Assembly (NCBI GenBank): GCA_020629455.1
Contig: JAHDDH010000002.1
Coordinates: 43,349 to 107,348, forward strand
Length of the DNA: 64,000 bases
From: Cytophagales bacterium
GTDB lineage: Bacteria; Bacteroidota; Bacteroidia; Cytophagales; Amoebophilaceae
Direction of reading: 5' to 3'
Shown in pieces: positions 1 to 64,000 of this stretch; position 1 is the first letter of the stretch; every line of letters begins with the position of its first letter. The translations under genes were made by a program, and so were the position numbers. The notes beneath the pieces were generated by a model. It saw only the letters and a list, made by a program, of their open reading frames with translations. It did no database searches and had not been told where the DNA came from.

Positions 1-1376
1 TCAATTTCATCCAAAAGCATAACTGGATTACTCGATTTTGCTTTGCTAATATTTTGTAAAATCCTTCCAGGCATAGAAGCTACATATGTTTTTCTATGAC
101 CTCTTATCTCAGCTTCGTCTTGTATACCTCCCAATGCTATCTTAACATACTTTCTGTTCAAAGCCTTGGCAATCGACTCACCCAAAGAAGTTTTACCAAC
201 TCCCGGAGGCCCGTAAAGGCATAAAATAGGCCCTTTCATATTATTTTTTAGTTTCAAAACTGCCAAATACTCTATAATTCTTTCTTTTACTTTTTCTAAA
301 CCGTAATGATTTTTGTCTAAAATCTTCTTAGCCCTTACCAAGTCAAAATTATCTTTGGTGTATTCTTGCCAAGGTAATTCCAAAAAAAGTTCTGCATGGT
401 TGATGAAAGAAGCATAATCTGCTGAGTGTGTATGTAATCTTTCTGCTTTGTCTAAATTTTTGGAAAAAAAATCAGCTACTGCTTGTGGCCATTTTTTTTT
501 TTCTCCTAATAATCTTAACTCATCAATTTCCGTTTCTTCTTCATCATCTCCCAATTCATTTTGTAAAACTTTGATTTGTTGTTTGAGATAAAAATTTTTT
601 TGATGTTCTTGAATATTATTAAAAAGCTTGCTTTGTATTTTTTTTTGTAATTGTATGAGTTCTAAGCTTTTCAACAAATGCTTCAATAAAAATTTCCCTC
701 TTTTTTCCACGTCATCGATAGTCAAAAGCCGTTGTTTATCGGAAGGATCTGTATGCAAGTTGAAGCACAAAAAATTAATCAAAAAATTACTGTTCTTAAT
801 TTTGTCTATAGCATTTTTGATTTCATTTGCTCCTTCTTTTACATGGGAAAACATACTTTTAGATGCTTCACGAATAGATTTTATAAGGGCAGCTATTTTA
901 GGCGTTTCTTTTGTTAAATTTTTGTCTTGTAATGGCTTAATTTTTGCAAACATATACGCTTCTTTTTGTATAATTTCTTCTACAAGAAACCGCATATTTC
1001 CTCGAACAATAGCTGATTTTTTTCCATCTGGCAGCTCTAAAATTTTCATGACGCTGACAGTTGTACCATATGAAAAAAATTTTTCTGTATTTTTTTTACG
1101 TGATATAATACCCACATTTTCTTGCAGCTCGTAAGCCCTTTCCATAATTTTAAGACTTTGAGGGTCCTTAAGTAACACTGGCACTACTATTTTAGGAAAA
1201 ACAATAAGATCTAAATTCTTTACAATGGGTAAAAGTGAAGGAATATCTTTTTCTTGATTTTGTTGCTCGCTATCTTCTTCCATATCTTCTGAAAAAAAAA
1301 TAGGAATCACATGTTCAGAGTGTTTTGCAGACAAAGGAGAAAATAATAACGAGGATTGCAATGAGTCTTCAAACAT
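1..1376 (-). CDS. lon: ATP-dependent protease Lon, N-terminal ~458 codons (3' end runs off the window)
   Basis: Absent from the ORF track because it is open at the window edge. Reverse-strand translation from ATG at 1376 reads MFEDSLQSS...[22 protein letters not shown] (Lon N-domain). It ends ...[62 protein letters not shown] (Walker A plus Lon AAA+ signature). The frame is consistent from 1376 to position 3. Confidence 0.85.
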   Translation of the reverse strand, partial: [458 protein letters not shown]

Positions 1377-1429
1377 AAGCTGTACTAATTTTGGTTTTAA
1401 TTTGATATATCAATTCTGATACCAGTTTT

Positions 1430-2731
1430 TCAAAATAGTTTGTAAATATCATTGAAAATCGTAAAAATGGCTAGAGACAATAAAATTAATATGCCTACTT
1501 TTTGCATAAAGAGCAAAAAACGAGTGGGTAAACTGCGCCCTGTGATCATTTCATATATCAAAAAAATACCATGACCACCATCCAAGGCGGGTATAGGCAA
1601 AAAATTGACAAAGGCTAAAACCATAGACAATAATCCAATCATTCGCCAAAAATGTATAAAATTAAATTGTGTACCGAAAATTTTGGCAATACCAATAGGA
1701 CCGCTTAAAGATTGGGTAGCAGATAATTTTCCTGTAAAAACTTTTACCAATCCTAGGGCATTTGTCCAAATAACATCAAAAGCCTTATGTGTACCCACCA
1801 TAATAGCATCTGCTAATCCATAAGATTTTTTTTCAACAGGCAATAAAATCTCAGGACAAAAACCTAGTTTTCCAGTGATAGGAATCATGATTTTTTTTAT
1901 GATTAAAGATGTCCCACGTGCAATCGTAATATCTACTGTTTGCCCTTTATATTGCTGTAAGCAATGGATTAATTCTTGAAAATAACGTGCAGATGTTCCA
2001 TGAATTGTCAATATTGTATCGCCAGGCTGGAGTCCTATGTTGGCTGCTATGCTATCTTTGATTACTTGCTTAACACTAAAGGGCTGTAATGGCTCTAAAA
2101 AAAAAGTCTTTTTAGAAGACAGCTTTTCTAAAAAATTTGCAGGCATATGTAACGTCAATGTTTGTCCATTTCTCAAAACAGTATAATAACCTCCGTTGAG
2201 CAGATGATAAGGATTCATCAAATCTGAAAATCGTGTAAAATCCTTGCCATTGATATCTAAAATTTTATCTCCTTTTTGAAAGCCTATAGTTTGGCCTAGG
2301 GTATGTGGGAAAATCCCATGTATATTCATATTTTTTTTAGAGATAAAACTTTCTCCACAAGCAAAAGTCAACACAATATAAATCAAAACACCTGTAATCA
2401 AATTGAATATAATACCACCCATGATTACCAGCCATCTTTGCCAAGCAGGTTTGGCAACAAACTCCCAAGGTTGAGGGTTTTTGATTTCTTTTTGCTCTAG
2501 ATATTCGTCTATCATACCTGCAATTTTCACAGATCCACCCAAAGGAATAGCACCTAACGCATATGATGTATGTCCTATTTTAAAGCTAAAAATTTTAGGA
2601 GGAAAGCCAATAGAAAATTTTTCTACACGCATCCCAAACCAACGGGCAAAAAGCATATGGCCTAGTTCATGCAATCCTACAATAATGGATAAGCCTACTA
2701 AAAATTGGATAATCATGATGAAAATATGCAT
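1430..2731 (-). CDS. rseP: RIP zinc metalloprotease RseP (site-2 protease, PDZ-containing)
   Basis: 433 aa. HELGH zinc motif at the N-terminus (GLHELGHMLFARWFG), internal PDZ-like region, and the C-terminal NFLPIPALDGGH motif typical of the S2P/M50 family. Confidence 0.9.
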   Translation of the reverse strand: MHIFIMIIQFLVGLSIIVGLHELGHMLFARWFGMRVEKFSIGFPPKIFSFKIGHTSYALGAIPLGGSVKIAGMIDEYLEQKEIKNPQPWEFVAKPAWQRWLVIMGGIIFNLITGVLIYIVLTFACGESFISKKNMNIHGIFPHTLGQTIGFQKGDKILDINGKDFTRFSDLMNPYHLLNGGYYTVLRNGQTLTLHMPANFLEKLSSKKTFFLEPLQPFSVKQVIKDSIAANIGLQPGDTILTIHGTSARYFQELIHCLQQYKGQTVDITIARGTSLIIKKIMIPITGKLGFCPEILLPVEKKSYGLADAIMVGTHKAFDVIWTNALGLVKVFTGKLSATQSLSGPIGIAKIFGTQFNFIHFWRMIGLLSMVLAFVNFLPIPALDGGHGIFLIYEMITGRSLPTRFLLFMQKVGILILLSLAIFTIFNDIYKLF

Positions 2732-2789
2732 ACAGAAAAAAATAACGATTAAAGGGGCAAAATTACTGGTTTATGACTGTTTTCCCAAA

Positions 2790-4286
2790 TCATTTCAAAC
2801 GGTAAGGCCAAAGGTCTTCTGCTATGGTACGATCATTGGCAACACGAGGGACTTTGTTTTGACCTCCTAATTTCCCTTTTTGCTTCATGTATAACAAAAA
2901 GGCATCTGGTTGTAACAAAGTAATCTTGGGGTGATCTAGTATTTTATCTTTAATTAAATCGTGATAATAACTATTCAACGTTTGTAAATGTACTGATAAA
3001 GTACTGGAAAATTGATCAAGGTCATGAGGCTGCTGTGCAAAAGCAATACACCATTCATGACAAGATTTTATGTTTGTATCTTTGCTGACATAAGGTGCCA
3101 CTGTAAATTCAATCAGATTTGCTTCAGGAAATTTTTTCAAAGCATATAGCATAGATTGCTCAATTTCTTCCACAATAACATGCTCTCCAAAAGCAGAAAT
3201 AAAATGTTTCGTTCGACCGGTGACAATAATTCTGTAAGGATTTAAGCTGATAAACTTAACAGTATCGCCTAGTAAATAACCCCAAAGCCCTGCGTTGCTG
3301 TTGAGTATGATAGCATAATGTACACCTTTCACCACTGCTGATAACGGAATACGTTTATTATTGTTTAATCGAAAATTTTCCAAATCTATAAACTCATAAA
3401 AAATACCACTATTTACTTGTAGCAATAATCCTGGTACATCTGTTTGGTCTTGAAAAGCAATAAAACCTTCCGAAGCAGGGTAGGTTTCAAGCATGGAAAT
3501 GGCTTGAGGCAAGGTATTACGCAATTTTTTTTCGTAGGGGTGGAAACTGACGCCCCCATGTACGAGCAAACAGAGATAACGCAATTTTTCTTTTGAACCT
3601 TTTGCCAAAATTCTATCCAAAAACATTTGTATCCATGGGGGAATCCCTGCGATTAAGGTCATTTTATCTGTGCCAATTTCATCTGATATTTTATCTAATT
3701 TTTTTTCCCAGTCTTCAATACAATTGGTAGCATAGCACGGCATATGATCTTTACGCAAGTATATAGGCACATGATGCTGAACAATACCAGACAAACGTCC
3801 TATGAAAATATTATTTTTTTTTTCTAATGAAGGAGACCCTGATAAAAAAATCATCTTTCCTTTCAAAAAATCAATCTTACCACTATAGTGTAGATAATAC
3901 AATAACGCATTTCTTGCACAGCCTATATGATTTTTGATAGATGCTTTGGTGATGGGAATATACTTATCACCAGCCGTTGTACCGGATGTTTTGGCTAAAT
4001 AAAGTGGTTTTCCAGGCCATAACACATTTGGTTGGCCATTTTTTATTTGTTGTATATAAGGTATGATAGATTCATAATGCACAATTGGCACATATTTTTT
4101 AAAATCTTGATAATTTTGAATTTTACCAAAATGATGATCTTGACCAAATTGAGTTTTACGACCTTTTTGTATAAGCTTTCGGAATATTTTTTGTTGATAT
4201 TTTATTGGATGACTTGTGTATCTCTTTTGCTTTTGCACCACCCAAACGGCAATCATCTTTGCCAATATTTTTTTTATTAAAAACAT
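2790..4286 (-). CDS. GH3 (auxin-responsive promoter) family acyl-adenylate-forming protein
   Basis: 498 aa. Shows LAKTSGTTAGDKYIPITK and the overall GH3-family layout seen in Bacteroidota homologues, recognised from memory of PF03321. Confidence 0.75.
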   Translation of the reverse strand: MFLIKKILAKMIAVWVVQKQKRYTSHPIKYQQKIFRKLIQKGRKTQFGQDHHFGKIQNYQDFKKYVPIVHYESIIPYIQQIKNGQPNVLWPGKPLYLAKTSGTTAGDKYIPITKASIKNHIGCARNALLYYLHYSGKIDFLKGKMIFLSGSPSLEKKNNIFIGRLSGIVQHHVPIYLRKDHMPCYATNCIEDWEKKLDKISDEIGTDKMTLIAGIPPWIQMFLDRILAKGSKEKLRYLCLLVHGGVSFHPYEKKLRNTLPQAISMLETYPASEGFIAFQDQTDVPGLLLQVNSGIFYEFIDLENFRLNNNKRIPLSAVVKGVHYAIILNSNAGLWGYLLGDTVKFISLNPYRIIVTGRTKHFISAFGEHVIVEEIEQSMLYALKKFPEANLIEFTVAPYVSKDTNIKSCHEWCIAFAQQPHDLDQFSSTLSVHLQTLNSYYHDLIKDKILDHPKITLLQPDAFLLYMKQKGKLGGQNKVPRVANDRTIAEDLWPYRLK

Positions 4287-4338
4287 AGGCTACTATATTA
4301 CATATTGAATAATGTGCTGTGTAAAAACAAACAACAAT

Positions 4339-5370
4339 TCAACTGATTAAAATAGTCTTATAGTGATACAATTGCTTCAATACAATACCAGTACCATTAA
4401 CTACTGCTTTCAAAGCATCTTTTGCTACATGGACTTTTAGCTTAGTTTTACTGGCTATCCGTTGGTCTAAACCTCTGAGCATAGCACCACCTCCTGTCAA
4501 GTGTATGCCATGTAAGTAAATATCACTGGATAATTCCGGTGGACATATTTCCAATGCTTTAAGAATCGCTTCTTCAATTTTAATCACTGATTTTTCTAAT
4601 GCCTGAGCTATTTCTTGAGATGTCAACGTAATTGTACGAGGTATACCACTCAAAAGATCTCTTCCTCTAATGGTAAAATCTTCTGGCGGATTTTCTAAAT
4701 TTTCTAAAACAGCCCCTACGTGCAATTTGATTTGCTCAGCAGAACGTTCTCCAATCAAAAGGTTATGTCTTCTTTTCATATGATCAATGATATCTGTATT
4801 GAAAGTATCGCCAGCAATGCGTATGGATTGATCACAAACAATACCAGAAAGAGCAATCACCGCTATTTCTGTAGTACCACCACCAATGTCTACAATCATT
4901 GTACCTGTTGGTTTTCGAATATCAATACCTATGCCTATAGCCGCTGCTATAGGCTCATGAATCATATACACTTCTTTAGCCCCTGCATGTGCTGCAGAAT
5001 CGCTGACTGCTCTTTTTTCTACCTCTGTAATACCTGAAGGAATACAAATCACCATACGGTAATTCATAGGCTTAAATAAACTACGATGACTGTCATTTAC
5101 CATTTTTATCATGCCACGTATCATACGCTCTGCTGCATAAAAATCAGCAATCACACCATCTTTTAAAGGGCGGATAGTTTTGATATTTTCATGGGTTTTT
5201 TCATGCATTTGCATAGCGTCATTGCCTACAGCAATGATATGATTAGTTTTTTTGTCAATTGCAATGATGGAAGGTTCGTTTAAAACAACTTTATCTTTAT
5301 GAATGATAAGCGTATTCGCTGTGCCTAAATCGATGGCAATATCACTGGAAAAAAAATTCAAGAATTTCAT
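4339..5370 (-). CDS. mreB: rod-shape-determining protein MreB
   Basis: 343 aa. Actin-fold motifs DLGTANTLI, IPSGITEVEKRAV and VDIGGGTTEIAVI. Overlaps the upstream hydrolase gene by 4 nt. Confidence 0.97.
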   Translation of the reverse strand: MKFLNFFSSDIAIDLGTANTLIIHKDKVVLNEPSIIAIDKKTNHIIAVGNDAMQMHEKTHENIKTIRPLKDGVIADFYAAERMIRGMIKMVNDSHRSLFKPMNYRMVICIPSGITEVEKRAVSDSAAHAGAKEVYMIHEPIAAAIGIGIDIRKPTGTMIVDIGGGTTEIAVIALSGIVCDQSIRIAGDTFNTDIIDHMKRRHNLLIGERSAEQIKLHVGAVLENLENPPEDFTIRGRDLLSGIPRTITLTSQEIAQALEKSVIKIEEAILKALEICPPELSSDIYLHGIHLTGGGAMLRGLDQRIASKTKLKVHVAKDALKAVVNGTGIVLKQLYHYKTILIS

Positions 5371-6140
5371 GATTTTTTTAAAAAATGGAATAATGCTTGG
5401 GTAAAAGCAACAGGTTGATCAGTATATACCCAATGACCTGCCGCTGGAATCGTCGTAAGTGACAAAAGAGGAAACATTTGATAGGCATAAGCCAATTGAT
5501 CAATGGGTATATAGGAAGATAAAGCCCCACGAATAAATAAAGTAGGTTTTAAAAATTTTTGTTGAAAAACAATAGCTTCACTAAAGGAAGGAATATGATG
5601 TGCCAATACAGACAAATTACATTGCCATATAAACTTTCCTTGCTGATTTCTTTTGATATTTTTCATCAAAAATTGACGAAAAGAAGAATCTGGTATAAAG
5701 ACTTGTAATGCCTGATCAATAGAAGTTCTTGCTGTATGATTTACTAAATTAAAATTCAAAAGTTTTGAAAATAAATCACCAAAACGATCTAAAGGCAATG
5801 CATCGGGCAAAATATCTATAAGGATGAGTGTATGGATCAAAGCACCCCATAATTGGGTCATTTGCATAGCTACTTTTCCTCCTAGAGAATGCCCAAAGAT
5901 AATCGGTTGCTGTATATTTTCTGTTTCCATCATACGTAGTATATCTTCTGCCATAATGACAAAATGACTATGATCACTATGAAATGATTGCCCGTGATTT
6001 CTGAGATCTACAAGATAGACAGTAAACCGTTTTTGTAATTTTTTGGCGAATGTAAGCCAATTTTCGCTACTGCCGAGTAGTCCATGGATAATAATAAGGG
6101 GCTGGCCTGTGCCAATTTTTCTGTAAAAGAGAGAAGACAT
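5367..6140 (-). CDS. alpha/beta-fold hydrolase (257 aa)
   Basis: Nucleophile elbow GHSLGG, an N-terminal HGLLGS oxyanion region and a C-terminal AGHW histidine. I moved the start to the ATG at 6140 (MSSLFYRKIG) because the ORF-track extension to 6188 runs into tRNA-Phe. Confidence 0.8.
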   Translation of the reverse strand: MSSLFYRKIGTGQPLIIIHGLLGSSENWLTFAKKLQKRFTVYLVDLRNHGQSFHSDHSHFVIMAEDILRMMETENIQQPIIFGHSLGGKVAMQMTQLWGALIHTLILIDILPDALPLDRFGDLFSKLLNFNLVNHTARTSIDQALQVFIPDSSFRQFLMKNIKRNQQGKFIWQCNLSVLAHHIPSFSEAIVFQQKFLKPTLFIRGALSSYIPIDQLAYAYQMFPLLSLTTIPAAGHWVYTDQPVAFTQALFHFLKKS

Positions 6141-6158
6141 GGAATAGGAGTGAGCATG

Positions 6159-6231
6159 TGGTGATGGGCGGACTCGAACCGCCGACACACGGATTTTCAG
6201 TCCGATGCTCTACCAACTGAGCTACATCACC
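6159..6231 (-). tRNA. tRNA-Phe (anticodon GAA), 73 nt, CCA not encoded
   Basis: The reverse strand reads GGTGATG TA GCTC AGTTGGTA GAGC A TCGGA CTGAAAA TCCGT GTGTC GGCGG TTCGAGT CCGCC CATCACC A. Acceptor, D and T stems are perfect. The anticodon stem has 4 bp plus one U-U mismatch. The TTCGAGT T-loop is present, and the anticodon loop CTGAAAA gives GAA. Confidence 0.93.
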
Positions 6232-6304
6232 GCCTATGGCTGTTGATCATCGCATGATTATGCGATAACAATTTGTAAAGATAAAAAAATATCGTTCTTT
6301 TAGC

Positions 6305-7339
6305 TCAAATTTTAATCATATTCTTTTGAATCAAATGTTGTATATCTAAAATACCCACTAAATTTTCCTCAGTATCTAAAATAATAATATTATCAATTGT
6401 ATGCTTTTGAAATAAATATATGGCATCTGAAAGCAAGGCTTCTTCATATAAAAAAATAGGTACTTTATAATCAAAGGCTGCCATCTTTTTTTTTGTAATA
6501 TTTTCTTGTGTATTTTTTTCTAGATATCTTCTCAAATCACCATCAGTATATACACCTTTTATTTTTTCTGTTTCATCAACGATCACTATGATACCTAAAC
6601 CACTTTGCGTCATTTTTACCAAACTATAGGATAAAGTATCCTGTAAAGACACAATGGGCTTTACTTTAGTCATCACTTCTTTTACTTTTAAGGTCATTGC
6701 ATGAGTATCAGCAACAAATTGCTGCAGCCCCAACGTTGTAAAATGATTATCATTCATTTTTTGTAAAACCTTCCAAGGGACTGTACAAGCATGTACGCCT
6801 ATGTTTAAAGCATTGCGGATATGCTCTGTATTTCTTACAGATGAAAACATAATCTTGGCTGTGGACTGATATTTTTCAACCATGGCTACACATTGTTTGA
6901 GCAAAGCCAAAGCATCGTGCCCTTGATCTTGTAATCTACCCACCAACGGACATATATAAGTCGCCTTGGCAAGCATTGCCATATAAGCTTGTTGAAGGGT
7001 ATACACCAAGTGTATGTTGACTAAAAAACCATTATCTGTCAAATATTTACAAGCCTTAATGCCTTCGTTATTAACAGGAATTTTAAAAACAGTTTTGTTT
7101 TTTTTTAGTCCTAATCCTATCAATCGATGCGCTTCTTCGCATATACTCTCTGTACAATTACCCAAAGCTTCTATTTGTAAAATAGGCACTGTTGCTGCAA
7201 GCTGTAGTATAGTTTCATCAATATTTTTGATGCCCTCTTTATGCATAAAAGTAGGGGTAGTGGTAAGTCCTGTAATGACTTCTAAAGTAAAAGCTTCTTT
7301 GATTTCTTGCAGATTGGCAGAGTCTAAATAAAGTTCCAT
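6305..7339 (-). CDS. fusion protein: fructose-6-phosphate aldolase/transaldolase-like (FSA/TalC) TIM barrel plus C-terminal KdsD/KpsF-type CBS pair
   Basis: 344 aa. The N-terminus MELYLDSANLQEIK, GLTTTPT and TVFKIPVN (Schiff-base Lys context) closely parallel E. coli FSA (MELYLDTSD, GVTTNPS, VVKVPVT). The C-terminal ~120 aa carry GVYTDGDLRR and a second CBS repeat (LVGILDIQHLI), as in KdsD/KpsF. No SIS domain is present. Confidence 0.8.
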   Translation of the reverse strand: MELYLDSANLQEIKEAFTLEVITGLTTTPTFMHKEGIKNIDETILQLAATVPILQIEALGNCTESICEEAHRLIGLGLKKNKTVFKIPVNNEGIKACKYLTDNGFLVNIHLVYTLQQAYMAMLAKATYICPLVGRLQDQGHDALALLKQCVAMVEKYQSTAKIMFSSVRNTEHIRNALNIGVHACTVPWKVLQKMNDNHFTTLGLQQFVADTHAMTLKVKEVMTKVKPIVSLQDTLSYSLVKMTQSGLGIIVIVDETEKIKGVYTDGDLRRYLEKNTQENITKKKMAAFDYKVPIFLYEEALLSDAIYLFQKHTIDNIIILDTEENLVGILDIQHLIQKNMIKI

Positions 7340-7351
7340 GATATAATGCCT

Positions 7352-8179
7352 TTAAATATTTTGTAGGGTATGATAAATTGCTAATAAAGGTTTTAAAAAA
7401 TCTTCTAAATCGTATAATGACATCTGGCTGGCAGCATCGCACAACGCGTTTGAAGGATCAGGATGTACTTCAATAAATAAACCATCAATGCCAGTGGCTA
7501 CACTGGCACGTGCTAGTGTAGATAAATAGACTGGACTACCTCCTGTAGCGCATGCACTCGGTATACCGTATTTTCTGATACTATGCGTTACGTCAAATAC
7601 TACTGGATAACCTGTTTTTTGAAGATGAAAAAAACTTCTAGGGTCTACCACAAGATCATTGTAGCCAAAAGTATATCCTCTTTCAGTGAGAATAATTTGG
7701 TCATTACCACTATCGGTAATTTTTTTGATAGGATATTTGATATTTTCTGGGGCTAAAAATTGTCCATGTTTAATGTTGATAATTTTGTTTGTTTTAGCAG
7801 CATGGATCAATAAATCGGTTTGCATACACAAGTAAGCGGGTATTTGAATAATATCGACTACAGTTGCTACAGCTTTTGCTTGTGTTGGATAATGAATATC
7901 AGTCACTAAGGGAAGTTGAAAGTCTTTTTTAATTCTTTCTAACACCTTCAGCCCTTTTAGCATTCCTGGCCCTCGATAGTAGGACAAATCACTCCTATTG
8001 TCTTTTTGAAAAGAAGATTTATAAATGATGGGAATAGCTAATTTTTCTTGTAGTTTTGCCAAATATTCAGCTGTTTTCAACATCACTGTTGTATCTTCTA
8101 TCACACAAGGACCTGCGATTAAAAAAAATGATTGTCCACCCAACAAATGATGGGCTGCCGTAATAATTTTTTGAGACAT
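7352..8179 (-). CDS. kdsA: 3-deoxy-8-phosphooctulonate (KDO-8-P) synthase
   Basis: 275 aa. Aligns along its whole length to KdsA (KSSFQKDNRS, QIPAYLCMQTDL, VFDVTHS, GLFIEVHPDP). It has GPCVIE, with Cys where E. coli has Asn, which marks the metal-dependent subclass. Confidence 0.93.
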   Translation of the reverse strand: MSQKIITAAHHLLGGQSFFLIAGPCVIEDTTVMLKTAEYLAKLQEKLAIPIIYKSSFQKDNRSDLSYYRGPGMLKGLKVLERIKKDFQLPLVTDIHYPTQAKAVATVVDIIQIPAYLCMQTDLLIHAAKTNKIINIKHGQFLAPENIKYPIKKITDSGNDQIILTERGYTFGYNDLVVDPRSFFHLQKTGYPVVFDVTHSIRKYGIPSACATGGSPVYLSTLARASVATGIDGLFIEVHPDPSNALCDAASQMSLYDLEDFLKPLLAIYHTLQNI

Positions 8180-8207
8180 GGGCTAGGATCTTGATTCTTG
8201 AATGTGT

Positions 8208-8948
8208 TTAATTGACATGTTTTTGATAAAAAAAAATAGATAGGATAGCATACCAGAGGATCAAAAATGGTAGCCCTTCTAATGGCCATAGAAATACCAA
8301 AAAATTAGCACCTAACAAAAAAATATAGGGTATTTTGTTGAGATGCCAAGAAAAATCAGAAAATTTAAAATTAAAAAAATATAAAGGAGCTATTAAGAGT
8401 AAAGAAAATAATAGCGTAAAAAACACAAGTATAAAAAATAATGGAAGGGCTGTATTAACAAATATGCTATCTAAACATTGATAAAAACAACTTTTTGGCA
8501 CAATTAAAAAATGCAAAGTGCTAATAAAAAATGCATTGGCTGGAGTGGGCATGCCCATAAAATAGTCATTGGTGCCTATAAGATTAAAACGAGCCAGTCT
8601 TAGAGCAGAACAAATCAAAATGACAAAAGCAATACTAGCAAAAAAAGGAGCATAATTTTTTAAAAAAAAAATCTGATGAGCATGGTCGTAAATCATACCA
8701 TACATCATCAAAGTGGGAAGAAGGCCAAAAGTAATAAGATCTGCAAGTGTATCGAGTTGTTGTCCAATGGCAGAAGTAACAGATAACAGACGTGCTGTAA
8801 AACCATCTAAAAAATCAAAAAACATCCCTATCCATATAAAAATTCCCGCATAATAACCATAGCCTAACACCAACGCAACAATGCCTGTAGCTCCACTGAG
8901 TAGATTAAGCATAGTCAAAAAATTGGGTATATGTTTTTTGATTTGCAT
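8208..8948 (-). CDS. pssA: CDP-diacylglycerol--serine O-phosphatidyltransferase (CDP-alcohol phosphatidyltransferase family)
   Basis: 246 aa polytopic membrane protein. It has the full DxxDGxxAR-x8-G-x3-D-x3-D motif (DFLDGFTARLLSVTSAIGQQLDTLAD). Size and layout match the Bacteroidota PssA type. Confidence 0.8.
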   Translation of the reverse strand: MQIKKHIPNFLTMLNLLSGATGIVALVLGYGYYAGIFIWIGMFFDFLDGFTARLLSVTSAIGQQLDTLADLITFGLLPTLMMYGMIYDHAHQIFFLKNYAPFFASIAFVILICSALRLARFNLIGTNDYFMGMPTPANAFFISTLHFLIVPKSCFYQCLDSIFVNTALPLFFILVFFTLLFSLLLIAPLYFFNFKFSDFSWHLNKIPYIFLLGANFLVFLWPLEGLPFLILWYAILSIFFYQKHVN

Positions 8949-8958
8949 AGAAGGTTAT

Positions 8959-9600
8959 TTAAACTTTACACCATGGATTATATTTCCTTTCTTTTCCAAT
9001 GGTTGTTGCATTGCCATGACCAGGATATATTTTTGTACAATCATCCAGTAAAAATAGGGTATGCTGAATACTACGCATCAAAATATCATGGTTTCCTCCA
9101 GGGAGATCTGTTCTTCCAATACTATTTTCAAATAAAACATCTCCTGATATACAAACTTTATTTTTTTCTTCATACAAAGCAATATGTCCTTTGGAATGAC
9201 CAGGTACTTCTAAAATTTTCCATCGATAATTTCCCAAAGAGATTACTTGTTGTGGATCTAAAAAAACATCAGCTATAGTAGATATGTAATTTTCCATGTC
9301 ATACATACTTGCATAGCTAGCCACCAACGCTAAAGATTCTTTTTCTAGTGGATGGATACTCAAAGGAACCTGATATTTATTTTTAATAAATGCATTGCCC
9401 ACCACATGATCGATATGACAATGGGTATTGATGAGGTATTTGATGATTAATTTTTTTTTTTTGATAAATGAGACAAGTTGCTCTTCTTCTTGAGAAGTAT
9501 AACATCCAGGATCTACCACCATACAATGCTTAGTATCATCATAAATGAGGTAGGTGTTTTCAGCAAGTGTATTGAAAGTGAAGGATTGTATATATATCAT
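8959..9600 (-). CDS. MBL-fold metallo-hydrolase (glyoxalase II-like)
   Basis: 213 aa. HxHxDH motif (THCHIDHVVG), plus downstream GHSKGH and the PGHG histidine. Confidence 0.85.
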   Translation of the reverse strand: MIYIQSFTFNTLAENTYLIYDDTKHCMVVDPGCYTSQEEEQLVSFIKKKKLIIKYLINTHCHIDHVVGNAFIKNKYQVPLSIHPLEKESLALVASYASMYDMENYISTIADVFLDPQQVISLGNYRWKILEVPGHSKGHIALYEEKNKVCISGDVLFENSIGRTDLPGGNHDILMRSIQHTLFLLDDCTKIYPGHGNATTIGKERKYNPWCKV

Positions 9601-9618
9601 AACAAACCCCTATAAACT

Positions 9619-9647
9619 ATAAAAGCACTCTAAATAATAGAGTGCTT
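9619..9647 (-). terminator. candidate intrinsic terminator downstream of the OMP gene
   Basis: The minus strand reads AAGCACTCT-ATTATTT-AGAGTGCTT followed by TTATAGTTT. That is a 9-bp perfect stem, a 7-nt loop and an interrupted T tract. Confidence 0.5.
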
Positions 9648-9675
9648 AAAATAAATTTTTAAAAAAGTTTAGATA

Positions 9676-10812
9676 TTAAAATTTGTATGTTACATTTGCT
9701 TTTATAGCACCTGCATCATCATCTTTAGTATCTTTTACATGTTTTTTAATGCCATGTGTATATGCTAGGCCTAAGTTGATTTGCTTATTCACATGATATT
9801 TTATACCCAATGTTCCTTGAATACCCATGCTGTAGTCGTCATCTTTTCTTTTTTTATCATTTTCTTCGTCGCTGATGATGATCATTTTACCTGTCAAAGT
9901 GCTAGACAGCTTTTCTTCAATAATTTGATATTCTACAGTACCTGATGCTTGGATGACAGGAAGTAATACAGATTCTTCTAAATTATTAAAATCTATCACC
10001 AAGTCATTGGAAGCATTAACTCCTAAATAGCTACTAATACCCACACCATAGAGCCCAGAGCCTTTTAATATCAGTGCTTTTGGCATTACTTTCCATTCTC
10101 CATTAATTTTTACGCCATAGCCCCATAGGGTAATATCTTTTTCACTAATTGCATGATGATATTCCATAGGTCTTACTAAACCACTCATCTGTATGTGACC
10201 GCTTTCTCCATAAAATTTCAACTTTCCTGCAATGCCTGGAATCATTTTTTTGGCATAGGTTATTTCATTGTTTGTAGTGCCATTTGGTAATTTTTCAGGA
10301 TTATAAGCACTTACATTTTGTTCAATACTCAACGCATATGCTAAATGATCATTAATCTTATTATTGAATTGTACTTGTGCTTTATTGTTTCCATAGAAAA
10401 TACCTTCCGTAAGTCCAATAGTCCATTGGTTATACTGTGCGTAAAAGCTATTGATAGATAATGTATCATTTTTTATGAAAGTGTTTAAAAAAATTTTAGC
10501 TACTTCTTCGTCTTCTTCTCCTTTAGGAATACCAAATTCTAGTCCTAAATTTCCTACAATTTCATGGATCAAAAATTTTTGTTCGTTTGCTTTATTCTCT
10601 TTACCTATGTTTTCTACGTTAAGCCCTCTTTCGCTGTTGTTTTCTGCTAAATGAAAGTGTGTGTTGAAATTTAAGCTTCCTGAAGGAACCATATAGAGTG
10701 TATCTTTACTGGTTTCGGTAGAAAGTATATTATTTTCTTGTGCATAAACAGCTGTAGAAATCAAACAGCCTAAAGCAATTTTTGATAATTTTTTGGTAGA
10801 TATTTTTTTCAT
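9676..10812 (-). CDS. putative outer-membrane beta-barrel protein / porin-like
   Basis: 378 aa. N-terminal signal peptide (KLSKIALGCLISTAVYAQ), alternating beta-strand-like pattern and a C-terminal aromatic residue (VTYKF). No family recognised. Confidence 0.6.
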   Translation of the reverse strand: MKKISTKKLSKIALGCLISTAVYAQENNILSTETSKDTLYMVPSGSLNFNTHFHLAENNSERGLNVENIGKENKANEQKFLIHEIVGNLGLEFGIPKGEEDEEVAKIFLNTFIKNDTLSINSFYAQYNQWTIGLTEGIFYGNNKAQVQFNNKINDHLAYALSIEQNVSAYNPEKLPNGTTNNEITYAKKMIPGIAGKLKFYGESGHIQMSGLVRPMEYHHAISEKDITLWGYGVKINGEWKVMPKALILKGSGLYGVGISSYLGVNASNDLVIDFNNLEESVLLPVIQASGTVEYQIIEEKLSSTLTGKMIIISDEENDKKRKDDDYSMGIQGTLGIKYHVNKQINLGLAYTHGIKKHVKDTKDDDAGAIKANVTYKF

Positions 10813-10869
10813 TGTAGTATTTAAAAATTGGTAGTATTTGAAAAATTTGCGCTAATATAAAATTTATTT

Positions 10870-12330
10870 CTAATTATTCATAGAAACTAAAAATGCTTCA
10901 TTGTCTTGTGTGCCTTTCATTTTTTCTAATAAAAACTCCATGGCTTCCACAGCATTCATATCTGCCATAAATTTTCGTAAAACCCACATTTTTTCAAGTA
11001 CCTCTTTAGACAAAAGTAAATCTTCTCTTCTGGTGCCTGAACTAGGAATGTCAATAGCTGGATGTATCCTTCTATTGGCTACTTTACGATCTAGCTGCAA
11101 CTCCATATTGCCTGTTCCTTTGAACTCTTCAAAAATAACTTCATCCATTTTAGACCCTGTTTCTATAAGGGCAGTAGCCAATATCGTCAAAGATCCTCCA
11201 TCTTCTACATTACGGGCTGCGCCAAAAAATCTTTTAGGCTTGTGCAAAGCATGAGCGTCTACTCCACCGGAGAGTATTTTTCCAGAAGATGGAATAACAG
11301 TATTAAAAGCTCTAGCCAATCGTGTAATTGACTCTACTAAAATAACTACATCTTGCCCACACTCTACCATTCTCTTGGCTTTTTCTAAGACAAGATTGGC
11401 AATTTTCACATGTTGCTCTGCTTGTTTATCAAAAGTAGAAGAAATAACCTCTGCTTTTACGCTGCGCATCATATCAGTAACTTCTTCTGGTCTTTCATCA
11501 ATCAAAAGGATAATCAAATATACTTCAGGATGATTTTTGACAATAGCATTGGCAATTTCTTTCAATAAAGTGGTTTTACCTGTTTTTGGGGGTGCTACAA
11601 TCATGCCCCGTTGACCTTTTCCTATAGGAGAAAAAAGATCTAAAATACGCGTAGCATATTGTGTAGAAGTATGGCTTAGCTTTAATTTTTCTTGAGGGAA
11701 TAAAGGTGTTAGGTAATCAAAATGAGGTCTTTTTTTAAGGTCTTTTTTTTCTTTTCCATTAATTTTTTCAACCTTCAAAAGTGCTGCATATTTTTCTCCT
11801 TCTTTAGGAGATCTTACTCTTCCATGTACTGTGTCACCCGTTCTTAGTTCAAAAAGTTTTATTTGAGAAGGAGATACATAAATATCATCTGGGCTAGCTA
11901 AATAATTGTATTGAGGAGCTCTTAAAAATCCATAATTATCAGACATAATTTCTAAAACCCCTTCTCGCACTTTAAGAGGCTCTTTGGGTATAGTATTTTG
12001 ATGTGCTGTATTCATTTTAGTGGGTTTGGTGGGCATATTTTTTTTAGGTTTCACTAAAAATTTTTTAGGCTTTTGTTTGAATGATGATGAAACAGTAGAT
12101 AGTGTAGATTTTGGAGAATGATGATTGGATTGGTACGGTATTGTATCTTGATCTGTATGACGGGAATGATCATTGCCTTGATTGCTAGGAATCGTTGCTT
12201 GAACATCCAGTATTTTATAAATTAATTCTTCTTTAGTATGCATTGAATGCTGACGGAGTTGAAATTCTTCTAAAGCAATATTTTGTAGCTCTTCAATCGA
12301 TTTTGATTGTAATGATTCTATGTTATACAT
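10870..12330 (-). CDS. rho: transcription termination factor Rho with N-terminal insertion domain
   Basis: 486 aa. Carries the RNA-binding OB region [16 protein letters not shown]...[19 protein letters not shown], Walker [12 protein letters not shown] and a C-terminal RecA-like ATPase. About 75 aa of low-complexity insert lie between the N-terminal helical bundle and the OB fold. Confidence 0.96.
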
Positions 12331-12451
12331 TATTTTTAGTTGTAGAATACGCTTAATTTCAAAAATGAATGGTATTTTTTGGAGAAAGCACTAAGATTTA
12401 GAAAGAAAAAGATGAAAAATAAATTTTGGAAAAATGGGTAGTTGCCTTGAA

Positions 12452-13492
12452 TTAAGATACTATATTCCGATAATACATTAAAGAGGAAGCGATCAGTGTC
12501 TGGTTGACAGCTCTATGGATGACGCCTTTGCCAATGCCTCTAATCAAAGGAAAATAAATTACTTTTTTTTTTCTTTTCTTGTCTTGCTGCATGTATTGGA
12601 TCAATACATCAATCTCTTCTAAGGATATTTTGATATGAAAAATGTAAATATAAATATTTTTTACAACAACATGTAATACTTCATATGTCAATATTTCCTT
12701 CCGATAAGCAATATAAGCTTCACAAATCATACCCACAGCAATGGCCTCTCCGTGGGTAATTTTTTTTTTTTTTGCTAAAAAATAACTTTCAAGCGCATGT
12801 CCCACTGTATGACCAAAATTCAACATTTTTCTTTCATGACTCTCTCTAAAGTCTTTACACACAATAACATGCTTGATTTGGATAGACCTTGTGATATAGG
12901 CTATAGACAAACAGGCTTCTTGTAATGGTGTATGTATCAATTGATTAAAATACTTTTCATCAGCAATCAGGGCATGTTTAATCATTTCAAAAAAACCAGA
13001 ATATAATATATTATGTGGTAATGTTTTTAAAAAAATAGGAGCTATCCATACTTTTTGAGCCGTGTAAAAAGCACCTATTTGATTTTTATAACCTCCAAAA
13101 TTAATACCGGTTTTACCACCAATACTAGCATCCACCTGCGCAATCAAAGTAGTAGGCATATGGATGTAGGCAATACCCCTCAGGTAAGAAGAAGCACAAA
13201 ATCCACCCATATCACAGAGTACACCACCACCTAAATTAATCAATAATGACAACCGATCTAAGCCATAGGCCATCATTTTTTGCCATATATACATACAAGT
13301 ATCTATAGTTTTATGACTTTCTCCAGCAGGTACAACCACCTTTTGATGGATAGGAAGGTAGGGTTGAAGCAATGGATAGCAATAGTTTTGGGTATTGTTA
13401 TCCATCAAGAGCAATAGCTTAGTATAGGACAATCCTCGAAAGGGAAAATTTTTGAATGACGAAAACAAACAAATATCAGGTGGAAGTATCAT
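12452..13492 (-). CDS. aroB: 3-dehydroquinate synthase
   Basis: 346 aa. Motifs NLGGGVLCDMGGF, MPTTLIAQVDASIGGKTGINF, LNFGHTVGHALE and HGEAIAVGM are typical of the DHQS family. Confidence 0.85.
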   Translation of the reverse strand: MILPPDICLFSSFKNFPFRGLSYTKLLLLMDNNTQNYCYPLLQPYLPIHQKVVVPAGESHKTIDTCMYIWQKMMAYGLDRLSLLINLGGGVLCDMGGFCASSYLRGIAYIHMPTTLIAQVDASIGGKTGINFGGYKNQIGAFYTAQKVWIAPIFLKTLPHNILYSGFFEMIKHALIADEKYFNQLIHTPLQEACLSIAYITRSIQIKHVIVCKDFRESHERKMLNFGHTVGHALESYFLAKKKKITHGEAIAVGMICEAYIAYRKEILTYEVLHVVVKNIYIYIFHIKISLEEIDVLIQYMQQDKKRKKKVIYFPLIRGIGKGVIHRAVNQTLIASSLMYYRNIVS

Positions 13493-13512
13493 GCATTATG
13501 AAGAGTAAAAAC

Positions 13513-14535
13513 CTAAGTCTGTATTTTTATCTTTTCCATGATTTGCGTTTCTATCTTTGTTGCTAATTCCTCATGCTCTTTCAAAAATTTCTTGACAGCT
13601 TCCCTCCCCTGTCCTAATTTTTGGTCTTCATAAGAAAACCAAGCACCAGCCTTCTTAATCACCCCCCAATGAACACCTATATCAATCAACTCTCCTAGCT
13701 TTGAAATCCCTTCGCCATACATAATATCAAATTCAATGACTTTAAATGGAGGAGCTACTTTGTTCTTCACTACTTTTATCCTAGTTCTATTGCCTAAAAC
13801 ATGATCAGCATTTTCTTTAATTTGTTCCTTTCTTCTAATGTCTAAACGGACAGAGGCATAAAATTTTAAAGCATTACCGCCAGTAGTAACCTCTGGACTT
13901 CCATAAATAACCCCTACTTTTTCCCTCAGCTGATTGATAAAAATACAAGTACAACCTGTTTTGTTGAGCGTGCCTGTCAGCTTTCGCAAAGCCTGGGACA
14001 TTAATCGGGCTTGTGAAGCTACATTCTTATCTCCCATATAACCCTCAAGCTCTGCTTTAGGCACCAAAGCAGCTACAGAGTCTACTACAATAATGTCTAT
14101 GGCACTAGAGCGTATCAACTGTTCGGCTATTTCTAATGCTTGCTCTCCACTATCGGGCTGTGCGATGAGCAAATTTTCTGTATCAATGCCTAGTTTTTCG
14201 GCATATAATTTATCAAAAGCGTGTTCCGCATCAATAAAGGCTGCAATACCACCAGATTTTTGTGCCTCGGCTATACAATGCAAGCTCAAAGTTGTTTTTC
14301 CTGAAGACTCTGGGCCAAAAATTTCAATCACCCTTCCTTTTGGCAAACCGCCTACACCCAAAGCAATATTTAATCCTAAAGATCCTGTAGAAATGGCTGG
14401 TACATCGACCACTTTAGTATCGCTCAATTTCATTACTGTACCTTTTCCATAGGCTTTTTCTAGACTATCAATAGTTTTTTGGAGGGAATGTAATTTTTCT
14501 TGCTGATTTTCTGATGTTTGGTGTTGGTGAGACAT
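13513..14535 (-). CDS. recA: recombinase RecA
   Basis: 340 aa. [10 protein letters not shown] Walker [16 protein letters not shown] and the rest of the canonical RecA core. Confidence 0.98.
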
Positions 14536-14751
14536 ATTGTGTTTTTTTTAAAATATGGTTTATGAAAAGATCAAAAATGCATCAATACTATGATCATAAA
14601 GCGCTATTTCATTTTGTTTACGATGGATTATGCAAATTATAAAATGTGCCCTTTACAAACTAGAAAATATCGTAAGATTAATAAAAAATTCTACAGAGTT
14701 ATTCCATGAAAAACAATATTTTTACGTTTTTTTAAATCATCAAGAAAATAT

Positions 14752-15036
14752 ATGTTAGATCTTAAAGCATTTTATCACTTAGCTCAACTAGCCAAAATTA
14801 AAATTGAAAATGAAGAGGCAAAAGAAATGTTGCAGGCTTTGAATCAAAAAATAGCATGGGTGAATACATTACAAAAAATAGATACTACCTATACAAAACC
14901 TCTAGCTATTTTGTCTTTCGAAAAAAATAATCTAAAAGAAGATCATATACAACCTTCACTACCCCACCAACGTGTTTTTCAAAATGCACCCACAAAAGAT
15001 CAACATTATTTTAAAGTGCCAGATGTTAAATCCTAA
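14752..15036 (+). CDS. gatC: Asp-tRNA(Asn)/Glu-tRNA(Gln) amidotransferase subunit C
   Basis: 94 aa with typical GatC length and pattern (LAKIKIENEEAKEMLQ...L...EDHIQPSLP). gatA lies 1.7 kb downstream on the same strand. Confidence 0.8.
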   Translation: MLDLKAFYHLAQLAKIKIENEEAKEMLQALNQKIAWVNTLQKIDTTYTKPLAILSFEKNNLKEDHIQPSLPHQRVFQNAPTKDQHYFKVPDVKS

Positions 15037-15062
15037 AATACAACCAGCCAATACCTGCCATC

Positions 15063-16109
15063 ATGCATCTTGACAAAAAAAAAATTCTAAAAATATTACA
15101 TCCCAACAAAATTTGGGTACCTATCAGCATAGGCTTTCTCATCATCGGTTATTTATTGTTGAAGGATAAAAATTTCACATTTGATAATTTGATACGTATA
15201 CGTAATGCCCAATGGACCTATATTGGCTTGGCTTTGCTCACTATCTTGATCAGAGATATTGGTTATGCCTATCGAATCAAAACTTTGACTCATCAACAGT
15301 TGACCTGGAAAAAAAGTTTTTATGTCATTATTTTATGGGAATTTGCTTCTGCAGTAACACCATCTGTTGTAGGCGGTACTGCGGTAGCTATTTTTATTTT
15401 GCTCAAGGAAAAAATCAAACTTGGACAATCGATTGCTTATGTTATGCTAACAGCTATTTTAGATAACTTATTTTTTATCTGTACAGCACCATTAGCCTTT
15501 TTTTTATTGGGCGATAATATGTTTACAAATGTTACTACTTTATCTATCCGTTGGGCTTATAGTTTCAAAATCATATTTTGGATTAGCTATAGCTTAATTG
15601 CTTTGTATACATTAATGATGGCCTTAGCATTATTTTTTAAACCTATATTTTTTAAAAATATTTTAGTAAGAATTACACATATTAAAATTCTTAAAAAATG
15701 GAAAAGAGCAGCATATGCCCATGGCAAAGACATTATTCATTCTTCCACCACACTCAAAGGAAATACGATGGGGTATTGGATTAAAATTAGTATATCAACC
15801 ATCGGCATTTGGTGTGCCCGCTATATGATTCTCAACTTATTGATTGCTGCCTATACCAATGTAAGTCTGTCTGAACATATCACTATTTTTGGCAAACATA
15901 TTATGATGTGGGTCATGATGCTTATATCTCCTACACCTGGCAGTAGTGGTACAGCAGAATTTTTTTTTCAACAATTCTATGAAACAATTTTAGGCAACTA
16001 TACAATCATTACTGATTTGCTATGGCGATGTCTTACCTATTATCTTTATTTGATACTGGGAGCAATATTTTTACCAAAATGGCTTAAAAAATACCAATCA
16101 TCATTATAA
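15063..16109 (+). CDS. flippase-like / lysylphosphatidylglycerol-synthase TM-region family membrane protein (UPF0104)
   Basis: 348 aa with about 8 predicted TM segments. It has the duplicated P..GG..E-type motif of this family (VTPSVVGGTAVA and SPTPGSSGTAEFF). Confidence 0.55.
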   Translation: MHLDKKKILKILHPNKIWVPISIGFLIIGYLLLKDKNFTFDNLIRIRNAQWTYIGLALLTILIRDIGYAYRIKTLTHQQLTWKKSFYVIILWEFASAVTPSVVGGTAVAIFILLKEKIKLGQSIAYVMLTAILDNLFFICTAPLAFFLLGDNMFTNVTTLSIRWAYSFKIIFWISYSLIALYTLMMALALFFKPIFFKNILVRITHIKILKKWKRAAYAHGKDIIHSSTTLKGNTMGYWIKISISTIGIWCARYMILNLLIAAYTNVSLSEHITIFGKHIMMWVMMLISPTPGSSGTAEFFFQQFYETILGNYTIITDLLWRCLTYYLYLILGAIFLPKWLKKYQSSL

Positions 16110-16121
16110 AACAAACGCTAT

Positions 16122-16775
16122 ATGTCTTCAGAAAACTATACACAAACATTCCAACATCTTACAAAAAAATTAGCCAACATCAAAGCATATATTTTTGACT
16201 GGGACGGTGTATTCAACGAAGGCATCAAAAGCATACAAATGCATAGCACTTTTGCTGAAATAGATGCCATGGGTATCAATTTACTACGCTTTCAGCACTT
16301 TCTATATGATCAAATGCCCATCATTAGCATCATGACAGGCGCTGATAACCTCAATGCCAAAGCCTTTGCAAAAAGAGAAAATTTCAACAGTGTATACACT
16401 AAAATCAAAGATAAAAAACAGGCTCTCGTACATTTTATGGAAAAATTTCAACTCAAAAAAGAAGCCATTGCTTTTTTTTTTGATGATGTAATTGATCTAT
16501 CAGTCGCCCAAGCCGTAGGGCTACGCATATGCGTTCGGCATAAAAATACGTATGACCATTTCTTAACTCACTATATCCAGCAAAAGCAATGGGCCGATTA
16601 CATTACCAAAGGTCACGGAGGACAAAACGCTATCCGAGAAACAACAGAATTATTTTTAAAACTATCCCAAAAATACGAAACCGTACTCTCCCATCGTATT
16701 GACTATACACCCTCTTACCAAAAATATCTAGCCCAAAAAACAACTATACAAACACAATTTTATACCACTGCATAA
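16122..16775 (+). CDS. HAD-IIIA hydrolase, KdsC (KDO-8-P phosphatase)-like
   Basis: 217 aa. IKAYIFDWDGVFNEG, IMTGADNLNAKAFAKR, FFFDDVIDLSVAQAVGL and ADYITKGHGGQNAIRE align block by block with E. coli KdsC (LLILDVDGVLSDG, IITGRKAKLVEDR, YVGDDLIDWPVMEKVGL, ADYVTRIAGGRGAVRE). Confidence 0.6.
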   Translation: MSSENYTQTFQHLTKKLANIKAYIFDWDGVFNEGIKSIQMHSTFAEIDAMGINLLRFQHFLYDQMPIISIMTGADNLNAKAFAKRENFNSVYTKIKDKKQALVHFMEKFQLKKEAIAFFFDDVIDLSVAQAVGLRICVRHKNTYDHFLTHYIQQKQWADYITKGHGGQNAIRETTELFLKLSQKYETVLSHRIDYTPSYQKYLAQKTTIQTQFYTTA

Positions 16776-16777
16776 AA

Positions 16778-18208
16778 TTGCTAGCAGCACATCATTATTT
16801 TTTCATTGTGATCAATCAATCTTTCCAAAAAAATTTACAAAATCATATACAAAACATTCAACAAAAAGACCATAATGCTTTTGTAAACTTATACTTTGAA
16901 GAAGCCCAAAAAAAAGCTAAAGCCTTAGATGAAAAACAACAAAAAAAAGAAAGCATAGGCAAAATGACAGGCAAAATTATCGGACTCAAAGACTTATTTT
17001 GTTACCAAGACCATCCTGTACAAGCTTGTAGCAAAATTTTACAGGGTTTTATAGCACAAATACAAGCCACAGCTGTACAAAGACTCCTAGACGAAGATGC
17101 TATCATCATCGGGCATCAAAACTGTGATGAATTTGGCATGGGTGCTTCTAATGAAAATTCTATTTTTGGCCCTGTACTGCATCCTACCCATGACAATTAT
17201 ACACCTGGGGGATCTTCGGGTGGATCTGCCGTAGCTGTTAAAAAAAATATGTGTAGCATTGCTCTAGGTACAGATACTGGAGGATCTGTCAGACAACCTG
17301 CTGCTTTTTGTGGCGTTATAGGATTAAAACCTACATATGCTCGTATTTCAAGGCATGGGGTCATTGCTTATGCTTCGTCATTGGATACTGTAGGTATCTT
17401 ATCAAAAAGTATACAATCAATTCAACAAACACTGACAGTGGTAGCTGGTCAAGACATTTGGGATAATACAGTATCTCGAAAACCAGTGCCTGTGTATACA
17501 AACCCTATTCAAGAAGATAAAAAAAAAATGCGTATAGCATATATCAAAGAAATGATGATGGGAGATATTTTACAGACATCTGTCCAAAAGCAGACGAAGT
17601 ATACTATAGAAAAAATGAAAAAATTAGGCTATCGTGTAGATGAAATTTCATTTCCTTATCTGTCATATGTATTGCCTACCTATCATATCATTAGCAATGC
17701 CGAAGCAAGTACCAATTTAGCAAGATACGATGGTGTACGCTATGGTTATAGAACAAAAAACTATACAAACTTAGAAGAAATGTATACCAAAACACGCACA
17801 GAAGGTTTTGGCAAGGAAGTAAAACGCAGAATTTTGTTAGGAACATTTGTACTGACAGCAGAACGCTACAGACAATATTTTCTCAAAGCACAAAAAGTAA
17901 GACGATTAGTGCAAGATTATTTTTTAAAAATATTCCAATCATACGACTATATCATCACTCCTACAACACCTACCACTGCTTTTGCTCATGAAGCCTATAG
18001 CAAAAATCCTCAAAAAATGTACAGTACAGATTTATACACCGTACCTGCTTCTCTGGCAGGCATTCCAGCCATTGCCTTACCCAATGGTGCAGATCACAAA
18101 GGATTACCCATCAGTATACAACTCATGGCTCCTTTTTTTGAAGAGCACCGTCTCTTGCATTTTGCAGAGCATTTGATGGAAATAAACGTAGTGGATGGAG
18201 GACTATAA
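16778..18208 (+). CDS. gatA: Asp-tRNA(Asn)/Glu-tRNA(Gln) amidotransferase subunit A
   Basis: 476 aa with the amidase signature GGSSGGSAVAV...GTDTGGSVRQPAAFCG. The ORF-track start is a TTG at 16778, two nt after the stop of the upstream gene, so the exact start is uncertain. Confidence 0.93.
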   Translation: MLAAHHYFFIVINQSFQKNLQNHIQNIQQKDHNAFVNLYFEEAQKKAKALDEKQQKKESIGKMTGKIIGLKDLFCYQDHPVQACSKILQGFIAQIQATAVQRLLDEDAIIIGHQNCDEFGMGASNENSIFGPVLHPTHDNYTPGGSSGGSAVAVKKNMCSIALGTDTGGSVRQPAAFCGVIGLKPTYARISRHGVIAYASSLDTVGILSKSIQSIQQTLTVVAGQDIWDNTVSRKPVPVYTNPIQEDKKKMRIAYIKEMMMGDILQTSVQKQTKYTIEKMKKLGYRVDEISFPYLSYVLPTYHIISNAEASTNLARYDGVRYGYRTKNYTNLEEMYTKTRTEGFGKEVKRRILLGTFVLTAERYRQYFLKAQKVRRLVQDYFLKIFQSYDYIITPTTPTTAFAHEAYSKNPQKMYSTDLYTVPASLAGIPAIALPNGADHKGLPISIQLMAPFFEEHRLLHFAEHLMEINVVDGGL

Positions 18209-18821
18209 AATTATATTACGCTATTTTCCTACGCTGTGTGAAACACAAATAGCCAAATACCAACAACTCTACAAAATTTATACAGCTTACAATACGAAAA
18301 TCAATCTAATTTCCAGGAAAGATATCCACAACCTATATACACATCATGTATTACATGCCATGAGCATAGGTCGTATACTCTCTTTTTTACCCAATACACG
18401 CATACTAGATTTTGGCACAGGTGGAGGATTCCCAGGTATCCCTTTGGCCATTTTGTTTCCAAAGGTACATTTTCATCTGGTGGATGCTACACAAAAAAAA
18501 ATAAAAATAGTAGCTGATATTGCCCAGGAATTGCAACTCAATAATTGCACGATCACATGGGTCAGAGGAGAAAATATCCAAAACACCTATGATTTTATAC
18601 TGGGAAGAGGCGTCACTGCTTTAGATCAATTTTATCGTTGGTCATACAATAAAATCAAAAAAAAATCTCTTCATAACATAAAAAATGGTGTATTGTATTT
18701 GAAGGGTGGTGATTTTATCCATGAAATCCAAAAAATAAACGCAAAAACAAAAATATATCCATTGGATACTTTTTTTGCTGAAAACTTTTTTATCTCTAAA
18801 AAATTAGTACATATTTTTTAG
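18195..18821 (+). CDS. rsmG: 16S rRNA (guanine527-N7)-methyltransferase RsmG
   Basis: 208 aa. SAM motif LDFGTGGGFPGIPLAI and the typical GidB layout. Overlaps the gatA 3' end by 14 nt. Confidence 0.88.
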   Translation: MEDYKIILRYFPTLCETQIAKYQQLYKIYTAYNTKINLISRKDIHNLYTHHVLHAMSIGRILSFLPNTRILDFGTGGGFPGIPLAILFPKVHFHLVDATQKKIKIVADIAQELQLNNCTITWVRGENIQNTYDFILGRGVTALDQFYRWSYNKIKKKSLHNIKNGVLYLKGGDFIHEIQKINAKTKIYPLDTFFAENFFISKKLVHIF

Positions 18822-19759
18822 CGTTTACTACCCTTGTAAGGATCATAACCATTCATTTGCTTAGCATAATAGCCCGTGCCATCATAAGGTCTTTTGGCAG
18901 GATGTTTTTGACAAAGAGGAGAACAAGCTCCTGACAACGTTTCTGCACAAGAATGACATAATGCCACGTGCTGATTGCAACGAGGATTGGCACAATTGAT
19001 CATTCGATCACATGACACTTGACAAACATAACATGTACTAATAATTATTTTTTCTTTTTGATTAATATCAGTGGCTATTCTGTTGTCAAATACATAGCAT
19101 TTTCCCTCAAAATCTTTACCATCGGTTTCTAAACCATACTGAATAATACCACCATGCAACTGATATACATTTTCAAAACCATGGGCTAATAAATACGCAC
19201 TAGCTTTTTCACATTTGATACCACCGGTACAATATGTGATAATTTTTTTTTTCTTAAATGGTGCTAGTGTATCCACTTTTTGTGCAAAATCCCTAAAATT
19301 GTCTATGTCTAAAGTAACAGCATCCTTAAATTTTCCCAGCTGATGTTCATAGTTAGAGCGTACGTCTAGTAAAATGACATCTGTTTCTTTTTTCATCTTT
19401 TCAAAAGCTGGTACAGTCAAATGTTTACCAGTTTTTTTATTTGGGTCGATATGTGATAGGTTGGCATGAACAATTTCTTTTTTTACACGTACATGTAATT
19501 TTTGAAATGCATGCTGGGTGTATGTTGCTATTTTGAACTTTGTTTTTGAAAATCTTGGCTCTTTTTGCAGTGTTTGGATATAATGATCACAATTTTCTTT
19601 AAGCCCAGAAATTGTACCATTGATCCCTTCGCTGGCAATGATAATTCTTCCTTTTAAGTTTTGTGTCAGGCAATAATGATGGTGTTGTGCACGAAAAATT
19701 TCAGGATTATCAATGGGTGTGTAGCAATAGTATAGTAAAACAGTATATAAAGCATCCAT
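18818..19759 (-). CDS. trhO: rhodanese-domain tRNA uridine(34) hydroxylase (UPF0176/YceA family)
   Basis: 313 aa. N-terminal YY.Y..I motif, rhodanese active-site loop YCTGGIKCEKAS and a Cys-rich C-terminal extension. Converges on rsmG with a 4-nt overlap of the stop codons. Confidence 0.85.
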   Translation of the reverse strand: MDALYTVLLYYCYTPIDNPEIFRAQHHHYCLTQNLKGRIIIASEGINGTISGLKENCDHYIQTLQKEPRFSKTKFKIATYTQHAFQKLHVRVKKEIVHANLSHIDPNKKTGKHLTVPAFEKMKKETDVILLDVRSNYEHQLGKFKDAVTLDIDNFRDFAQKVDTLAPFKKKKIITYCTGGIKCEKASAYLLAHGFENVYQLHGGIIQYGLETDGKDFEGKCYVFDNRIATDINQKEKIIISTCYVCQVSCDRMINCANPRCNQHVALCHSCAETLSGACSPLCQKHPAKRPYDGTGYYAKQMNGYDPYKGSKR

Positions 19760-19777
19760 AAAATGGAAATATTTATC

Positions 19778-20089
19778 TTAAATGTATAATAATAGTGTAA
19801 TGATTAAAATAAAATAAAAGCAGTAAAATAAAAAAAGACACATAATCAAAAAACGCTCGATACTTCTTCTATAAATCATATGCCAAACCATATGGCAAAG
19901 CACCAAAGGGGAAAAAAATAAAACCAACATCCCATAAAAAATAGTTGATTGGTGACATGTAAAAAAATATAAAGACACTTGAAAGGGCAGTCGAGCGTAA
20001 ACATATAACCAAAAACACCAGCACACAAACAATACAACATATAATATACGCCAAGCAAAAAAAGCATTATTTTTTTTGAACAAGCACAT
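19778..20089 (-). CDS. hypothetical small membrane protein (possibly a non-coding relic)
   Basis: 103 aa, Cys/Trp/Phe-rich and hydrophobic. All three minus-strand frames are open here (see track ORFs 19869-20054 and 19876-20067). The open frame may therefore reflect T-rich composition rather than coding. Confidence 0.3.
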   Translation of the reverse strand: MCLFKKNNAFFAWRILYVVLFVCWCFWLYVYARLPFQVSLYFFTCHQSTIFYGMLVLFFSPLVLCHMVWHMIYRRSIERFLIMCLFLFYCFYFILIITLLLYI

Positions 20090-20384
20090 CCTTGAGAGAT
20101 ATTGTTTGGAATTTTTGATGGATTTTGAAGGCCATCATGAGAAACATAGCGGTTTCACACAAAGCAATGATCAGAGTAAAGAGCAAAAAAAGGAGGGTAA
20201 TTTCTCTTTGATGACTATGGATATGGGCAAAGACCATACAATTTAAATGAATGGCTATGAACATCATTTCAATACCCAAAAGCATGAAAAGAAAATTTTT
20301 TTTGACAAAAAATATCGCAATACCCAGAAAAAATAAAACATGACTAGTGAATAAAACCAAAGAAATTTCATGAATAAAAAACAC
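20067..20384 (-). CDS. NuoK / ND4L-like small membrane protein (NADH-quinone oxidoreductase subunit K family), orphan
   Basis: 105 aa with 3 TM segments. KKNFLFMLLGIEMMFIAIHL and LIIALCETAMFLMMAFKIHQKFQTISLKDV align with E. coli NuoK [20 protein letters not shown] and [29 protein letters not shown]. Both conserved membrane glutamates are included. Confidence 0.7.
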   Translation of the reverse strand: MFFIHEISLVLFTSHVLFFLGIAIFFVKKNFLFMLLGIEMMFIAIHLNCMVFAHIHSHQREITLLFLLFTLIIALCETAMFLMMAFKIHQKFQTISLKDVLVQKK

Positions 20385-20396
20385 CTTTTTAATAAT

Positions 20397-22901
20397 TTAT
20401 GCTGTGATATATACTCTCTTGACCCGATCACTCATTTTGGTAAACACCTCATAAGCAATGGTATTTTGCGCCTTTGCTCCCAAAAATACATCATATGTTT
20501 CTCCAAAAATAATCACCTCATCACCCACCTCCACAGGAATTCCTGTAACATCAATCATACAAGTATCCATACAAATATAGCCTACAATAGGCACTATAGC
20601 ACCTTTGACCCACACCTTTCCTTGACCATCACTCAAACTTCTGCTCAAACCATCGGCATAGCCAATAGCAATAATGGCTAAAGTCATTGCTTGCATAACA
20701 ATACCCTTTCTATGATAACCTACCGTAACATTAGCAGGAATTGATTTGATTTGTAAGATGATTGTTTTGAGTGTATTCACCACACGTAAATCCTTTTGTA
20801 CCATTGTATCTACACCTACGCCATATAAACCAATACCTAATCGTACCATATCCCATTGATACGCTGGAAAACGAATAATTCCTGCAGTATTCAATAAATG
20901 TTTTAACAAAGTTTTTTGTAATCTTTTTTCAAAAAAACAGACAGCATCCAAAAATTTTTGGGCTTGTGCATGCGTAAAATCATCATGTGATGGAAGATCA
21001 GCCGATGCCAAATGACTGAGAATACCAACCGTTTGGATATATGCATTTTCTTGAAGAATTTTCAACACAGCAGTAAATTCATTAGCAGCAATTCCTAAAC
21101 GATGCATGCCTGTATCTATTTTTAAATGTATTGCCATAGGTTGGGCATGCTTTTTAGAAAAAATATCCAATACTTTCAAAAGTGCCAAACTATATACTTG
21201 CATCGTCAAATCATAGGTCAATACCTTTTCAAAACAAAATGGTGTAACGTTCATCACTAAAATAGGCAAACGAATACCTTTTTTTCTTAATAAAATACCT
21301 TCATCTGTATAAGCTACTCCTAAATAGTCTACTTGATGATAAGCTAATAGTTGAGCTACCTCAAAAGTACTGCTGCCATAAGCAGCTGCTTTTACCATGG
21401 CCATCAATTGAGTAGAACGTTTGAGCTTTTGTCTAAAAAAATAAAAATTATGAATCAGAGCCTTTAAATTAACTTCTAAAACCGTGTGGTGTATTTTTTT
21501 TTGTAATGCATCTACTACTTGCTCCAAAGCAAAAACACGCGCTCCTTTAATCAAAATAAAACGATCTTTCAAAAGAGGCATTTCTTTTAAAAAATGATCC
21601 ACACTTGTATATGTTTGAAAATCCAAACCAGTAAAACAAGCACGATGCTCACTGATCAAAGGCCCTATACCAATACCATAGCGTACCCCATATTTTCGGC
21701 ACAAAGCAGCCACTTTGGCATACAGTAATGCAGCAGACCAACCCGTTTGTAACATATCAGATAAAATGACCATCTTCTCTTTCCTAGCATAAGGCAACAT
21801 AGCTTCAAGCGCTGCTACAAAACCCACAAAATCATTATTATAAGTATCATCTAAAAGATAACATCCATGCATGCCCTCCTTCAACGTAAGCCTCATAGCC
21901 ACAGGCTGCAAAGTATACAACAGAGATGGTAGACGAGCAACCATGGAAGGATATAAAATAAGACAACATACCAAAACATGTATTGCATTTTCCAAAAGAC
22001 TAGCCTCTTGAAAAGGCAAACGAAAGGTATGTTGATCACCATGATACCTAATCGTGATATCTGTAGTACCATAAGCAGTCGATATTTTTTGTACTATAAA
22101 AACCGCTTGAGAAGATTTTTGATAAGACCATGCCATTCGTTGATGCACTGAATATTGTTGTTGTAACACATGATGAATAAGCTGATGATCTTGACAATAA
22201 ATAATAGTCTTACAATTCTGAAATAAATGTGCTTTTTCTTTTATTTTTTGAGTTTGGGAAATAAAATATGCGTCATGTGCTGAGCCAATATTGGTAAAAA
22301 TACCTACTGAAGGTCGGAGTATATGCCACAGGCGTTGCATTTCTCCTGGTTGAGAGATACCTGCTTCAAAAATTCCTAATTGATGCTTCTCATGCATGGG
22401 CAACACTGAACAAGGAACCCCAACTTGTGAGTTATAGCTCTGGGGACTTTTAATCACATAATATGACGTAGCCAAACATTGACTCAACCATTCTTTGACA
22501 ATAGTTTTTCCATTGCTGCCAGTAATGGCAATTAGAGGAATTGAAAATTTTTTTCTGTGTGCCTGTGCCAAGGCCTGTAATGCTTTGATACTAGAAGATA
22601 CTTGTATGACTGTTGCTTCGGGTACAAGTATTTGTAAAGCAGGGAATTCCTTCTCTATCAAAAAACAACGAACCCCTTGGCCATAAACAAATGATATATA
22701 ATCATGTCCATCATGATGATCACCTTGAATGGCAATAAACATGGTATGATGATGATTATCTCCTATAAGCTTTCTACTATCAAAAACAATAGTATGTATA
22801 GAAGCTGTATGTCTGTATTGACATAAATTCCCTTGGGTAATTTCTTGAATACTAACAGGAGAAAAAAAAAAAGAAGAGGGATGATCTTCTTGGTTGATCA
22901 T
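20397..22901 (-). CDS. bifunctional UDP-N-acetylmuramoyl-tripeptide--D-alanyl-D-alanine ligase / alanine racemase (MurF-Alr fusion)
   Basis: 834 aa. The N-terminal half has the Mur ligase P-loop ITGSNGKT and MurF-like domains. The C-terminal ~370 aa have the racemase PLP lysine context AMVKAAAYGSS, then IGYADGLSR and PIVGYICMD. Confidence 0.9.
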   Translation of the reverse strand: MINQEDHPSSFFFSPVSIQEITQGNLCQYRHTASIHTIVFDSRKLIGDNHHHTMFIAIQGDHHDGHDYISFVYGQGVRCFLIEKEFPALQILVPEATVIQVSSSIKALQALAQAHRKKFSIPLIAITGSNGKTIVKEWLSQCLATSYYVIKSPQSYNSQVGVPCSVLPMHEKHQLGIFEAGISQPGEMQRLWHILRPSVGIFTNIGSAHDAYFISQTQKIKEKAHLFQNCKTIIYCQDHQLIHHVLQQQYSVHQRMAWSYQKSSQAVFIVQKISTAYGTTDITIRYHGDQHTFRLPFQEASLLENAIHVLVCCLILYPSMVARLPSLLYTLQPVAMRLTLKEGMHGCYLLDDTYNNDFVGFVAALEAMLPYARKEKMVILSDMLQTGWSAALLYAKVAALCRKYGVRYGIGIGPLISEHRACFTGLDFQTYTSVDHFLKEMPLLKDRFILIKGARVFALEQVVDALQKKIHHTVLEVNLKALIHNFYFFRQKLKRSTQLMAMVKAAAYGSSTFEVAQLLAYHQVDYLGVAYTDEGILLRKKGIRLPILVMNVTPFCFEKVLTYDLTMQVYSLALLKVLDIFSKKHAQPMAIHLKIDTGMHRLGIAANEFTAVLKILQENAYIQTVGILSHLASADLPSHDDFTHAQAQKFLDAVCFFEKRLQKTLLKHLLNTAGIIRFPAYQWDMVRLGIGLYGVGVDTMVQKDLRVVNTLKTIILQIKSIPANVTVGYHRKGIVMQAMTLAIIAIGYADGLSRSLSDGQGKVWVKGAIVPIVGYICMDTCMIDVTGIPVEVGDEVIIFGETYDVFLGAKAQNTIAYEVFTKMSDRVKRVYITA

Positions 22902-22925
22902 TTTATTGGTAAATAAACAATCTTT

Positions 22926-23732
22926 TTAGCCTTGTAATTGCATTTGCAGACGCATTTGTGTCAATTTTCGTTTAGTATCTATTGGAAAACTGCTACGCAT
23001 AATCCAGTGATAATAATTTGGATATTGTTTAAAAATATCGATTACCTTTTTACCTTTGTGCTGACCAAAATTAAAAATCACTGCACGGTCTTTGTCATAT
23101 GCTAATCGATTGGACAAGTCTACACTTGTGTGATGAAAAATATCATGTATCGTATTGATGTCGTTAGTGATCGTGCCTAAATTTTTTGACTGTGCATCAA
23201 TAACTTTTTTTCCTTCATATTGTTGTAATTGTTGCTTAAAAATAGCAACTGTGGCATGAGTATCCGCCAAAGCTGAATGGGCATTTTCCAGTTTTTTTTT
23301 ACAATAAAACGTATATGCTGCTGAAAGCGTTCTTTTTTCCATCGTATGAAAAATTTGTTGTACGTCTACAATTTTTTTTTTGTCTATATCAAAATTGATA
23401 TCAGAACGTAAAAATTCTTCCATAAGCAATGGAATATCAAAACGTAGCACATTAAAACCAGCAATATCAGCACCTTCTAAAAACTGCAGTACTTCTTTAG
23501 CAATTACCTTGAATATAGGAGCATCTTGTACATCTTGATCATAAATACCATGTATTTTGCTCACATCGGCTGGAATAGGAATGGTAGGGTTTACTTTTTG
23601 GTGAAATATTTTTTCTTCTCCACTGGGTAAAATTTTCACCAAAGCAATTTCTACAATTTTATCTTTAATAATATCTACTCCAGTGGCTTCTAAATCAAAA
23701 AAAACCAAAGGACGTTTTAAAGAAATGGTCAT
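22926..23732 (-). CDS. DnaQ-like DEDDh 3'-5' exonuclease with C-terminal extension
   Basis: 268 aa. Exo I FFDLEATG, Exo II AGFNVLRFDIPLL and Exo III HSALADTHAT. The C-terminal FNFGQHKGKKVIDIFKQYPNYYHWI module is often attached to such exonucleases. Confidence 0.85.
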   Translation of the reverse strand: MTISLKRPLVFFDLEATGVDIIKDKIVEIALVKILPSGEEKIFHQKVNPTIPIPADVSKIHGIYDQDVQDAPIFKVIAKEVLQFLEGADIAGFNVLRFDIPLLMEEFLRSDINFDIDKKKIVDVQQIFHTMEKRTLSAAYTFYCKKKLENAHSALADTHATVAIFKQQLQQYEGKKVIDAQSKNLGTITNDINTIHDIFHHTSVDLSNRLAYDKDRAVIFNFGQHKGKKVIDIFKQYPNYYHWIMRSSFPIDTKRKLTQMRLQMQLQG

Positions 23733-24529
23733 AAAGTGCTGGGTTGATTAGTAAAAGAAAGAAGTGCTTCTTCAAAAGCCTCTGCTGTAATGCCAAGATG
23801 CTTGAACAATATTTTTACGCCAGCAGCATAAACTTTATGATAAGGCAACGAAGCAATATCTTCTCTTGGAGGCTTTGAGGCTAAAGCAGACACACAAGCA
23901 TCTGCTTTATCATAAATGAGTATACCACCTTTAGGAGAAGCTTGTACAAATTGGGCTAAACAAACAGCTTGTGTAGCAGGTAACGCACTGATCACCCCTA
24001 TATGATGAGTGTATATTAATTTTTGATTGATGGTGATATCTTTTATTTGTATAAGCACTAGAGGAGCATCTGAAAGCGTAAGCACTGAAAAAAAATCTGG
24101 ATGATCAATCAAGTAGTCTGATCTTTGTTGATGATATTCTAAAACATGACGGGCTAGGGAAAACATCACCTGCTGCTCTTGTCCGATAAAAATAATACGC
24201 TGTTTGTTTTTAAAAAAATTTTGCAGGTACTGATGATAGCTTAAACACCTATATTTTTTGTCTTGTAAAAAATAACACGTCTGCTGATAATTTTTTTCAG
24301 GATAAGGGGTGATGACTGTATAATCTTGATCTAAAAAATTCGATGATTGGATCTCTTGTAAAGAAAAGCATAGATTTTTCGATAAAAAAAAATCTTTTTG
24401 AATAAAAGCATTGCTGAAATGATCTGCATAGGAGACTTTTACAAGGTGCCCCAGCTGATGTAAAACAACAGCCAACTGGTGCATGAGTGGATGATTGATA
24501 GACCAAAAAAAAAATTTACTCCTTTGCAT
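23729..24529 (-). CDS. hypothetical protein with degenerate Mur-ligase (Mpl/MurC-like) similarity; no P-loop
   Basis: 266 aa. LMHQLAVVLHQLGHLVKVSYADHF resembles Mpl FMGGLAMLARQLGHEVTGSDANVY. The position of GTHGKTT reads GQEQQVMF, and the protein stops where the Mur ligase C-terminal domain would begin. Confidence 0.45.
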   Translation of the reverse strand: MQRSKFFFWSINHPLMHQLAVVLHQLGHLVKVSYADHFSNAFIQKDFFLSKNLCFSLQEIQSSNFLDQDYTVITPYPEKNYQQTCYFLQDKKYRCLSYHQYLQNFFKNKQRIIFIGQEQQVMFSLARHVLEYHQQRSDYLIDHPDFFSVLTLSDAPLVLIQIKDITINQKLIYTHHIGVISALPATQAVCLAQFVQASPKGGILIYDKADACVSALASKPPREDIASLPYHKVYAAGVKILFKHLGITAEAFEEALLSFTNQPSTL

Positions 24530-24594
24530 TTTTAACTAAAATAAAGCTGTGGCAAAACTATCAAAATATTCTTGCAAAAAGAAATATCTTTAGC

Positions 24595-26445
24595 ATGGTT
24601 ATTACTTCTGATATGCGTACTTATTTTAAAATTTTATCCTATGCCAAGCCTTTGGGCAAGCTTATGAGTGGTTATTTTATATCTACTCTTTTAAATATTG
24701 TATTTGGACTAGTCAATTTTAGTCTTTTAATTCCATTGTTTGAAATTTTATTTGATAAAAATAAAGTAGTACAACATCTACAAGCAGTACATGAATTTCC
24801 AAAATTCCAGTTCAATTTACGCTATTGCAAAGAGGTATTTTATCATTATTACTGTAGTATTATTCAAAAATATGGTGATTTAGGGGCTTTATATAGCATG
24901 TGTCTTTTTTTTTTAGTGGCTGTATTTACAGCCAATCTTTTTCGCTATTTGGCTGTTATTATCATGGCTAAAATCCGTATCAGAACGATTTGTGCTTTAC
25001 GTCAAAAAATATTTCAAAAAATCATGCAACTGCATTTGGGCTATTTTACGCATCATCAACAGGGATATATTATTTCAAAAGCAACGCATGATGTACATGA
25101 AGTAGAATATTTTGTAGTAAATAGTTTAAAAAGTCTTTTCAAAGATCCTATCCAAATCATCAGTTTTTTTGTTGTATTGTTTTACCTTTCTTACCAGTTG
25201 ACTTTGTTTACTATCCTTATCTTACCTGTGGCTGGTTTTTGTATTGGGAAAATTGTGAAGAGTATTCGAAAAAAAGCCAAAAAAGGACAGGAATCTATGG
25301 GGCGTATTGTAAGTATACTACATGAAACATTATTTGGCATACGTATCATCAAAGCATTTACAGCACAAAAAAATATGATCAAAAAATTCAAAAAAGAAAA
25401 TGATCATTATGCACGCACACATATTTCCATCAGTCGCAGACATGAATTGAGCGCCCCTATTTCAGAATTTTTTGGGGTTTTGGTAGTAGTAATCATCTTA
25501 GGCTATGGTGGCCGTTTGGTATTACAAGCGCATGCGCCTTTATCAGCTAGTGAATTTATGGTGTATATCATTTTGTTTTCTCAAGTCATATCACCAGCCA
25601 AATCCATTGTACATACAATCAGCAATATGCAAAGAGGATTGGCAGCAGCACACAGGGTCTTTGATTTAATCAATACAAAACCATTGATTCAAGATCATCC
25701 AACAGCAAAGACGATTACACATTTTTCAGAAAAAATCTGTTTTCATCAAGTCACATTTGCTTACGAAAAACAAACTGTACTACAAAATATTGACCTTACT
25801 ATTTCCAAAGGAAAAACCATTGCCTTGGTAGGGCCTTCTGGCGGAGGAAAATCAACATTGGTAGATCTTATCCCAAGATTCTACACACCACAAAAAGGAT
25901 ATATCACCATCGATGGCCAACGCCTCGAAAATTATACACTCCAAAGTTTACGATCACTCATGGGCATTGTTACACAGGAGTCTATCCTATTTCATGATAC
26001 GGTTTGGAATAATATTATTTTTGGTCATTCTTTGGCAGTGACAGAGTCACAAGTAGTGCAGGCAGCTCAAATGGCTTATGCACATGATTTTATCATGCAA
26101 CTGCCACAAGGTTATCAAACATTAATGGGAGAAAGAGGCATTAAATTGTCAGGAGGACAAAGACAACGCATTTGTATTGCCCGAGCTTTGCTTAAAAATC
26201 CACCAATCCTTATTTTGGATGAAGCCACTTCTGCTCTAGATACTGCTTCGGAAAAATGGGTACAAGAGGCTTTAGATTGTTTGATGAAAAACAGAACAGT
26301 GATTGTGATTGCACATAGGCTCAGCACGATTCAGCAGGCGGATGAAATTGTGGTGATTGATCAAGGAAAAATTATAGAAAGAGGAAAGCATGCACAGTTG
26401 ATGCAAAAAAAAGGATTGTATCAACAGTTGAGAGAAGGGTATTAA
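24595..26445 (+). CDS. ABC transporter, fused permease/ATPase (MsbA-like lipid exporter family)
   Basis: 616 aa. Six-TM N-terminal domain, Walker A GPSGGGKST, signature LSGGQRQR and Walker B ILILDEATSALD. The true start may be the internal Met at 24613. Confidence 0.9.
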   Translation: MVITSDMRTYFKILSYAKPLGKLMSGYFISTLLNIVFGLVNFSLLIPLFEILFDKNKVVQHLQAVHEFPKFQFNLRYCKEVFYHYYCSIIQKYGDLGALYSMCLFFLVAVFTANLFRYLAVIIMAKIRIRTICALRQKIFQKIMQLHLGYFTHHQQGYIISKATHDVHEVEYFVVNSLKSLFKDPIQIISFFVVLFYLSYQLTLFTILILPVAGFCIGKIVKSIRKKAKKGQESMGRIVSILHETLFGIRIIKAFTAQKNMIKKFKKENDHYARTHISISRRHELSAPISEFFGVLVVVIILGYGGRLVLQAHAPLSASEFMVYIILFSQVISPAKSIVHTISNMQRGLAAAHRVFDLINTKPLIQDHPTAKTITHFSEKICFHQVTFAYEKQTVLQNIDLTISKGKTIALVGPSGGGKSTLVDLIPRFYTPQKGYITIDGQRLENYTLQSLRSLMGIVTQESILFHDTVWNNIIFGHSLAVTESQVVQAAQMAYAHDFIMQLPQGYQTLMGERGIKLSGGQRQRICIARALLKNPPILILDEATSALDTASEKWVQEALDCLMKNRTVIVIAHRLSTIQQADEIVVIDQGKIIERGKHAQLMQKKGLYQQLREGY

Positions 26446-26475
26446 AAAAAGGATAGCGTGAATTTTACGCTATCC
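26444..26475 (-). terminator. intrinsic terminator between convergent genes (best on the minus strand)
   Basis: The minus strand reads GGATAGCGT-AAAATTC-ACGCTATCC followed by TTTTTTT. That is a 9-bp perfect stem, a 7-nt loop and a T7 tract. On the plus strand the same hairpin is followed only by CCCTTT. Confidence 0.7.
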
Positions 26476-26505
26476 CCCTTTAAAAATGTAATGGATGTAT
26501 AAAAT

Positions 26506-27741
26506 TTATTTTTTTTCTATTTCTATTTTACTGCTTTTTTTAGGAAAAAAAGCACATATATTTTTTGGATAATCTTTACGTATATTTCTTATTTCTTTTT
26601 CATTATCAAAATTTAAAAAATTATTGTATTGATTATTTGATTGTACAAAACCTCTACCAATACCCATGTTTTCAGGATATGGATTATGTTCTTCTTCTAT
26701 TGGTTGACTACTCTTTTGAAATTCTTCAAAAATTTGGGTGTTGCTCATATCATATAAATCTTCTTCTGCCATGATTCTATTGATATGTGGACTTTTGAGG
26801 TATTTGAAATCTTTTTGGATATCATATAGGATTTCGTGTTTTTTAAAAATTTTCATTTTATCTATCTCTCCCTTTATCTCACCTATGCGCATGCCTTGTT
26901 CTTTTGCTTTTTGGGCCTTATTTTTTTCTGTTATTTCATAATCTCTTTCAGCTGCTATACTGTCCATAACGATTGTATTTTTTCGAAGGTTAGCCTCTTT
27001 CATAAGTTCATAACAGTTTCGAAGGTTAGCCTCTTTCATAAGTTCATAACAGTTTCGAATGTTCTCATCTATATTTTTAGGTATACTAGTTTTTTGATGA
27101 CAATCTGCTAAAAAATCTAACCAATCATCTTTTAGTTTATTATCAATTTTATTTCTGAAAGGAAGAAATTTATTTAATTCAATAAATTTCCAAACCATTT
27201 TATTACCAGGCATTTCTTCATAGGTGTCTATATCTCTTGGTTCTATCGTACGTTCATAACGTTTATCTTTTTGAAATAAACTATTTTTAACTATTACTAA
27301 CATATAAATTGTGTCAATATTCTGGTATTTATCAGATTTTTTAATCCCATAATCCATATCCTGAACTATTTTTTTTGCCATATAATATTGACAACGAGGT
27401 AAAAAATAATTTGTTTTTTGTCTTTGCATCTCAATCATAAACTGTTTCCCTTTTTGATCAGTACATATTATATCGACACTTGTCTTAAAACTCTTTTTTG
27501 AGCTAACTATATTTTCCGGATTAAGAATGCTTAAATCCTGTATTGTATTTCCACCAAAAAGTAAAGCATTAAGTAAACTTTTTGTGTGATTTTTATGCCC
27601 TTCATGAGCAAATAGTAATTTAAAAGTAGCATCCCAAGTTGCTTCTTCAAATACTTTTTCTATCTTTTTTTCTTTACAATTATTATTAATTCGTTTTTGC
27701 CGCCATATATTATCACTGTTTTGAATTCCAGAAGAATTCAT
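26506..27741 (-). CDS. PD-(D/E)XK nuclease family 'transposase'-like protein (PDDEXK_2 / Rpn-like) with extended repeat-containing C-terminus
   Basis: 411 aa from the ATG at 27741; the track's GTG extension to 27768 is not needed. The N-terminal half has DATFKLLF, LLNALL and the core SVDIICTDQKGKQFMIEMQRQK (D...E.Q). The C-terminal half is charged and low-complexity with a duplicated 12-aa unit. Confidence 0.75.
   Translation of the reverse strand: MNSSGIQNSDNIWRQKRINNNCKEKKIEKVFEEATWDATFKLLFAHEGHKNHTKSLLNALLFGGNTIQDLSILNPENIVSSKKSFKTSVDIICTDQKGKQFMIEMQRQKTNYFLPRCQYYMAKKIVQDMDYGIKKSDKYQNIDTIYMLVIVKNSLFQKDKRYERTIEPRDIDTYEEMPGNKMVWKFIELNKFLPFRNKIDNKLKDDWLDFLADCHQKTSIPKNIDENIRNCYELMKEANLRNCYELMKEANLRKNTIVMDSIAAERDYEITEKNKAQKAKEQGMRIGEIKGEIDKMKIFKKHEILYDIQKDFKYLKSPHINRIMAEEDLYDMSNTQIFEEFQKSSQPIEEEHNPYPENMGIGRGFVQSNNQYNNFLNFDNEKEIRNIRKDYPKNICAFFPKKSSKIEIEKK
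26981..27059. repeat. perfect 36-bp tandem duplication (2.2 copies), in frame inside the PD-(D/E)XK gene
   Basis: TTTCGAAGGTTAGCCTCTTTCATAAGTTCATAACAG occurs at 26981-27016 and again at 27017-27052, followed by TTTCGAA. It encodes RNCYELMKEANL twice on the minus strand. Confidence 0.95.
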
Positions 27742-27938
27742 TGACACCCCCACCCCATCCTGCGCCACATCTTTTGTATACTTTAATTACAGCTAAGCAA
27801 ACCTAGACTCAGGCACAGGCCGTAGCATATTTTTGAAGAAAAAAAATAATGATATCGTTTCATAATTGATTTATTTAAAAGGTTAAATTTTATTTATTTG
27901 CTAAAATAATTTTTTCCCTAAAATCTCCCAAGCCCACT

Positions 27939-29612
27939 TCATTTTTTATTGACAAAACGCTCCCACACTTGCTGATTGATTATTTTATCTGTTTTTATTT
28001 CTAAAATTTTCAATCGATCACTCGTTTGAAAAAAATCTTTTAAAATGTCTTGTAATGCCAATTGATTTTCTGCAAAATGATAGTCAAACCCATAAGACTG
28101 CGCCAAACCTGCCGCATTGAGCGGCTGGCATCCTTCAAAATGTGTAGATAATGCCGAGTGATGTTTAGCACCTGTCATAAGACGAAAAATATTACCTCCA
28201 TGATTATTTAATAAAATGATATATACATTTTTTAATTTTTCATGATGCCAAAAAGCATTTTGATCATAAAAAAAAGCCACATCACCTGTTAAAAGCACCA
28301 CTTTTTTCGATGTCACCAAAGCATTGCCAATGGCTGTACTCGTAGTGCCATCAATCCCATTGGTACCACGATTGGCATATACCAAAACATCTGGCGTATG
28401 GATACCAATCAAATCCACATAACGAATAGGCATGCTATTGCCTATATGCAAAATACTGTGAGTAGGTAAATATTTCAATACATCAACAGTAGCAGAAAAA
28501 TCACCAAAAGACAAAACAGAAAAAAATTTTTCTTTCCGTTGTTGACATATTTTTTCTCTGGATCTCCATTGCTGAAAATATGCTTGTTGTGCCATTGTTG
28601 GCTTATAGATTTTATTCCATTGCTGAAAAAAAAAAATAGGCGACATGGCAAAAATATCTGTCACCGACTGAAAGGTATCAACAATGACACTCCCTGGTTG
28701 AAAATGCCAATGCATAGCAGGCTGGTGTTGCCTAAAAAACTGCTTCAAACGTTTCGAAAGAACAGATTTTCCTAAACTAATGAGCAATGTAGGTTGCAAA
28801 ACGGACACTGATGCTTGAGCAGATAAAACCCAATCAATATTTTTTATACAGAGCATCTGATCATGAATATTGGCCGTAATATCTCCAATAACTGGAATAT
28901 AATTTTGTAATAACCCTTGCAACATTGCATGAAAATTTATATTCCTATCATGTTGTTGTCCAAGCAAAACAAGCACTTTCTCACTTTTTGCTAAAATTTG
29001 AGACATCTCTTCAAAGGCTTTCTCTGGCAAATAATCCTCAACATTCCATTTTCTAATCTTTTTAACAGAATGTTGACCATATTTTTTTTCCGATGATAAA
29101 TATAATGGCTCACGCAAAGGTATATTGATATGTACAGGACCTGATGGCTTTTGCTGGGACAAAAAAATAGCTTCTTGCAATATCCTATCGTGATACCACA
29201 GCATATCTGGATGACTTTCAGTACAATATTGATAACTTTTTTTTACATTTTTTCCATAAATCTGTTGTTGATCAATCATTTGGCCATCTTGCTGGCCCAT
29301 CCATTCAACGGGTCTGTCGGCTGTGAGTACGAGTAAAGGAATCTGTTGGTAGTAAGCTTCTGCAAGCGCAGGCGCAAAATGATAAGGTGCAGTGCCAGAA
29401 GTACAAATAAGCACCACAGGCATTTGTAAATGTTGCGCCATTCCCAAAGCAATAAAAGCAGCAGAACGTTCATCAAAAATTATTTTGGTTTGTATCTGTG
29501 TATGCTCTAGAAAAGCAATAGTGAGCGGAGCAGAGCGAGAACCCGGAGCTATAATCGCATGCCGAATGCCATGGATTGCACAAAGATGAGGAATATTAAT
29601 AACAGACATCAA
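27939..29612 (-). CDS. menD: 2-succinyl-5-enolpyruvyl-6-hydroxy-3-cyclohexene-1-carboxylate (SEPHCHC) synthase
   Basis: 557 aa ThDP enzyme. N-terminal GSRSAPLT...DERSAAFIALG and C-terminal ThDP motif GDVAFFYD...LNNHGGNIF are typical of MenD. Confidence 0.88.
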   Translation of the reverse strand: MMSVINIPHLCAIHGIRHAIIAPGSRSAPLTIAFLEHTQIQTKIIFDERSAAFIALGMAQHLQMPVVLICTSGTAPYHFAPALAEAYYQQIPLLVLTADRPVEWMGQQDGQMIDQQQIYGKNVKKSYQYCTESHPDMLWYHDRILQEAIFLSQQKPSGPVHINIPLREPLYLSSEKKYGQHSVKKIRKWNVEDYLPEKAFEEMSQILAKSEKVLVLLGQQHDRNINFHAMLQGLLQNYIPVIGDITANIHDQMLCIKNIDWVLSAQASVSVLQPTLLISLGKSVLSKRLKQFFRQHQPAMHWHFQPGSVIVDTFQSVTDIFAMSPIFFFQQWNKIYKPTMAQQAYFQQWRSREKICQQRKEKFFSVLSFGDFSATVDVLKYLPTHSILHIGNSMPIRYVDLIGIHTPDVLVYANRGTNGIDGTTSTAIGNALVTSKKVVLLTGDVAFFYDQNAFWHHEKLKNVYIILLNNHGGNIFRLMTGAKHHSALSTHFEGCQPLNAAGLAQSYGFDYHFAENQLALQDILKDFFQTSDRLKILEIKTDKIINQQVWERFVNKK

Positions 29613-29628
29613 AAACAGTAAGCATTAT

Positions 29629-30738
29629 TCAAGTTTGTAAATATTGCATCAGCAAACGAGCGGCGTATTGTGCTGGTGGTTGGGTTGTTTGAAGCTGTGC
29701 TTTTACTTTTGTGTAATGATGACGTTGTTTTTGTCTATAAGCTTGGGTTAAAATTTTTTTGAGATGAAAACATACATATGTTGGACATAGATCTTTTTGA
29801 ATGAGCTCTGTCACAATATTGTCTTGTGCAAGAATATTGACTAAACCAATATATTTTATCTTTAAAAAACAACGTGCCAAAAAATAAGTAAACGCATAAG
29901 TTTTATAAACCAAAATTTGTGGTACATCAAACAACAATGTCTCTAACGTAGCAGTACCAGAAGTGACTACAGCCGCATGGGCATGAGATAATAGGGTATA
30001 AGATTGCTCAACTAAAATTTTTACGTTATATCCTCGAGTTATTTTTTGATACAAAGCAATTGGCAAGCTATCAACAGCAGCAATACAAAATTGATAAGCA
30101 GGAAAATGAGAAATGATTTTTACAAGTATAGGCAATACAGCCTGTACTTCCTGCCAACGACTGCCTGGTAAAAAGGCAATAATTTTTTTTTTAGGATCGA
30201 GTTGATGTTTCGAAAAAAAATCAGTCATGGGCTGAAAATGCTCAATATTGTGCACTAACGGATGGCCAATATAGGCTACAGGATAATGATATTGTGCGTA
30301 AAATGCTTTTTCAAAAGGCAAAATCGTGAACATATGGTCCACATCCCTTTGTATATTTTTGATTCTTCTACGGTGCCAAGCCCAAATTTTAGGACTGATG
30401 TAATAACAAGTTTTGATACAATTTTTTTTGGCAAACCGAGCCATACGTAAATTAAACCCTGCAAAATCAATGAGTATTATTGCGTGTGGCTGGAAGGCTA
30501 AGATATCTTGTTGACATTTTTTATAAAGACGAAAAAAACGAAAAAAATACCTTATAAACCGAAAACCCATCATGGCGATGGATTGATAATGCTGAAATAA
30601 TACAACGCCAGTGCATTGCATCTGAACACCACCAATACCTCTTATTTTTGCTTTGGGATCTTTTTGAAAAATAGCTTTGGCTAAATCAGCACCATAAAGA
30701 TCACCTGACTTCTCTCCTGCTATGATGTAATAACGCAT
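29629..30738 (-). CDS. lpxB: lipid-A-disaccharide synthase
   Basis: 369 aa. N-terminus MRYYIIAGEKSGDLYGA, FLPGSR and AAVVTSGTATLE are conserved LpxB blocks. Confidence 0.92.
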   Translation of the reverse strand: MRYYIIAGEKSGDLYGADLAKAIFQKDPKAKIRGIGGVQMQCTGVVLFQHYQSIAMMGFRFIRYFFRFFRLYKKCQQDILAFQPHAIILIDFAGFNLRMARFAKKNCIKTCYYISPKIWAWHRRRIKNIQRDVDHMFTILPFEKAFYAQYHYPVAYIGHPLVHNIEHFQPMTDFFSKHQLDPKKKIIAFLPGSRWQEVQAVLPILVKIISHFPAYQFCIAAVDSLPIALYQKITRGYNVKILVEQSYTLLSHAHAAVVTSGTATLETLLFDVPQILVYKTYAFTYFLARCFLKIKYIGLVNILAQDNIVTELIQKDLCPTYVCFHLKKILTQAYRQKQRHHYTKVKAQLQTTQPPAQYAARLLMQYLQT

Positions 30739-31452
30739 TCAAAATAAAAGTATTTTTTCTTTTCGAAAAGAAAAAAAATCATAATCTGTAAAAATGATAT
30801 GGTCAATGACCGGGATATACATTACTTGACCCATTTGGATAATCGTTTTTGTCAAGGTAATATCTGAAACGCTGGGCTGTATATTGCCCGAAGGATGATT
30901 ATGAATGAGGACAATAGCAGAACTATTTTCTGCTAAAGCTATTTTAAAAATAATCCGAGGATCAACTGTTGTTTTAGAAATACCGCCTTTACTAATTTGT
31001 TGCTTTTTAAGTAAATAGTGGCTTTTGTTGAGTAAAAGTATCCAAAACTCTTCTGTTGTCTTGTCTTTGAGATCTGGAAGCATGCATCTGTAGATTGCCT
31101 GTGGATCGTTGAGTTTTATTTTTTTTTCTGAGGGAATTTCGTTTCTTCTTCGACTGATTTCTATAGCACTTACAATATTAATGGCTTTGGCTTGACCAAT
31201 ACCTTTAAATTTTTGTAAATCTTTTACAGAACAACGGGCCAATGCATCTAAACTATAATCATAAAATTTAAGGATGTGTTGAGCTAGGTCTACAGCACTT
31301 TGATTTTGAGTGCCTGAACCAATAAGGATGGCAAGTAATTCGTATACTGATAGAGCAGAAGCGCCTTTTTGCAATAATTTTTCTCTTGGCCTATCTTCTG
31401 CTGCCCAGTCTTTTATTTTTAAATTTTTTTGAAGATCTGCATGATGCATCAA
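30739..31452 (-). CDS. radC: RadC-family JAB/MPN domain protein
   Basis: 237 aa. Helix-hairpin-helix region (LQKFKGIGQAKA) and JAMM motif HNHPSG...PS..D. Its stop abuts the lpxB start with no intergenic nucleotide. Confidence 0.9.
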   Translation of the reverse strand: MMHHADLQKNLKIKDWAAEDRPREKLLQKGASALSVYELLAILIGSGTQNQSAVDLAQHILKFYDYSLDALARCSVKDLQKFKGIGQAKAINIVSAIEISRRRNEIPSEKKIKLNDPQAIYRCMLPDLKDKTTEEFWILLLNKSHYLLKKQQISKGGISKTTVDPRIIFKIALAENSSAIVLIHNHPSGNIQPSVSDITLTKTIIQMGQVMYIPVIDHIIFTDYDFFSFRKEKILLF

Positions 31453-31463
31453 AACAGCAAAAA

Positions 31464-31718
31464 TTAAGGTAAACGATTAACAAAACGCATCAATTTTGAT
31501 TTTTGATTGGCTGCTTTGTTTTTATGGATGATATTATTTTTTGCCAATTTATCAATTTTAGAAATTGCTTCATTGAGCATCTTTTGTGCTGCTATTTTTT
31601 CAGTCATTTTAGTAATTTTTTTAATATACGTTCTACAGCTTTTATGCTGGTATCGATTTCTTAATCTTTTTCTTTCATCAGAACGTAATCTTTTTTTTGC
31701 AGATGATAAATGAGGCAT
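31464..31718 (-). CDS. rpsT: 30S ribosomal protein S20
   Basis: 84 aa. SAKKRLRSDERKRLRN and IIHKNKAANQKSKL match the S20 consensus. Confidence 0.93.
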   Translation of the reverse strand: MPHLSSAKKRLRSDERKRLRNRYQHKSCRTYIKKITKMTEKIAAQKMLNEAISKIDKLAKNNIIHKNKAANQKSKLMRFVNRLP

Positions 31719-31760
31719 AGTTTTTTAATTTTTCATAAATATAAAACTTCTTGGTGTGGA

Positions 31761-32903
31761 TTAAAAAATATAGGTAAAAGAAAAATGTGTGTCTACATAG
31801 GTTAAAATACCTTTTTCGCTGATTGGTAAAATATGTGAATGTAAACCCAAAAAAGTATTTTTAATACATTTTATAGCAATACCTGGTTTTATAAAAAATG
31901 GTAAAGGCATCTTAGTTGGTTCATCTCTTTTATCTAGAGAAAATAAAATCATACCTATTTGTAAATCTGGAATAAAAATACCGTAAAATAATGATATACC
32001 TGTTAATAATTTTATTTTCAATGTATTAAACCTTGCCATATTTTCTTCTTTCATATAAACTTGTGTATTCCAATCTTGGACAATGGCTAAACCTATACTG
32101 CTGTAGGTGTTTTTATATAATCTTTTGTTGTATTTACCTACAATGGAAAGTATAGGATAATATTTTTCACGAAATTTTTTCATAGTAAACATAGGCCCAA
32201 TGGTCAGATATTGGGTTCTTTTATGTTTTTTATAGTAATAATTTGTTTGTGACCCAGGATTCAGGGTATAGTGAAAGCCTAAATAAGCAGAAAAAAAATT
32301 AAGGTTTTTTGTACTCCTTTGACTATTGTTGGTTACTTTTTTTTTTTCTTTTTCTGCCTCACATGGGATCAAGTGATAATTTAATCCTAAATTCAAACGA
32401 AAATATTTGTTTAGTTTATAATAAGTATTCCATCCAAACGTAGTGTGAAACAATAACCCACTATAATAATCATGATTTCGTGTAGGAATATTTTTCATTT
32501 GTATACCTCCCAAACCCCAACGTAAGGTTATGTAAAATTGCTCATGATAATGAAACTTAGGCTCCACATATAACAAAGTACTCATTCCTTGAGTTTGTTT
32601 TTTAGACTCTTTTTGTCCAAAATTATAAAAATCAAAAGCAAGACCTATTTCAGGATAAAAATTCCAAAATTTCCACAATGCCTTGTTGACATAAAGAGTG
32701 GATAAATCAAACCCATAACCATATTTTTTACCTTGTAAATCTTTTGTAATGGCATTTGTAGAGATAAGGTAAACAGAGTTTTTTACACGTAAAGCAATGG
32801 GATAATAACGATCTTTTTGGATAGGCTTGGCTTCGGTAACCAATGAAATACAAAGAAAAAATAATATAAATACTACAAAAAAATATTTTTTAGAAAAAAA
32901 CAT
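31761..32903 (-). CDS. putative outer-membrane beta-barrel protein (unknown family)
   Basis: 380 aa. Signal peptide (FVVFILFFLCISLVTEA), Tyr/Gly/Asn-rich alternating pattern and C-terminal FSFTYIF. Confidence 0.55.
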   Translation of the reverse strand: MFFSKKYFFVVFILFFLCISLVTEAKPIQKDRYYPIALRVKNSVYLISTNAITKDLQGKKYGYGFDLSTLYVNKALWKFWNFYPEIGLAFDFYNFGQKESKKQTQGMSTLLYVEPKFHYHEQFYITLRWGLGGIQMKNIPTRNHDYYSGLLFHTTFGWNTYYKLNKYFRLNLGLNYHLIPCEAEKEKKKVTNNSQRSTKNLNFFSAYLGFHYTLNPGSQTNYYYKKHKRTQYLTIGPMFTMKKFREKYYPILSIVGKYNKRLYKNTYSSIGLAIVQDWNTQVYMKEENMARFNTLKIKLLTGISLFYGIFIPDLQIGMILFSLDKRDEPTKMPLPFFIKPGIAIKCIKNTFLGLHSHILPISEKGILTYVDTHFSFTYIF

Positions 32904-32996
32904 GTATAAGGCTAAAAATTTAAAATTTTTAATATAATCATTTTGAAAAAAAGAACTAGAATATCTATTGAATAATCGTAATTATTTTCAAAAAAA

Positions 32997-34109
32997 CTAT
33001 AATGGTTTCAAAACCCTGTGAATAGCCAAAGAAAGACTTAAAAAAAGCATTTTGGCCTGTGCATTACGTTGGAGTTGATGATATTTTTGTTGTAGTAATT
33101 GAATCATTTGTATCAACTGAGTATCATCTACAATCTTTACAAAATTTTGTATAAATAAATATACATCAGCAGGCATTTTAGAGGCAGGTAATGGATTAAA
33201 ACAATGATGTAGCATATGTTTCATCAAATAAAGTACGAAAAAAAAAAAAGAACATTGCTCTGTTTGTGTCCATGTAGCAAACTCTTCCATTTTTTTAATC
33301 AACTGCGCACTATCCTTTTTGAAACAACTACGCAGCCAAATATGAAAAAAAGTAAATGTTTCTTGGAAAGCATTTGCTCGCACAAGCCACTTTTGAGTCA
33401 TATTGAAATCATGATGTGACATAAAAAGCCATTGATCCAACTTGGGATGCCCTTGATACGACTGAGATAAAATTTGATGGATATTTTTTTTTGAAAAGGA
33501 AGGTACATGAAAATGCTGTGCACGAGAAATAATTGTAGGCAATACTTGATCTATATTATGAGTCACTAAAAAAAAAAGCACATGTACAGGAGGTTCTTCC
33601 AAAGTTTTTAGCAAAGCATTGGCCATACTTACATGAAAATATTCTGGGCACCAAATCAAAAAAATTTTATAATCACTCTCTATAGGCAAATTTTTTATGT
33701 TACTTAACATCTTTTGTGTGATTTCTTTTGGAATCATCAATTGCTTTTGTGCCCCTATCTCAGTAGCCCATGACTCTAGACTAGGAGAGAAATTTTTCTT
33801 AAGCAAACGCATCCAAGTAGTTGTATAATGATGCGCTGTATACAATACACGACTATTGATAGGCAATATATAATACATATCAGGATGTATTCCTCTGTCT
33901 ATTTTCTGACAACTTTTACAAACACCACAAGCATCTTCCTCTTTTTTTGCTTGGCAGTGCAGATAAGTAGCCAAAGCCATTGACAAAGACACACAAGGAC
34001 TATTGAAAGTGCCAAAAAACAACTGCGCGTGGGGTAAACGATGATATTTTTCCAAAGTAAGTAGCTTTTTTTTGATATGGAAAGTATCAGGAATATCTTG
34101 AAAGAGCAT
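32997..34109 (-). CDS. holB: DNA polymerase III subunit delta'
   Basis: 370 aa. Degenerate AAA+ N-terminus (RLPHAQLFFG), zinc module CGVCKSCQKIDRGIHPD, KTLEEPP and SRAQ. Confidence 0.8.
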   Translation of the reverse strand: MLFQDIPDTFHIKKKLLTLEKYHRLPHAQLFFGTFNSPCVSLSMALATYLHCQAKKEEDACGVCKSCQKIDRGIHPDMYYILPINSRVLYTAHHYTTTWMRLLKKNFSPSLESWATEIGAQKQLMIPKEITQKMLSNIKNLPIESDYKIFLIWCPEYFHVSMANALLKTLEEPPVHVLFFLVTHNIDQVLPTIISRAQHFHVPSFSKKNIHQILSQSYQGHPKLDQWLFMSHHDFNMTQKWLVRANAFQETFTFFHIWLRSCFKKDSAQLIKKMEEFATWTQTEQCSFFFFVLYLMKHMLHHCFNPLPASKMPADVYLFIQNFVKIVDDTQLIQMIQLLQQKYHQLQRNAQAKMLFLSLSLAIHRVLKPL

Positions 34110-34212
34110 AAGATGTAGCGTATATTAAAACAATAGAAGCTCTAATAATCAGCATTTATTTTTTAAATTAAAAATGGCTTTTTATAACCAGACTATTTAT
34201 TTTTATTGATTT

Positions 34213-35703
34213 ATGACTGATTGCATTATTGAAAAATATATCCCAATCATTGGCTTAGAAGTGCATGCACAACTCATCACAAAACGCAAAATATTTGCCC
34301 CTGAAGCAGCTGTTTATGGTGCACTTCCCAATACATATACCAGTGCCATCACTTTGGCTCATCCAGGTACATTGCCTAGCATCAATCAAGCAGCCATTGT
34401 ACAAGCCATCAAGCTAGGATTGTCTTGTCAGGCCAACATTACCACATATAACCACTTTGACAGAAAAAACTATTGCTATCCTGATTTGACCAAAGGCTAT
34501 CAAATCACACAAAATAGTACACCCATTGCCAGTAAAGGGTTTATCAAAATTCAAACCTCGGATACTAAAGAAAAAAAAATTACTCTCACCCGCATTCACC
34601 TGGAAGAAGATACCGGAAAATCTTTATACAACATAAGCCCTGGAGAAGGATTAATAGATTATAACAGAGCAGGCACACCACTGATAGAAATTGTCACAGA
34701 TCCTGTCATCAGCTCTGGAGAAGAGGCTTATCAATATCTTAAAACACTGCGCAAACTTTTACGTCATTTAGATATTTGTGATGGCAATATGGAAGAAGGT
34801 TCTTTACGTTGTGATGCTAATATTTCAGTTATGAAAAAAGGAGATACAAAATGGGGTACCAAAGTAGAAGTAAAAAATATGAACTCCATGCGACATGTAG
34901 AGCTCGCCATACAGTATGAAATCAAAAGACAAGTAGAAATATTACAAAAAAACGAAAATATTATGTCTGCCACGAGGATGTATAATGCAACCACAGGAAA
35001 AACCGTACACATGAGAAAAAAAGAAACTGCCAATGACTATCGCTATTTCCCTGAACCTGATATAAGCCCTATCGTTATAGAAAAAAAATGGTTAGAATCT
35101 ATACAAGCACAAATGCCTTTATTACCAGAACAGTGGTTAGAAAAATTAATCAACACTTATCAATTGTCTACATACGATGCACAAAATATTTTGGAAGACA
35201 AACACTTAGCAGCTTATTACGAAGCTGTATGCACAGATATTACCTATTATAAAACAGCAGCCAATTGGATTTTAGGTCCCATCAAATCTTATCTGAATGA
35301 AAAAAATATACCTATACAAGCATATCCTCTCCAAACAAGTACTGTTACAGCCATTATACGCTTAATAGAAGAAGAAAATGTACATTTTTCTATAGTAGTA
35401 CAAAAAATACACCCCATTCTTTTAAAAAAAACAACAAAAACACCTCTCGAGGTTGCTAAATCATTAGGAGTATGGCAAACATTAGATGAAGAAAAAAATT
35501 TACAAACAACCATCCAAAAAATACTCAACCAACATATAGCCAAAGTAAAAACATATCAAAACGGCAAAAAAGGATTGTTGGGATTTTTTATGGGAAAAAT
35601 TATGCAAGCAACCAAAGGAAAGGTAAATCCTAAAAAAGCAAATGATGTATTAAAAACTTGCATAGAAAATCATTCGTGTGCAGCAGATGAAGGTTTACGA
35701 TAA
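34213..35703 (+). CDS. gatB: Asp-tRNA(Asn)/Glu-tRNA(Gln) amidotransferase subunit B
   Basis: 496 aa. IGLEVHAQL, RIHLEEDTGK, DYNRAGTPLIEIV, LRCDANIS and a C-terminal YqeY-like tail. Confidence 0.96.
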   Translation: MTDCIIEKYIPIIGLEVHAQLITKRKIFAPEAAVYGALPNTYTSAITLAHPGTLPSINQAAIVQAIKLGLSCQANITTYNHFDRKNYCYPDLTKGYQITQNSTPIASKGFIKIQTSDTKEKKITLTRIHLEEDTGKSLYNISPGEGLIDYNRAGTPLIEIVTDPVISSGEEAYQYLKTLRKLLRHLDICDGNMEEGSLRCDANISVMKKGDTKWGTKVEVKNMNSMRHVELAIQYEIKRQVEILQKNENIMSATRMYNATTGKTVHMRKKETANDYRYFPEPDISPIVIEKKWLESIQAQMPLLPEQWLEKLINTYQLSTYDAQNILEDKHLAAYYEAVCTDITYYKTAANWILGPIKSYLNEKNIPIQAYPLQTSTVTAIIRLIEEENVHFSIVVQKIHPILLKKTTKTPLEVAKSLGVWQTLDEEKNLQTTIQKILNQHIAKVKTYQNGKKGLLGFFMGKIMQATKGKVNPKKANDVLKTCIENHSCAADEGLR

Positions 35704-36836
35704 TTATAATGTACAGAAGAAGAAGAAAAATGTTGGTTAGTATACCCTCTACTCACACTTAAAACTACACCCAGACTAATAGCTGTAAACAATAAAGAAG
35801 TACCCCCCATGCTGATCAAAGGTAAATTTAAACCCGTGACTGGCAATAAGCCCACAGTCACTGCCATATTGATCAGCGCTTGTAATGTGATAAAAAAAGC
35901 AATGCCCCCCACCAACAACGCCCCGAATAAACAGGTAACCTTTTCCATGATATACAAAGCCCTGTAGAGCAACATACAATAAAGTAATAAAACCAAAAAC
36001 CCACCCAAAAGGCCATACTCTTCTATAATAATAGCATAAATGAAATCAGCATAAGGATAAGGCAAAAAATTACGTTGTACACTTTTGCCCATGCCTTTGC
36101 CATAAATACCACCCGTAGCCAATGCCATAAAAGATTGTACAGATTGGTATGTATACTCTTGAGATACAAATCTTTTAATCCTATTAAACGCTGTTTTTTT
36201 TCTTTGTCCAAACTGAATCAAAACCCCACCCACCATCAGACATAAAAAAGAAAAAAAAAAAATACGCTTGAAAGGAATTTTTCCTATAAATAAAATGATC
36301 AAACAGCTGACAAAAAGCAATAAAGCACACGATAAATTAGTCAAAGCAATAGCCCCTACAATAGCAGTAATCCAAAAAAAAATTTTAGTCAATACCTGAA
36401 AAAGATTTTGCTGATATTTATGGTATTTGTACACTGAGTGAGCAATGACAATGAGCAAAGCAATTTGTGCTATATCAGACGGTTGAAAAGTTTTTCCCAA
36501 AAAAGGAATTTTAATCCAACGAGATGCTTCGTTAATTTTAATACCATATTGCCAAGTAATGATCAACAAAGGAAATGAGATCCATAAACCTATCTTGGCC
36601 AATCCCTGTAAGTAGCGATAGTCAATGTTGTGCACCAAAAACATGGCTACAATACTACACAATAACAAAAACATATGCTTGAAAAGATAATACTCTGTAT
36701 TGCCTGACATCTGTCGATAAGCCAATGAGCTCGTAGCACTATAAACAGCCAAAATACTGATACAGAAAAAAAGAAAAGTAATCATCCAAATAATAAGATC
36801 ACCTTTAAAATATTTCTGTATCCATTCCTGCTGCAT
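35670..36836 (-). CDS. FtsW/RodA/SpoVE (SEDS) family peptidoglycan glycosyltransferase
   Basis: 388 aa with about 10 TM segments. Conserved SEDS blocks QPSDIAQIALLI, DFIYAIIIEEYGLLGG and LPLISMGGTS. Its 3' end overlaps convergent gatB by 34 nt. I cannot tell RodA from FtsW here. Confidence 0.88.
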   Translation of the reverse strand: MQQEWIQKYFKGDLIIWMITFLFFCISILAVYSATSSLAYRQMSGNTEYYLFKHMFLLLCSIVAMFLVHNIDYRYLQGLAKIGLWISFPLLIITWQYGIKINEASRWIKIPFLGKTFQPSDIAQIALLIVIAHSVYKYHKYQQNLFQVLTKIFFWITAIVGAIALTNLSCALLLFVSCLIILFIGKIPFKRIFFFSFLCLMVGGVLIQFGQRKKTAFNRIKRFVSQEYTYQSVQSFMALATGGIYGKGMGKSVQRNFLPYPYADFIYAIIIEEYGLLGGFLVLLLYCMLLYRALYIMEKVTCLFGALLVGGIAFFITLQALINMAVTVGLLPVTGLNLPLISMGGTSLLFTAISLGVVLSVSRGYTNQHFSSSSVHYNYRKPSSAAHE

Positions 36837-36868
36837 ATATCATCGGTTAAAAAAAATGAAAAATCTGG

Positions 36869-38173
36869 TTATATTTTTGTAAGTTCTTGTTGTAGCATCT
36901 TTTTATTTTTGATAATTTTTTTCATACGATCTTTATAAGTAATCAATTGATTGATCATTTGCAGGCTTTGACCACTGCCGTTGGCAATTCTTCTTTTGCG
37001 CACAGCATCAAGCAGGCTAGGATTTTCTCTTTCCTTAGGGGTCATGGATTGTATAATCACTTCAAAAGGCTGCAGTGTAAAATTGATATCTTCATTAGTT
37101 TGTAAATTTTTTTTAATGCCAGGAACAAAATTCATCAACTTTTGAGCACCTCCCAGTTTTTTTATTTTTTGGATTTGGCTGTAAAAATCATTGAAATCCA
37201 ATGTGTTTTTGTATACTTTTTTTAAAATTTTTTTTGCCTCTTTTTCATCATAAACTGCTTGTGATTTTTCTACTAAAGAAACAATATCATCCATGCCTAA
37301 AATACGTTTTGCCATCCTATCAGGATGAAAAATGTCTAAGTCCTGTACTTTTTCTCCATGGCTAATCATTTTAATTGGCTTATCTACTACATACCGCAAA
37401 GTAAGGGCTGCTCCTCCTCTAGCATCACCATCCATTTTCGTGAGTATAACACCATCAAACTGTAGATACTCATCAAAAGACTTAGCAATGTTGACAGCAT
37501 CTTGACCTGTCATTGCATCTAAAGCTAATAGAGTTTCTGTAGGCTGAATTTTTTTTTTTATCTCTTGAATTTCTTGCATCATCTTTTGATCCACTGCCAA
37601 TCTACCTGCAGTGTCTAAAATCATCATATGAAAACCATTTTCTTTAGCATAAGCTACAGCATCTTTTGCTATTTTAAGCGGTTTTTTTTCTGTTGTTTGA
37701 AAAACAGTAATATCTATGTCTTGGGCTAATGTATACAATTGGTCAATAGCAGCTGGCCTATAAACATCACAAGAGGCTAAGAGTACTTTTTTGCTCTTTT
37801 CTTTAAAGTACAAACCCAATTTGGCAGCTAATGTAGTTTTTCCAGCCCCTTGTAAACCAGCTAAAAGAATGATACAAGGCTTTGCATGGATATTGATAGA
37901 CACTTGCTTCTCTCCCATCATCAATGCAAGCTCTTCACTGACAATTTTTGTAAAGAGCTGTCCAGGAGATACGTTGGTAAGAATATCTCTCCCTAAAGCT
38001 TTTTTTTTGATACTGTTGGTGACTTCTTTGGCTATTTTATAATGTACATCGGCAGTGATTAATGCGTTTCTTATTTCTTTAACGGTGCTGGCAATATTAA
38101 TCTCGGTAATTCTTCCTTTGCCTTTCAAGTTTTTTACAGCTTTTTCAATTCTTTCTCTTAAATTTTCAAACAT
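36869..38173 (-). CDS. ffh: signal recognition particle protein Ffh
   Basis: 434 aa from the ATG at 38173 (MFENLRERIEKAVKNLKGKG, the canonical Ffh N-terminus); the track's extra 25 codons are unlikely. GLQGAGKTT, DTAGR, TKMDGDARGG and a Met-rich M domain are present. Confidence 0.95.
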   Translation of the reverse strand: MFENLRERIEKAVKNLKGKGRITEINIASTVKEIRNALITADVHYKIAKEVTNSIKKKALGRDILTNVSPGQLFTKIVSEELALMMGEKQVSINIHAKPCIILLAGLQGAGKTTLAAKLGLYFKEKSKKVLLASCDVYRPAAIDQLYTLAQDIDITVFQTTEKKPLKIAKDAVAYAKENGFHMMILDTAGRLAVDQKMMQEIQEIKKKIQPTETLLALDAMTGQDAVNIAKSFDEYLQFDGVILTKMDGDARGGAALTLRYVVDKPIKMISHGEKVQDLDIFHPDRMAKRILGMDDIVSLVEKSQAVYDEKEAKKILKKVYKNTLDFNDFYSQIQKIKKLGGAQKLMNFVPGIKKNLQTNEDINFTLQPFEVIIQSMTPKERENPSLLDAVRKRRIANGSGQSLQMINQLITYKDRMKKIIKNKKMLQQELTKI

Positions 38174-38789
38174 AAAATGAGGGTTTAAATGAAGGGGTTT
38201 GCAAATATTTTTGAAGATGTTGATGAATGTATTTGCCAATAATATCAAATTCTAGATTAACATATGTTTGCATTTGTAAATTTTGAAAATTGGTATAGTG
38301 ATAAGTATGTGGAATAATAGCTACATCAAAAGATTGATCACTTACATGAAAACAAGTCAAACTGACCCCATTGACAGCAACAGATCCTTTTTCTACTAAA
38401 AAATAAGGATCACTATTGTAAGAAAAAGTATACTGCCAGCTGCTACCTTTCGCCTGTATGGCAATACATTGCGCTATTTGATCTATATGGCCTTGCACAA
38501 GATGACCATGCAACCTACCTTGAGAAGGTACCGGTTGTTCTAGGTTAATTCGATCATGGATACGCCAATAGCGAATATTGGTTTTTTGTAGCGTTTCTGC
38601 TACTGCAATGATCTGATAAGCATTGGACAAAATTTTAGTGATCGTACAGCAAATCCCATCATGAGACAAGCTATCTCCTACGTTTAGTTGTGGCAAAAGC
38701 GTTGTGGAAAGTGTAATCTCATAGTGATCTATGTTTAGTTTTTGGATATTGACTACTTTCCCTATATTTTCTATGATACCGGAAAACAT
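38166..38789 (-). CDS. ribE: riboflavin synthase (alpha chain)
   Basis: 207 aa from the ATG at 38789 (MFSGIIENIGKV, the canonical start). Duplicated barrel motifs GDSLSHDGICCT and GSVAVNGVSLT. The stop overlaps the ffh start (ATGTTTGA, 8-nt overlap). Confidence 0.92.
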   Translation of the reverse strand: MFSGIIENIGKVVNIQKLNIDHYEITLSTTLLPQLNVGDSLSHDGICCTITKILSNAYQIIAVAETLQKTNIRYWRIHDRINLEQPVPSQGRLHGHLVQGHIDQIAQCIAIQAKGSSWQYTFSYNSDPYFLVEKGSVAVNGVSLTCFHVSDQSFDVAIIPHTYHYTNFQNLQMQTYVNLEFDIIGKYIHQHLQKYLQTPSFKPSFYV

Positions 38790-38809
38790 GCTAAAAATGA
38801 AAAAAATAT

Positions 38810-39766
38810 ATGTCAACGGAAAAAATAATAAAATTAATACCGAAAATAAAACAAGGAACTGTTGTGAAAACAGCAGGAAAAGAATATGATATCATCACAG
38901 CTACAAATGAGCGATACCATGCTTTCCTTCCAGGAAAATGGCGTTTAAAACAGGACAAAGTCATGCATCCAATCACAATAGGTGATCAAGTATTGTTTCA
39001 TATACTAAAAGAAGGAACAGGAGTAATTCAAAAAATATTGCCTAGAAAAAATATCATCAGCCGACAAGCAAATCATGCACCACATACCTCGCAATTATTA
39101 GCGGCCAATATAGACCAAGCATTTTTGGTAGTATCTTATCTTTATCCACATACCCGTGTAGAATTTATCGATAGGATATTGGCTTATACACATTATTGGA
39201 ATATCCATACGATCATTATTTTTAATAAAACAGATTTACTTACAGCCAAAGAGGATCAAAAAATGAAATCCATTATTAAAATTTATCAAAATTTAGGCTA
39301 TCCTACAATTGCCATGCATATCTTCGATCAAAAAAAATGGACACTTTTAGAAAAAAAATCAGAAAATAAAATCACCTTACTCATTGGGCATTCTGGTGTA
39401 GGAAAGTCTAGTATCATCAATGCTATAGCGCCTACATACAAACGTGCAACCAATCACTTAAACAAAAAATTTCATACAGGCAAACATACCACAACACATG
39501 CCGCTATGCTCAAAATCAAAAAAAATAGTTTCCTCATAGACGCCCCAGGTATTAAAAATTTTATACTCCCTACCATTCCAAATTACAGTGATTATTTTTT
39601 AGAAATTAAGCAGTACAGCCTTGATTGCTTTTATAAAAACTGTCAACATAAACAAGAGCCAAAATGTGCGGTACGCAAAGCTGTACAAAACAAAACAATT
39701 GCCTACACAAGATATCAAAGCTATTGCCATATATTGGCCGAAAAAAAAGAAAGCTTACAGTTCTAA
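38810..39766 (+). CDS. rsgA: ribosome small-subunit-dependent GTPase A
   Basis: 318 aa. N-terminal OB region, circularly permuted GTPase (NKTDL before GHSGVGKSS) and a C-terminal Cys/His zinc knuckle (CFYKNCQHKQEPKC). Confidence 0.9.
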   Translation: MSTEKIIKLIPKIKQGTVVKTAGKEYDIITATNERYHAFLPGKWRLKQDKVMHPITIGDQVLFHILKEGTGVIQKILPRKNIISRQANHAPHTSQLLAANIDQAFLVVSYLYPHTRVEFIDRILAYTHYWNIHTIIIFNKTDLLTAKEDQKMKSIIKIYQNLGYPTIAMHIFDQKKWTLLEKKSENKITLLIGHSGVGKSSIINAIAPTYKRATNHLNKKFHTGKHTTTHAAMLKIKKNSFLIDAPGIKNFILPTIPNYSDYFLEIKQYSLDCFYKNCQHKQEPKCAVRKAVQNKTIAYTRYQSYCHILAEKKESLQF

Positions 39767-39884
39767 TAGTTAATGATATAAACCATAAGAAACCACAATG
39801 AAAGTTTTAGTATCTTTTTTAAGATTCATCCACATCCTCTAACAAAGATACTCACCATCACTCACTCATTTTAAAATTTACATC

Positions 39885-42800
39885 ATGCTTTATCCAACAG
39901 ACAACGCATGTCATTTGACAAAAATATCATCATCTATTTTACAATTTTGGAAAAAAGAAAAAATTTTTTTCAAAACACTAGACAAAAACAAAAAAAAAAC
40001 GCCATTTGTATTCTTTGAAGGACCTCCTTCAGCCAATGGTGCACCGGGTATACACCATATGCTCTCCAGAACAATTAAAGATATTTTCTGTAGATACAAA
40101 ACCATGCAAGGATATTATGTACAACGAAAAGCAGGATGGGATACACATGGTTTGCCTGTAGAGCTACAAGTAGAAAAAAAATTAGGTATCAAAAAAGAAG
40201 ACATTGGAAAAAAAATAAGCATAGTAGATTATAACAAACATTGCCGCCAAATGGTATTACAATACCAAAAACAATGGAATGATTTAACAGAAAAAATTGG
40301 CTATTGGATTGATCTAAAAAATGCTTACATGACTTGTGACCATAGCTATATTTCCTCTGTGTGGCATTTGATTGAACAACTGTACAAAAAAAAATGGCTT
40401 TACAAAGGATATACCATACAACCTTATTCTCCTGCTGCAGGCAGTGGTTTAAGTGCTCATGAATTAAATCAACCAGGCTGTTATCAATCAGTACAAGATA
40501 CCGCCATAGTAGCACAATTTAAAATCAAAGGAACAACGCACGATTATTTCTTAGCTTGGACTACCACTCCTTGGACTTTACCTGCCAACAGTGCCTTGGC
40601 AGTAGGAAAAAATATTACATATGTAAAAATTAAAACATGGCATCCATATACACATCAGTTAGTCCATGTTATTTTAGCAGCAAAGGCTATACCAAGATAT
40701 TTCAACCCACAATGCCAAGTAGACACAACAACAAATTTCCCTCAAAAACCCACAGAAAAAGCATCAATGCCTTGGCAAATAGTAGCGCAATACACAGGTG
40801 CTACTTTGGCGAATGAATCCTATGAACAACTCATGCCCTATGTGCAACCAAAAAAACCTGCCTTTAAAATAATCTTGGATGATTTTGTAAGTACAGAAGA
40901 AGGTACTGGGATCGTACACATTGCCCCTACATTTGGCATGGATGACTATCGTGTAGCACAACAAAATGATATACCTTCCATTATGGTAACCAATGATTTA
41001 CAAGAAGAAGTCCCCATTGTAGATCGGCAAGGAAAGTTTGTACAAGAAATTACTGATTTTGCTGGAAGATATATCAAATCAGGTTATGAGCCTATAGAAG
41101 TTAGACAAAAAAGTACGTATCGATCTGTAGATATGGCCATTGCCATTAAACTTAAAAAAGAATGTAAAGCTTTTTTGATCGAAAAATATACCCACAATTA
41201 TCCCCATTGTTGGCGAACAGATCAACCAGTTTTATACTATCCTTTATCAGCTTGGTTTATCAAAACAACAGCTTGTAAAAAAAAATTGATCGACTGGAAC
41301 AAAAAAATCAACTGGCAACCAACTACTACAGGAACGGGAAGATTTGGAGAGTGGTTAAAAAATTTAGTGGATTGGAATTTAAGCAGAGATCGTTTTTGGG
41401 GAACCCCTTTGCCTATTTGGAGAACAAAAGACCAAAAAGAAGAAAAATGTATTGGTTCTTTACAAGCTTTACAAGCTGCTATCAAACAATCTGTAGATAA
41501 AGGCTTTATGCAATCACCTGCTGAAACAGTGATAAACCTACACAGACCTTTTATTGATGAAGTCATTTTGGTAAGTAATACTGGTCAAAAAATGTATAGA
41601 GAAAAAGATGTTGTAGATGTTTGGTTGGATGCAGGTGCTATGCCTTATGCACAGTGGGGGTATCCTGAACAAAATAAAAATATTTTGCAAGATCATTTCC
41701 CAGCAGATTTTATTGCAGAAGGGATAGATCAAACCAGAGGTTGGTTTTTCACTTTACATACACTGGCTGTCATGCTTTTTGATTGTATGGCTTTTAAAAA
41801 TGTAATCGCCCATGGGCTAGTATTGGATAAAGCAGGTAATAAAATGTCTAAAAGGCTAGGCAATACCATTGACCCTTATCAATTGTTGGATAAATATGGA
41901 CCAGATACTATTCGTTGGTATATGATTGACCATGCAAATCCTTGGGAAAATTTAAAATTTGATTGTCAGGGTGTAGAAGAGGTCAAAAAAAAATTCTTCG
42001 ATACTTTACATCATACCTATAATTTTTTTGCACTTTATGCCAATATTGATCAATTTCAAACAACTGAAAATATATATTTTCCTCAACAGGAAAGTGATTG
42101 CTGGATTCTTTCAAGATTACATACTACATTACAAAATGTACATACACATTATGAACAATATGCACCTACCCAGGTGACAAGAAGTATACAAAATTTTGTC
42201 ATCTATGATTTGAGTAATTGGTATGTAAGGATCAATCGAAAAAGATTTTGGAAAAGTGAAAATTCTCAAGATAAGATGGAAGCATACCACACTTTATACC
42301 TTTGTTTGTTATATGTTGCTAAAATGGCAGCGCCGATTGCACCATTTTACATGGAAAAACTATACCGAAATCTAACACATGCGTCAAAAGAACTTCCAAT
42401 ATCTGTACATTTATGTGCTTTTCCTACAATCGACTTTAAAGCCATTGACTTGTCTTTAGAAAAAAAAATGCATTGGGCAAAAACCATTGTGTCTTTGGTA
42501 CATTCGCTACGAAAAAAATATAAAATAAAAGTTCGACAACCGCTTGCAAAAATTTTAATCCCAATACAGGATCAAAATTTCAAAACACAATTAAAAACAG
42601 TAGAAAATATCATTTTAGCAGAAATAAATGTAAAGACTATTGCATATATAGAGGATGCTACACATGTTGTTAAAAAAAAAATCAAACCAAACTTTCCTCT
42701 TTTGGGAAAAAAATATGGTGCTAAGATGCCATGGATTACTGCCAGCATCAAAAATATGTCACAAACGGATATTCAACATTTGGAAAAACAACATACTTTT

Positions 42801-43220
42801 GATTTGATACTCCAAAAAGAAAAAATAACAATTACCTATGCAGAAGTTTGTATCACTTCTGAAGATATTCCGGGATGGTCTGTTGCAACAGAAGGAGATA
42901 TTACAGTAGCTTTAGATATCCAGGTGAATGAAATACTCAAAAAAGAAGGTTTGGCTAGAGAGTTAGTCAATCGTATACAGCATATTCGAAAAAAAAATCA
43001 GTTGGATATTCAAGACAAAATTTTCGTTCAAATTGGCAAAACACATACGTTGTTAGATGAAGTAATTGTTTCATTTAATGATTATATCTGTAGAGAAGTA
43101 CAAGCCAATGTGTTGCAAGTGGTAGATCATTGGCCACTGAATGATACCGAATGTATGTTGGAGATTGAGGATATAAAAGTGAAATATTGTTTAGGGGTAG
43201 AAAAATGTTGTAAAGCATAA
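39885..43220 (+). CDS. ileS: isoleucine--tRNA ligase, long type-2 form
   Basis: 1111 aa. HIGH-region PSANGAPGIHH, KMSKRLGN, an editing CP1 domain (TTTPWTLP) and the long C-terminal extension typical of Bacteroidota and eukaryote-like IleRS. Confidence 0.97.
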   Translation: MLYPTDNACHLTKISSSILQFWKKEKIFFKTLDKNKKKTPFVFFEGPPSANGAPGIHHMLSRTIKDIFCRYKTMQGYYVQRKAGWDTHGLPVELQVEKKLGIKKEDIGKKISIVDYNKHCRQMVLQYQKQWNDLTEKIGYWIDLKNAYMTCDHSYISSVWHLIEQLYKKKWLYKGYTIQPYSPAAGSGLSAHELNQPGCYQSVQDTAIVAQFKIKGTTHDYFLAWTTTPWTLPANSALAVGKNITYVKIKTWHPYTHQLVHVILAAKAIPRYFNPQCQVDTTTNFPQKPTEKASMPWQIVAQYTGATLANESYEQLMPYVQPKKPAFKIILDDFVSTEEGTGIVHIAPTFGMDDYRVAQQNDIPSIMVTNDLQEEVPIVDRQGKFVQEITDFAGRYIKSGYEPIEVRQKSTYRSVDMAIAIKLKKECKAFLIEKYTHNYPHCWRTDQPVLYYPLSAWFIKTTACKKKLIDWNKKINWQPTTTGTGRFGEWLKNLVDWNLSRDRFWGTPLPIWRTKDQKEEKCIGSLQALQAAIKQSVDKGFMQSPAETVINLHRPFIDEVILVSNTGQKMYREKDVVDVWLDAGAMPYAQWGYPEQNKNILQDHFPADFIAEGIDQTRGWFFTLHTLAVMLFDCMAFKNVIAHGLVLDKAGNKMSKRLGNTIDPYQLLDKYGPDTIRWYMIDHANPWENLKFDCQGVEEVKKKFFDTLHHTYNFFALYANIDQFQTTENIYFPQQESDCWILSRLHTTLQNVHTHYEQYAPTQVTRSIQNFVIYDLSNWYVRINRKRFWKSENSQDKMEAYHTLYLCLLYVAKMAAPIAPFYMEKLYRNLTHASKELPISVHLCAFPTIDFKAIDLSLEKKMHWAKTIVSLVHSLRKKYKIKVRQPLAKILIPIQDQNFKTQLKTVENIILAEINVKTIAYIEDATHVVKKKIKPNFPLLGKKYGAKMPWITASIKNMSQTDIQHLEKQHTFDLILQKEKITITYAEVCITSEDIPGWSVATEGDITVALDIQVNEILKKEGLARELVNRIQHIRKKNQLDIQDKIFVQIGKTHTLLDEVIVSFNDYICREVQANVLQVVDHWPLNDTECMLEIEDIKVKYCLGVEKCCKA

Positions 43221-43232
43221 AAACTTTACAAC
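43207..43232 (-). terminator. candidate hairpin terminator between convergent ileS and the lipoprotein gene
   Basis: GTTGTAAAG-CATAAAAA-CTTTACAAC, a 9-bp perfect stem that overlaps the ileS stop codon. A T tract (ATTTTTC) follows only on the minus strand, inside the ileS 3' end. Confidence 0.35.
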
Positions 43233-43259
43233 ATAATCAATATTCAATCGAAAAAATTA

Positions 43260-44081
43260 TTATTCCAATTTCTTCGGTCGTTCATAGTAGAATACAGACA
43301 TTGAAGAATTAGGTTTTCCTTTAACCATAGGCTTTCCTCTGGCATATTTATCTTGCGATTTATATTGATTCATTTCATCTTCAAGATTATCCTTTTTCAT
43401 CTTTTCAAACACTATATCTTTTTTCTTATGTAATTTTTCTGCAGTTTGATTATACACCATAATATCAGACCAACTGTCTAGGGTATCACGGAGAATATCA
43501 TCCTTATGAGTATCGAATTGTAAATTTATTGTACCAGGTATAATATGCTTAACACCACCTGCAACATATCTGACGTAGTGAACTTGTGCATTCTGTATAT
43601 CTGTATCAATTTTATTTAATTCGTCATAATATGGTTTTGGATCTGACTTTACCTTTTTGAAAAGCTTAGAAGCTGGGACATTATTATTAGTTGTAATAGT
43701 ACTGCTAAAATTTGAAGGTATTTTTTTCTTCACCCATTTACTTTCTTTATAAGAAGACTTTAGCCATTCATTAAATTCTTTATTTTGTTCTCTACTATCT
43801 CGATTAATATTATTTAAATTAATCGTTGGGGAAGTATAAACCCCAGAAGAAGGTCTTCCTAAATCAAAATTATAATTTCTATGGTCATTACTATTACTAT
43901 TAAATAATCCAGTGCCACTATTATTCCATATATCAGACCCCCCATCAAAACCTTTAATCGAAAACTGTGTATTACCCATTACCATTATTTTCTCTTTTTC
44001 ATCTTGTCTTACAATCTGACCATAATGCTTACAGGCTACAAAAAATATAATAGTGGTTACAAAAAAAAATTTTTTAAACAT
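43260..44081 (-). CDS. hypothetical lipoprotein (no recognisable family)
   Basis: 273 aa. Lipobox-like signal peptide MFKKFFFVTTIIFFVAC followed by an Asn/Ser/Lys-rich polar sequence. I recognise no catalytic motif. Confidence 0.6.
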   Translation of the reverse strand: MFKKFFFVTTIIFFVACKHYGQIVRQDEKEKIMVMGNTQFSIKGFDGGSDIWNNSGTGLFNSNSNDHRNYNFDLGRPSSGVYTSPTINLNNINRDSREQNKEFNEWLKSSYKESKWVKKKIPSNFSSTITTNNNVPASKLFKKVKSDPKPYYDELNKIDTDIQNAQVHYVRYVAGGVKHIIPGTINLQFDTHKDDILRDTLDSWSDIMVYNQTAEKLHKKKDIVFEKMKKDNLEDEMNQYKSQDKYARGKPMVKGKPNSSMSVFYYERPKKLE

Positions 44082-44372
44082 AATAGAAAATTTAGTATTA
44101 AATATATAGATAGTTTAAATTTAAATGAATTAATCTAAGATTAAAACGGACACTATAATAACAAATTTTTTAAAAAAGCTTATAAAAAAATTTCAGGCTT
44201 TTTTATAGTACAGGTAAGCCAAAACTTAATAAGAAAATAATCTTTATGAATTATTACATCATGCATAGTTCAAGAATAAAAACTAGACAAAGATCATTGA
44301 TTGGAGTAAAGTGTGTTTTTGATCTTTTTGAAAAAAATAAAATCAAAAATTATAGTGAGTCACTGAAAAAAA

Positions 44373-45371
44373 CTATTTGTGTAATAAAGAAAAAACTTGG
44401 TCTTTTAAATCAAGAACACCTTTTTGTGTTACAGAAGAAATACATACTATAGGACAGGATACCTTCTTTTTAAGATTATCTGATAAATCCTTTTGCTTTG
44501 CTTCATCTAACAAATCTATTTTGGTGAGCACTAAAATTCTTTTCTTTTGTAATAGCGTATCATCATAATGCTTTAGCTCAGACAACAAAATATGATATTG
44601 CTGCAAAATATTTTCTTCTTCTACCGAAATTAGAAATAACAAAAGGGTATTTTTTTCAATATGTCGTAAAAAACGAATACCCAAGCCCTTTCCCAAAGAT
44701 GCTTTTTGTATAAGACCCGGTATATCAGCCATCACAAAAGAATACTTTTCACGATAAGATACAATACCCAACTGAGGCGTAAGCGTAGTAAAAGGATAAG
44801 GAGCTATGGCAGGCTTTGCAGCAGATACTGTTGATAATAAAGTAGACTTACCTGCATTAGGAAAACCTACGAGCCCTACATCCGCTAATAATTTTAATTC
44901 AAAAATAAATAAAGCCTCCTGTCCTTGCTTACCAGATTGTGCAAACCTAGGCGTCTGTTTTTGAGGAGATTTAAAATGAACATTCCCTAATCCACCTCTC
45001 CCCCCTTTCATCAAAAGATACTGCTGTTGATCTTTTTCAATCGAAATAATATTTTTTTTTTCTTCTGTATGCACTACAGTGCCTAAAGGAACTTCTATAA
45101 TAATATCTTTTCCGTTTGTTCCTGTAGAACATTGTTTACCTCCAGGTTTTCCATTATCTGCTATGATATGTTTTTTGTATTTTAAATGTAGTAGAGTGGA
45201 CAGCTGCTGATTTCCTTTCAAAAAAATACTACCCCCATTACCTCCATTACCCCCATCAGGACCTCCCTTAGGAATAAATTTTTCTCTACGAAAATGCACA
45301 GCGCCAGCCCCTCCTTTTCCCGAACGAATGTAGACTTGGGTATAATCAATAAAATTGGATGAAGCAGACAT
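44373..45371 (-). CDS. obgE: GTPase Obg/CgtA
   Basis: 332 aa. Glycine-rich Obg fold (GKGGAGAVHFRREKF, GGPDGGNGGNGG), G1 GFPNAGKST and G4 TKIDL. Confidence 0.96.
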   Translation of the reverse strand: MSASSNFIDYTQVYIRSGKGGAGAVHFRREKFIPKGGPDGGNGGNGGSIFLKGNQQLSTLLHLKYKKHIIADNGKPGGKQCSTGTNGKDIIIEVPLGTVVHTEEKKNIISIEKDQQQYLLMKGGRGGLGNVHFKSPQKQTPRFAQSGKQGQEALFIFELKLLADVGLVGFPNAGKSTLLSTVSAAKPAIAPYPFTTLTPQLGIVSYREKYSFVMADIPGLIQKASLGKGLGIRFLRHIEKNTLLLFLISVEEENILQQYHILLSELKHYDDTLLQKKRILVLTKIDLLDEAKQKDLSDNLKKKVSCPIVCISSVTQKGVLDLKDQVFSLLHK

Positions 45372-45377
45372 AAAAAA

Positions 45378-45959
45378 TTATTGAGCTATGTCCATAGCAT
45401 TTTTAATCAGTTGAAAAACCGATGCTCTGTCATGATTTGCGTCAATTTTTTTTATTTTTTCACTATAAAAATTCAATATATCAGGTAAGTTTTCGTAGTA
45501 CGAATGGATTCTTGCTTTGACTTTCGCCTCATTCTGATCATCAGGTCTTTGATGTTTCAAGGAACGCTCTTTTAATCTTCTTTGAATTTCTTCTTCAGAC
45601 ACATCTAGTATAATCACAAAATCAATTTTTTCTTTTGCAACTTTCATTAATGTATCTAAAGCTTTTGCTTGTGCTATTGTACGTGGAAATCCATCGAATA
45701 AAAATCCATTTCTAAAGGGGATTCCTTGTATCGTTTTTTGTATAATTTCAATCACAAGCTGGTCATTTAGCAAATTTCCTTTTGCCATAGGCTCTTGTAT
45801 TTTTTTACCTAAATCTGTTTGATATTCCACATGTTTCCGAAATAAAATACCAGGAGATATATGTGTATAATCAAAATGATAAATCATATTCTCACTTTGT
45901 GTTCCTTTACCAGCACCAGGAGGACCGATCAATACGATATTGGTATTTTTTTTTGACAT
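45378..45959 (-). CDS. adk: adenylate kinase (short-lid type)
   Basis: 193 aa. P-loop GPPGAGKGTQ and GFLFDGFPRT. No Cys4 zinc lid. Confidence 0.95.
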   Translation of the reverse strand: MSKKNTNIVLIGPPGAGKGTQSENMIYHFDYTHISPGILFRKHVEYQTDLGKKIQEPMAKGNLLNDQLVIEIIQKTIQGIPFRNGFLFDGFPRTIAQAKALDTLMKVAKEKIDFVIILDVSEEEIQRRLKERSLKHQRPDDQNEAKVKARIHSYYENLPDILNFYSEKIKKIDANHDRASVFQLIKNAMDIAQ

Positions 45960-46057
45960 GTTTTAGAAATAGAAATATTTAATAATTTTGTAAAAATTTA
46001 ATTTTCACAAAAAATTGAAATGTATAAAATTATAAAATTTTTTACTCTCACTAACAA

Positions 46058-47236
46058 TTAAAGCAAGAGAGACAAAGGATTTTCAATCGTATTTTTGATG
46101 ATTTTCAACAGCTGAATCGAGGATTTTTCTTCCACAACTGCGCTATCATAGGCAAGTGCTATAAACATCATTGGTTGTATCATAATTGATTGATCAACAA
46201 CTACTAACTTCTCTACAATACGATACATCCCTATACTCAACGGCCGTGGTGCATAAACCTTAGGGGTAGCAAGCATCATATCTTCAACATGTGTAATAGT
46301 TAATAAACCACCTGTCATTTCTTCTAAAGACAATTGTTGTTTTGCTGCTTTTTCTGCTAAAATCAAACATTTTTTTTCAATCATATCCAAAGACATTTGA
46401 TGGGCTTTGGATAAAACTGGTGCTACATTGCCATATTTTGTAGAAAAATCTATACCAACAACACCATCCAAAATTTCTTTTTTTTGTGCAAAAAATTTTG
46501 GAAGAGACCATGTGTGTAAAGCAGTACAAACTGCTTTTACAAAAAAAGACAAAAAATGGACTTCCATTGTGTCTATATTTTTTTGCTGTTGTATTTTTTG
46601 ATATTGACTTTTGAGTGCCACTAAAGCAGACATATTTACTTCATCAAAAATCGTACATGTCATCATAGGCTTGTTGACAAGGTATTGTTGTATCCCATCT
46701 ATTGATTCTGTGTAATCATTAGGAATATCTTTTTCTAATTTGCTCGTGGCTACTGTATTTTTTTTGTATAAATCAGATGATGTAGTTGCCAAAACATCTT
46801 TTTTGGTAATCTTTCCTTTAGGGCCAGTACCCTGTATTTGGCTAGGATCTATTCCCTGTTCTGACAGTATTTTGCTAGCTACAGGAGAAAATAATGGCGG
46901 TATTTTTTCTTGAAATGTATTAATGGCCAATGATATATTTTTTTTCAAAGGCTTTTTTTGTGATAAAGAAGGCTCTTTTCCGACAGGTGTAATAGTACAT
47001 ATCGCATGGCCAATGGGTAAATCTGTAGATGCTTTTGCTAAAATTTGTAGTGTACCAGCAATTTCGGCATTAATTTCAAAAGTTGCTTTTTCTGATTCTA
47101 GTTCTGCAATAATTTCATCTTTTGCTACATAGTCTCCAGATTTTTTATGCCAAAAAGCAATAGTTACTTCTGTAATGGACTCCCCAACAGGAGGTACTTT
47201 CATGGTGATCATTGGTGCTTGTTGCGTGCTATTCAT
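46058..47236 (-). CDS. sucB: 2-oxoglutarate dehydrogenase E2-like protein (dihydrolipoyl succinyltransferase homologue) with degenerate catalytic motifs
   Basis: 392 aa. Lipoyl domain with the ELESEKAT lysine, and a peripheral subunit-binding domain (SPVASKILSEQGIDPSQIQGTGPKGKITKKDV). The catalytic domain reads AYDSAVVEE where E2 enzymes have SYDHRLIDG, and TITHVEDMML where they have TITNGGVFGS. Confidence 0.8.
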   Translation of the reverse strand: MNSTQQAPMITMKVPPVGESITEVTIAFWHKKSGDYVAKDEIIAELESEKATFEINAEIAGTLQILAKASTDLPIGHAICTITPVGKEPSLSQKKPLKKNISLAINTFQEKIPPLFSPVASKILSEQGIDPSQIQGTGPKGKITKKDVLATTSSDLYKKNTVATSKLEKDIPNDYTESIDGIQQYLVNKPMMTCTIFDEVNMSALVALKSQYQKIQQQKNIDTMEVHFLSFFVKAVCTALHTWSLPKFFAQKKEILDGVVGIDFSTKYGNVAPVLSKAHQMSLDMIEKKCLILAEKAAKQQLSLEEMTGGLLTITHVEDMMLATPKVYAPRPLSIGMYRIVEKLVVVDQSIMIQPMMFIALAYDSAVVEEKSSIQLLKIIKNTIENPLSLLL

Positions 47237-47297
47237 ATGATACTTTGTTCGAAATAGGATTTAAAAAGGCGATGATCAGAATCGCATGGCTAAAAAT

Positions 47298-48023
47298 TTA
47301 TGGATAAAGACAGTACAAAACACTGTATAAAACAGGCTGATGCAACATATAAATCCACAAGGAATATTGACCTAAATATTGCAAAGGCTTTGTAAAAGCA
47401 AACCATGCATGCGTAGTAAAAATAAAATCAGTTGTTTTTTTACTATAAATTTTTCCCAAAAAAATTCCAAGTAATATAAAACCAAAAGCAGGAATCAAAG
47501 GATAGTAATCAATCATAGGTCCTATAGCCATAGGATAATAGGGGAATAACCAAAAAAAATAAGGTGTTTGCAAAACCAGAGACTGTTGACCTAGAAAAAT
47601 ACCCAATATTACCGTCAAAAAACCAAAAAAAAATAAAAATTTTTGTGAAAAACGATAAAAAAAAAAAGACAGTAAAGAGCACAAAGCAATGCAATGTAGT
47701 ATGCCAAAATAAATTTTTCCTCCAAAATCAAAAAAAAATGTCACTAAAGTAATCACCATCCCAAACAAAAATATTTTGCTACTTCTTTTTATAATTTTAC
47801 GCCAAGTATTATATTTTTTTTTCTGATAATTCATAGACAACATTATCCCTGCCACTGTCAAAAATAGAGCACTGATGCCATAAGGAACCCAATGCCAAAA
47901 AGCATCATTTTTTATGACATTTTGATCAAACAAAAACTGTAAATCATACAAAAAATGAAATATTATCATTGCTATGATAGCTACTCCACGCACAACATCA
48001 ATGAAAGGATATCTTTTTTTCAT
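47298..48023 (-). CDS. DUF1624 / HGSNAT-like membrane acyltransferase-family protein
   Basis: 241 aa from the ATG at 48023; the track extension overlaps the sucA 3' end. RYPFIDVVRGVAIIAMIIFH, GILHCIAL and a C-terminal LGQYSLWIYMLHQP match my memory of PF07786. Confidence 0.65.
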   Translation of the reverse strand: MKKRYPFIDVVRGVAIIAMIIFHFLYDLQFLFDQNVIKNDAFWHWVPYGISALFLTVAGIMLSMNYQKKKYNTWRKIIKRSSKIFLFGMVITLVTFFFDFGGKIYFGILHCIALCSLLSFFFYRFSQKFLFFFGFLTVILGIFLGQQSLVLQTPYFFWLFPYYPMAIGPMIDYYPLIPAFGFILLGIFLGKIYSKKTTDFIFTTHAWFAFTKPLQYLGQYSLWIYMLHQPVLYSVLYCLYP

Positions 48024-48027
48024 AAAA

Positions 48028-50670
48028 TTATTGAAATGCTTGGTTAAGAATTTGCTCCTGCTCTTGACGGTGTATGCAGCCATAGCCAGTGGCTGGCGTA
48101 GGACTTGCAGCTCTTGTAATGTATTGACAATCGTTGAAATGCGATAAATTATTTTTTATATAATGACATGCCCCCATATTTTCTGGTTCTTCTTGTACCC
48201 ATGCATAGGTAATTTTTTGAGGATATGTTTGCAAAATTTTTTCAAAGCTCTTTTGAGGAAAAGGATATAACACTTCTATACGGATAATGGCCACATCATT
48301 TTTTTTTTCTTGTACTCTTTTTTGAAGAAGTTCATAATAAATTTTTCCACTGCAAAATAAAATCTTTCTTACATATGTTTTTGCTACCAAAGCATCATCA
48401 ATCACAGGCAAAAAACCTTGGGTTGTACAATCTTCCACAGCAGATAATACCTTTGGATGTCGTAATAAAGATTTAGGAGACATAATCACCAAAGGAATTT
48501 TTTGAGGAGATAGTGCCTGTCTTCGAAGAAGATGAAAAAGATTAGCAGGTGTTGTAAGATTCGCTATTTGTAAATTTTCTTGGGCACAAAGTTGTAAAAA
48601 CCTTTCTAAACGAGCACTTGAATGTTCAGGCCCTTGTCCTTCATAACCATGAGGTAATAACATCACCAATCCTTGTGCAATCCCCCATTTGGCTTTTGCA
48701 CTGCCAATAAACTGATCTATAATAACTTGTGCACCATTGGAAAAATCACCAAACTGTGCCTCCCAAATAGTCAACGCCTGTGTATGGGCCAATGCATAAC
48801 CAAATTCAAAGCCCAAAGCCGCATTTTCTGAAAGCAAAGAATTTTCTATCGTGCACAACGCTTGCTCAGGATGTAAATGGTTAAGTAACGGATAAGTAAG
48901 ATTTGTTAAACTATCTTTTAAAACTGCATGTCGATGAGAAAAAGTACCTCTTTGTACATCTTGCCCTACCAAACGTACCGGATTATGGGATAATAATAAC
49001 GTAGCATAAGCCAATAATTCTGCTGTTGCCCAATCTATTTTTTTTTCTTGACTATATAAATATCTTCGTTTTTCAAAAAGTTTTTTGATTTGTTTGAGTG
49101 GGGTAAAACCTTGAGGAAAAGATGTCAATTTTTCAATCAAAATATGTATCGTTTCTAGAGAAACAGTGGTTGGAATAACTGATAATGAAGATGGAAATTT
49201 ATGTGTATCATTTAAATGAGGCTCAATAGAAGAAAATTGTTTTGTTATATCTAAAGCTTTCTGTAATTTTTGTTGTTCATTAATGTTGTATGCCTGTACA
49301 AAAGATTCATCTATCACATGATTGGCTAACAATTTTTCAGTGTATTTTTGCACTACATGGGTATGGTTTCGAATTTTTTGATACAAAGTAGGCTGTGTAA
49401 AACGGGGTTCATCACTTTCGTTATGCCCATATTTTCGATAACAAACTAAGTCAATAAAAATATCACGGGCAAATTTTTGTCGAAAAGAAAAAGCCAACTG
49501 CATGGCAAAATAAACTGCTTCTGGATCATCTCCATTCACATGCAAAACAGGTGCATCAATTACTTTGGCAACATCTGTACAATAAAAACTTGTTCTTGCA
49601 ACGGTTGTTTCTGTAGTAAATCCTATCTGGTTATTGATAACTAAATGAATAATTCCACCTACATTATAGGCAGGCAGTTGACTCATCTGTGCCAATTCAT
49701 AACCTATCCCTTGTCCTGCCAAAGCCGCATCTCCATGAATCAAAAGAGGCATCACATTTTGTGAAGGAATCAAATTTTTTTGTGCTATTGCTTTGGCATA
49801 GCCTTGTGCTACAGCATTCACAAATTCAAGATGAGAAGGATTGGGTAAAAGCTGTATTTGTGTTTGCTGTATATGATGGTGGTAGCCCAGATGATATTTC
49901 ACATCTCCATATTCCGTAACATTTTTTTCTTCAAACAAACCAAAAAGCATGGATAAAGGTTGTTGTAATATATTGGCCAAAACATTCAAACGGCCTCTAT
50001 GTGCCATGCCTATCACCACTGTATGCATATAATTTTGCACACTTTTCTGAATACAAGTATCTAAAGCTACAATCATAGATTCTCCTCCTTCTAAAGAAAA
50101 TCTTTTTTGTCCTAAATATCTTTTTTGCAAAAAAGATTCAAAATTTTGGGCTGATAATAATTTTTGCGCAATATGTTTTTGTATAGAAGGATGAACTGTC
50201 AGGGCATAAAAATTCTTTTCTATTTTGTCTTGCAACCATTTTTTTATATAGGTATCTTGTATGTGCTGGTATTCAAAACCTATAGTATGACAGTATATTT
50301 TTTTTAGTTTTTCAATGGCTTGTCCTAAAGTAGCAATTTGTAAAGGCTGAATGGACTCAAAACCAAAGGAAAGATCTTCTACTGTAAGACCAAAATATGA
50401 TGTATCAAAACTGGCCAGTGTAGTAGGAGCTGTTAGTGGATCCACATGGGCTTGGGTATGGCCTTTTGTTCTATATTGTTTGATCAATTGTGCAACGGCC
50501 ATTTCTTTTGCAAAGGCATTCGATGTGGTGTTTGCAAAATTTTTTTTTTCTAAGTTTTTAAAAAATGTATGCCAACTTTTATCTACTTGTGTAGGATCTT
50601 TTTTGTAACGGCTATAAAGATGGTCAATATAGGGATGCTGTCTTAATATTACCTCAGAAGATTGAATCAT
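48028..50670 (-). CDS. sucA: 2-oxoglutarate dehydrogenase E1 component
   Basis: 880 aa. GMAHRGRLNVL, HGDAALAGQG, NNQIGFTT, YRKYGHNESDEP, EAQFGDFSNGAQ and LLPHGYEGQGPEHSSARLERFLQL are all canonical and look intact. Confidence 0.96.
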   Translation of the reverse strand: MIQSSEVILRQHPYIDHLYSRYKKDPTQVDKSWHTFFKNLEKKNFANTTSNAFAKEMAVAQLIKQYRTKGHTQAHVDPLTAPTTLASFDTSYFGLTVEDLSFGFESIQPLQIATLGQAIEKLKKIYCHTIGFEYQHIQDTYIKKWLQDKIEKNFYALTVHPSIQKHIAQKLLSAQNFESFLQKRYLGQKRFSLEGGESMIVALDTCIQKSVQNYMHTVVIGMAHRGRLNVLANILQQPLSMLFGLFEEKNVTEYGDVKYHLGYHHHIQQTQIQLLPNPSHLEFVNAVAQGYAKAIAQKNLIPSQNVMPLLIHGDAALAGQGIGYELAQMSQLPAYNVGGIIHLVINNQIGFTTETTVARTSFYCTDVAKVIDAPVLHVNGDDPEAVYFAMQLAFSFRQKFARDIFIDLVCYRKYGHNESDEPRFTQPTLYQKIRNHTHVVQKYTEKLLANHVIDESFVQAYNINEQQKLQKALDITKQFSSIEPHLNDTHKFPSSLSVIPTTVSLETIHILIEKLTSFPQGFTPLKQIKKLFEKRRYLYSQEKKIDWATAELLAYATLLLSHNPVRLVGQDVQRGTFSHRHAVLKDSLTNLTYPLLNHLHPEQALCTIENSLLSENAALGFEFGYALAHTQALTIWEAQFGDFSNGAQVIIDQFIGSAKAKWGIAQGLVMLLPHGYEGQGPEHSSARLERFLQLCAQENLQIANLTTPANLFHLLRRQALSPQKIPLVIMSPKSLLRHPKVLSAVEDCTTQGFLPVIDDALVAKTYVRKILFCSGKIYYELLQKRVQEKKNDVAIIRIEVLYPFPQKSFEKILQTYPQKITYAWVQEEPENMGACHYIKNNLSHFNDCQYITRAASPTPATGYGCIHRQEQEQILNQAFQ

Positions 50671-50739
50671 TACAGTGGAATAAATATAAAGGTTATAATA
50701 CAGAATTATGGATATGCTATCAAATAATCATTACTTTTT

Positions 50740-51117
50740 TCAATAGAAAGCATCTTCCAAATGTAGTATATGCATTTGTTGTGGATTTAAAATGGCAATA
50801 ATATCAAACCGAATATCCTGCTGCCATTTTTTTTCAATCATATATTGTACTGATGCTGACAATAATAAGGCTTGTTTCTTTTTATTCACAAATTGTTCAG
50901 GATTACCAAAATGATTATTTTTTCTTGCTTTTACTTCTACAAAAACCAATATATTTTCCTTTTGCACAATAATATCAATTTCAGCTCGTTGGTAACGATA
51001 ATTTTTTTCTAATAAAGTATATCCTTTTTGCTGTAAATATTTTACAGCATGTGCTTCAGCTAAAGCACCCCATTTTTTTCGTTGTTGATTTTGTATTTTT
51101 TTTGAATCAGTAAACAT
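50740..51117 (-). CDS. yraN: YraN-family (UPF0102) endonuclease-like protein
   Basis: 125 aa. GALAEAHAVKYLQQKGYTLLEKNYRYQRAEIDII...VFVEVKAR is the family's PD-(D/E)XK-like core. Confidence 0.85.
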   Translation of the reverse strand: MFTDSKKIQNQQRKKWGALAEAHAVKYLQQKGYTLLEKNYRYQRAEIDIIVQKENILVFVEVKARKNNHFGNPEQFVNKKKQALLLSASVQYMIEKKWQQDIRFDIIAILNPQQMHILHLEDAFY

Positions 51118-51144
51118 TTTTTAAAATAGAATACCTGTGAAAAT

Positions 51145-51597
51145 TTATTTAAAAATACGTTGATGGACTCTTTCAAGGTCTCTTTTTTTTATGGCTTGTC
51201 TTTTATCATGCAGCTTTTTTCCTTTTGCCAAAGCAATTTGCACTTTAACAAATCCTTTATCATTGATAAATAAACGTGTAGGTACAATGGTAAGGCCTTT
51301 TTGTTTGGTTTGCATAAGTTTATTCAGTTCTTTTTTGTTGAGCAAAAGCTTTCTAGTACGAGTAGGTATATGATTATGGATATTTCCTTGTTCATAAGGC
51401 GATATATGCATATTTTTAATCCAAAGCTCTCTTTGATGGAGGTAACAATAAGATTCTTGAAAGCTCACCTTATTTTTACGTACAGATTTTACTTCTGTGC
51501 CTTGCAGTATGATCCCTGCCGTATATTCTTCAAGAAAATGAAATGAAAAACTCGCTTTTTTATTTTTGATGTCTATATTTTTAATAAGCTTTTTCAT
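51145..51597 (-). CDS. smpB: SsrA-binding protein SmpB
   Basis: 150 aa. NKKASFSFHF.E.Y.AGI.LQGTEVKS and a basic C-terminal tail. Confidence 0.95.
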   Translation of the reverse strand: MKKLIKNIDIKNKKASFSFHFLEEYTAGIILQGTEVKSVRKNKVSFQESYCYLHQRELWIKNMHISPYEQGNIHNHIPTRTRKLLLNKKELNKLMQTKQKGLTIVPTRLFINDKGFVKVQIALAKGKKLHDKRQAIKKRDLERVHQRIFK

Positions 51598-51604
51598 AGT
51601 AATC

Positions 51605-52486
51605 TTAATTTAAAAATGTGATTGTCTCTTTGGAAAAAACGGTATATACCAATGATTTATGCTGGGTAAATCCTAATATGTACCCTCCTCCCCCAGAGCC
51701 ACAAAGTTTCAAAAAATAAGCTTTTGAAGACAAACCATACTGCCATCGTGCATGTAAATGCACTGGAATCAATTCCTTGAAAAAAAGGAATGTAGTATAA
51801 GACAAACCATACATCGCATGCCAAAAATCGTATTTTCTGTGTAAAAAATGCTGTATACAAACATTGTTGTAACGCAGTATAGGTTTTAACCAATGATTCT
51901 GCAGTGGCGCTATTTTTTTTTCAAAAATACACTGAACAGACTGGGTAGTGGCTTGAATTTTTGTATTCAACAAAAATAAATATGTTTTCAAAGGCAATGG
52001 ATTTTTCATCAAAAACAATCTTTTTTTGTACAAAATTTTACGTTCCAAAAAGCAAACCATTGGGTCTATCCCAGAAGCAATAGCGCCATGAAAATATGCT
52101 TCCATCTGTTGAAAAATATTTTTCAAAAAAAATAAATTTTCTGTATGTACACCATATGCTTGATAAAGCGCCGCACACAAAGCTCCTGAACTTCCTAATC
52201 CGAAACCTTGTGGAATTGTTGACTTAAAAAAAAGCCCTTTGGCTAAATCTTTTTCAAATGAGTTAAGATAAAAATATTGCGATATTTTTTTTTTTTTTAA
52301 AAATTGAAAAAATTTTTGAAGAATATCATGAGATAATTGTGCTTGGGGTGTAAAAATAGATGTATAACACAACTGTCCTTGGTATTTTGAATAAGGCATC
52401 AGCAAGGCAGTGCCTCCGTACAAAACTACATATTCACCAAAAAGCAATATTTTACTATTGATAACAGGAAAAATAGCACCTTTCAT
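51605..52486 (-). CDS. GHMP-family kinase, mevalonate kinase-like
   Basis: 293 aa. N-terminal LFGEYVVLYGGTAL and GHMP motif II PQGFGLGSSGALCAAL. Its start overlaps the upstream diphosphomevalonate decarboxylase stop by 4 nt. I cannot separate mevalonate kinase from phosphomevalonate kinase by eye. Confidence 0.7.
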   Translation of the reverse strand: MKGAIFPVINSKILLFGEYVVLYGGTALLMPYSKYQGQLCYTSIFTPQAQLSHDILQKFFQFLKKKKISQYFYLNSFEKDLAKGLFFKSTIPQGFGLGSSGALCAALYQAYGVHTENLFFLKNIFQQMEAYFHGAIASGIDPMVCFLERKILYKKRLFLMKNPLPLKTYLFLLNTKIQATTQSVQCIFEKKIAPLQNHWLKPILRYNNVCIQHFLHRKYDFWHAMYGLSYTTFLFFKELIPVHLHARWQYGLSSKAYFLKLCGSGGGGYILGFTQHKSLVYTVFSKETITFLN

Positions 52487-53538
52487 AATAATTGTGTAGG
52501 ACCATTGCCTTGAGTATCATGTATCATTTTTTGATGATCACAAAAAGATAACAAAGATTCTTCTACAAATTTTTTTACTTGTAATGCTATTGTTGGAGGA
52601 TAGATCAAATGAATATTAGGGCCAGCATCAATGGTAAAACAAACAAAATATTGTTTATACTTTCTCCATGCAATAACGCGTTGTATAATGGCTAAACTAT
52701 TAGGATGCAAAAGCATATAATAAGGCTGAGAAGTCAACATCATGGCATGTAACAACAAAGCTTCCTTTTCTACAATGGCTATAAAACTTTCTACATCTCC
52801 TGTAGATAAAATGGATTTCATTTTTGCCATATGATCATTAGAAAGAGATATTTTTTGCTGCTTGAAAGGGTGATCATGCATCAAAAGATGCCCTTTTGTA
52901 CTAGATATTTTTTTTTTATTGGCATCCACAATAAGAATTGTATCGCATAAATTTTGGAATATAGGATGTATATTTTCTAAAGGAATAGCATAATGATCAC
53001 TGCTGTTAGCATACAAAGATGTATTTCCCCAGAGTGTAATCCCGCCAAAAACGGATCTACAAGCACTACCAGAACCTAAACGAGCAATGGAAGAAGCATG
53101 CCGAAAAAAACTAACATTGTCTATATACCTTGAAGGATTTATTTTTTTTTCTATTGTACAAAGACAAAGTGCCAAAGCACTCATACTAGCTGCAGAAGAA
53201 GCAATTCCTGCTGAATGAGGAAAATTATTTGTAGAAGATATACGTAAAGTAACTGTTTGAAGATAAGACAGTTGATCGTATATATTTTGTAGGAATTGAA
53301 TGATTTTTTTTTCAAAAAAAAAATGCTTTTGATTAGCAAAAAAAAACCCTTTTAAAATAGAATCTTTTTTTTCACGAGGAGAAAACTGGACATGCATTTG
53401 TGTGCATGATTGAGAAAGCGTGAGGCTTAAAGAAGGGTTAAGAGGAATTTGTTTATTTTTTTTACCCCAATATTTTATAAAAGCAATATTTGATGGACTT
53501 TTCCATATCACTTCTCCGGGTAAAAAATGGGTGTACAT
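52483..53538 (-). CDS. mvaD: diphosphomevalonate decarboxylase
   Basis: 351 aa. SNIAFIKYWGK, NFPHSAGIASSAASMSAL, ARLGSGSACRS and FTIDAGPN are MVD signatures. Confidence 0.9.
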   Translation of the reverse strand: MYTHFLPGEVIWKSPSNIAFIKYWGKKNKQIPLNPSLSLTLSQSCTQMHVQFSPREKKDSILKGFFFANQKHFFFEKKIIQFLQNIYDQLSYLQTVTLRISSTNNFPHSAGIASSAASMSALALCLCTIEKKINPSRYIDNVSFFRHASSIARLGSGSACRSVFGGITLWGNTSLYANSSDHYAIPLENIHPIFQNLCDTILIVDANKKKISSTKGHLLMHDHPFKQQKISLSNDHMAKMKSILSTGDVESFIAIVEKEALLLHAMMLTSQPYYMLLHPNSLAIIQRVIAWRKYKQYFVCFTIDAGPNIHLIYPPTIALQVKKFVEESLLSFCDHQKMIHDTQGNGPTQLL

Positions 53539-53540
53539 AT

Positions 53541-53576
53541 AAAAAATAGCGATTCTATCAAATATAGAATCGCTAT
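53541..53576 (-). terminator. strong intrinsic terminator after the peptide-binding-protein gene, abutting the mvaD start
   Basis: The minus strand reads ATAGCGATTCTAT-ATTTG-ATAGAATCGCTAT-TTTTT. That is a 13-bp perfect stem, a 5-nt loop and a T5 tract. The T tract ends 2 nt before the mvaD ATG at 53538. Confidence 0.7.
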
Positions 53577-53598
53577 CAAAAATAAAAGATTGAAAAAT

Positions 53599-55371
53599 TT
53601 ATTTTTTATGCTTTTTAAGAATATCTATATCCACATACTTTTCTAAACCAGCATGAAAATCTGTAAATATTAAATTTTTTACGTAATCATGATAAACATA
53701 TATATCTCCTTTTTTCATACTCACTATCACAGGTACATTTTCTGCAATATGCTCTGCCATTTTTTTATAGAGTTTTGTTCTTTCAGGACCATCTTCTAGT
53801 TTAGAAGCTTGTTCATACATTGCATCATAAATTGAATTATCATATTTTCCATAACTTCTTTTGAGCTCTCCCTTACTATAAAATAAAGATAAAAATGTTT
53901 CTGCATCTGGATAGTCTGGACTCCAAGCCATACCGTGCATCATGGTTGCTCCTTTATCTGTTTTTTCTATCAATTGAGGAAATAAATCTTGCACAATGAC
54001 AAGGTCAATACCAATAGCCTTCATATTTTGTTGTAAAAATTCCGCACCTTTTTTAGAATTTACGCCAATACTAGTGTTGTATGTAATTTTAGGTAAACCC
54101 TTACCTTCTGGATATCCTGCTTCTTGTAGTAGCTGTTTTGCTTTTAGCAAATCAAAATAACCATAAGGCGCTTTATAATCTGGATCATGCCCTGCAAAAC
54201 CTTTGGGTATAGTCGTATGTTGATAAGAAGATCTTCCATTACTAAAAATGGTATTTTGTTTATCTCTGTCAAAGGCTAAACTAATTGCTTGTCTTAATTT
54301 TTTGTTTTTAAATAATTCATGCTGTGTATTGAAAACAGTATAGCCTACAGATATATCTTCCTTTGTGAAAATTTTCATCCCTTTGTCTTTATACTCTTGT
54401 TTAAGCTGATGATTTTTTTCTAAAATATTTAATTCTACAGTACCACCTCTTAAATCTATATAATCTGCTTTTTTCTTTTGAAACTGTAACCATCTTGGCT
54501 GTTCTTCTGCTACAATATTTGTTACTATTTTATCTACAAAAGGCATTTGTTTGCCACCATATTGATCAATCATTTTTTGGAACTCGATATCTCCTTCTGT
54601 AGGAAAATAAACTTTTCTAAATTTTTTATTTTTGACATAAACAATTTTATTGTCATTAGGATTATAGCTTTCTACTGCAAAAGGCCCTGTACCAACAAGA
54701 TGATTATTAAAGTCATCCTTATAATATTCAATAGCTTCTTTTGCTACAACAAATGTAGGAGTCATAGTCAAAAAATTGACAAACTGTGCAGATGGTTTTA
54801 CTAATTTTATTTTTAAAGTATAGTCATCCGTTGCTTGCAAACCACTGATAGGTGTATCATAGTCTGCTGCTGCTTCTTGGTTTCTATTTTCTTGCCATGC
54901 ATCAAAACCTTCTATCTTTCCATCCAGTATCCAAGCCTGTTTAGCAGCATTTTTAGGATCTAAAAGCCTTTTCCATGAATAAATAAAATCATGTGCTGTT
55001 AACAATCTTCCTTTACCATTCTCAAAACAAGGATCGTCTTGAAAATAAACGTCTTTACGAATTTTAATAGTATAAGTCAAACGATCTTCTGAAACTTCAG
55101 GCATAGCCTCAGCTAAGTTGGGAGATAAGGTAAACGGTCTTTTAAGATAGTGGTATTCATACAAACCTTCATATACTTTAGACATTGCTTGTACAGAGTA
55201 TACATCTGTTCCCATGATAGGATCTAAAGAAGCAATAGGAGAATTAGAAAAAACTTCTAAAGTTTTACCTTTTTCCAATATTTTATCAGCTTCTATTCTA
55301 GGCTGTAATAATTTTTTCCAAACAATAAAAAGAAATAGTAAAGAGAGTGGTAAAAAATATCGAACTTTCAT
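53599..55371 (-). CDS. ABC transporter substrate-binding protein, family 5 (oligopeptide/dipeptide-binding type)
   Basis: 590 aa with an N-terminal membrane anchor or signal. Size and blocks (YTIKIRKDVYFQD, TAHDFIYSWKRLLDP, GTGPF) are typical of OppA/DppA-like SBPs. No permease or ATPase genes lie adjacent. Confidence 0.8.
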   Translation of the reverse strand: MKVRYFLPLSLLFLFIVWKKLLQPRIEADKILEKGKTLEVFSNSPIASLDPIMGTDVYSVQAMSKVYEGLYEYHYLKRPFTLSPNLAEAMPEVSEDRLTYTIKIRKDVYFQDDPCFENGKGRLLTAHDFIYSWKRLLDPKNAAKQAWILDGKIEGFDAWQENRNQEAAADYDTPISGLQATDDYTLKIKLVKPSAQFVNFLTMTPTFVVAKEAIEYYKDDFNNHLVGTGPFAVESYNPNDNKIVYVKNKKFRKVYFPTEGDIEFQKMIDQYGGKQMPFVDKIVTNIVAEEQPRWLQFQKKKADYIDLRGGTVELNILEKNHQLKQEYKDKGMKIFTKEDISVGYTVFNTQHELFKNKKLRQAISLAFDRDKQNTIFSNGRSSYQHTTIPKGFAGHDPDYKAPYGYFDLLKAKQLLQEAGYPEGKGLPKITYNTSIGVNSKKGAEFLQQNMKAIGIDLVIVQDLFPQLIEKTDKGATMMHGMAWSPDYPDAETFLSLFYSKGELKRSYGKYDNSIYDAMYEQASKLEDGPERTKLYKKMAEHIAENVPVIVSMKKGDIYVYHDYVKNLIFTDFHAGLEKYVDIDILKKHKK

Positions 55372-55561
55372 AACGGAACTTGATTTATAATTTATAATTT
55401 ATGGATTTTAAAAGATTATTTTTTACAATTCGTAAATATAATTTTTTTATTCAAAATGTTATTGCAAAGTACAAATTCACAAAATAACAAATTTAAACTT
55501 TAACAAAATATATAAAACCTCATCTGACAAGCAAAAAAATTGACTAAAACGTAACTAAAAA

Positions 55562-56413
55562 TTATGCCCTTGCATGTTTTTGGTCAAAAATATTTTTAAG
55601 ATATTCTATAGAGTGATGTGCATAAACTTGGGTAGCTGCAAGTGTTTTATGTCCTAACAAATTTTTTATGGCATACAATGGCGCACCATTTTGCAATAAA
55701 TGTGTAGCATAAGTATGACGCAATACATGAGGACTTTTTTGTTTAAGGTGAATAGATGATAAATACTTCTGTACAATACGATATATCATCATAGGATAAG
55801 CTTTTGCTCCTTTTTTTGTAGCGATCAAATAATCTTTATGAGATGTTTTTTTTGATAAAAAAAAATGTAATAACTGATAGAGCTCTTCTTCAAAAGGAAT
55901 TAATCGCTCTTTTCTTCCTTTACCTTGTACTTTTATATTACGACGGTATAAATCAATATTCTCTATTTTCAAATGGATCAATTCATCGAGCCTAATACCT
56001 GTATGATACAACAAAAAAAGAATTACCTTTTCTTGAATAGATACTTGTGTATCATTTTTTATAGCATCTAAGCACTGATGAATATTTTTTTTGTTTAAAA
56101 ATTGTGGAAGTCTTTGAGGAACAGGTATTTTTTTTATGGAATGGGCAGGATTATGAGGCAAATATTTTTTTTTTGTAAAGTATATATAGCAGCATTTTAT
56201 CGCAGTAATTTTTCTATTAACTGTAGTATGGGCATATTGCTTTTTTATCAATGTCAGAACAAACTGCTGAATATCTTCTCTTGTACAGGTAACAAGATTT
56301 TTTTTTGTATAATTTTGGAGAGATAATAAATCTTTTTTATAAGCTTTGATTGTGTGTGGACTAAGCCTTTTTTCGTAACAAAGATGATCTAAAAAACTTT
56401 TGACCATAATCAT
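55562..56413 (-). CDS. tyrosine recombinase, XerC/XerD family
   Basis: 283 aa. N-terminal SAM-like core-binding domain (FLDHLCYEKRLSPHTIKAY). Catalytic residues are in GIRLDEL, HVLRHTYATHLL and LLGHKTLAATQVY. Confidence 0.88.
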   Translation of the reverse strand: MIMVKSFLDHLCYEKRLSPHTIKAYKKDLLSLQNYTKKNLVTCTREDIQQFVLTLIKKQYAHTTVNRKITAIKCCYIYFTKKKYLPHNPAHSIKKIPVPQRLPQFLNKKNIHQCLDAIKNDTQVSIQEKVILFLLYHTGIRLDELIHLKIENIDLYRRNIKVQGKGRKERLIPFEEELYQLLHFFLSKKTSHKDYLIATKKGAKAYPMMIYRIVQKYLSSIHLKQKSPHVLRHTYATHLLQNGAPLYAIKNLLGHKTLAATQVYAHHSIEYLKNIFDQKHARA

Positions 56414-56425
56414 ATTAGGAAAATA

Positions 56426-56617
56426 CTACATGTCTTGAAAACGCATCTTTTTTATGTGTGCGATTTTAGATTTGATCAATTTATTTTTTAGTGCTGGCTT
56501 AATATATTTTTTTTTGTATTGCAACTGTTTGATCACACGTAGTGCCTCTAAATTTTTTTTGTAAACCTTCAACGCACTGTCTAGCGTATGATGCTTTTCA
56601 ACTTTAATAGTAATCAT
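56426..56617 (-). CDS. rpsU: 30S ribosomal protein S21
   Basis: 63 aa, basic. I.V......D.ALK.YKK..E and YIKP are consistent with S21. The position next to xerC is common in Bacteroidota. Confidence 0.85.
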   Translation of the reverse strand: MITIKVEKHHTLDSALKVYKKNLEALRVIKQLQYKKKYIKPALKNKLIKSKIAHIKKMRFQDM

Positions 56618-56717
56618 AGTGATTGAATATTGAATTATAAAATTAAACTAAGTTATAGAAAACGATAAATTTGATGAATATAAACAAAATTTAAAAAATG
56701 GTCACCAAATTTTAAAA

Positions 56718-57908
56718 CTAAAGATTGGCACGCTTTAATACAGTAGTGGTTACTCCATGTGCTTGAGCAACAGCCCACAAATTTTTTGTAGTATACTTTG
56801 GAATCTCCCCCTGGGGTAATGAATTACGTTTGTTTGTAAAATAGTAAATCTGCCCTGGCACTATAGTATGATCAATAGAAATTTCGTTGAACATCAAAAA
56901 ATCCTCCAATGCAATTTTTCCTATTTCAGCCAATAGCTCTATACTATCGTATTGTCTGGCAATAATGGCTGGTAATCCACGAATCCATACTTTAGATTCA
57001 TGATGTTTGCATACTATCATCGTGATAACGCTTTGATCATCTACAAGTTTAGGACATAATATTTCTCGTACAGCTAACGTCGTATGAGCAATAGGTAAAA
57101 TAACAACAGAGTTCACTGGCAATACAAAACTTTCATCTTTAAGCCATTGATTAAAAGATTGTAATAATTTATAATCAATTTTTAGTTGCTCAGCAACCTC
57201 TTGTAGGGTTTGTGATGTTGAATTTTGATAAATCTGCAAACTATAAGTTGGATGTTGAGATTTTTTTCCTAAGGCCTCTTCAAAAACAATTTTATGGGCT
57301 AACAAACGCAACAAATACCAATGATTTTTGTGTGTGATTTTCATTTTTTTCTTTTCTAAATATCGATCTTGAATATAATCTAAAGCACCTCCCCTGCCTG
57401 TCATGTATGAAATTACAGCATAACACCAATTGCCAAACTGCTCCTGACTCTTTTTAAAATAGCGCGCAGCCCCTTGCGTAGCTGCCAAAATATCCATACG
57501 TTGATCAATAAATTGTGTAAGTTTTAATCCCACTTCTTTCGCAGTAAAATCTTTGAATTGCCAAAAACCTACTGCATTGGATTTAGATACAGCGTTTGGT
57601 TTTAAACCGCTTTCTTGTATCGCAAGATATTTAATATCAAGTGGAATTGCATGGGCTTGCAAAATAGGTTCAATCAAAGGAAAATATAAATTGGCCTTGT
57701 CAACCAAATTTTGAAAATAAACCGCATTTTTTGTGAGCTGCTGTACTTCATACGTAATAATTTTTCGAGCTTTATCAGTCAAGATAAGCTCCATACCGGC
57801 AAATCGTAATTTTTTTTTTACCTCCCGAGCATGTATCTGCAACACATTAAAAAAAAATGGCATGAGATAAAAAAATCGACATAAAAACCATAAAAATTTT
57901 TTACGCAT
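56718..57908 (-). CDS. lytic transglycosylase (SLT domain) with LysM repeats, MltD-like
   Basis: 396 aa. SLT catalytic block YLAIQESGLKPNAVSKSNAVGFWQF. Two LysM-like segments (LQEVAEQLKIDYKLLQSFNQW and NLWAVAQAHGVTTTVLKRANL). Confidence 0.82.
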   Translation of the reverse strand: MRKKFLWFLCRFFYLMPFFFNVLQIHAREVKKKLRFAGMELILTDKARKIITYEVQQLTKNAVYFQNLVDKANLYFPLIEPILQAHAIPLDIKYLAIQESGLKPNAVSKSNAVGFWQFKDFTAKEVGLKLTQFIDQRMDILAATQGAARYFKKSQEQFGNWCYAVISYMTGRGGALDYIQDRYLEKKKMKITHKNHWYLLRLLAHKIVFEEALGKKSQHPTYSLQIYQNSTSQTLQEVAEQLKIDYKLLQSFNQWLKDESFVLPVNSVVILPIAHTTLAVREILCPKLVDDQSVITMIVCKHHESKVWIRGLPAIIARQYDSIELLAEIGKIALEDFLMFNEISIDHTIVPGQIYYFTNKRNSLPQGEIPKYTTKNLWAVAQAHGVTTTVLKRANL

Positions 57909-57911
57909 AAT

Positions 57912-58550
57912 TTATTTTTTTAATATAATCATCAATCCATCCCGTATAGGCAAAATCAATGGCGAAACACGTATATCTGCATGCACTTTTTTTGTAAACT
58001 GTTGTATGCATTTTGTATAGATATCTACATCTTTTTGTTTTGCTAACACTTGTCCCTTCCACAATACATTGTCTACCAATATAACGCCCCCCTGGGTCAC
58101 TTGATCAAAAACAAGATCATAGTATATGGCAATATTTTTTTTGTCAGCATCAATGAACACTAAATCTAAAGGATTTTTTATTTTTTGTAATACAGAAATG
58201 GCATCATCAATATATAAATGTATATGCTCTTGCATACCAGATTTTTGAAAATACTGTTTGGCTATATGTGTACTCTTAGGATCTTTATCTATGGTATATA
58301 AATTTCCTTTTGGCTGTAAACCTTCTAGTAAACACAACGCAGAATATCCAGTATAAGTGCCTATTTCTAATATATTTTGAGGTTTGACCATTTGGGCAAT
58401 GATGGATAATAACCTACCTTGTAAAACCCCAGCAATCATATGACTTCCGGGTAAAACATCGGTCTCTTTACGGAGTGCTTGCAGTAAATCAGGTTCTCTG
58501 GCTACAAACTGTGTAATGTAATCTTGTATAAGAGTATATGGTTGGTTCAT
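57912..58550 (-). CDS. class I SAM-dependent O-methyltransferase (caffeoyl-CoA OMT-like family)
   Basis: 212 aa. ILEIGTYTGYSALCL, FIDADKKN and GGVILVDNVLW. Confidence 0.85.
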   Translation of the reverse strand: MNQPYTLIQDYITQFVAREPDLLQALRKETDVLPGSHMIAGVLQGRLLSIIAQMVKPQNILEIGTYTGYSALCLLEGLQPKGNLYTIDKDPKSTHIAKQYFQKSGMQEHIHLYIDDAISVLQKIKNPLDLVFIDADKKNIAIYYDLVFDQVTQGGVILVDNVLWKGQVLAKQKDVDIYTKCIQQFTKKVHADIRVSPLILPIRDGLMIILKK

Positions 58551-58636
58551 TATTTTTTCGATGGCTGTATAGATGATGGGTATTTGAAAAAATCAGAAAA
58601 GAATATTAATATAATTTTTATCAAATTTGTTTTGAT

Positions 58637-59800
58637 ATGCAAAAAGATAAAGCATCTACTTTCAAAAAATTACAACAAAATATCCAAATCATTGGAGAAC
58701 AAGACATCTTGCCTTACACAAGAACTTGGGATGAAACACAAACATTTCCTAAAACATTATTTCAAAAATTAGGGCAAAAAGGATTATTAGGTATCATAGC
58801 CCCTCAAAAATATGGAGGGCAAGCCCTTAACTATACAGCTTACGTAGAAGCCATTATACATTTGGCAACATTTGATGGTGCAATTGCTATGTCTGTTGCT
58901 GCACACAATTCTTTGGCTTTGGAGCACTTAATACAATTTGGTAATACAGCGCAAAAAGAACAATGGGCACAAAGTCTTATCAAAGGAAAATGTATAGGTG
59001 CTTGGGCGCTTACTGAACCTAATGTAGGTTCTGATGCTGCTCAACTGCAAACCACTGCTGAAAAAAAAGGAAATCATTGGATTATTCAGGGGGAAAAAAA
59101 ATTCATTACCCATGGAAAAAACAGCCAATTGGCCATTGTAATGGCCAAAACCAATCCAAAACCCTATACACAACACAACATCACAGCCTTTATTGTAGAC
59201 AAAAAAAATCCAGGCATTAGCATAGGAAAGTCAGAAAACAAAATGGGGATGCGTGCTTCAGAAACATCAACCCTATTATTTCAATCTTGTAAAGTGCATG
59301 AAGATAACATGATTGGCACTATCAACACAGGATTTTCACAAGCAATGGAAATTTTAGAAGGTGGGAGGATATCCATTGCTGCACTCAGTATTGGAATAGC
59401 CAAAGGTGCTTTTCATATGGCTTTACAATATGCTCACAAAAGAAAACAATTTGGCAAACGATTAATAGACTTTCAAGGAATTTCCTTTAAACTAGCAGAA
59501 ATGGCTACACAAATTGAAGCAGGTTATTTGCTTACTTTGAAAGCAGCCCAAACAAAAGATCAAAAACAGCCAGTCAATCAAATTGCTTCTATGGCAAAAT
59601 ACCACTGCGCAGAAACCGCCGTAGCGGTCACCAACCAAGCGGTACAAATATTAGGAGGCAATGGCTATTGTAAAGAATATTTGGTGGAGAAATTTTATAG
59701 AGATGCTAAACTATGCACCATTGGTGAAGGCACCTCTGAAATTCAAAAAATCATCATTGCAAAACAGTTAATGAAAAAATATGAACAAACAAAGTATTAA
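58637..59800 (+). CDS. acyl-CoA dehydrogenase (short/medium-chain type)
   Basis: 387 aa. ALTEPNVGSDA, FITHG, and the C-terminal GGNGYCKEY...IGEGTSEIQ with the catalytic Glu context. Confidence 0.92.
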   Translation: MQKDKASTFKKLQQNIQIIGEQDILPYTRTWDETQTFPKTLFQKLGQKGLLGIIAPQKYGGQALNYTAYVEAIIHLATFDGAIAMSVAAHNSLALEHLIQFGNTAQKEQWAQSLIKGKCIGAWALTEPNVGSDAAQLQTTAEKKGNHWIIQGEKKFITHGKNSQLAIVMAKTNPKPYTQHNITAFIVDKKNPGISIGKSENKMGMRASETSTLLFQSCKVHEDNMIGTINTGFSQAMEILEGGRISIAALSIGIAKGAFHMALQYAHKRKQFGKRLIDFQGISFKLAEMATQIEAGYLLTLKAAQTKDQKQPVNQIASMAKYHCAETAVAVTNQAVQILGGNGYCKEYLVEKFYRDAKLCTIGEGTSEIQKIIIAKQLMKKYEQTKY

Positions 59801-60956
59801 GTCCTTCAGCTGGTTATTCATCTTTGGACTTATTTTTGCTTGTAAAACGGCTTTTCAATCAGAAATCATCTTACTGGAATCTTATATCATTGAACTCCAA
59901 CATGATGACCTAAAAAAATCACTTGAACAAATCACAGACTATGACCTAAGAGACCAAAAAATATACCAATATTTAGAAGATACTTTCTATATGATTAATC
60001 CTAAACATATTACCCATGCTTACAACGAAACATTCATAGGATTCTCTGCTTATATTTCTCAAAAAAAAGCCAAAAGCTTTGAAAAATTAAATGTTATCAA
60101 AAGTATCAGCAGAGTAGATGTAGACAAAAAAAAAGAGGCCTTATCTCACAAAAAATTAAACCAAACCAAGTTATTCAAACCATCAACCCACCAAATAAAT
60201 GTTAGTAATCATACAGTTTCAACAACAAAAAAAGCATGGGTAATTGATAGTGGAATTGCAAATCATCAAGATCTAAACATAGACAAAAAACTTAGTAGAA
60301 ATTTCATTGCTAACATTAAAAAAAAAAAAATCCACTCATCATATGATCATAACGGCCATGGAACACATGTAGCAGGCATCATCGCAGGCAAACACACAGG
60401 ACAAACCCCTGGCGCTATAGTAGTTGCTATCAAAATTACCAACGAACAAGGCAAAGGAAATATTACAGATGCTTTAAAAGGCTTAGACTATGCTGCCTTT
60501 CAAGGAAAAAAAGGTGATGTGGTCAATATGAGTATCAATGGCCCTTACTATGCTATTTTTGAAAAAGCAGTATTACATACTGCCAAAAAAAATATTTATG
60601 TAGTATTAGCTGCAGGTAATGATGGAAAAAAAATCATAGCAAAGGAAACGCTTACAGGTATTTTTGATGTACAAAATGTTTATGTAGTATTGAATCAAAA
60701 TCAAAATGATAAGAAGCAAACATTAGCCGAAAGCTCTAACTATGCTTCTTATAGCAATTGCTATGCAGCACCAGGAGAAAATATTTTTTCTACATGGAAT
60801 AATAATCAACACATGGCACTGAGTGGCACTTCAATGGCTGCGCCTTATATCAGTGGATTGCTATTAAAACATGGGAGTTATTTTCCTCAAAAAGAGGAAA
60901 TTTTTAATCATCCAAAATTTCCAAGAGAAACTATTAAGATTAAATGCATTGTATGA
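59781..60956 (+). CDS. secreted/lipoprotein subtilisin-like serine peptidase (S8) with N-terminal I9 propeptide
   Basis: 391 aa. Signal or lipobox LFIFGLIFAC, an I9-like propeptide, and the catalytic triad contexts WVIDSGI, HGTHVAGI and GTSMAAPY, plus oxyanion AAGND. Overlaps the upstream gene by 20 nt. Confidence 0.88.
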   Translation: MNKQSIKSFSWLFIFGLIFACKTAFQSEIILLESYIIELQHDDLKKSLEQITDYDLRDQKIYQYLEDTFYMINPKHITHAYNETFIGFSAYISQKKAKSFEKLNVIKSISRVDVDKKKEALSHKKLNQTKLFKPSTHQINVSNHTVSTTKKAWVIDSGIANHQDLNIDKKLSRNFIANIKKKKIHSSYDHNGHGTHVAGIIAGKHTGQTPGAIVVAIKITNEQGKGNITDALKGLDYAAFQGKKGDVVNMSINGPYYAIFEKAVLHTAKKNIYVVLAAGNDGKKIIAKETLTGIFDVQNVYVVLNQNQNDKKQTLAESSNYASYSNCYAAPGENIFSTWNNNQHMALSGTSMAAPYISGLLLKHGSYFPQKEEIFNHPKFPRETIKIKCIV

Positions 60957-60957
60957 T

Positions 60958-61461
60958 ATGATACATTTTTATCAAAAAATAATGAATGAACATGCAGCCT
61001 TAGAAAAAATCAACACATGGCAAGGAAAAAAAATTGTTTTCACTAATGGCTGTTTTGATATTTTACACCTTGGTCATGTGGAATATCTCAACCAAGCAAA
61101 AAATTTGGGCGATAAACTCATTGTAGGGATGAATAGCGACGATTCTATCAAAAATATCAAAGGAATAAATAGACCCATTCATACAGCAAAAGCCAGGACA
61201 AAAATTATGGCTTCTTTACAAGCAGTAGATATGGTCATCATTTTTAATGAAGATACACCCGAAAGGCTCATTCAAAAAATTACACCACAAATTTTAGTCA
61301 AAGGAGATGATTATCAAAATATACAAACAATTATAGGAGCAAAATGGGTACTCAAACATGGAGGTATCGTCAAAACATTGCCATTTGTAGACGGATTTTC
61401 TACCACAAAAATCATACAAAAAATACAAGCACAAAATAAAAGTATCCCTTTGAAACAATGA
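60958..61461 (+). CDS. cytidylyltransferase-like nucleotidyltransferase, D-beta-D-heptose 1-phosphate adenylyltransferase (RfaE domain II)-like
   Basis: 167 aa from the ATG at 60958; the track extension overlaps the S8 gene. [20 protein letters not shown] (HxGH motif), and the length and C-terminal ST..II match the family. Confidence 0.8.
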
Positions 61462-63245
61462 AAAATATTCGAAATTTTTGCATCATTGCTCATATAGATC
61501 ATGGTAAAAGCACTTTAGCAGACAGACTTTTGGAGTTTACCAAAACTATTGAAAAAAGAGATATGCAAGCACAACTTTTAGATAGTATGGATTTGGAAAG
61601 AGAAAGAGGAATCACCATCAAAAGTCATGCTATCCAGATGCACTATACATTTGAAAATCAAGATTATATTTTCAACCTCATTGATACGCCAGGACATGTA
61701 GACTTTGCTTATGAAGTCTCTCGTTCTATAGCCGCTTGTGAAGGAGCCTTGCTTATTGTAGATGCAGCACAAGGCATTGAAGCACAAACCATCTCCAATT
61801 TATATTTAGCAATTGAACATGGCCTAACCATCATTCCTATCATCAATAAAATTGATTTACCAAGTGCAAAAACAGCGGAAGTGAAAGATCAAATCATAGA
61901 CCTTATCGACTGCTCCAATGACGATATTATAGCGGCTAGTGCCAAAGAAGGCATTGGCATTGCAGAAATTTTAGAGGCAATTATATCAAAAATTCCTGAA
62001 CCAAAAGGAAACATTGATACACCACTACAAGCCATGATTTTTGATTCTGTATTCAATCCATTTCGTGGTATTGAAGTATATTTTCGTGTTTTTAATGGTG
62101 TCATCAAAAAAAATGATAGAATTCAATTCATCAACACAAAAAAAATATACACAGCAGAAGAAATAGGAATATTACAGCTCAAAAAATTACCACAAACGTA
62201 TCTAGAAGCTGGAAATGTAGGCTATTTAATATCAGGTATCAAAAAAGCAAGTGAAGTAAAAGTAGGTGACACAATCACACATGTTGACAATTCTTGTAAA
62301 ACTGCAATCAAGGGTTTTGAAGAAGTAAAACCCATGGTTTTTGCAGGTATATATCCTATTGAAACCAGTGAGTATGAAAACTTGAGAACAGCGATGGAAA
62401 AACTACAACTCAACGATGCTTCTTTAGTTTGGGAACCAGAAACTTCTGTAGCTTTAGGATTTGGTTTTCGTTGTGGATTTTTAGGCATGCTGCATATGGA
62501 AATTATTCAAGAACGTTTGGAGAGAGAATTTAACATGCAAGTGATTACCACTGTTCCCTCTGTAAAATTTCAAGTGATTGATAAACTAGAAAATATCCAA
62601 AAAATCAGTGCTCCTGCAGATATGCCAGAGCCTAACCAAATCAGCCGAATTGAAGAACCGTTTGTACATGCCAAAATTATCACCAAAGCAGCATACATTG
62701 GGAATATCATTAAATTATGTATGGAAAAAAGAGCATTGTTAAAAAACCAAGTATATCTTACCACCAGTCGTGTGGAACTTATCTTTGAAATGCCTTTGGC
62801 TGAAATGGTTTTTGATTTTTTTGATAAATTAAAAAGTGTTTCCAAAGGATATGCTTCTTTAGATTATGAATTGATTGGTTATGTAGTATCTAACTTGGTA
62901 AAACTGGATATTTTGCTCAATGGGGAAAAAGTAGATGCTTTGTCAGTAATTGTACATCGCAACAAAGCCTATGAGTGGGGAAAAAAACTGTGTGAAAAAC
63001 TCAAAACATTGCTCACACGTCAGATGTTTGAAATTGCAATCCAAGCAGCCATTGGCACAAAAATTATTGCCCGTGAAAGTGTAAAAGCCATGCGTAAAAA
63101 TGTAACTGCTAAGTGTTATGGAGGAGATATTTCTCGAAAGAAAAAACTTTTGGAAAAGCAAAAAAAAGGAAAAAAACGTATGAAACAAATCGGTAATGTA
63201 GAAATTCCACAAGAAGCTTTTTTGGCAGTTTTAAAACTAGATTGA
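61458..63245 (+). CDS. lepA: translation elongation factor 4 (LepA)
   Basis: 595 aa. [33 protein letters not shown] and the LepA-specific C-terminal domain ([18 protein letters not shown]). Confidence 0.98.
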
Positions 63246-63302
63246 TCAACCGAAAATATTTTTTACAAAAAAATTAAAAATATAATCATTACTATTATAA
63301 TC

Positions 63303-64000
63303 ATAATTAACAATGAAAAAAAAACATTTATTATTTATTAGTGCTAAAATTTTAGCCTTAGGTTTATTGGTAACTTGTAATACAATTAATAATAATCCTT
63401 TAGAAAAGGACTTATCTCTCCAGAGTATACAAGCTGACATAATAAAACCTATCATTATCAAAAAATTTGTAGATGGATCTAACGAAATAAAAGAAATTTT
63501 ATACTACTCCCGACAAAATATTCACCTCAAAACCAAAGATGACAAAATGATTGTGTTGCAATCTCATCAAATCAAAGGAATTTCTTCCCAAATCACACAA
63601 AAAAAAATCCAAACATTTTTAAGTAAAAACGCTTGGATAAAAATCCAAAAAAATACAAATAATACCTATACTTTAACAGCACATGTCAAAAATTATGGGG
63701 GGATGGAGTCTTTAAAAAATGAATTTGAAGATTTAAATCTAAACATTATTTCATATAAACTTTCTAATGAGCAAAAAAATGAATTAGAAGCCTTAGCTGA
63801 ACACTATGATTATCAAATTATGGTGATAGAAGATAATGAAGAAGGAAAAAAAATAGGCATTTGGGGAAAAAATAAAAATAAAATTACTTTAGCTTATAAT
63901 GGCGAGTATTTTAGAAACTATGAAGAAAATACAACAACAATAAATTTTGTAGAAAAAAAAATTTGTGATAAAAAATCATCCCTTTTTTATTGTGTATACA
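63303..64000 (+). CDS. hypothetical lipoprotein, 5' part (runs off the window end)
   Basis: Not in the ORF track because it is open-ended. My translation from the ATG at 63303 reads MKKKHLLFISAKILALGLLVTCNTINNNPLEKD..., with a signal peptide and an L-V-T-C lipobox. The frame stays open for about 232 codons to position 64000. No family recognised. Confidence 0.6.

Follow-up and report, generated by a model that had tools for sequence, protein, structure and literature searches.

A transaldolase-type barrel fused to a KdsD-type CBS pair is encoded in Kdo operons of Bacteroidota and may supply arabinose 5-phosphate

Directly downstream of kdsA, a Cytophagales bacterium carries a gene for a protein in which a barrel of the transaldolase family is followed by a CBS pair of the KdsD/KpsF type. 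This TAL-CBS architecture is genuine, conserved and previously uncharacterized, and the fusion protein probably supplies or controls arabinose 5-phosphate (A5P), the precursor of Kdo. To our knowledge, almost all Gram-negative bacteria require Kdo for their LPS, and the only biosynthetic origin described for A5P is the SIS isomerase KdsD/GutQ/KpsF, which in its canonical form consists of a SIS domain and two CBS domains. The explanation that we prefer, and to which we give slightly better than even chances, is that the fusion replaces KdsD and makes A5P by aldol chemistry, with the regulatory module of KdsD kept.

The features discussed below are collected in Table 1; the window is the whole stretch of contig JAHDDH010000002.1 that was analyzed (64 kb). 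A first-pass annotation, made from the letters of the window, had recognized the combination of barrel and CBS pair without a SIS domain but had also warned of a frameshift or assembly artefact joining two genes. Pfam and NCBIfam profile searches confirmed TAL_FSA plus a CBS pair and gave no match to a SIS domain in the fusion. An artefact is ruled out: the fusion is encoded by a single ORF in at least 593 species genomes, the majority of them Bacteroidota and one a complete chromosome labelled Desulfobacterales, and more than 120 full-length homologues of ∼340 aa contain both Pfam domains (protein clusters, 55–64% identity). Carriers include the complete genomes CP075895.1 (Chitinophagaceae LGM1), OZ245737.1 and CP070768.1 and those of Thermonema rossianum DSM 10300 and Thermoflexibacter ruber DSM 9560. 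The first-pass annotation had taken the architecture to be undescribed, and full-text literature searches yielded no description of a TAL-CBS protein or of a KdsD-independent route to A5P. The annotation had left the strand of the gene unstated, which is minus in the ORF list.

Table 1. Features of the 64-kb window and of the fusion gene (positions are those of the window)
Feature	Position	Strand	Basis
TAL-CBS fusion gene	6305..7339	−	ORF, 344 aa, ATG start, TGA stop at 6305-6307
N-terminal transaldolase-family TIM barrel, aa 1-216	6692..7339	−	Pfam PF00923, Foldseek
C-terminal CBS pair, KdsD/KpsF type, aa 217-344	6308..6691	−	Pfam CBS, NCBIfam and PDB matches
CBS1	~6518-6685	−	part of C-terminal CBS pair
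CBS2	~6320-6484	−	part of C-terminal CBS pair
Lys86 codon, predicted Schiff-base lysine	7082..7084	−	aligns with FSA Lys85 and TacTal Lys86; 120/120, 125/125
Thr28 codon, Asn in transaldolases/FSA	7256..7258	−	GLTTTPT vs GVTTNPS; T in 120/120, 125/125
His110 codon, Thr in transaldolases/FSA	7010..7012	−	VNIHLVY vs TNVTLIF; H in 119/120, 125/125
Cys130-Pro131-Leu132 codons	6944..6952	−	CPLVGR vs SPFVGR (transaldolases), APYVNR (FSA)
kdsA (Kdo-8-phosphate synthase)	7352..8179	−	NF003543, 345 bits vs cut-off 242
KdsC-like HAD phosphatase	16122..16775	+	best NCBIfam match KdsC NF007019, 69 bits, below cut-off
MsbA-like lipid A exporter	24595..26445	+	TIGR02203, 495 bits, under equivalog cut-off 602
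lpxB (lipid-A disaccharide synthase)	29629..30738	−	TIGR00215, 238 bits vs cut-off 190

The N-terminal part of the protein (aa 3-221) matches Pfam TAL_FSA (PF00923) with an E-value of 1.5e-35 and 123 bits against a cut-off of 27, covering profile positions 1-261 of 285. In an AF2 model of the fusion (pLDDT 92.1, pTM 0.72), Foldseek aligned the barrel with the structures 1vpx, 3s0c and 3r8r at a TM(target) of 0.92-0.95 and an rmsd of 1.3-1.5 Å. Profile match, Schiff-base lysine on strand β4 plus Asp6 on the N-terminal strand and small-transaldolase fold together place the fusion within the transaldolase/FSA superfamily. The best NCBIfam match of this part is fsa_talC_mipB (TIGR00875), whose 150 bits stay under the equivalog cut-off of 246, and the FSA-type models reach 88-95 bits where 214-306 would be required. 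The FSA part of the earlier FSA/TalC-class assignment is not supported as stated, as the barrel is nearer to true small transaldolases (6e-32 in a phmmer search of the PDB versus 3.5e-13 for FSA) and its catalytic details are not FSA-like. Its motif parallels with FsaA nevertheless held against the E. coli sequence: MELYLDSAN corresponds to MELYLDTSD, GLTTTPT to GVTTNPS and FKIPV to VKVPV, which aligns Lys86 with the Schiff-base residue Lys85.

The closest structural relatives are small transaldolases of the TalC/MipB type (subfamily 5) from B. subtilis (3R8R), T. maritima (1VPX) and Thermoplasma acidophilum (3S0C). They share the TIM-barrel fold at ∼31-33% identity and have Lys86, Asp6, Glu57/60, Asn108 and the phosphate-binding residues Arg135/Ser167/Arg169 in common with the fusion, which differs from them by its additional C-terminal CBS pair and by a Kdo-operon rather than a pentose-phosphate gene context. 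E. coli FsaA (1L6W) belongs to the same family and shares the MELYLD N terminus but shows only ∼25% identity to the barrel, lacks a CBS pair and is not known to take part in Kdo synthesis in the cell. Its residues Gln59, Thr109 and catalytic Tyr131 are Glu57, His110 and Leu132 in the fusion.

Pfam CBS (PF00571) matches the C terminus in two stretches (E-value 3.2e-13), and the AF2 secondary structure of aa 219-338 fits two tandem CBS units that form a β-α-β-β-α pair. The best NCBIfam matches of this part are kpsF, KdsD and GutQ with 64, 58 and 49 bits, while other CBS-containing families reach at most 31; the kpsF and KdsD models align to the fusion by their C-terminal 115-125 positions only. 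Since these three lead the CBS-containing families twofold in bit score, a generic CBS pair unrelated to KdsD is ruled out. When E. coli KdsD was used as a tblastn query, the match was confined to positions 6314-6691 of the window, and PDB matches of the CBS part include the A5P-isomerase CBS fragments 4o9k, 3k2v and 3fna. The block GVYTDGDLRR (aa 262-271), likened in the first-pass annotation to GIFTDGDLRR of E. coli KdsD, indeed parallels the real sequence, and as G-[VI]-[FY]-T-D-G-D-L-R-R it is invariant in the family (120 + 125 members). The fusion thus has the C-terminal CBS pair with the GxFTDGDLRR block and the Kdo linkage in common with KdsD/KpsF/GutQ. The SIS domain is theirs alone, and therefore the catalytic chemistry of the fusion cannot equal that of KdsD. 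Identity to any of the KdsD CBS pairs compared amounts to only 25-31%, and no recent donor was found among them. Judged from this divergence, the kept module reflects an old relationship and not a recent swap.

Conservation of the predicted active site was scored in two sets of family members, 120 and then a further 125, with four reference small transaldolases for comparison. D6, T28, E57, K86, N108, L132, R135, S167 and R169 are invariant in both sets, and Asp6 aligns with Asp6 of both FSA and TacTal. Four positions depart from the residues shared by the reference enzymes (N28T, T110H, S130C and F132L); as far as we know, Asn28, Thr110, Ser130 and Phe132 are conserved across transaldolases generally. 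Leu132 is found in every member and Cys130 in 110/120 and 118/125, with threonine in the remainder, so that the Ser-Pro-Phe of transaldolases and the Ala-Pro-Tyr of FSA have become Cys-Pro-Leu. By alignment, the four replaced residues would contact the donor moiety and the catalytic water: Thr28 and Cys130 presumably correspond to TalB Asn35 and Ser176, which bind the C3-OH and C1-OH of the donor in the TalB-DHA complex, and we take His110 to occupy the position of the transaldolase/FSA threonine that holds the catalytic water. Position 129/130 hydrogen-bonds the donor C1-OH, and the exchange A129S in FSA increased kcat/Km for DHA 17-fold (PMC3962088).

Of the residue set of bona fide transaldolases (Asn28/Thr110/Ser130/Phe132 plus Glu60), the fusion retains only the glutamate, as Glu57; likewise, the FSA pair Tyr131 and Gln59 is replaced by L132 and E57. 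With the four donor- and water-contacting residues exchanged, it is therefore predicted to be neither a housekeeping transaldolase nor an FSA. The first of these conclusions is also supported by locus L076, where a canonical small Tal (N28, T110, S130, F132) coexists with the fusion 9 kb away. A sequence search revealed no other transaldolase in the 64-kb window. With Glu57 in place of Gln59 and Leu132 in place of the catalytic Tyr131, the active site does not point to a simple FSA acting on free glycolaldehyde and G3P.

In the window, kdsA lies upstream of the fusion on the same strand, and the gap of 12 nt to the start codon reported at first was verified. NCBIfam matches likewise support the KdsC-like phosphatase and lpxB noted there; the presence of lpxB indicates that the host makes LPS. 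The KdsC-like gene is located ∼9 kb away from the fusion here and directly after it in relatives. To look beyond a single window, two independent locus samples were analyzed, 76 genome loci with the fusion and 71 KdsA-anchored metagenome loci. In the former, 43 loci have kdsA immediately upstream and 60 have the gene of a KdsC-like phosphatase as the next one downstream, while KdsB occurs at 31 and WaaA at 17 of them; in the latter, the fusion directly follows kdsA in 48. The order kdsA, fusion, kdsC-like gene, often extended by kdsB and waaA, thus recurs in Bacteroidota in both samples, and the suspected Kdo link is more than a coincidence of one locus. The fusion precedes the kdsC-like gene in relatives just as kdsD precedes the adjacent kdsC in E. 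coli. The operon holds every Kdo step except KdsD, which suggests that the fusion fills this gap. In ∼40% of loci kdsA is not adjacent, and a few fusions, such as that of Thermoflexibacter ruber (L009), adjoin neither kdsA nor a kdsC-like gene.

Of the 160 loci fetched, 128 bear the fusion, and none of these has a SIS isomerase within 6-10 kb; tblastn searches of the 64-kb window with E. coli KdsD and 150 diverse SIS-isomerase representatives detected no SIS/KdsD-like sequence apart from the CBS match described above. Apparent SIS matches in 31 fusion loci turned out to be KdsB, because KdsB and SIS are fused in the query P0256. Other lineages have a SIS-only isomerase beside kdsA (L086-L089) or a SIS isomerase fused to KdsB directly after it (L173). 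Where a SIS isomerase lies beside kdsA, the fusion is missing, and the reverse is also true in the loci examined, indicating that the same slot is filled by either one. Bacteroidota-type isomerases, both characterized and predicted, are SIS-only proteins of ∼200 aa. The B. fragilis enzyme (3ETN), which has a SIS fold, no CBS domain and no sequence relationship to the fusion barrel, represents a Bacteroidota answer to the same step with catalytic and CBS modules uncoupled. Its gene is unlinked to Kdo genes, so that a distant SIS gene could coexist with the fusion; as a search query, this isomerase found matches in Bacteroides and Phocaeicola only.

Based on these observations, we propose that the fusion is an active class-I (Schiff-base) enzyme of the aldolase/transaldolase family dedicated to Kdo biosynthesis. 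The barrel would have taken over the place of the SIS domain of KdsD, with the CBS regulatory pair and the operon position retained, and would provide A5P for KdsA by aldol chemistry instead of aldose-ketose isomerization. The CBS pair may tune the flux via a nucleotide-type effector, the binding of which is also presumed for KdsD. With A5P as the presumed product, A5P or R5P could be bound through a Schiff base at C1, being isosteric with fructose-6-phosphate minus C1H2OH. Three routes to A5P are candidates for the exact reaction: a 2-epimerization between R5P and A5P, in which retro-aldol cleavage leaves a glycolaldehyde enamine on the enzyme and G3P is then re-added; a condensation of glycolaldehyde and G3P; or a reaction in which an octulose-8-phosphate donor gives up A5P. 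Schiff-base-mediated isomerization of Ru5P to A5P was considered and rejected, as it would leave a stable Heyns-type lysine adduct.

As the first-pass annotation had stated, glycolaldehyde and G3P can be joined to A5P by E. coli FSA, and TalB F178Y yields both A5P and R5P, so that the transaldolase fold can handle both C2 epimers (PMC9947464). FsaA has been employed as an “arabinose-5-phosphate aldolase” in synthetic pathways. Free glycolaldehyde is scarce and we know of no common metabolite that would be its obvious donor, which leaves the aldolase variant without a clear substrate source. The lack of the FSA-type catalytic tyrosine counts against an aldol-based origin of A5P, and we also count the loci with the fusion away from kdsA and the low identity of the CBS pair to KdsD against a replacement. 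In its most specific form, the proposal is a cofactor-free R5P/A5P 2-epimerase that replaces the SIS isomerase in much of Bacteroidota and in at least one Desulfobacterales-labelled lineage under the control of a KdsD-derived, nucleotide-binding CBS gate, a long shot in our estimation. Here, G3P would leave the C1 Schiff base by retro-aldol cleavage and be re-added on the opposite face of the glycolaldehyde enamine, and the CBS pair would gate the first committed step of Kdo synthesis.

If the replacement is true, a widespread and strictly conserved enzyme of a different fold occupies the KdsD slot, a non-orthologous displacement in a textbook pathway that would explain why CMP-Kdo modules look “incomplete” when metabolism is reconstructed from Bacteroidota genomes and MAGs and would offer a lineage-specific target in LPS biogenesis. 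The transaldolase/FSA family, which biocatalysis and synthetic pathways for glycolaldehyde assimilation through A5P employ heavily, would also gain a new reaction specificity. The CBS pair of the fusion is a natural experiment on what the KdsD CBS domains sense.

Among the other explanations, we regard as rather unlikely, though the most serious, an accessory or regulatory Kdo-pathway enzyme that works beside a canonical SIS-only isomerase encoded elsewhere and modulates A5P or pentose-phosphate levels or senses a metabolite. The Bacteroidota isomerase would then have lost its CBS pair, which is now found on a transaldolase-like protein that, for example, drains or buffers A5P. The SIS-only form of the Bacteroidota-type isomerases is consistent with this, an unlinked gene like that of B. 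fragilis would escape a survey of ±10 kb, and some close relatives (L123, L171 and L172) lack the fusion in their kdsA-kdsC-kdsB cluster. However, the isomerase is the only Kdo step absent from the operon, fusion and kdsA-adjacent SIS isomerase are mutually exclusive in the loci examined, and invariant catalytic residues in a donor pocket that was remodelled and then frozen are easier to reconcile with a defined new reaction than with a sensor.

An ordinary pentose-phosphate transaldolase (S7P + G3P ↔ E4P + F6P) with an acquired CBS tail seems very improbable to us, even if the supply of Ru5P from the pentose-phosphate pathway for Kdo synthesis could be the sole reason for co-transcription with kdsA. 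The nearest solved structures are true small transaldolases, the phosphate site and the residues Glu57, Asp6, Lys86 and Asn108 resemble those of transaldolases, and the window encodes no second transaldolase; but the four donor-side exchanges are near-uniform in ∼245 members, the TIGR00875 score falls far under its equivalog cut-off, L076 has a canonical small Tal alongside the fusion, and it is the Kdo pathway in particular that is indicated by the CBS pair of KdsD type and by the flanking kdsA and kdsC genes. Just as improbable is a modified octulosonate branch, in which the fusion would form or split a sugar phosphate related to Kdo instead of supplying A5P, for example in an aldol reaction of Kdo-8-P or an octulose-8-P that depends on pyruvate or DHA. 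The exchanges S130C, N28T and T110H at donor contacts would also suit another three-carbon donor such as pyruvate, and ∼21 loci carry an aminotransferase and an Fe-alcohol-dehydrogenase gene upstream of kdsA, reminiscent of Kdo8N synthesis. Yet many fusion operons lack these two genes, a Kdo-8-P aldolase beside kdsA would create a futile cycle, and the CBS pair together with the position before kdsC parallels KdsD and not a tailoring enzyme.

Regarding individual SIS representatives, P0348 (SIS plus CBS), considered as a possible Bacteroidota KdsD, turned out to be from Oligoflexales/Pseudobacteriovorax. The SIS-only P0273 is located in a capsule- or sialic-acid-like cluster, and P0281 is found on a contig of 1.7 kb.

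The TAL-CBS fusion lies 12 nt beyond the end of kdsA, as the first-pass annotation had stated. Pfam places TAL_FSA at residues 3-221 (E 1.5e-35), in addition to two CBS stretches, and detects no SIS domain in the protein, which bears out the earlier reading of a TAL/FSA barrel joined to a CBS pair. The best NCBIfam model for the N-terminal half is fsa_talC_mipB (150 bits vs an equivalog cut-off of 246). The last 125 residues score best against the C-terminal portions of the models for kpsF (64 bits), KdsD (58 bits) and GutQ (49 bits), with all other CBS-containing families at 31 bits or below; no NCBIfam model reaches its own cut-off. Alignment with the actual E. coli KdsD and FsaA sequences confirmed every motif quoted previously: GVYTDGDLRR matches GIFTDGDLRR of KdsD, and Lys86 aligns with the Schiff-base Lys85 of FSA. 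The CBS pair contains the G-h-h-T-x-x-D ribose-binding pattern and has probably retained any control by effectors to which KdsD is subject. The KdsC-like phosphatase and lpxB genes were likewise recovered, the former 9 kb from the fusion, on the opposite strand and not adjacent to it. No SIS-like sequence was found elsewhere in the 64-kb window.

Features of the window
Feature	Position	Strand	Evidence or remark
TAL-CBS fusion gene, 344 aa, one ORF	6305..7339	-	ORF listing
kdsA	7352..8179	-	NF003543, 345 bits
Membrane protein, directly upstream of kdsC-like gene	15063-16109	+	weak likeness to glucosaminyl-phosphatidylglycerol flippase, 53 bits, far under cut-off
KdsC-like phosphatase	16122-16775	+	as first annotated
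Bifunctional MurF (D-Ala-D-Ala adding enzyme)-alanine racemase fusion, 834 aa	20397-22901	-	NF008897, 967 bits
Rpn-family recombination-promoting nuclease/putative transposase	26506-27768	-	between msbA-like gene and menD
lpxB	29629-30738	-	as first annotated

By sequence and predicted structure, the N-terminal domain is a small transaldolase. A phmmer search of the PDB ranked B. subtilis Tal (6e-32) and Thermoplasma acidophilum transaldolase (TacTal, 4e-29) ahead of FSA (3.5e-13), and Foldseek matched the AF2 model (pLDDT 92.1) to 1vpx, 3s0c and 3r8r with TM 0.92-0.95 and rmsd 1.3-1.5 Å. The fusion shares its catalytic core with small transaldolases, namely Asp6, Glu57 (TacTal Glu60), Lys86, Asn108 and the residues Arg135, Ser167 and Arg169 of the phosphate site, whereas FSA has Gln in place of Glu57. 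Four positions differ: Asn28, Thr110, Ser130 and Phe132, identical in the four small transaldolases aligned (Asn, Thr, Ala and Tyr in FSA), are replaced by Thr, His, Cys and Leu in the fusion family. Thr28 and Leu132 occur in 120/120 and His110 in 119/120 members of the protein set, and each of the three in 125/125 sequences translated from loci; Cys130 is found in 110/120 and 118/125, respectively, the remainder being Thr. The replaced positions are the sites that read the donor fragment. In the TalB-dihydroxyacetone complex, the donor C3-OH is bound by Asn35 and the catalytic water is held by Thr156, and Phe or Tyr at position 178 determines whether the enzyme behaves as a transaldolase or an aldolase. 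Position 129/130 hydrogen-bonds the donor C1-OH, and the FSA A129S exchange raises kcat/Km for dihydroxyacetone 17-fold (PMC3962088). The enzyme is thus almost certainly active; it is predicted to recognize a sugar phosphate of the usual carbonyl-to-phosphate geometry but with a donor moiety other than dihydroxyacetone.

We called and clustered ORFs in the best 80 genome loci, 76 of which were evaluable. The gene immediately upstream on the same strand is kdsA in 43/76, and the one immediately downstream encodes a KdsC-like HAD phosphatase in 60/76; KdsB (318 bits) is encoded in 31 loci, and 17 have WaaA (184 bits), the Kdo transferase. Typical gene orders are waaA-kdsB-kdsA-FUSION-kdsC and aminotransferase-FeADH-kdsA-FUSION-kdsC-kdsB. 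In a second, independent sample of JGI metagenome contigs picked by KdsA rather than by the fusion, the fusion directly follows kdsA in 48 of 71 evaluable loci, usually followed by a kdsC-like gene and often by kdsB. The operon therefore covers CMP-Kdo synthesis and transfer in full, with the sole exception of an A5P (D-arabinose-5-phosphate) isomerase, and the fusion occupies the same position as E. coli kdsD, directly before kdsC. In about 21 loci, kdsA is immediately preceded by genes for a PLP aminotransferase of the DegT/LegC type and an iron-type alcohol dehydrogenase (among them L024, L026, L030, L034, L038, L042, L057, L062, L063, L077 and L079; e.g., L026 6368-7576, L068 7275-8354). 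This pair resembles Shewanella KdnA/KdnB (Kdo to 8-amino-Kdo), so the Chitinophagales-type carriers may make Kdo8N.

Of the 160 loci fetched, 128 bear the fusion, and in none of these does a SIS isomerase lie within 6-10 kb. The converse is seen in other lineages: L086-L089 have no TAL-CBS gene, and the start of their kdsA is overlapped by a SIS-only isomerase gene (in L086, 10001-10588, 195 aa without CBS, overlapping kdsA at 10539-11354 by ~50 nt). This lineage has T9SS-tail proteins, and its KdsA is 37% identical to that of the window, compared with 56-69% for fusion-bearing genomes. The metagenome contig L173, also devoid of TAL-CBS, encodes a 392-aa KdsB cytidylyltransferase-SIS isomerase fusion directly after kdsA (2629-3807, protein P0256), a Rosetta-stone link that ties the SIS isomerase to CMP-Kdo synthesis and shows another filler of the same operon slot.

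A5P bound via a C1 Schiff base would be isosteric with F6P bound via C2, minus the C1H2OH group, and the family's residue changes cluster exactly where that group would be missing. FsaA has been used as an "arabinose-5-phosphate aldolase" on glycolaldehyde and G3P, and TalB F178Y yields A5P and its C2 epimer R5P (PMC9947464). This isostery and the A5P chemistry known for the fold lead us to favor an A5P-forming enzyme, which we regard as somewhat probable. Among three candidate reactions, the one we prefer would be R5P-A5P 2-epimerization by retro-aldol cleavage and re-addition; proceeding without free glycolaldehyde or enamine protonation, it would be consistent with Leu132. Second in preference would be condensation of glycolaldehyde with G3P, with His110 as acid-base catalyst. 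As a third, A5P could be released from D-glycero-D-ido-octulose-8-P, which transketolase can make from G6P (PMC5854111), but this fits poorly with the altered donor contacts. If the fusion does prove to make A5P, LPS biogenesis would gain a new enzyme at one of its classical, essential steps.

The main rival, an accessory or regulatory enzyme coexisting with an unlinked SIS-only isomerase, draws on B. fragilis, whose SIS-only isomerase lies away from the Kdo genes; we consider it unlikely. A plain CBS-regulated transaldolase is distinctly improbable given the changes at 28/110/130/132. Moreover, in a Flavobacteriales MAG (L076) a canonical small Tal (223 aa, 19935-20606), complete with the four standard residues, is encoded 9 kb past the fusion on its downstream side; in that genome at least, the fusion therefore does not serve as the housekeeping transaldolase. 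Tailoring or catabolism of Kdo-related sugars runs against the operon logic and appears quite doubtful.

A protein search retrieved over 120 clusters (334-353 aa, 55-64% identity), all PF00923 plus PF00571, and scanning one genome per species gave relatives in at least 593 genomes; a frameshift or assembly artifact as the source of the fusion is thereby ruled out. Homologs carry automatic names only ("transaldolase family protein", "CBS domain-containing protein", "TalC/MipB family F6P aldolase"), and full-text searching found no description of a transaldolase-CBS architecture. The fusion belongs to the transaldolase family and is new in its architecture, active-site signature and pathway context. 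Among the matches listed, carriers are overwhelmingly Bacteroidota: Cytophagales, Chitinophagales, Saprospiraceae and, as MAGs, some Flavobacteriales and Bacteroidales. Thermonema rossianum and Thermoflexibacter ruber are among the isolates. The label Desulfobacterales is attached to several MAGs and to one complete chromosome (CP070768.1), and SAR324 to one MAG. The waaA-kdsB-kdsA-fusion-kdsC-like operon is present in that 3.4 Mb chromosome (L174, 867366-888388) and in MAGs L007, L013, L015, L017-L019, L021, L028 and L049, labeled Desulfobacterales/Deltaproteobacteria and, in one case, SAR324. KdsA of these loci is 59-64% identical to Bacteroidota KdsA, and their operons reflect either transfer or mislabeled taxonomy. 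The window's own fusion departs from the family consensus at near-invariant non-catalytic sites (F264Y, D335H, G20E, G125K) and by a one-residue insertion at 276, and the window has 33% G+C, features in keeping with a fast-evolving Cytophagales-like lineage that may be host-associated.
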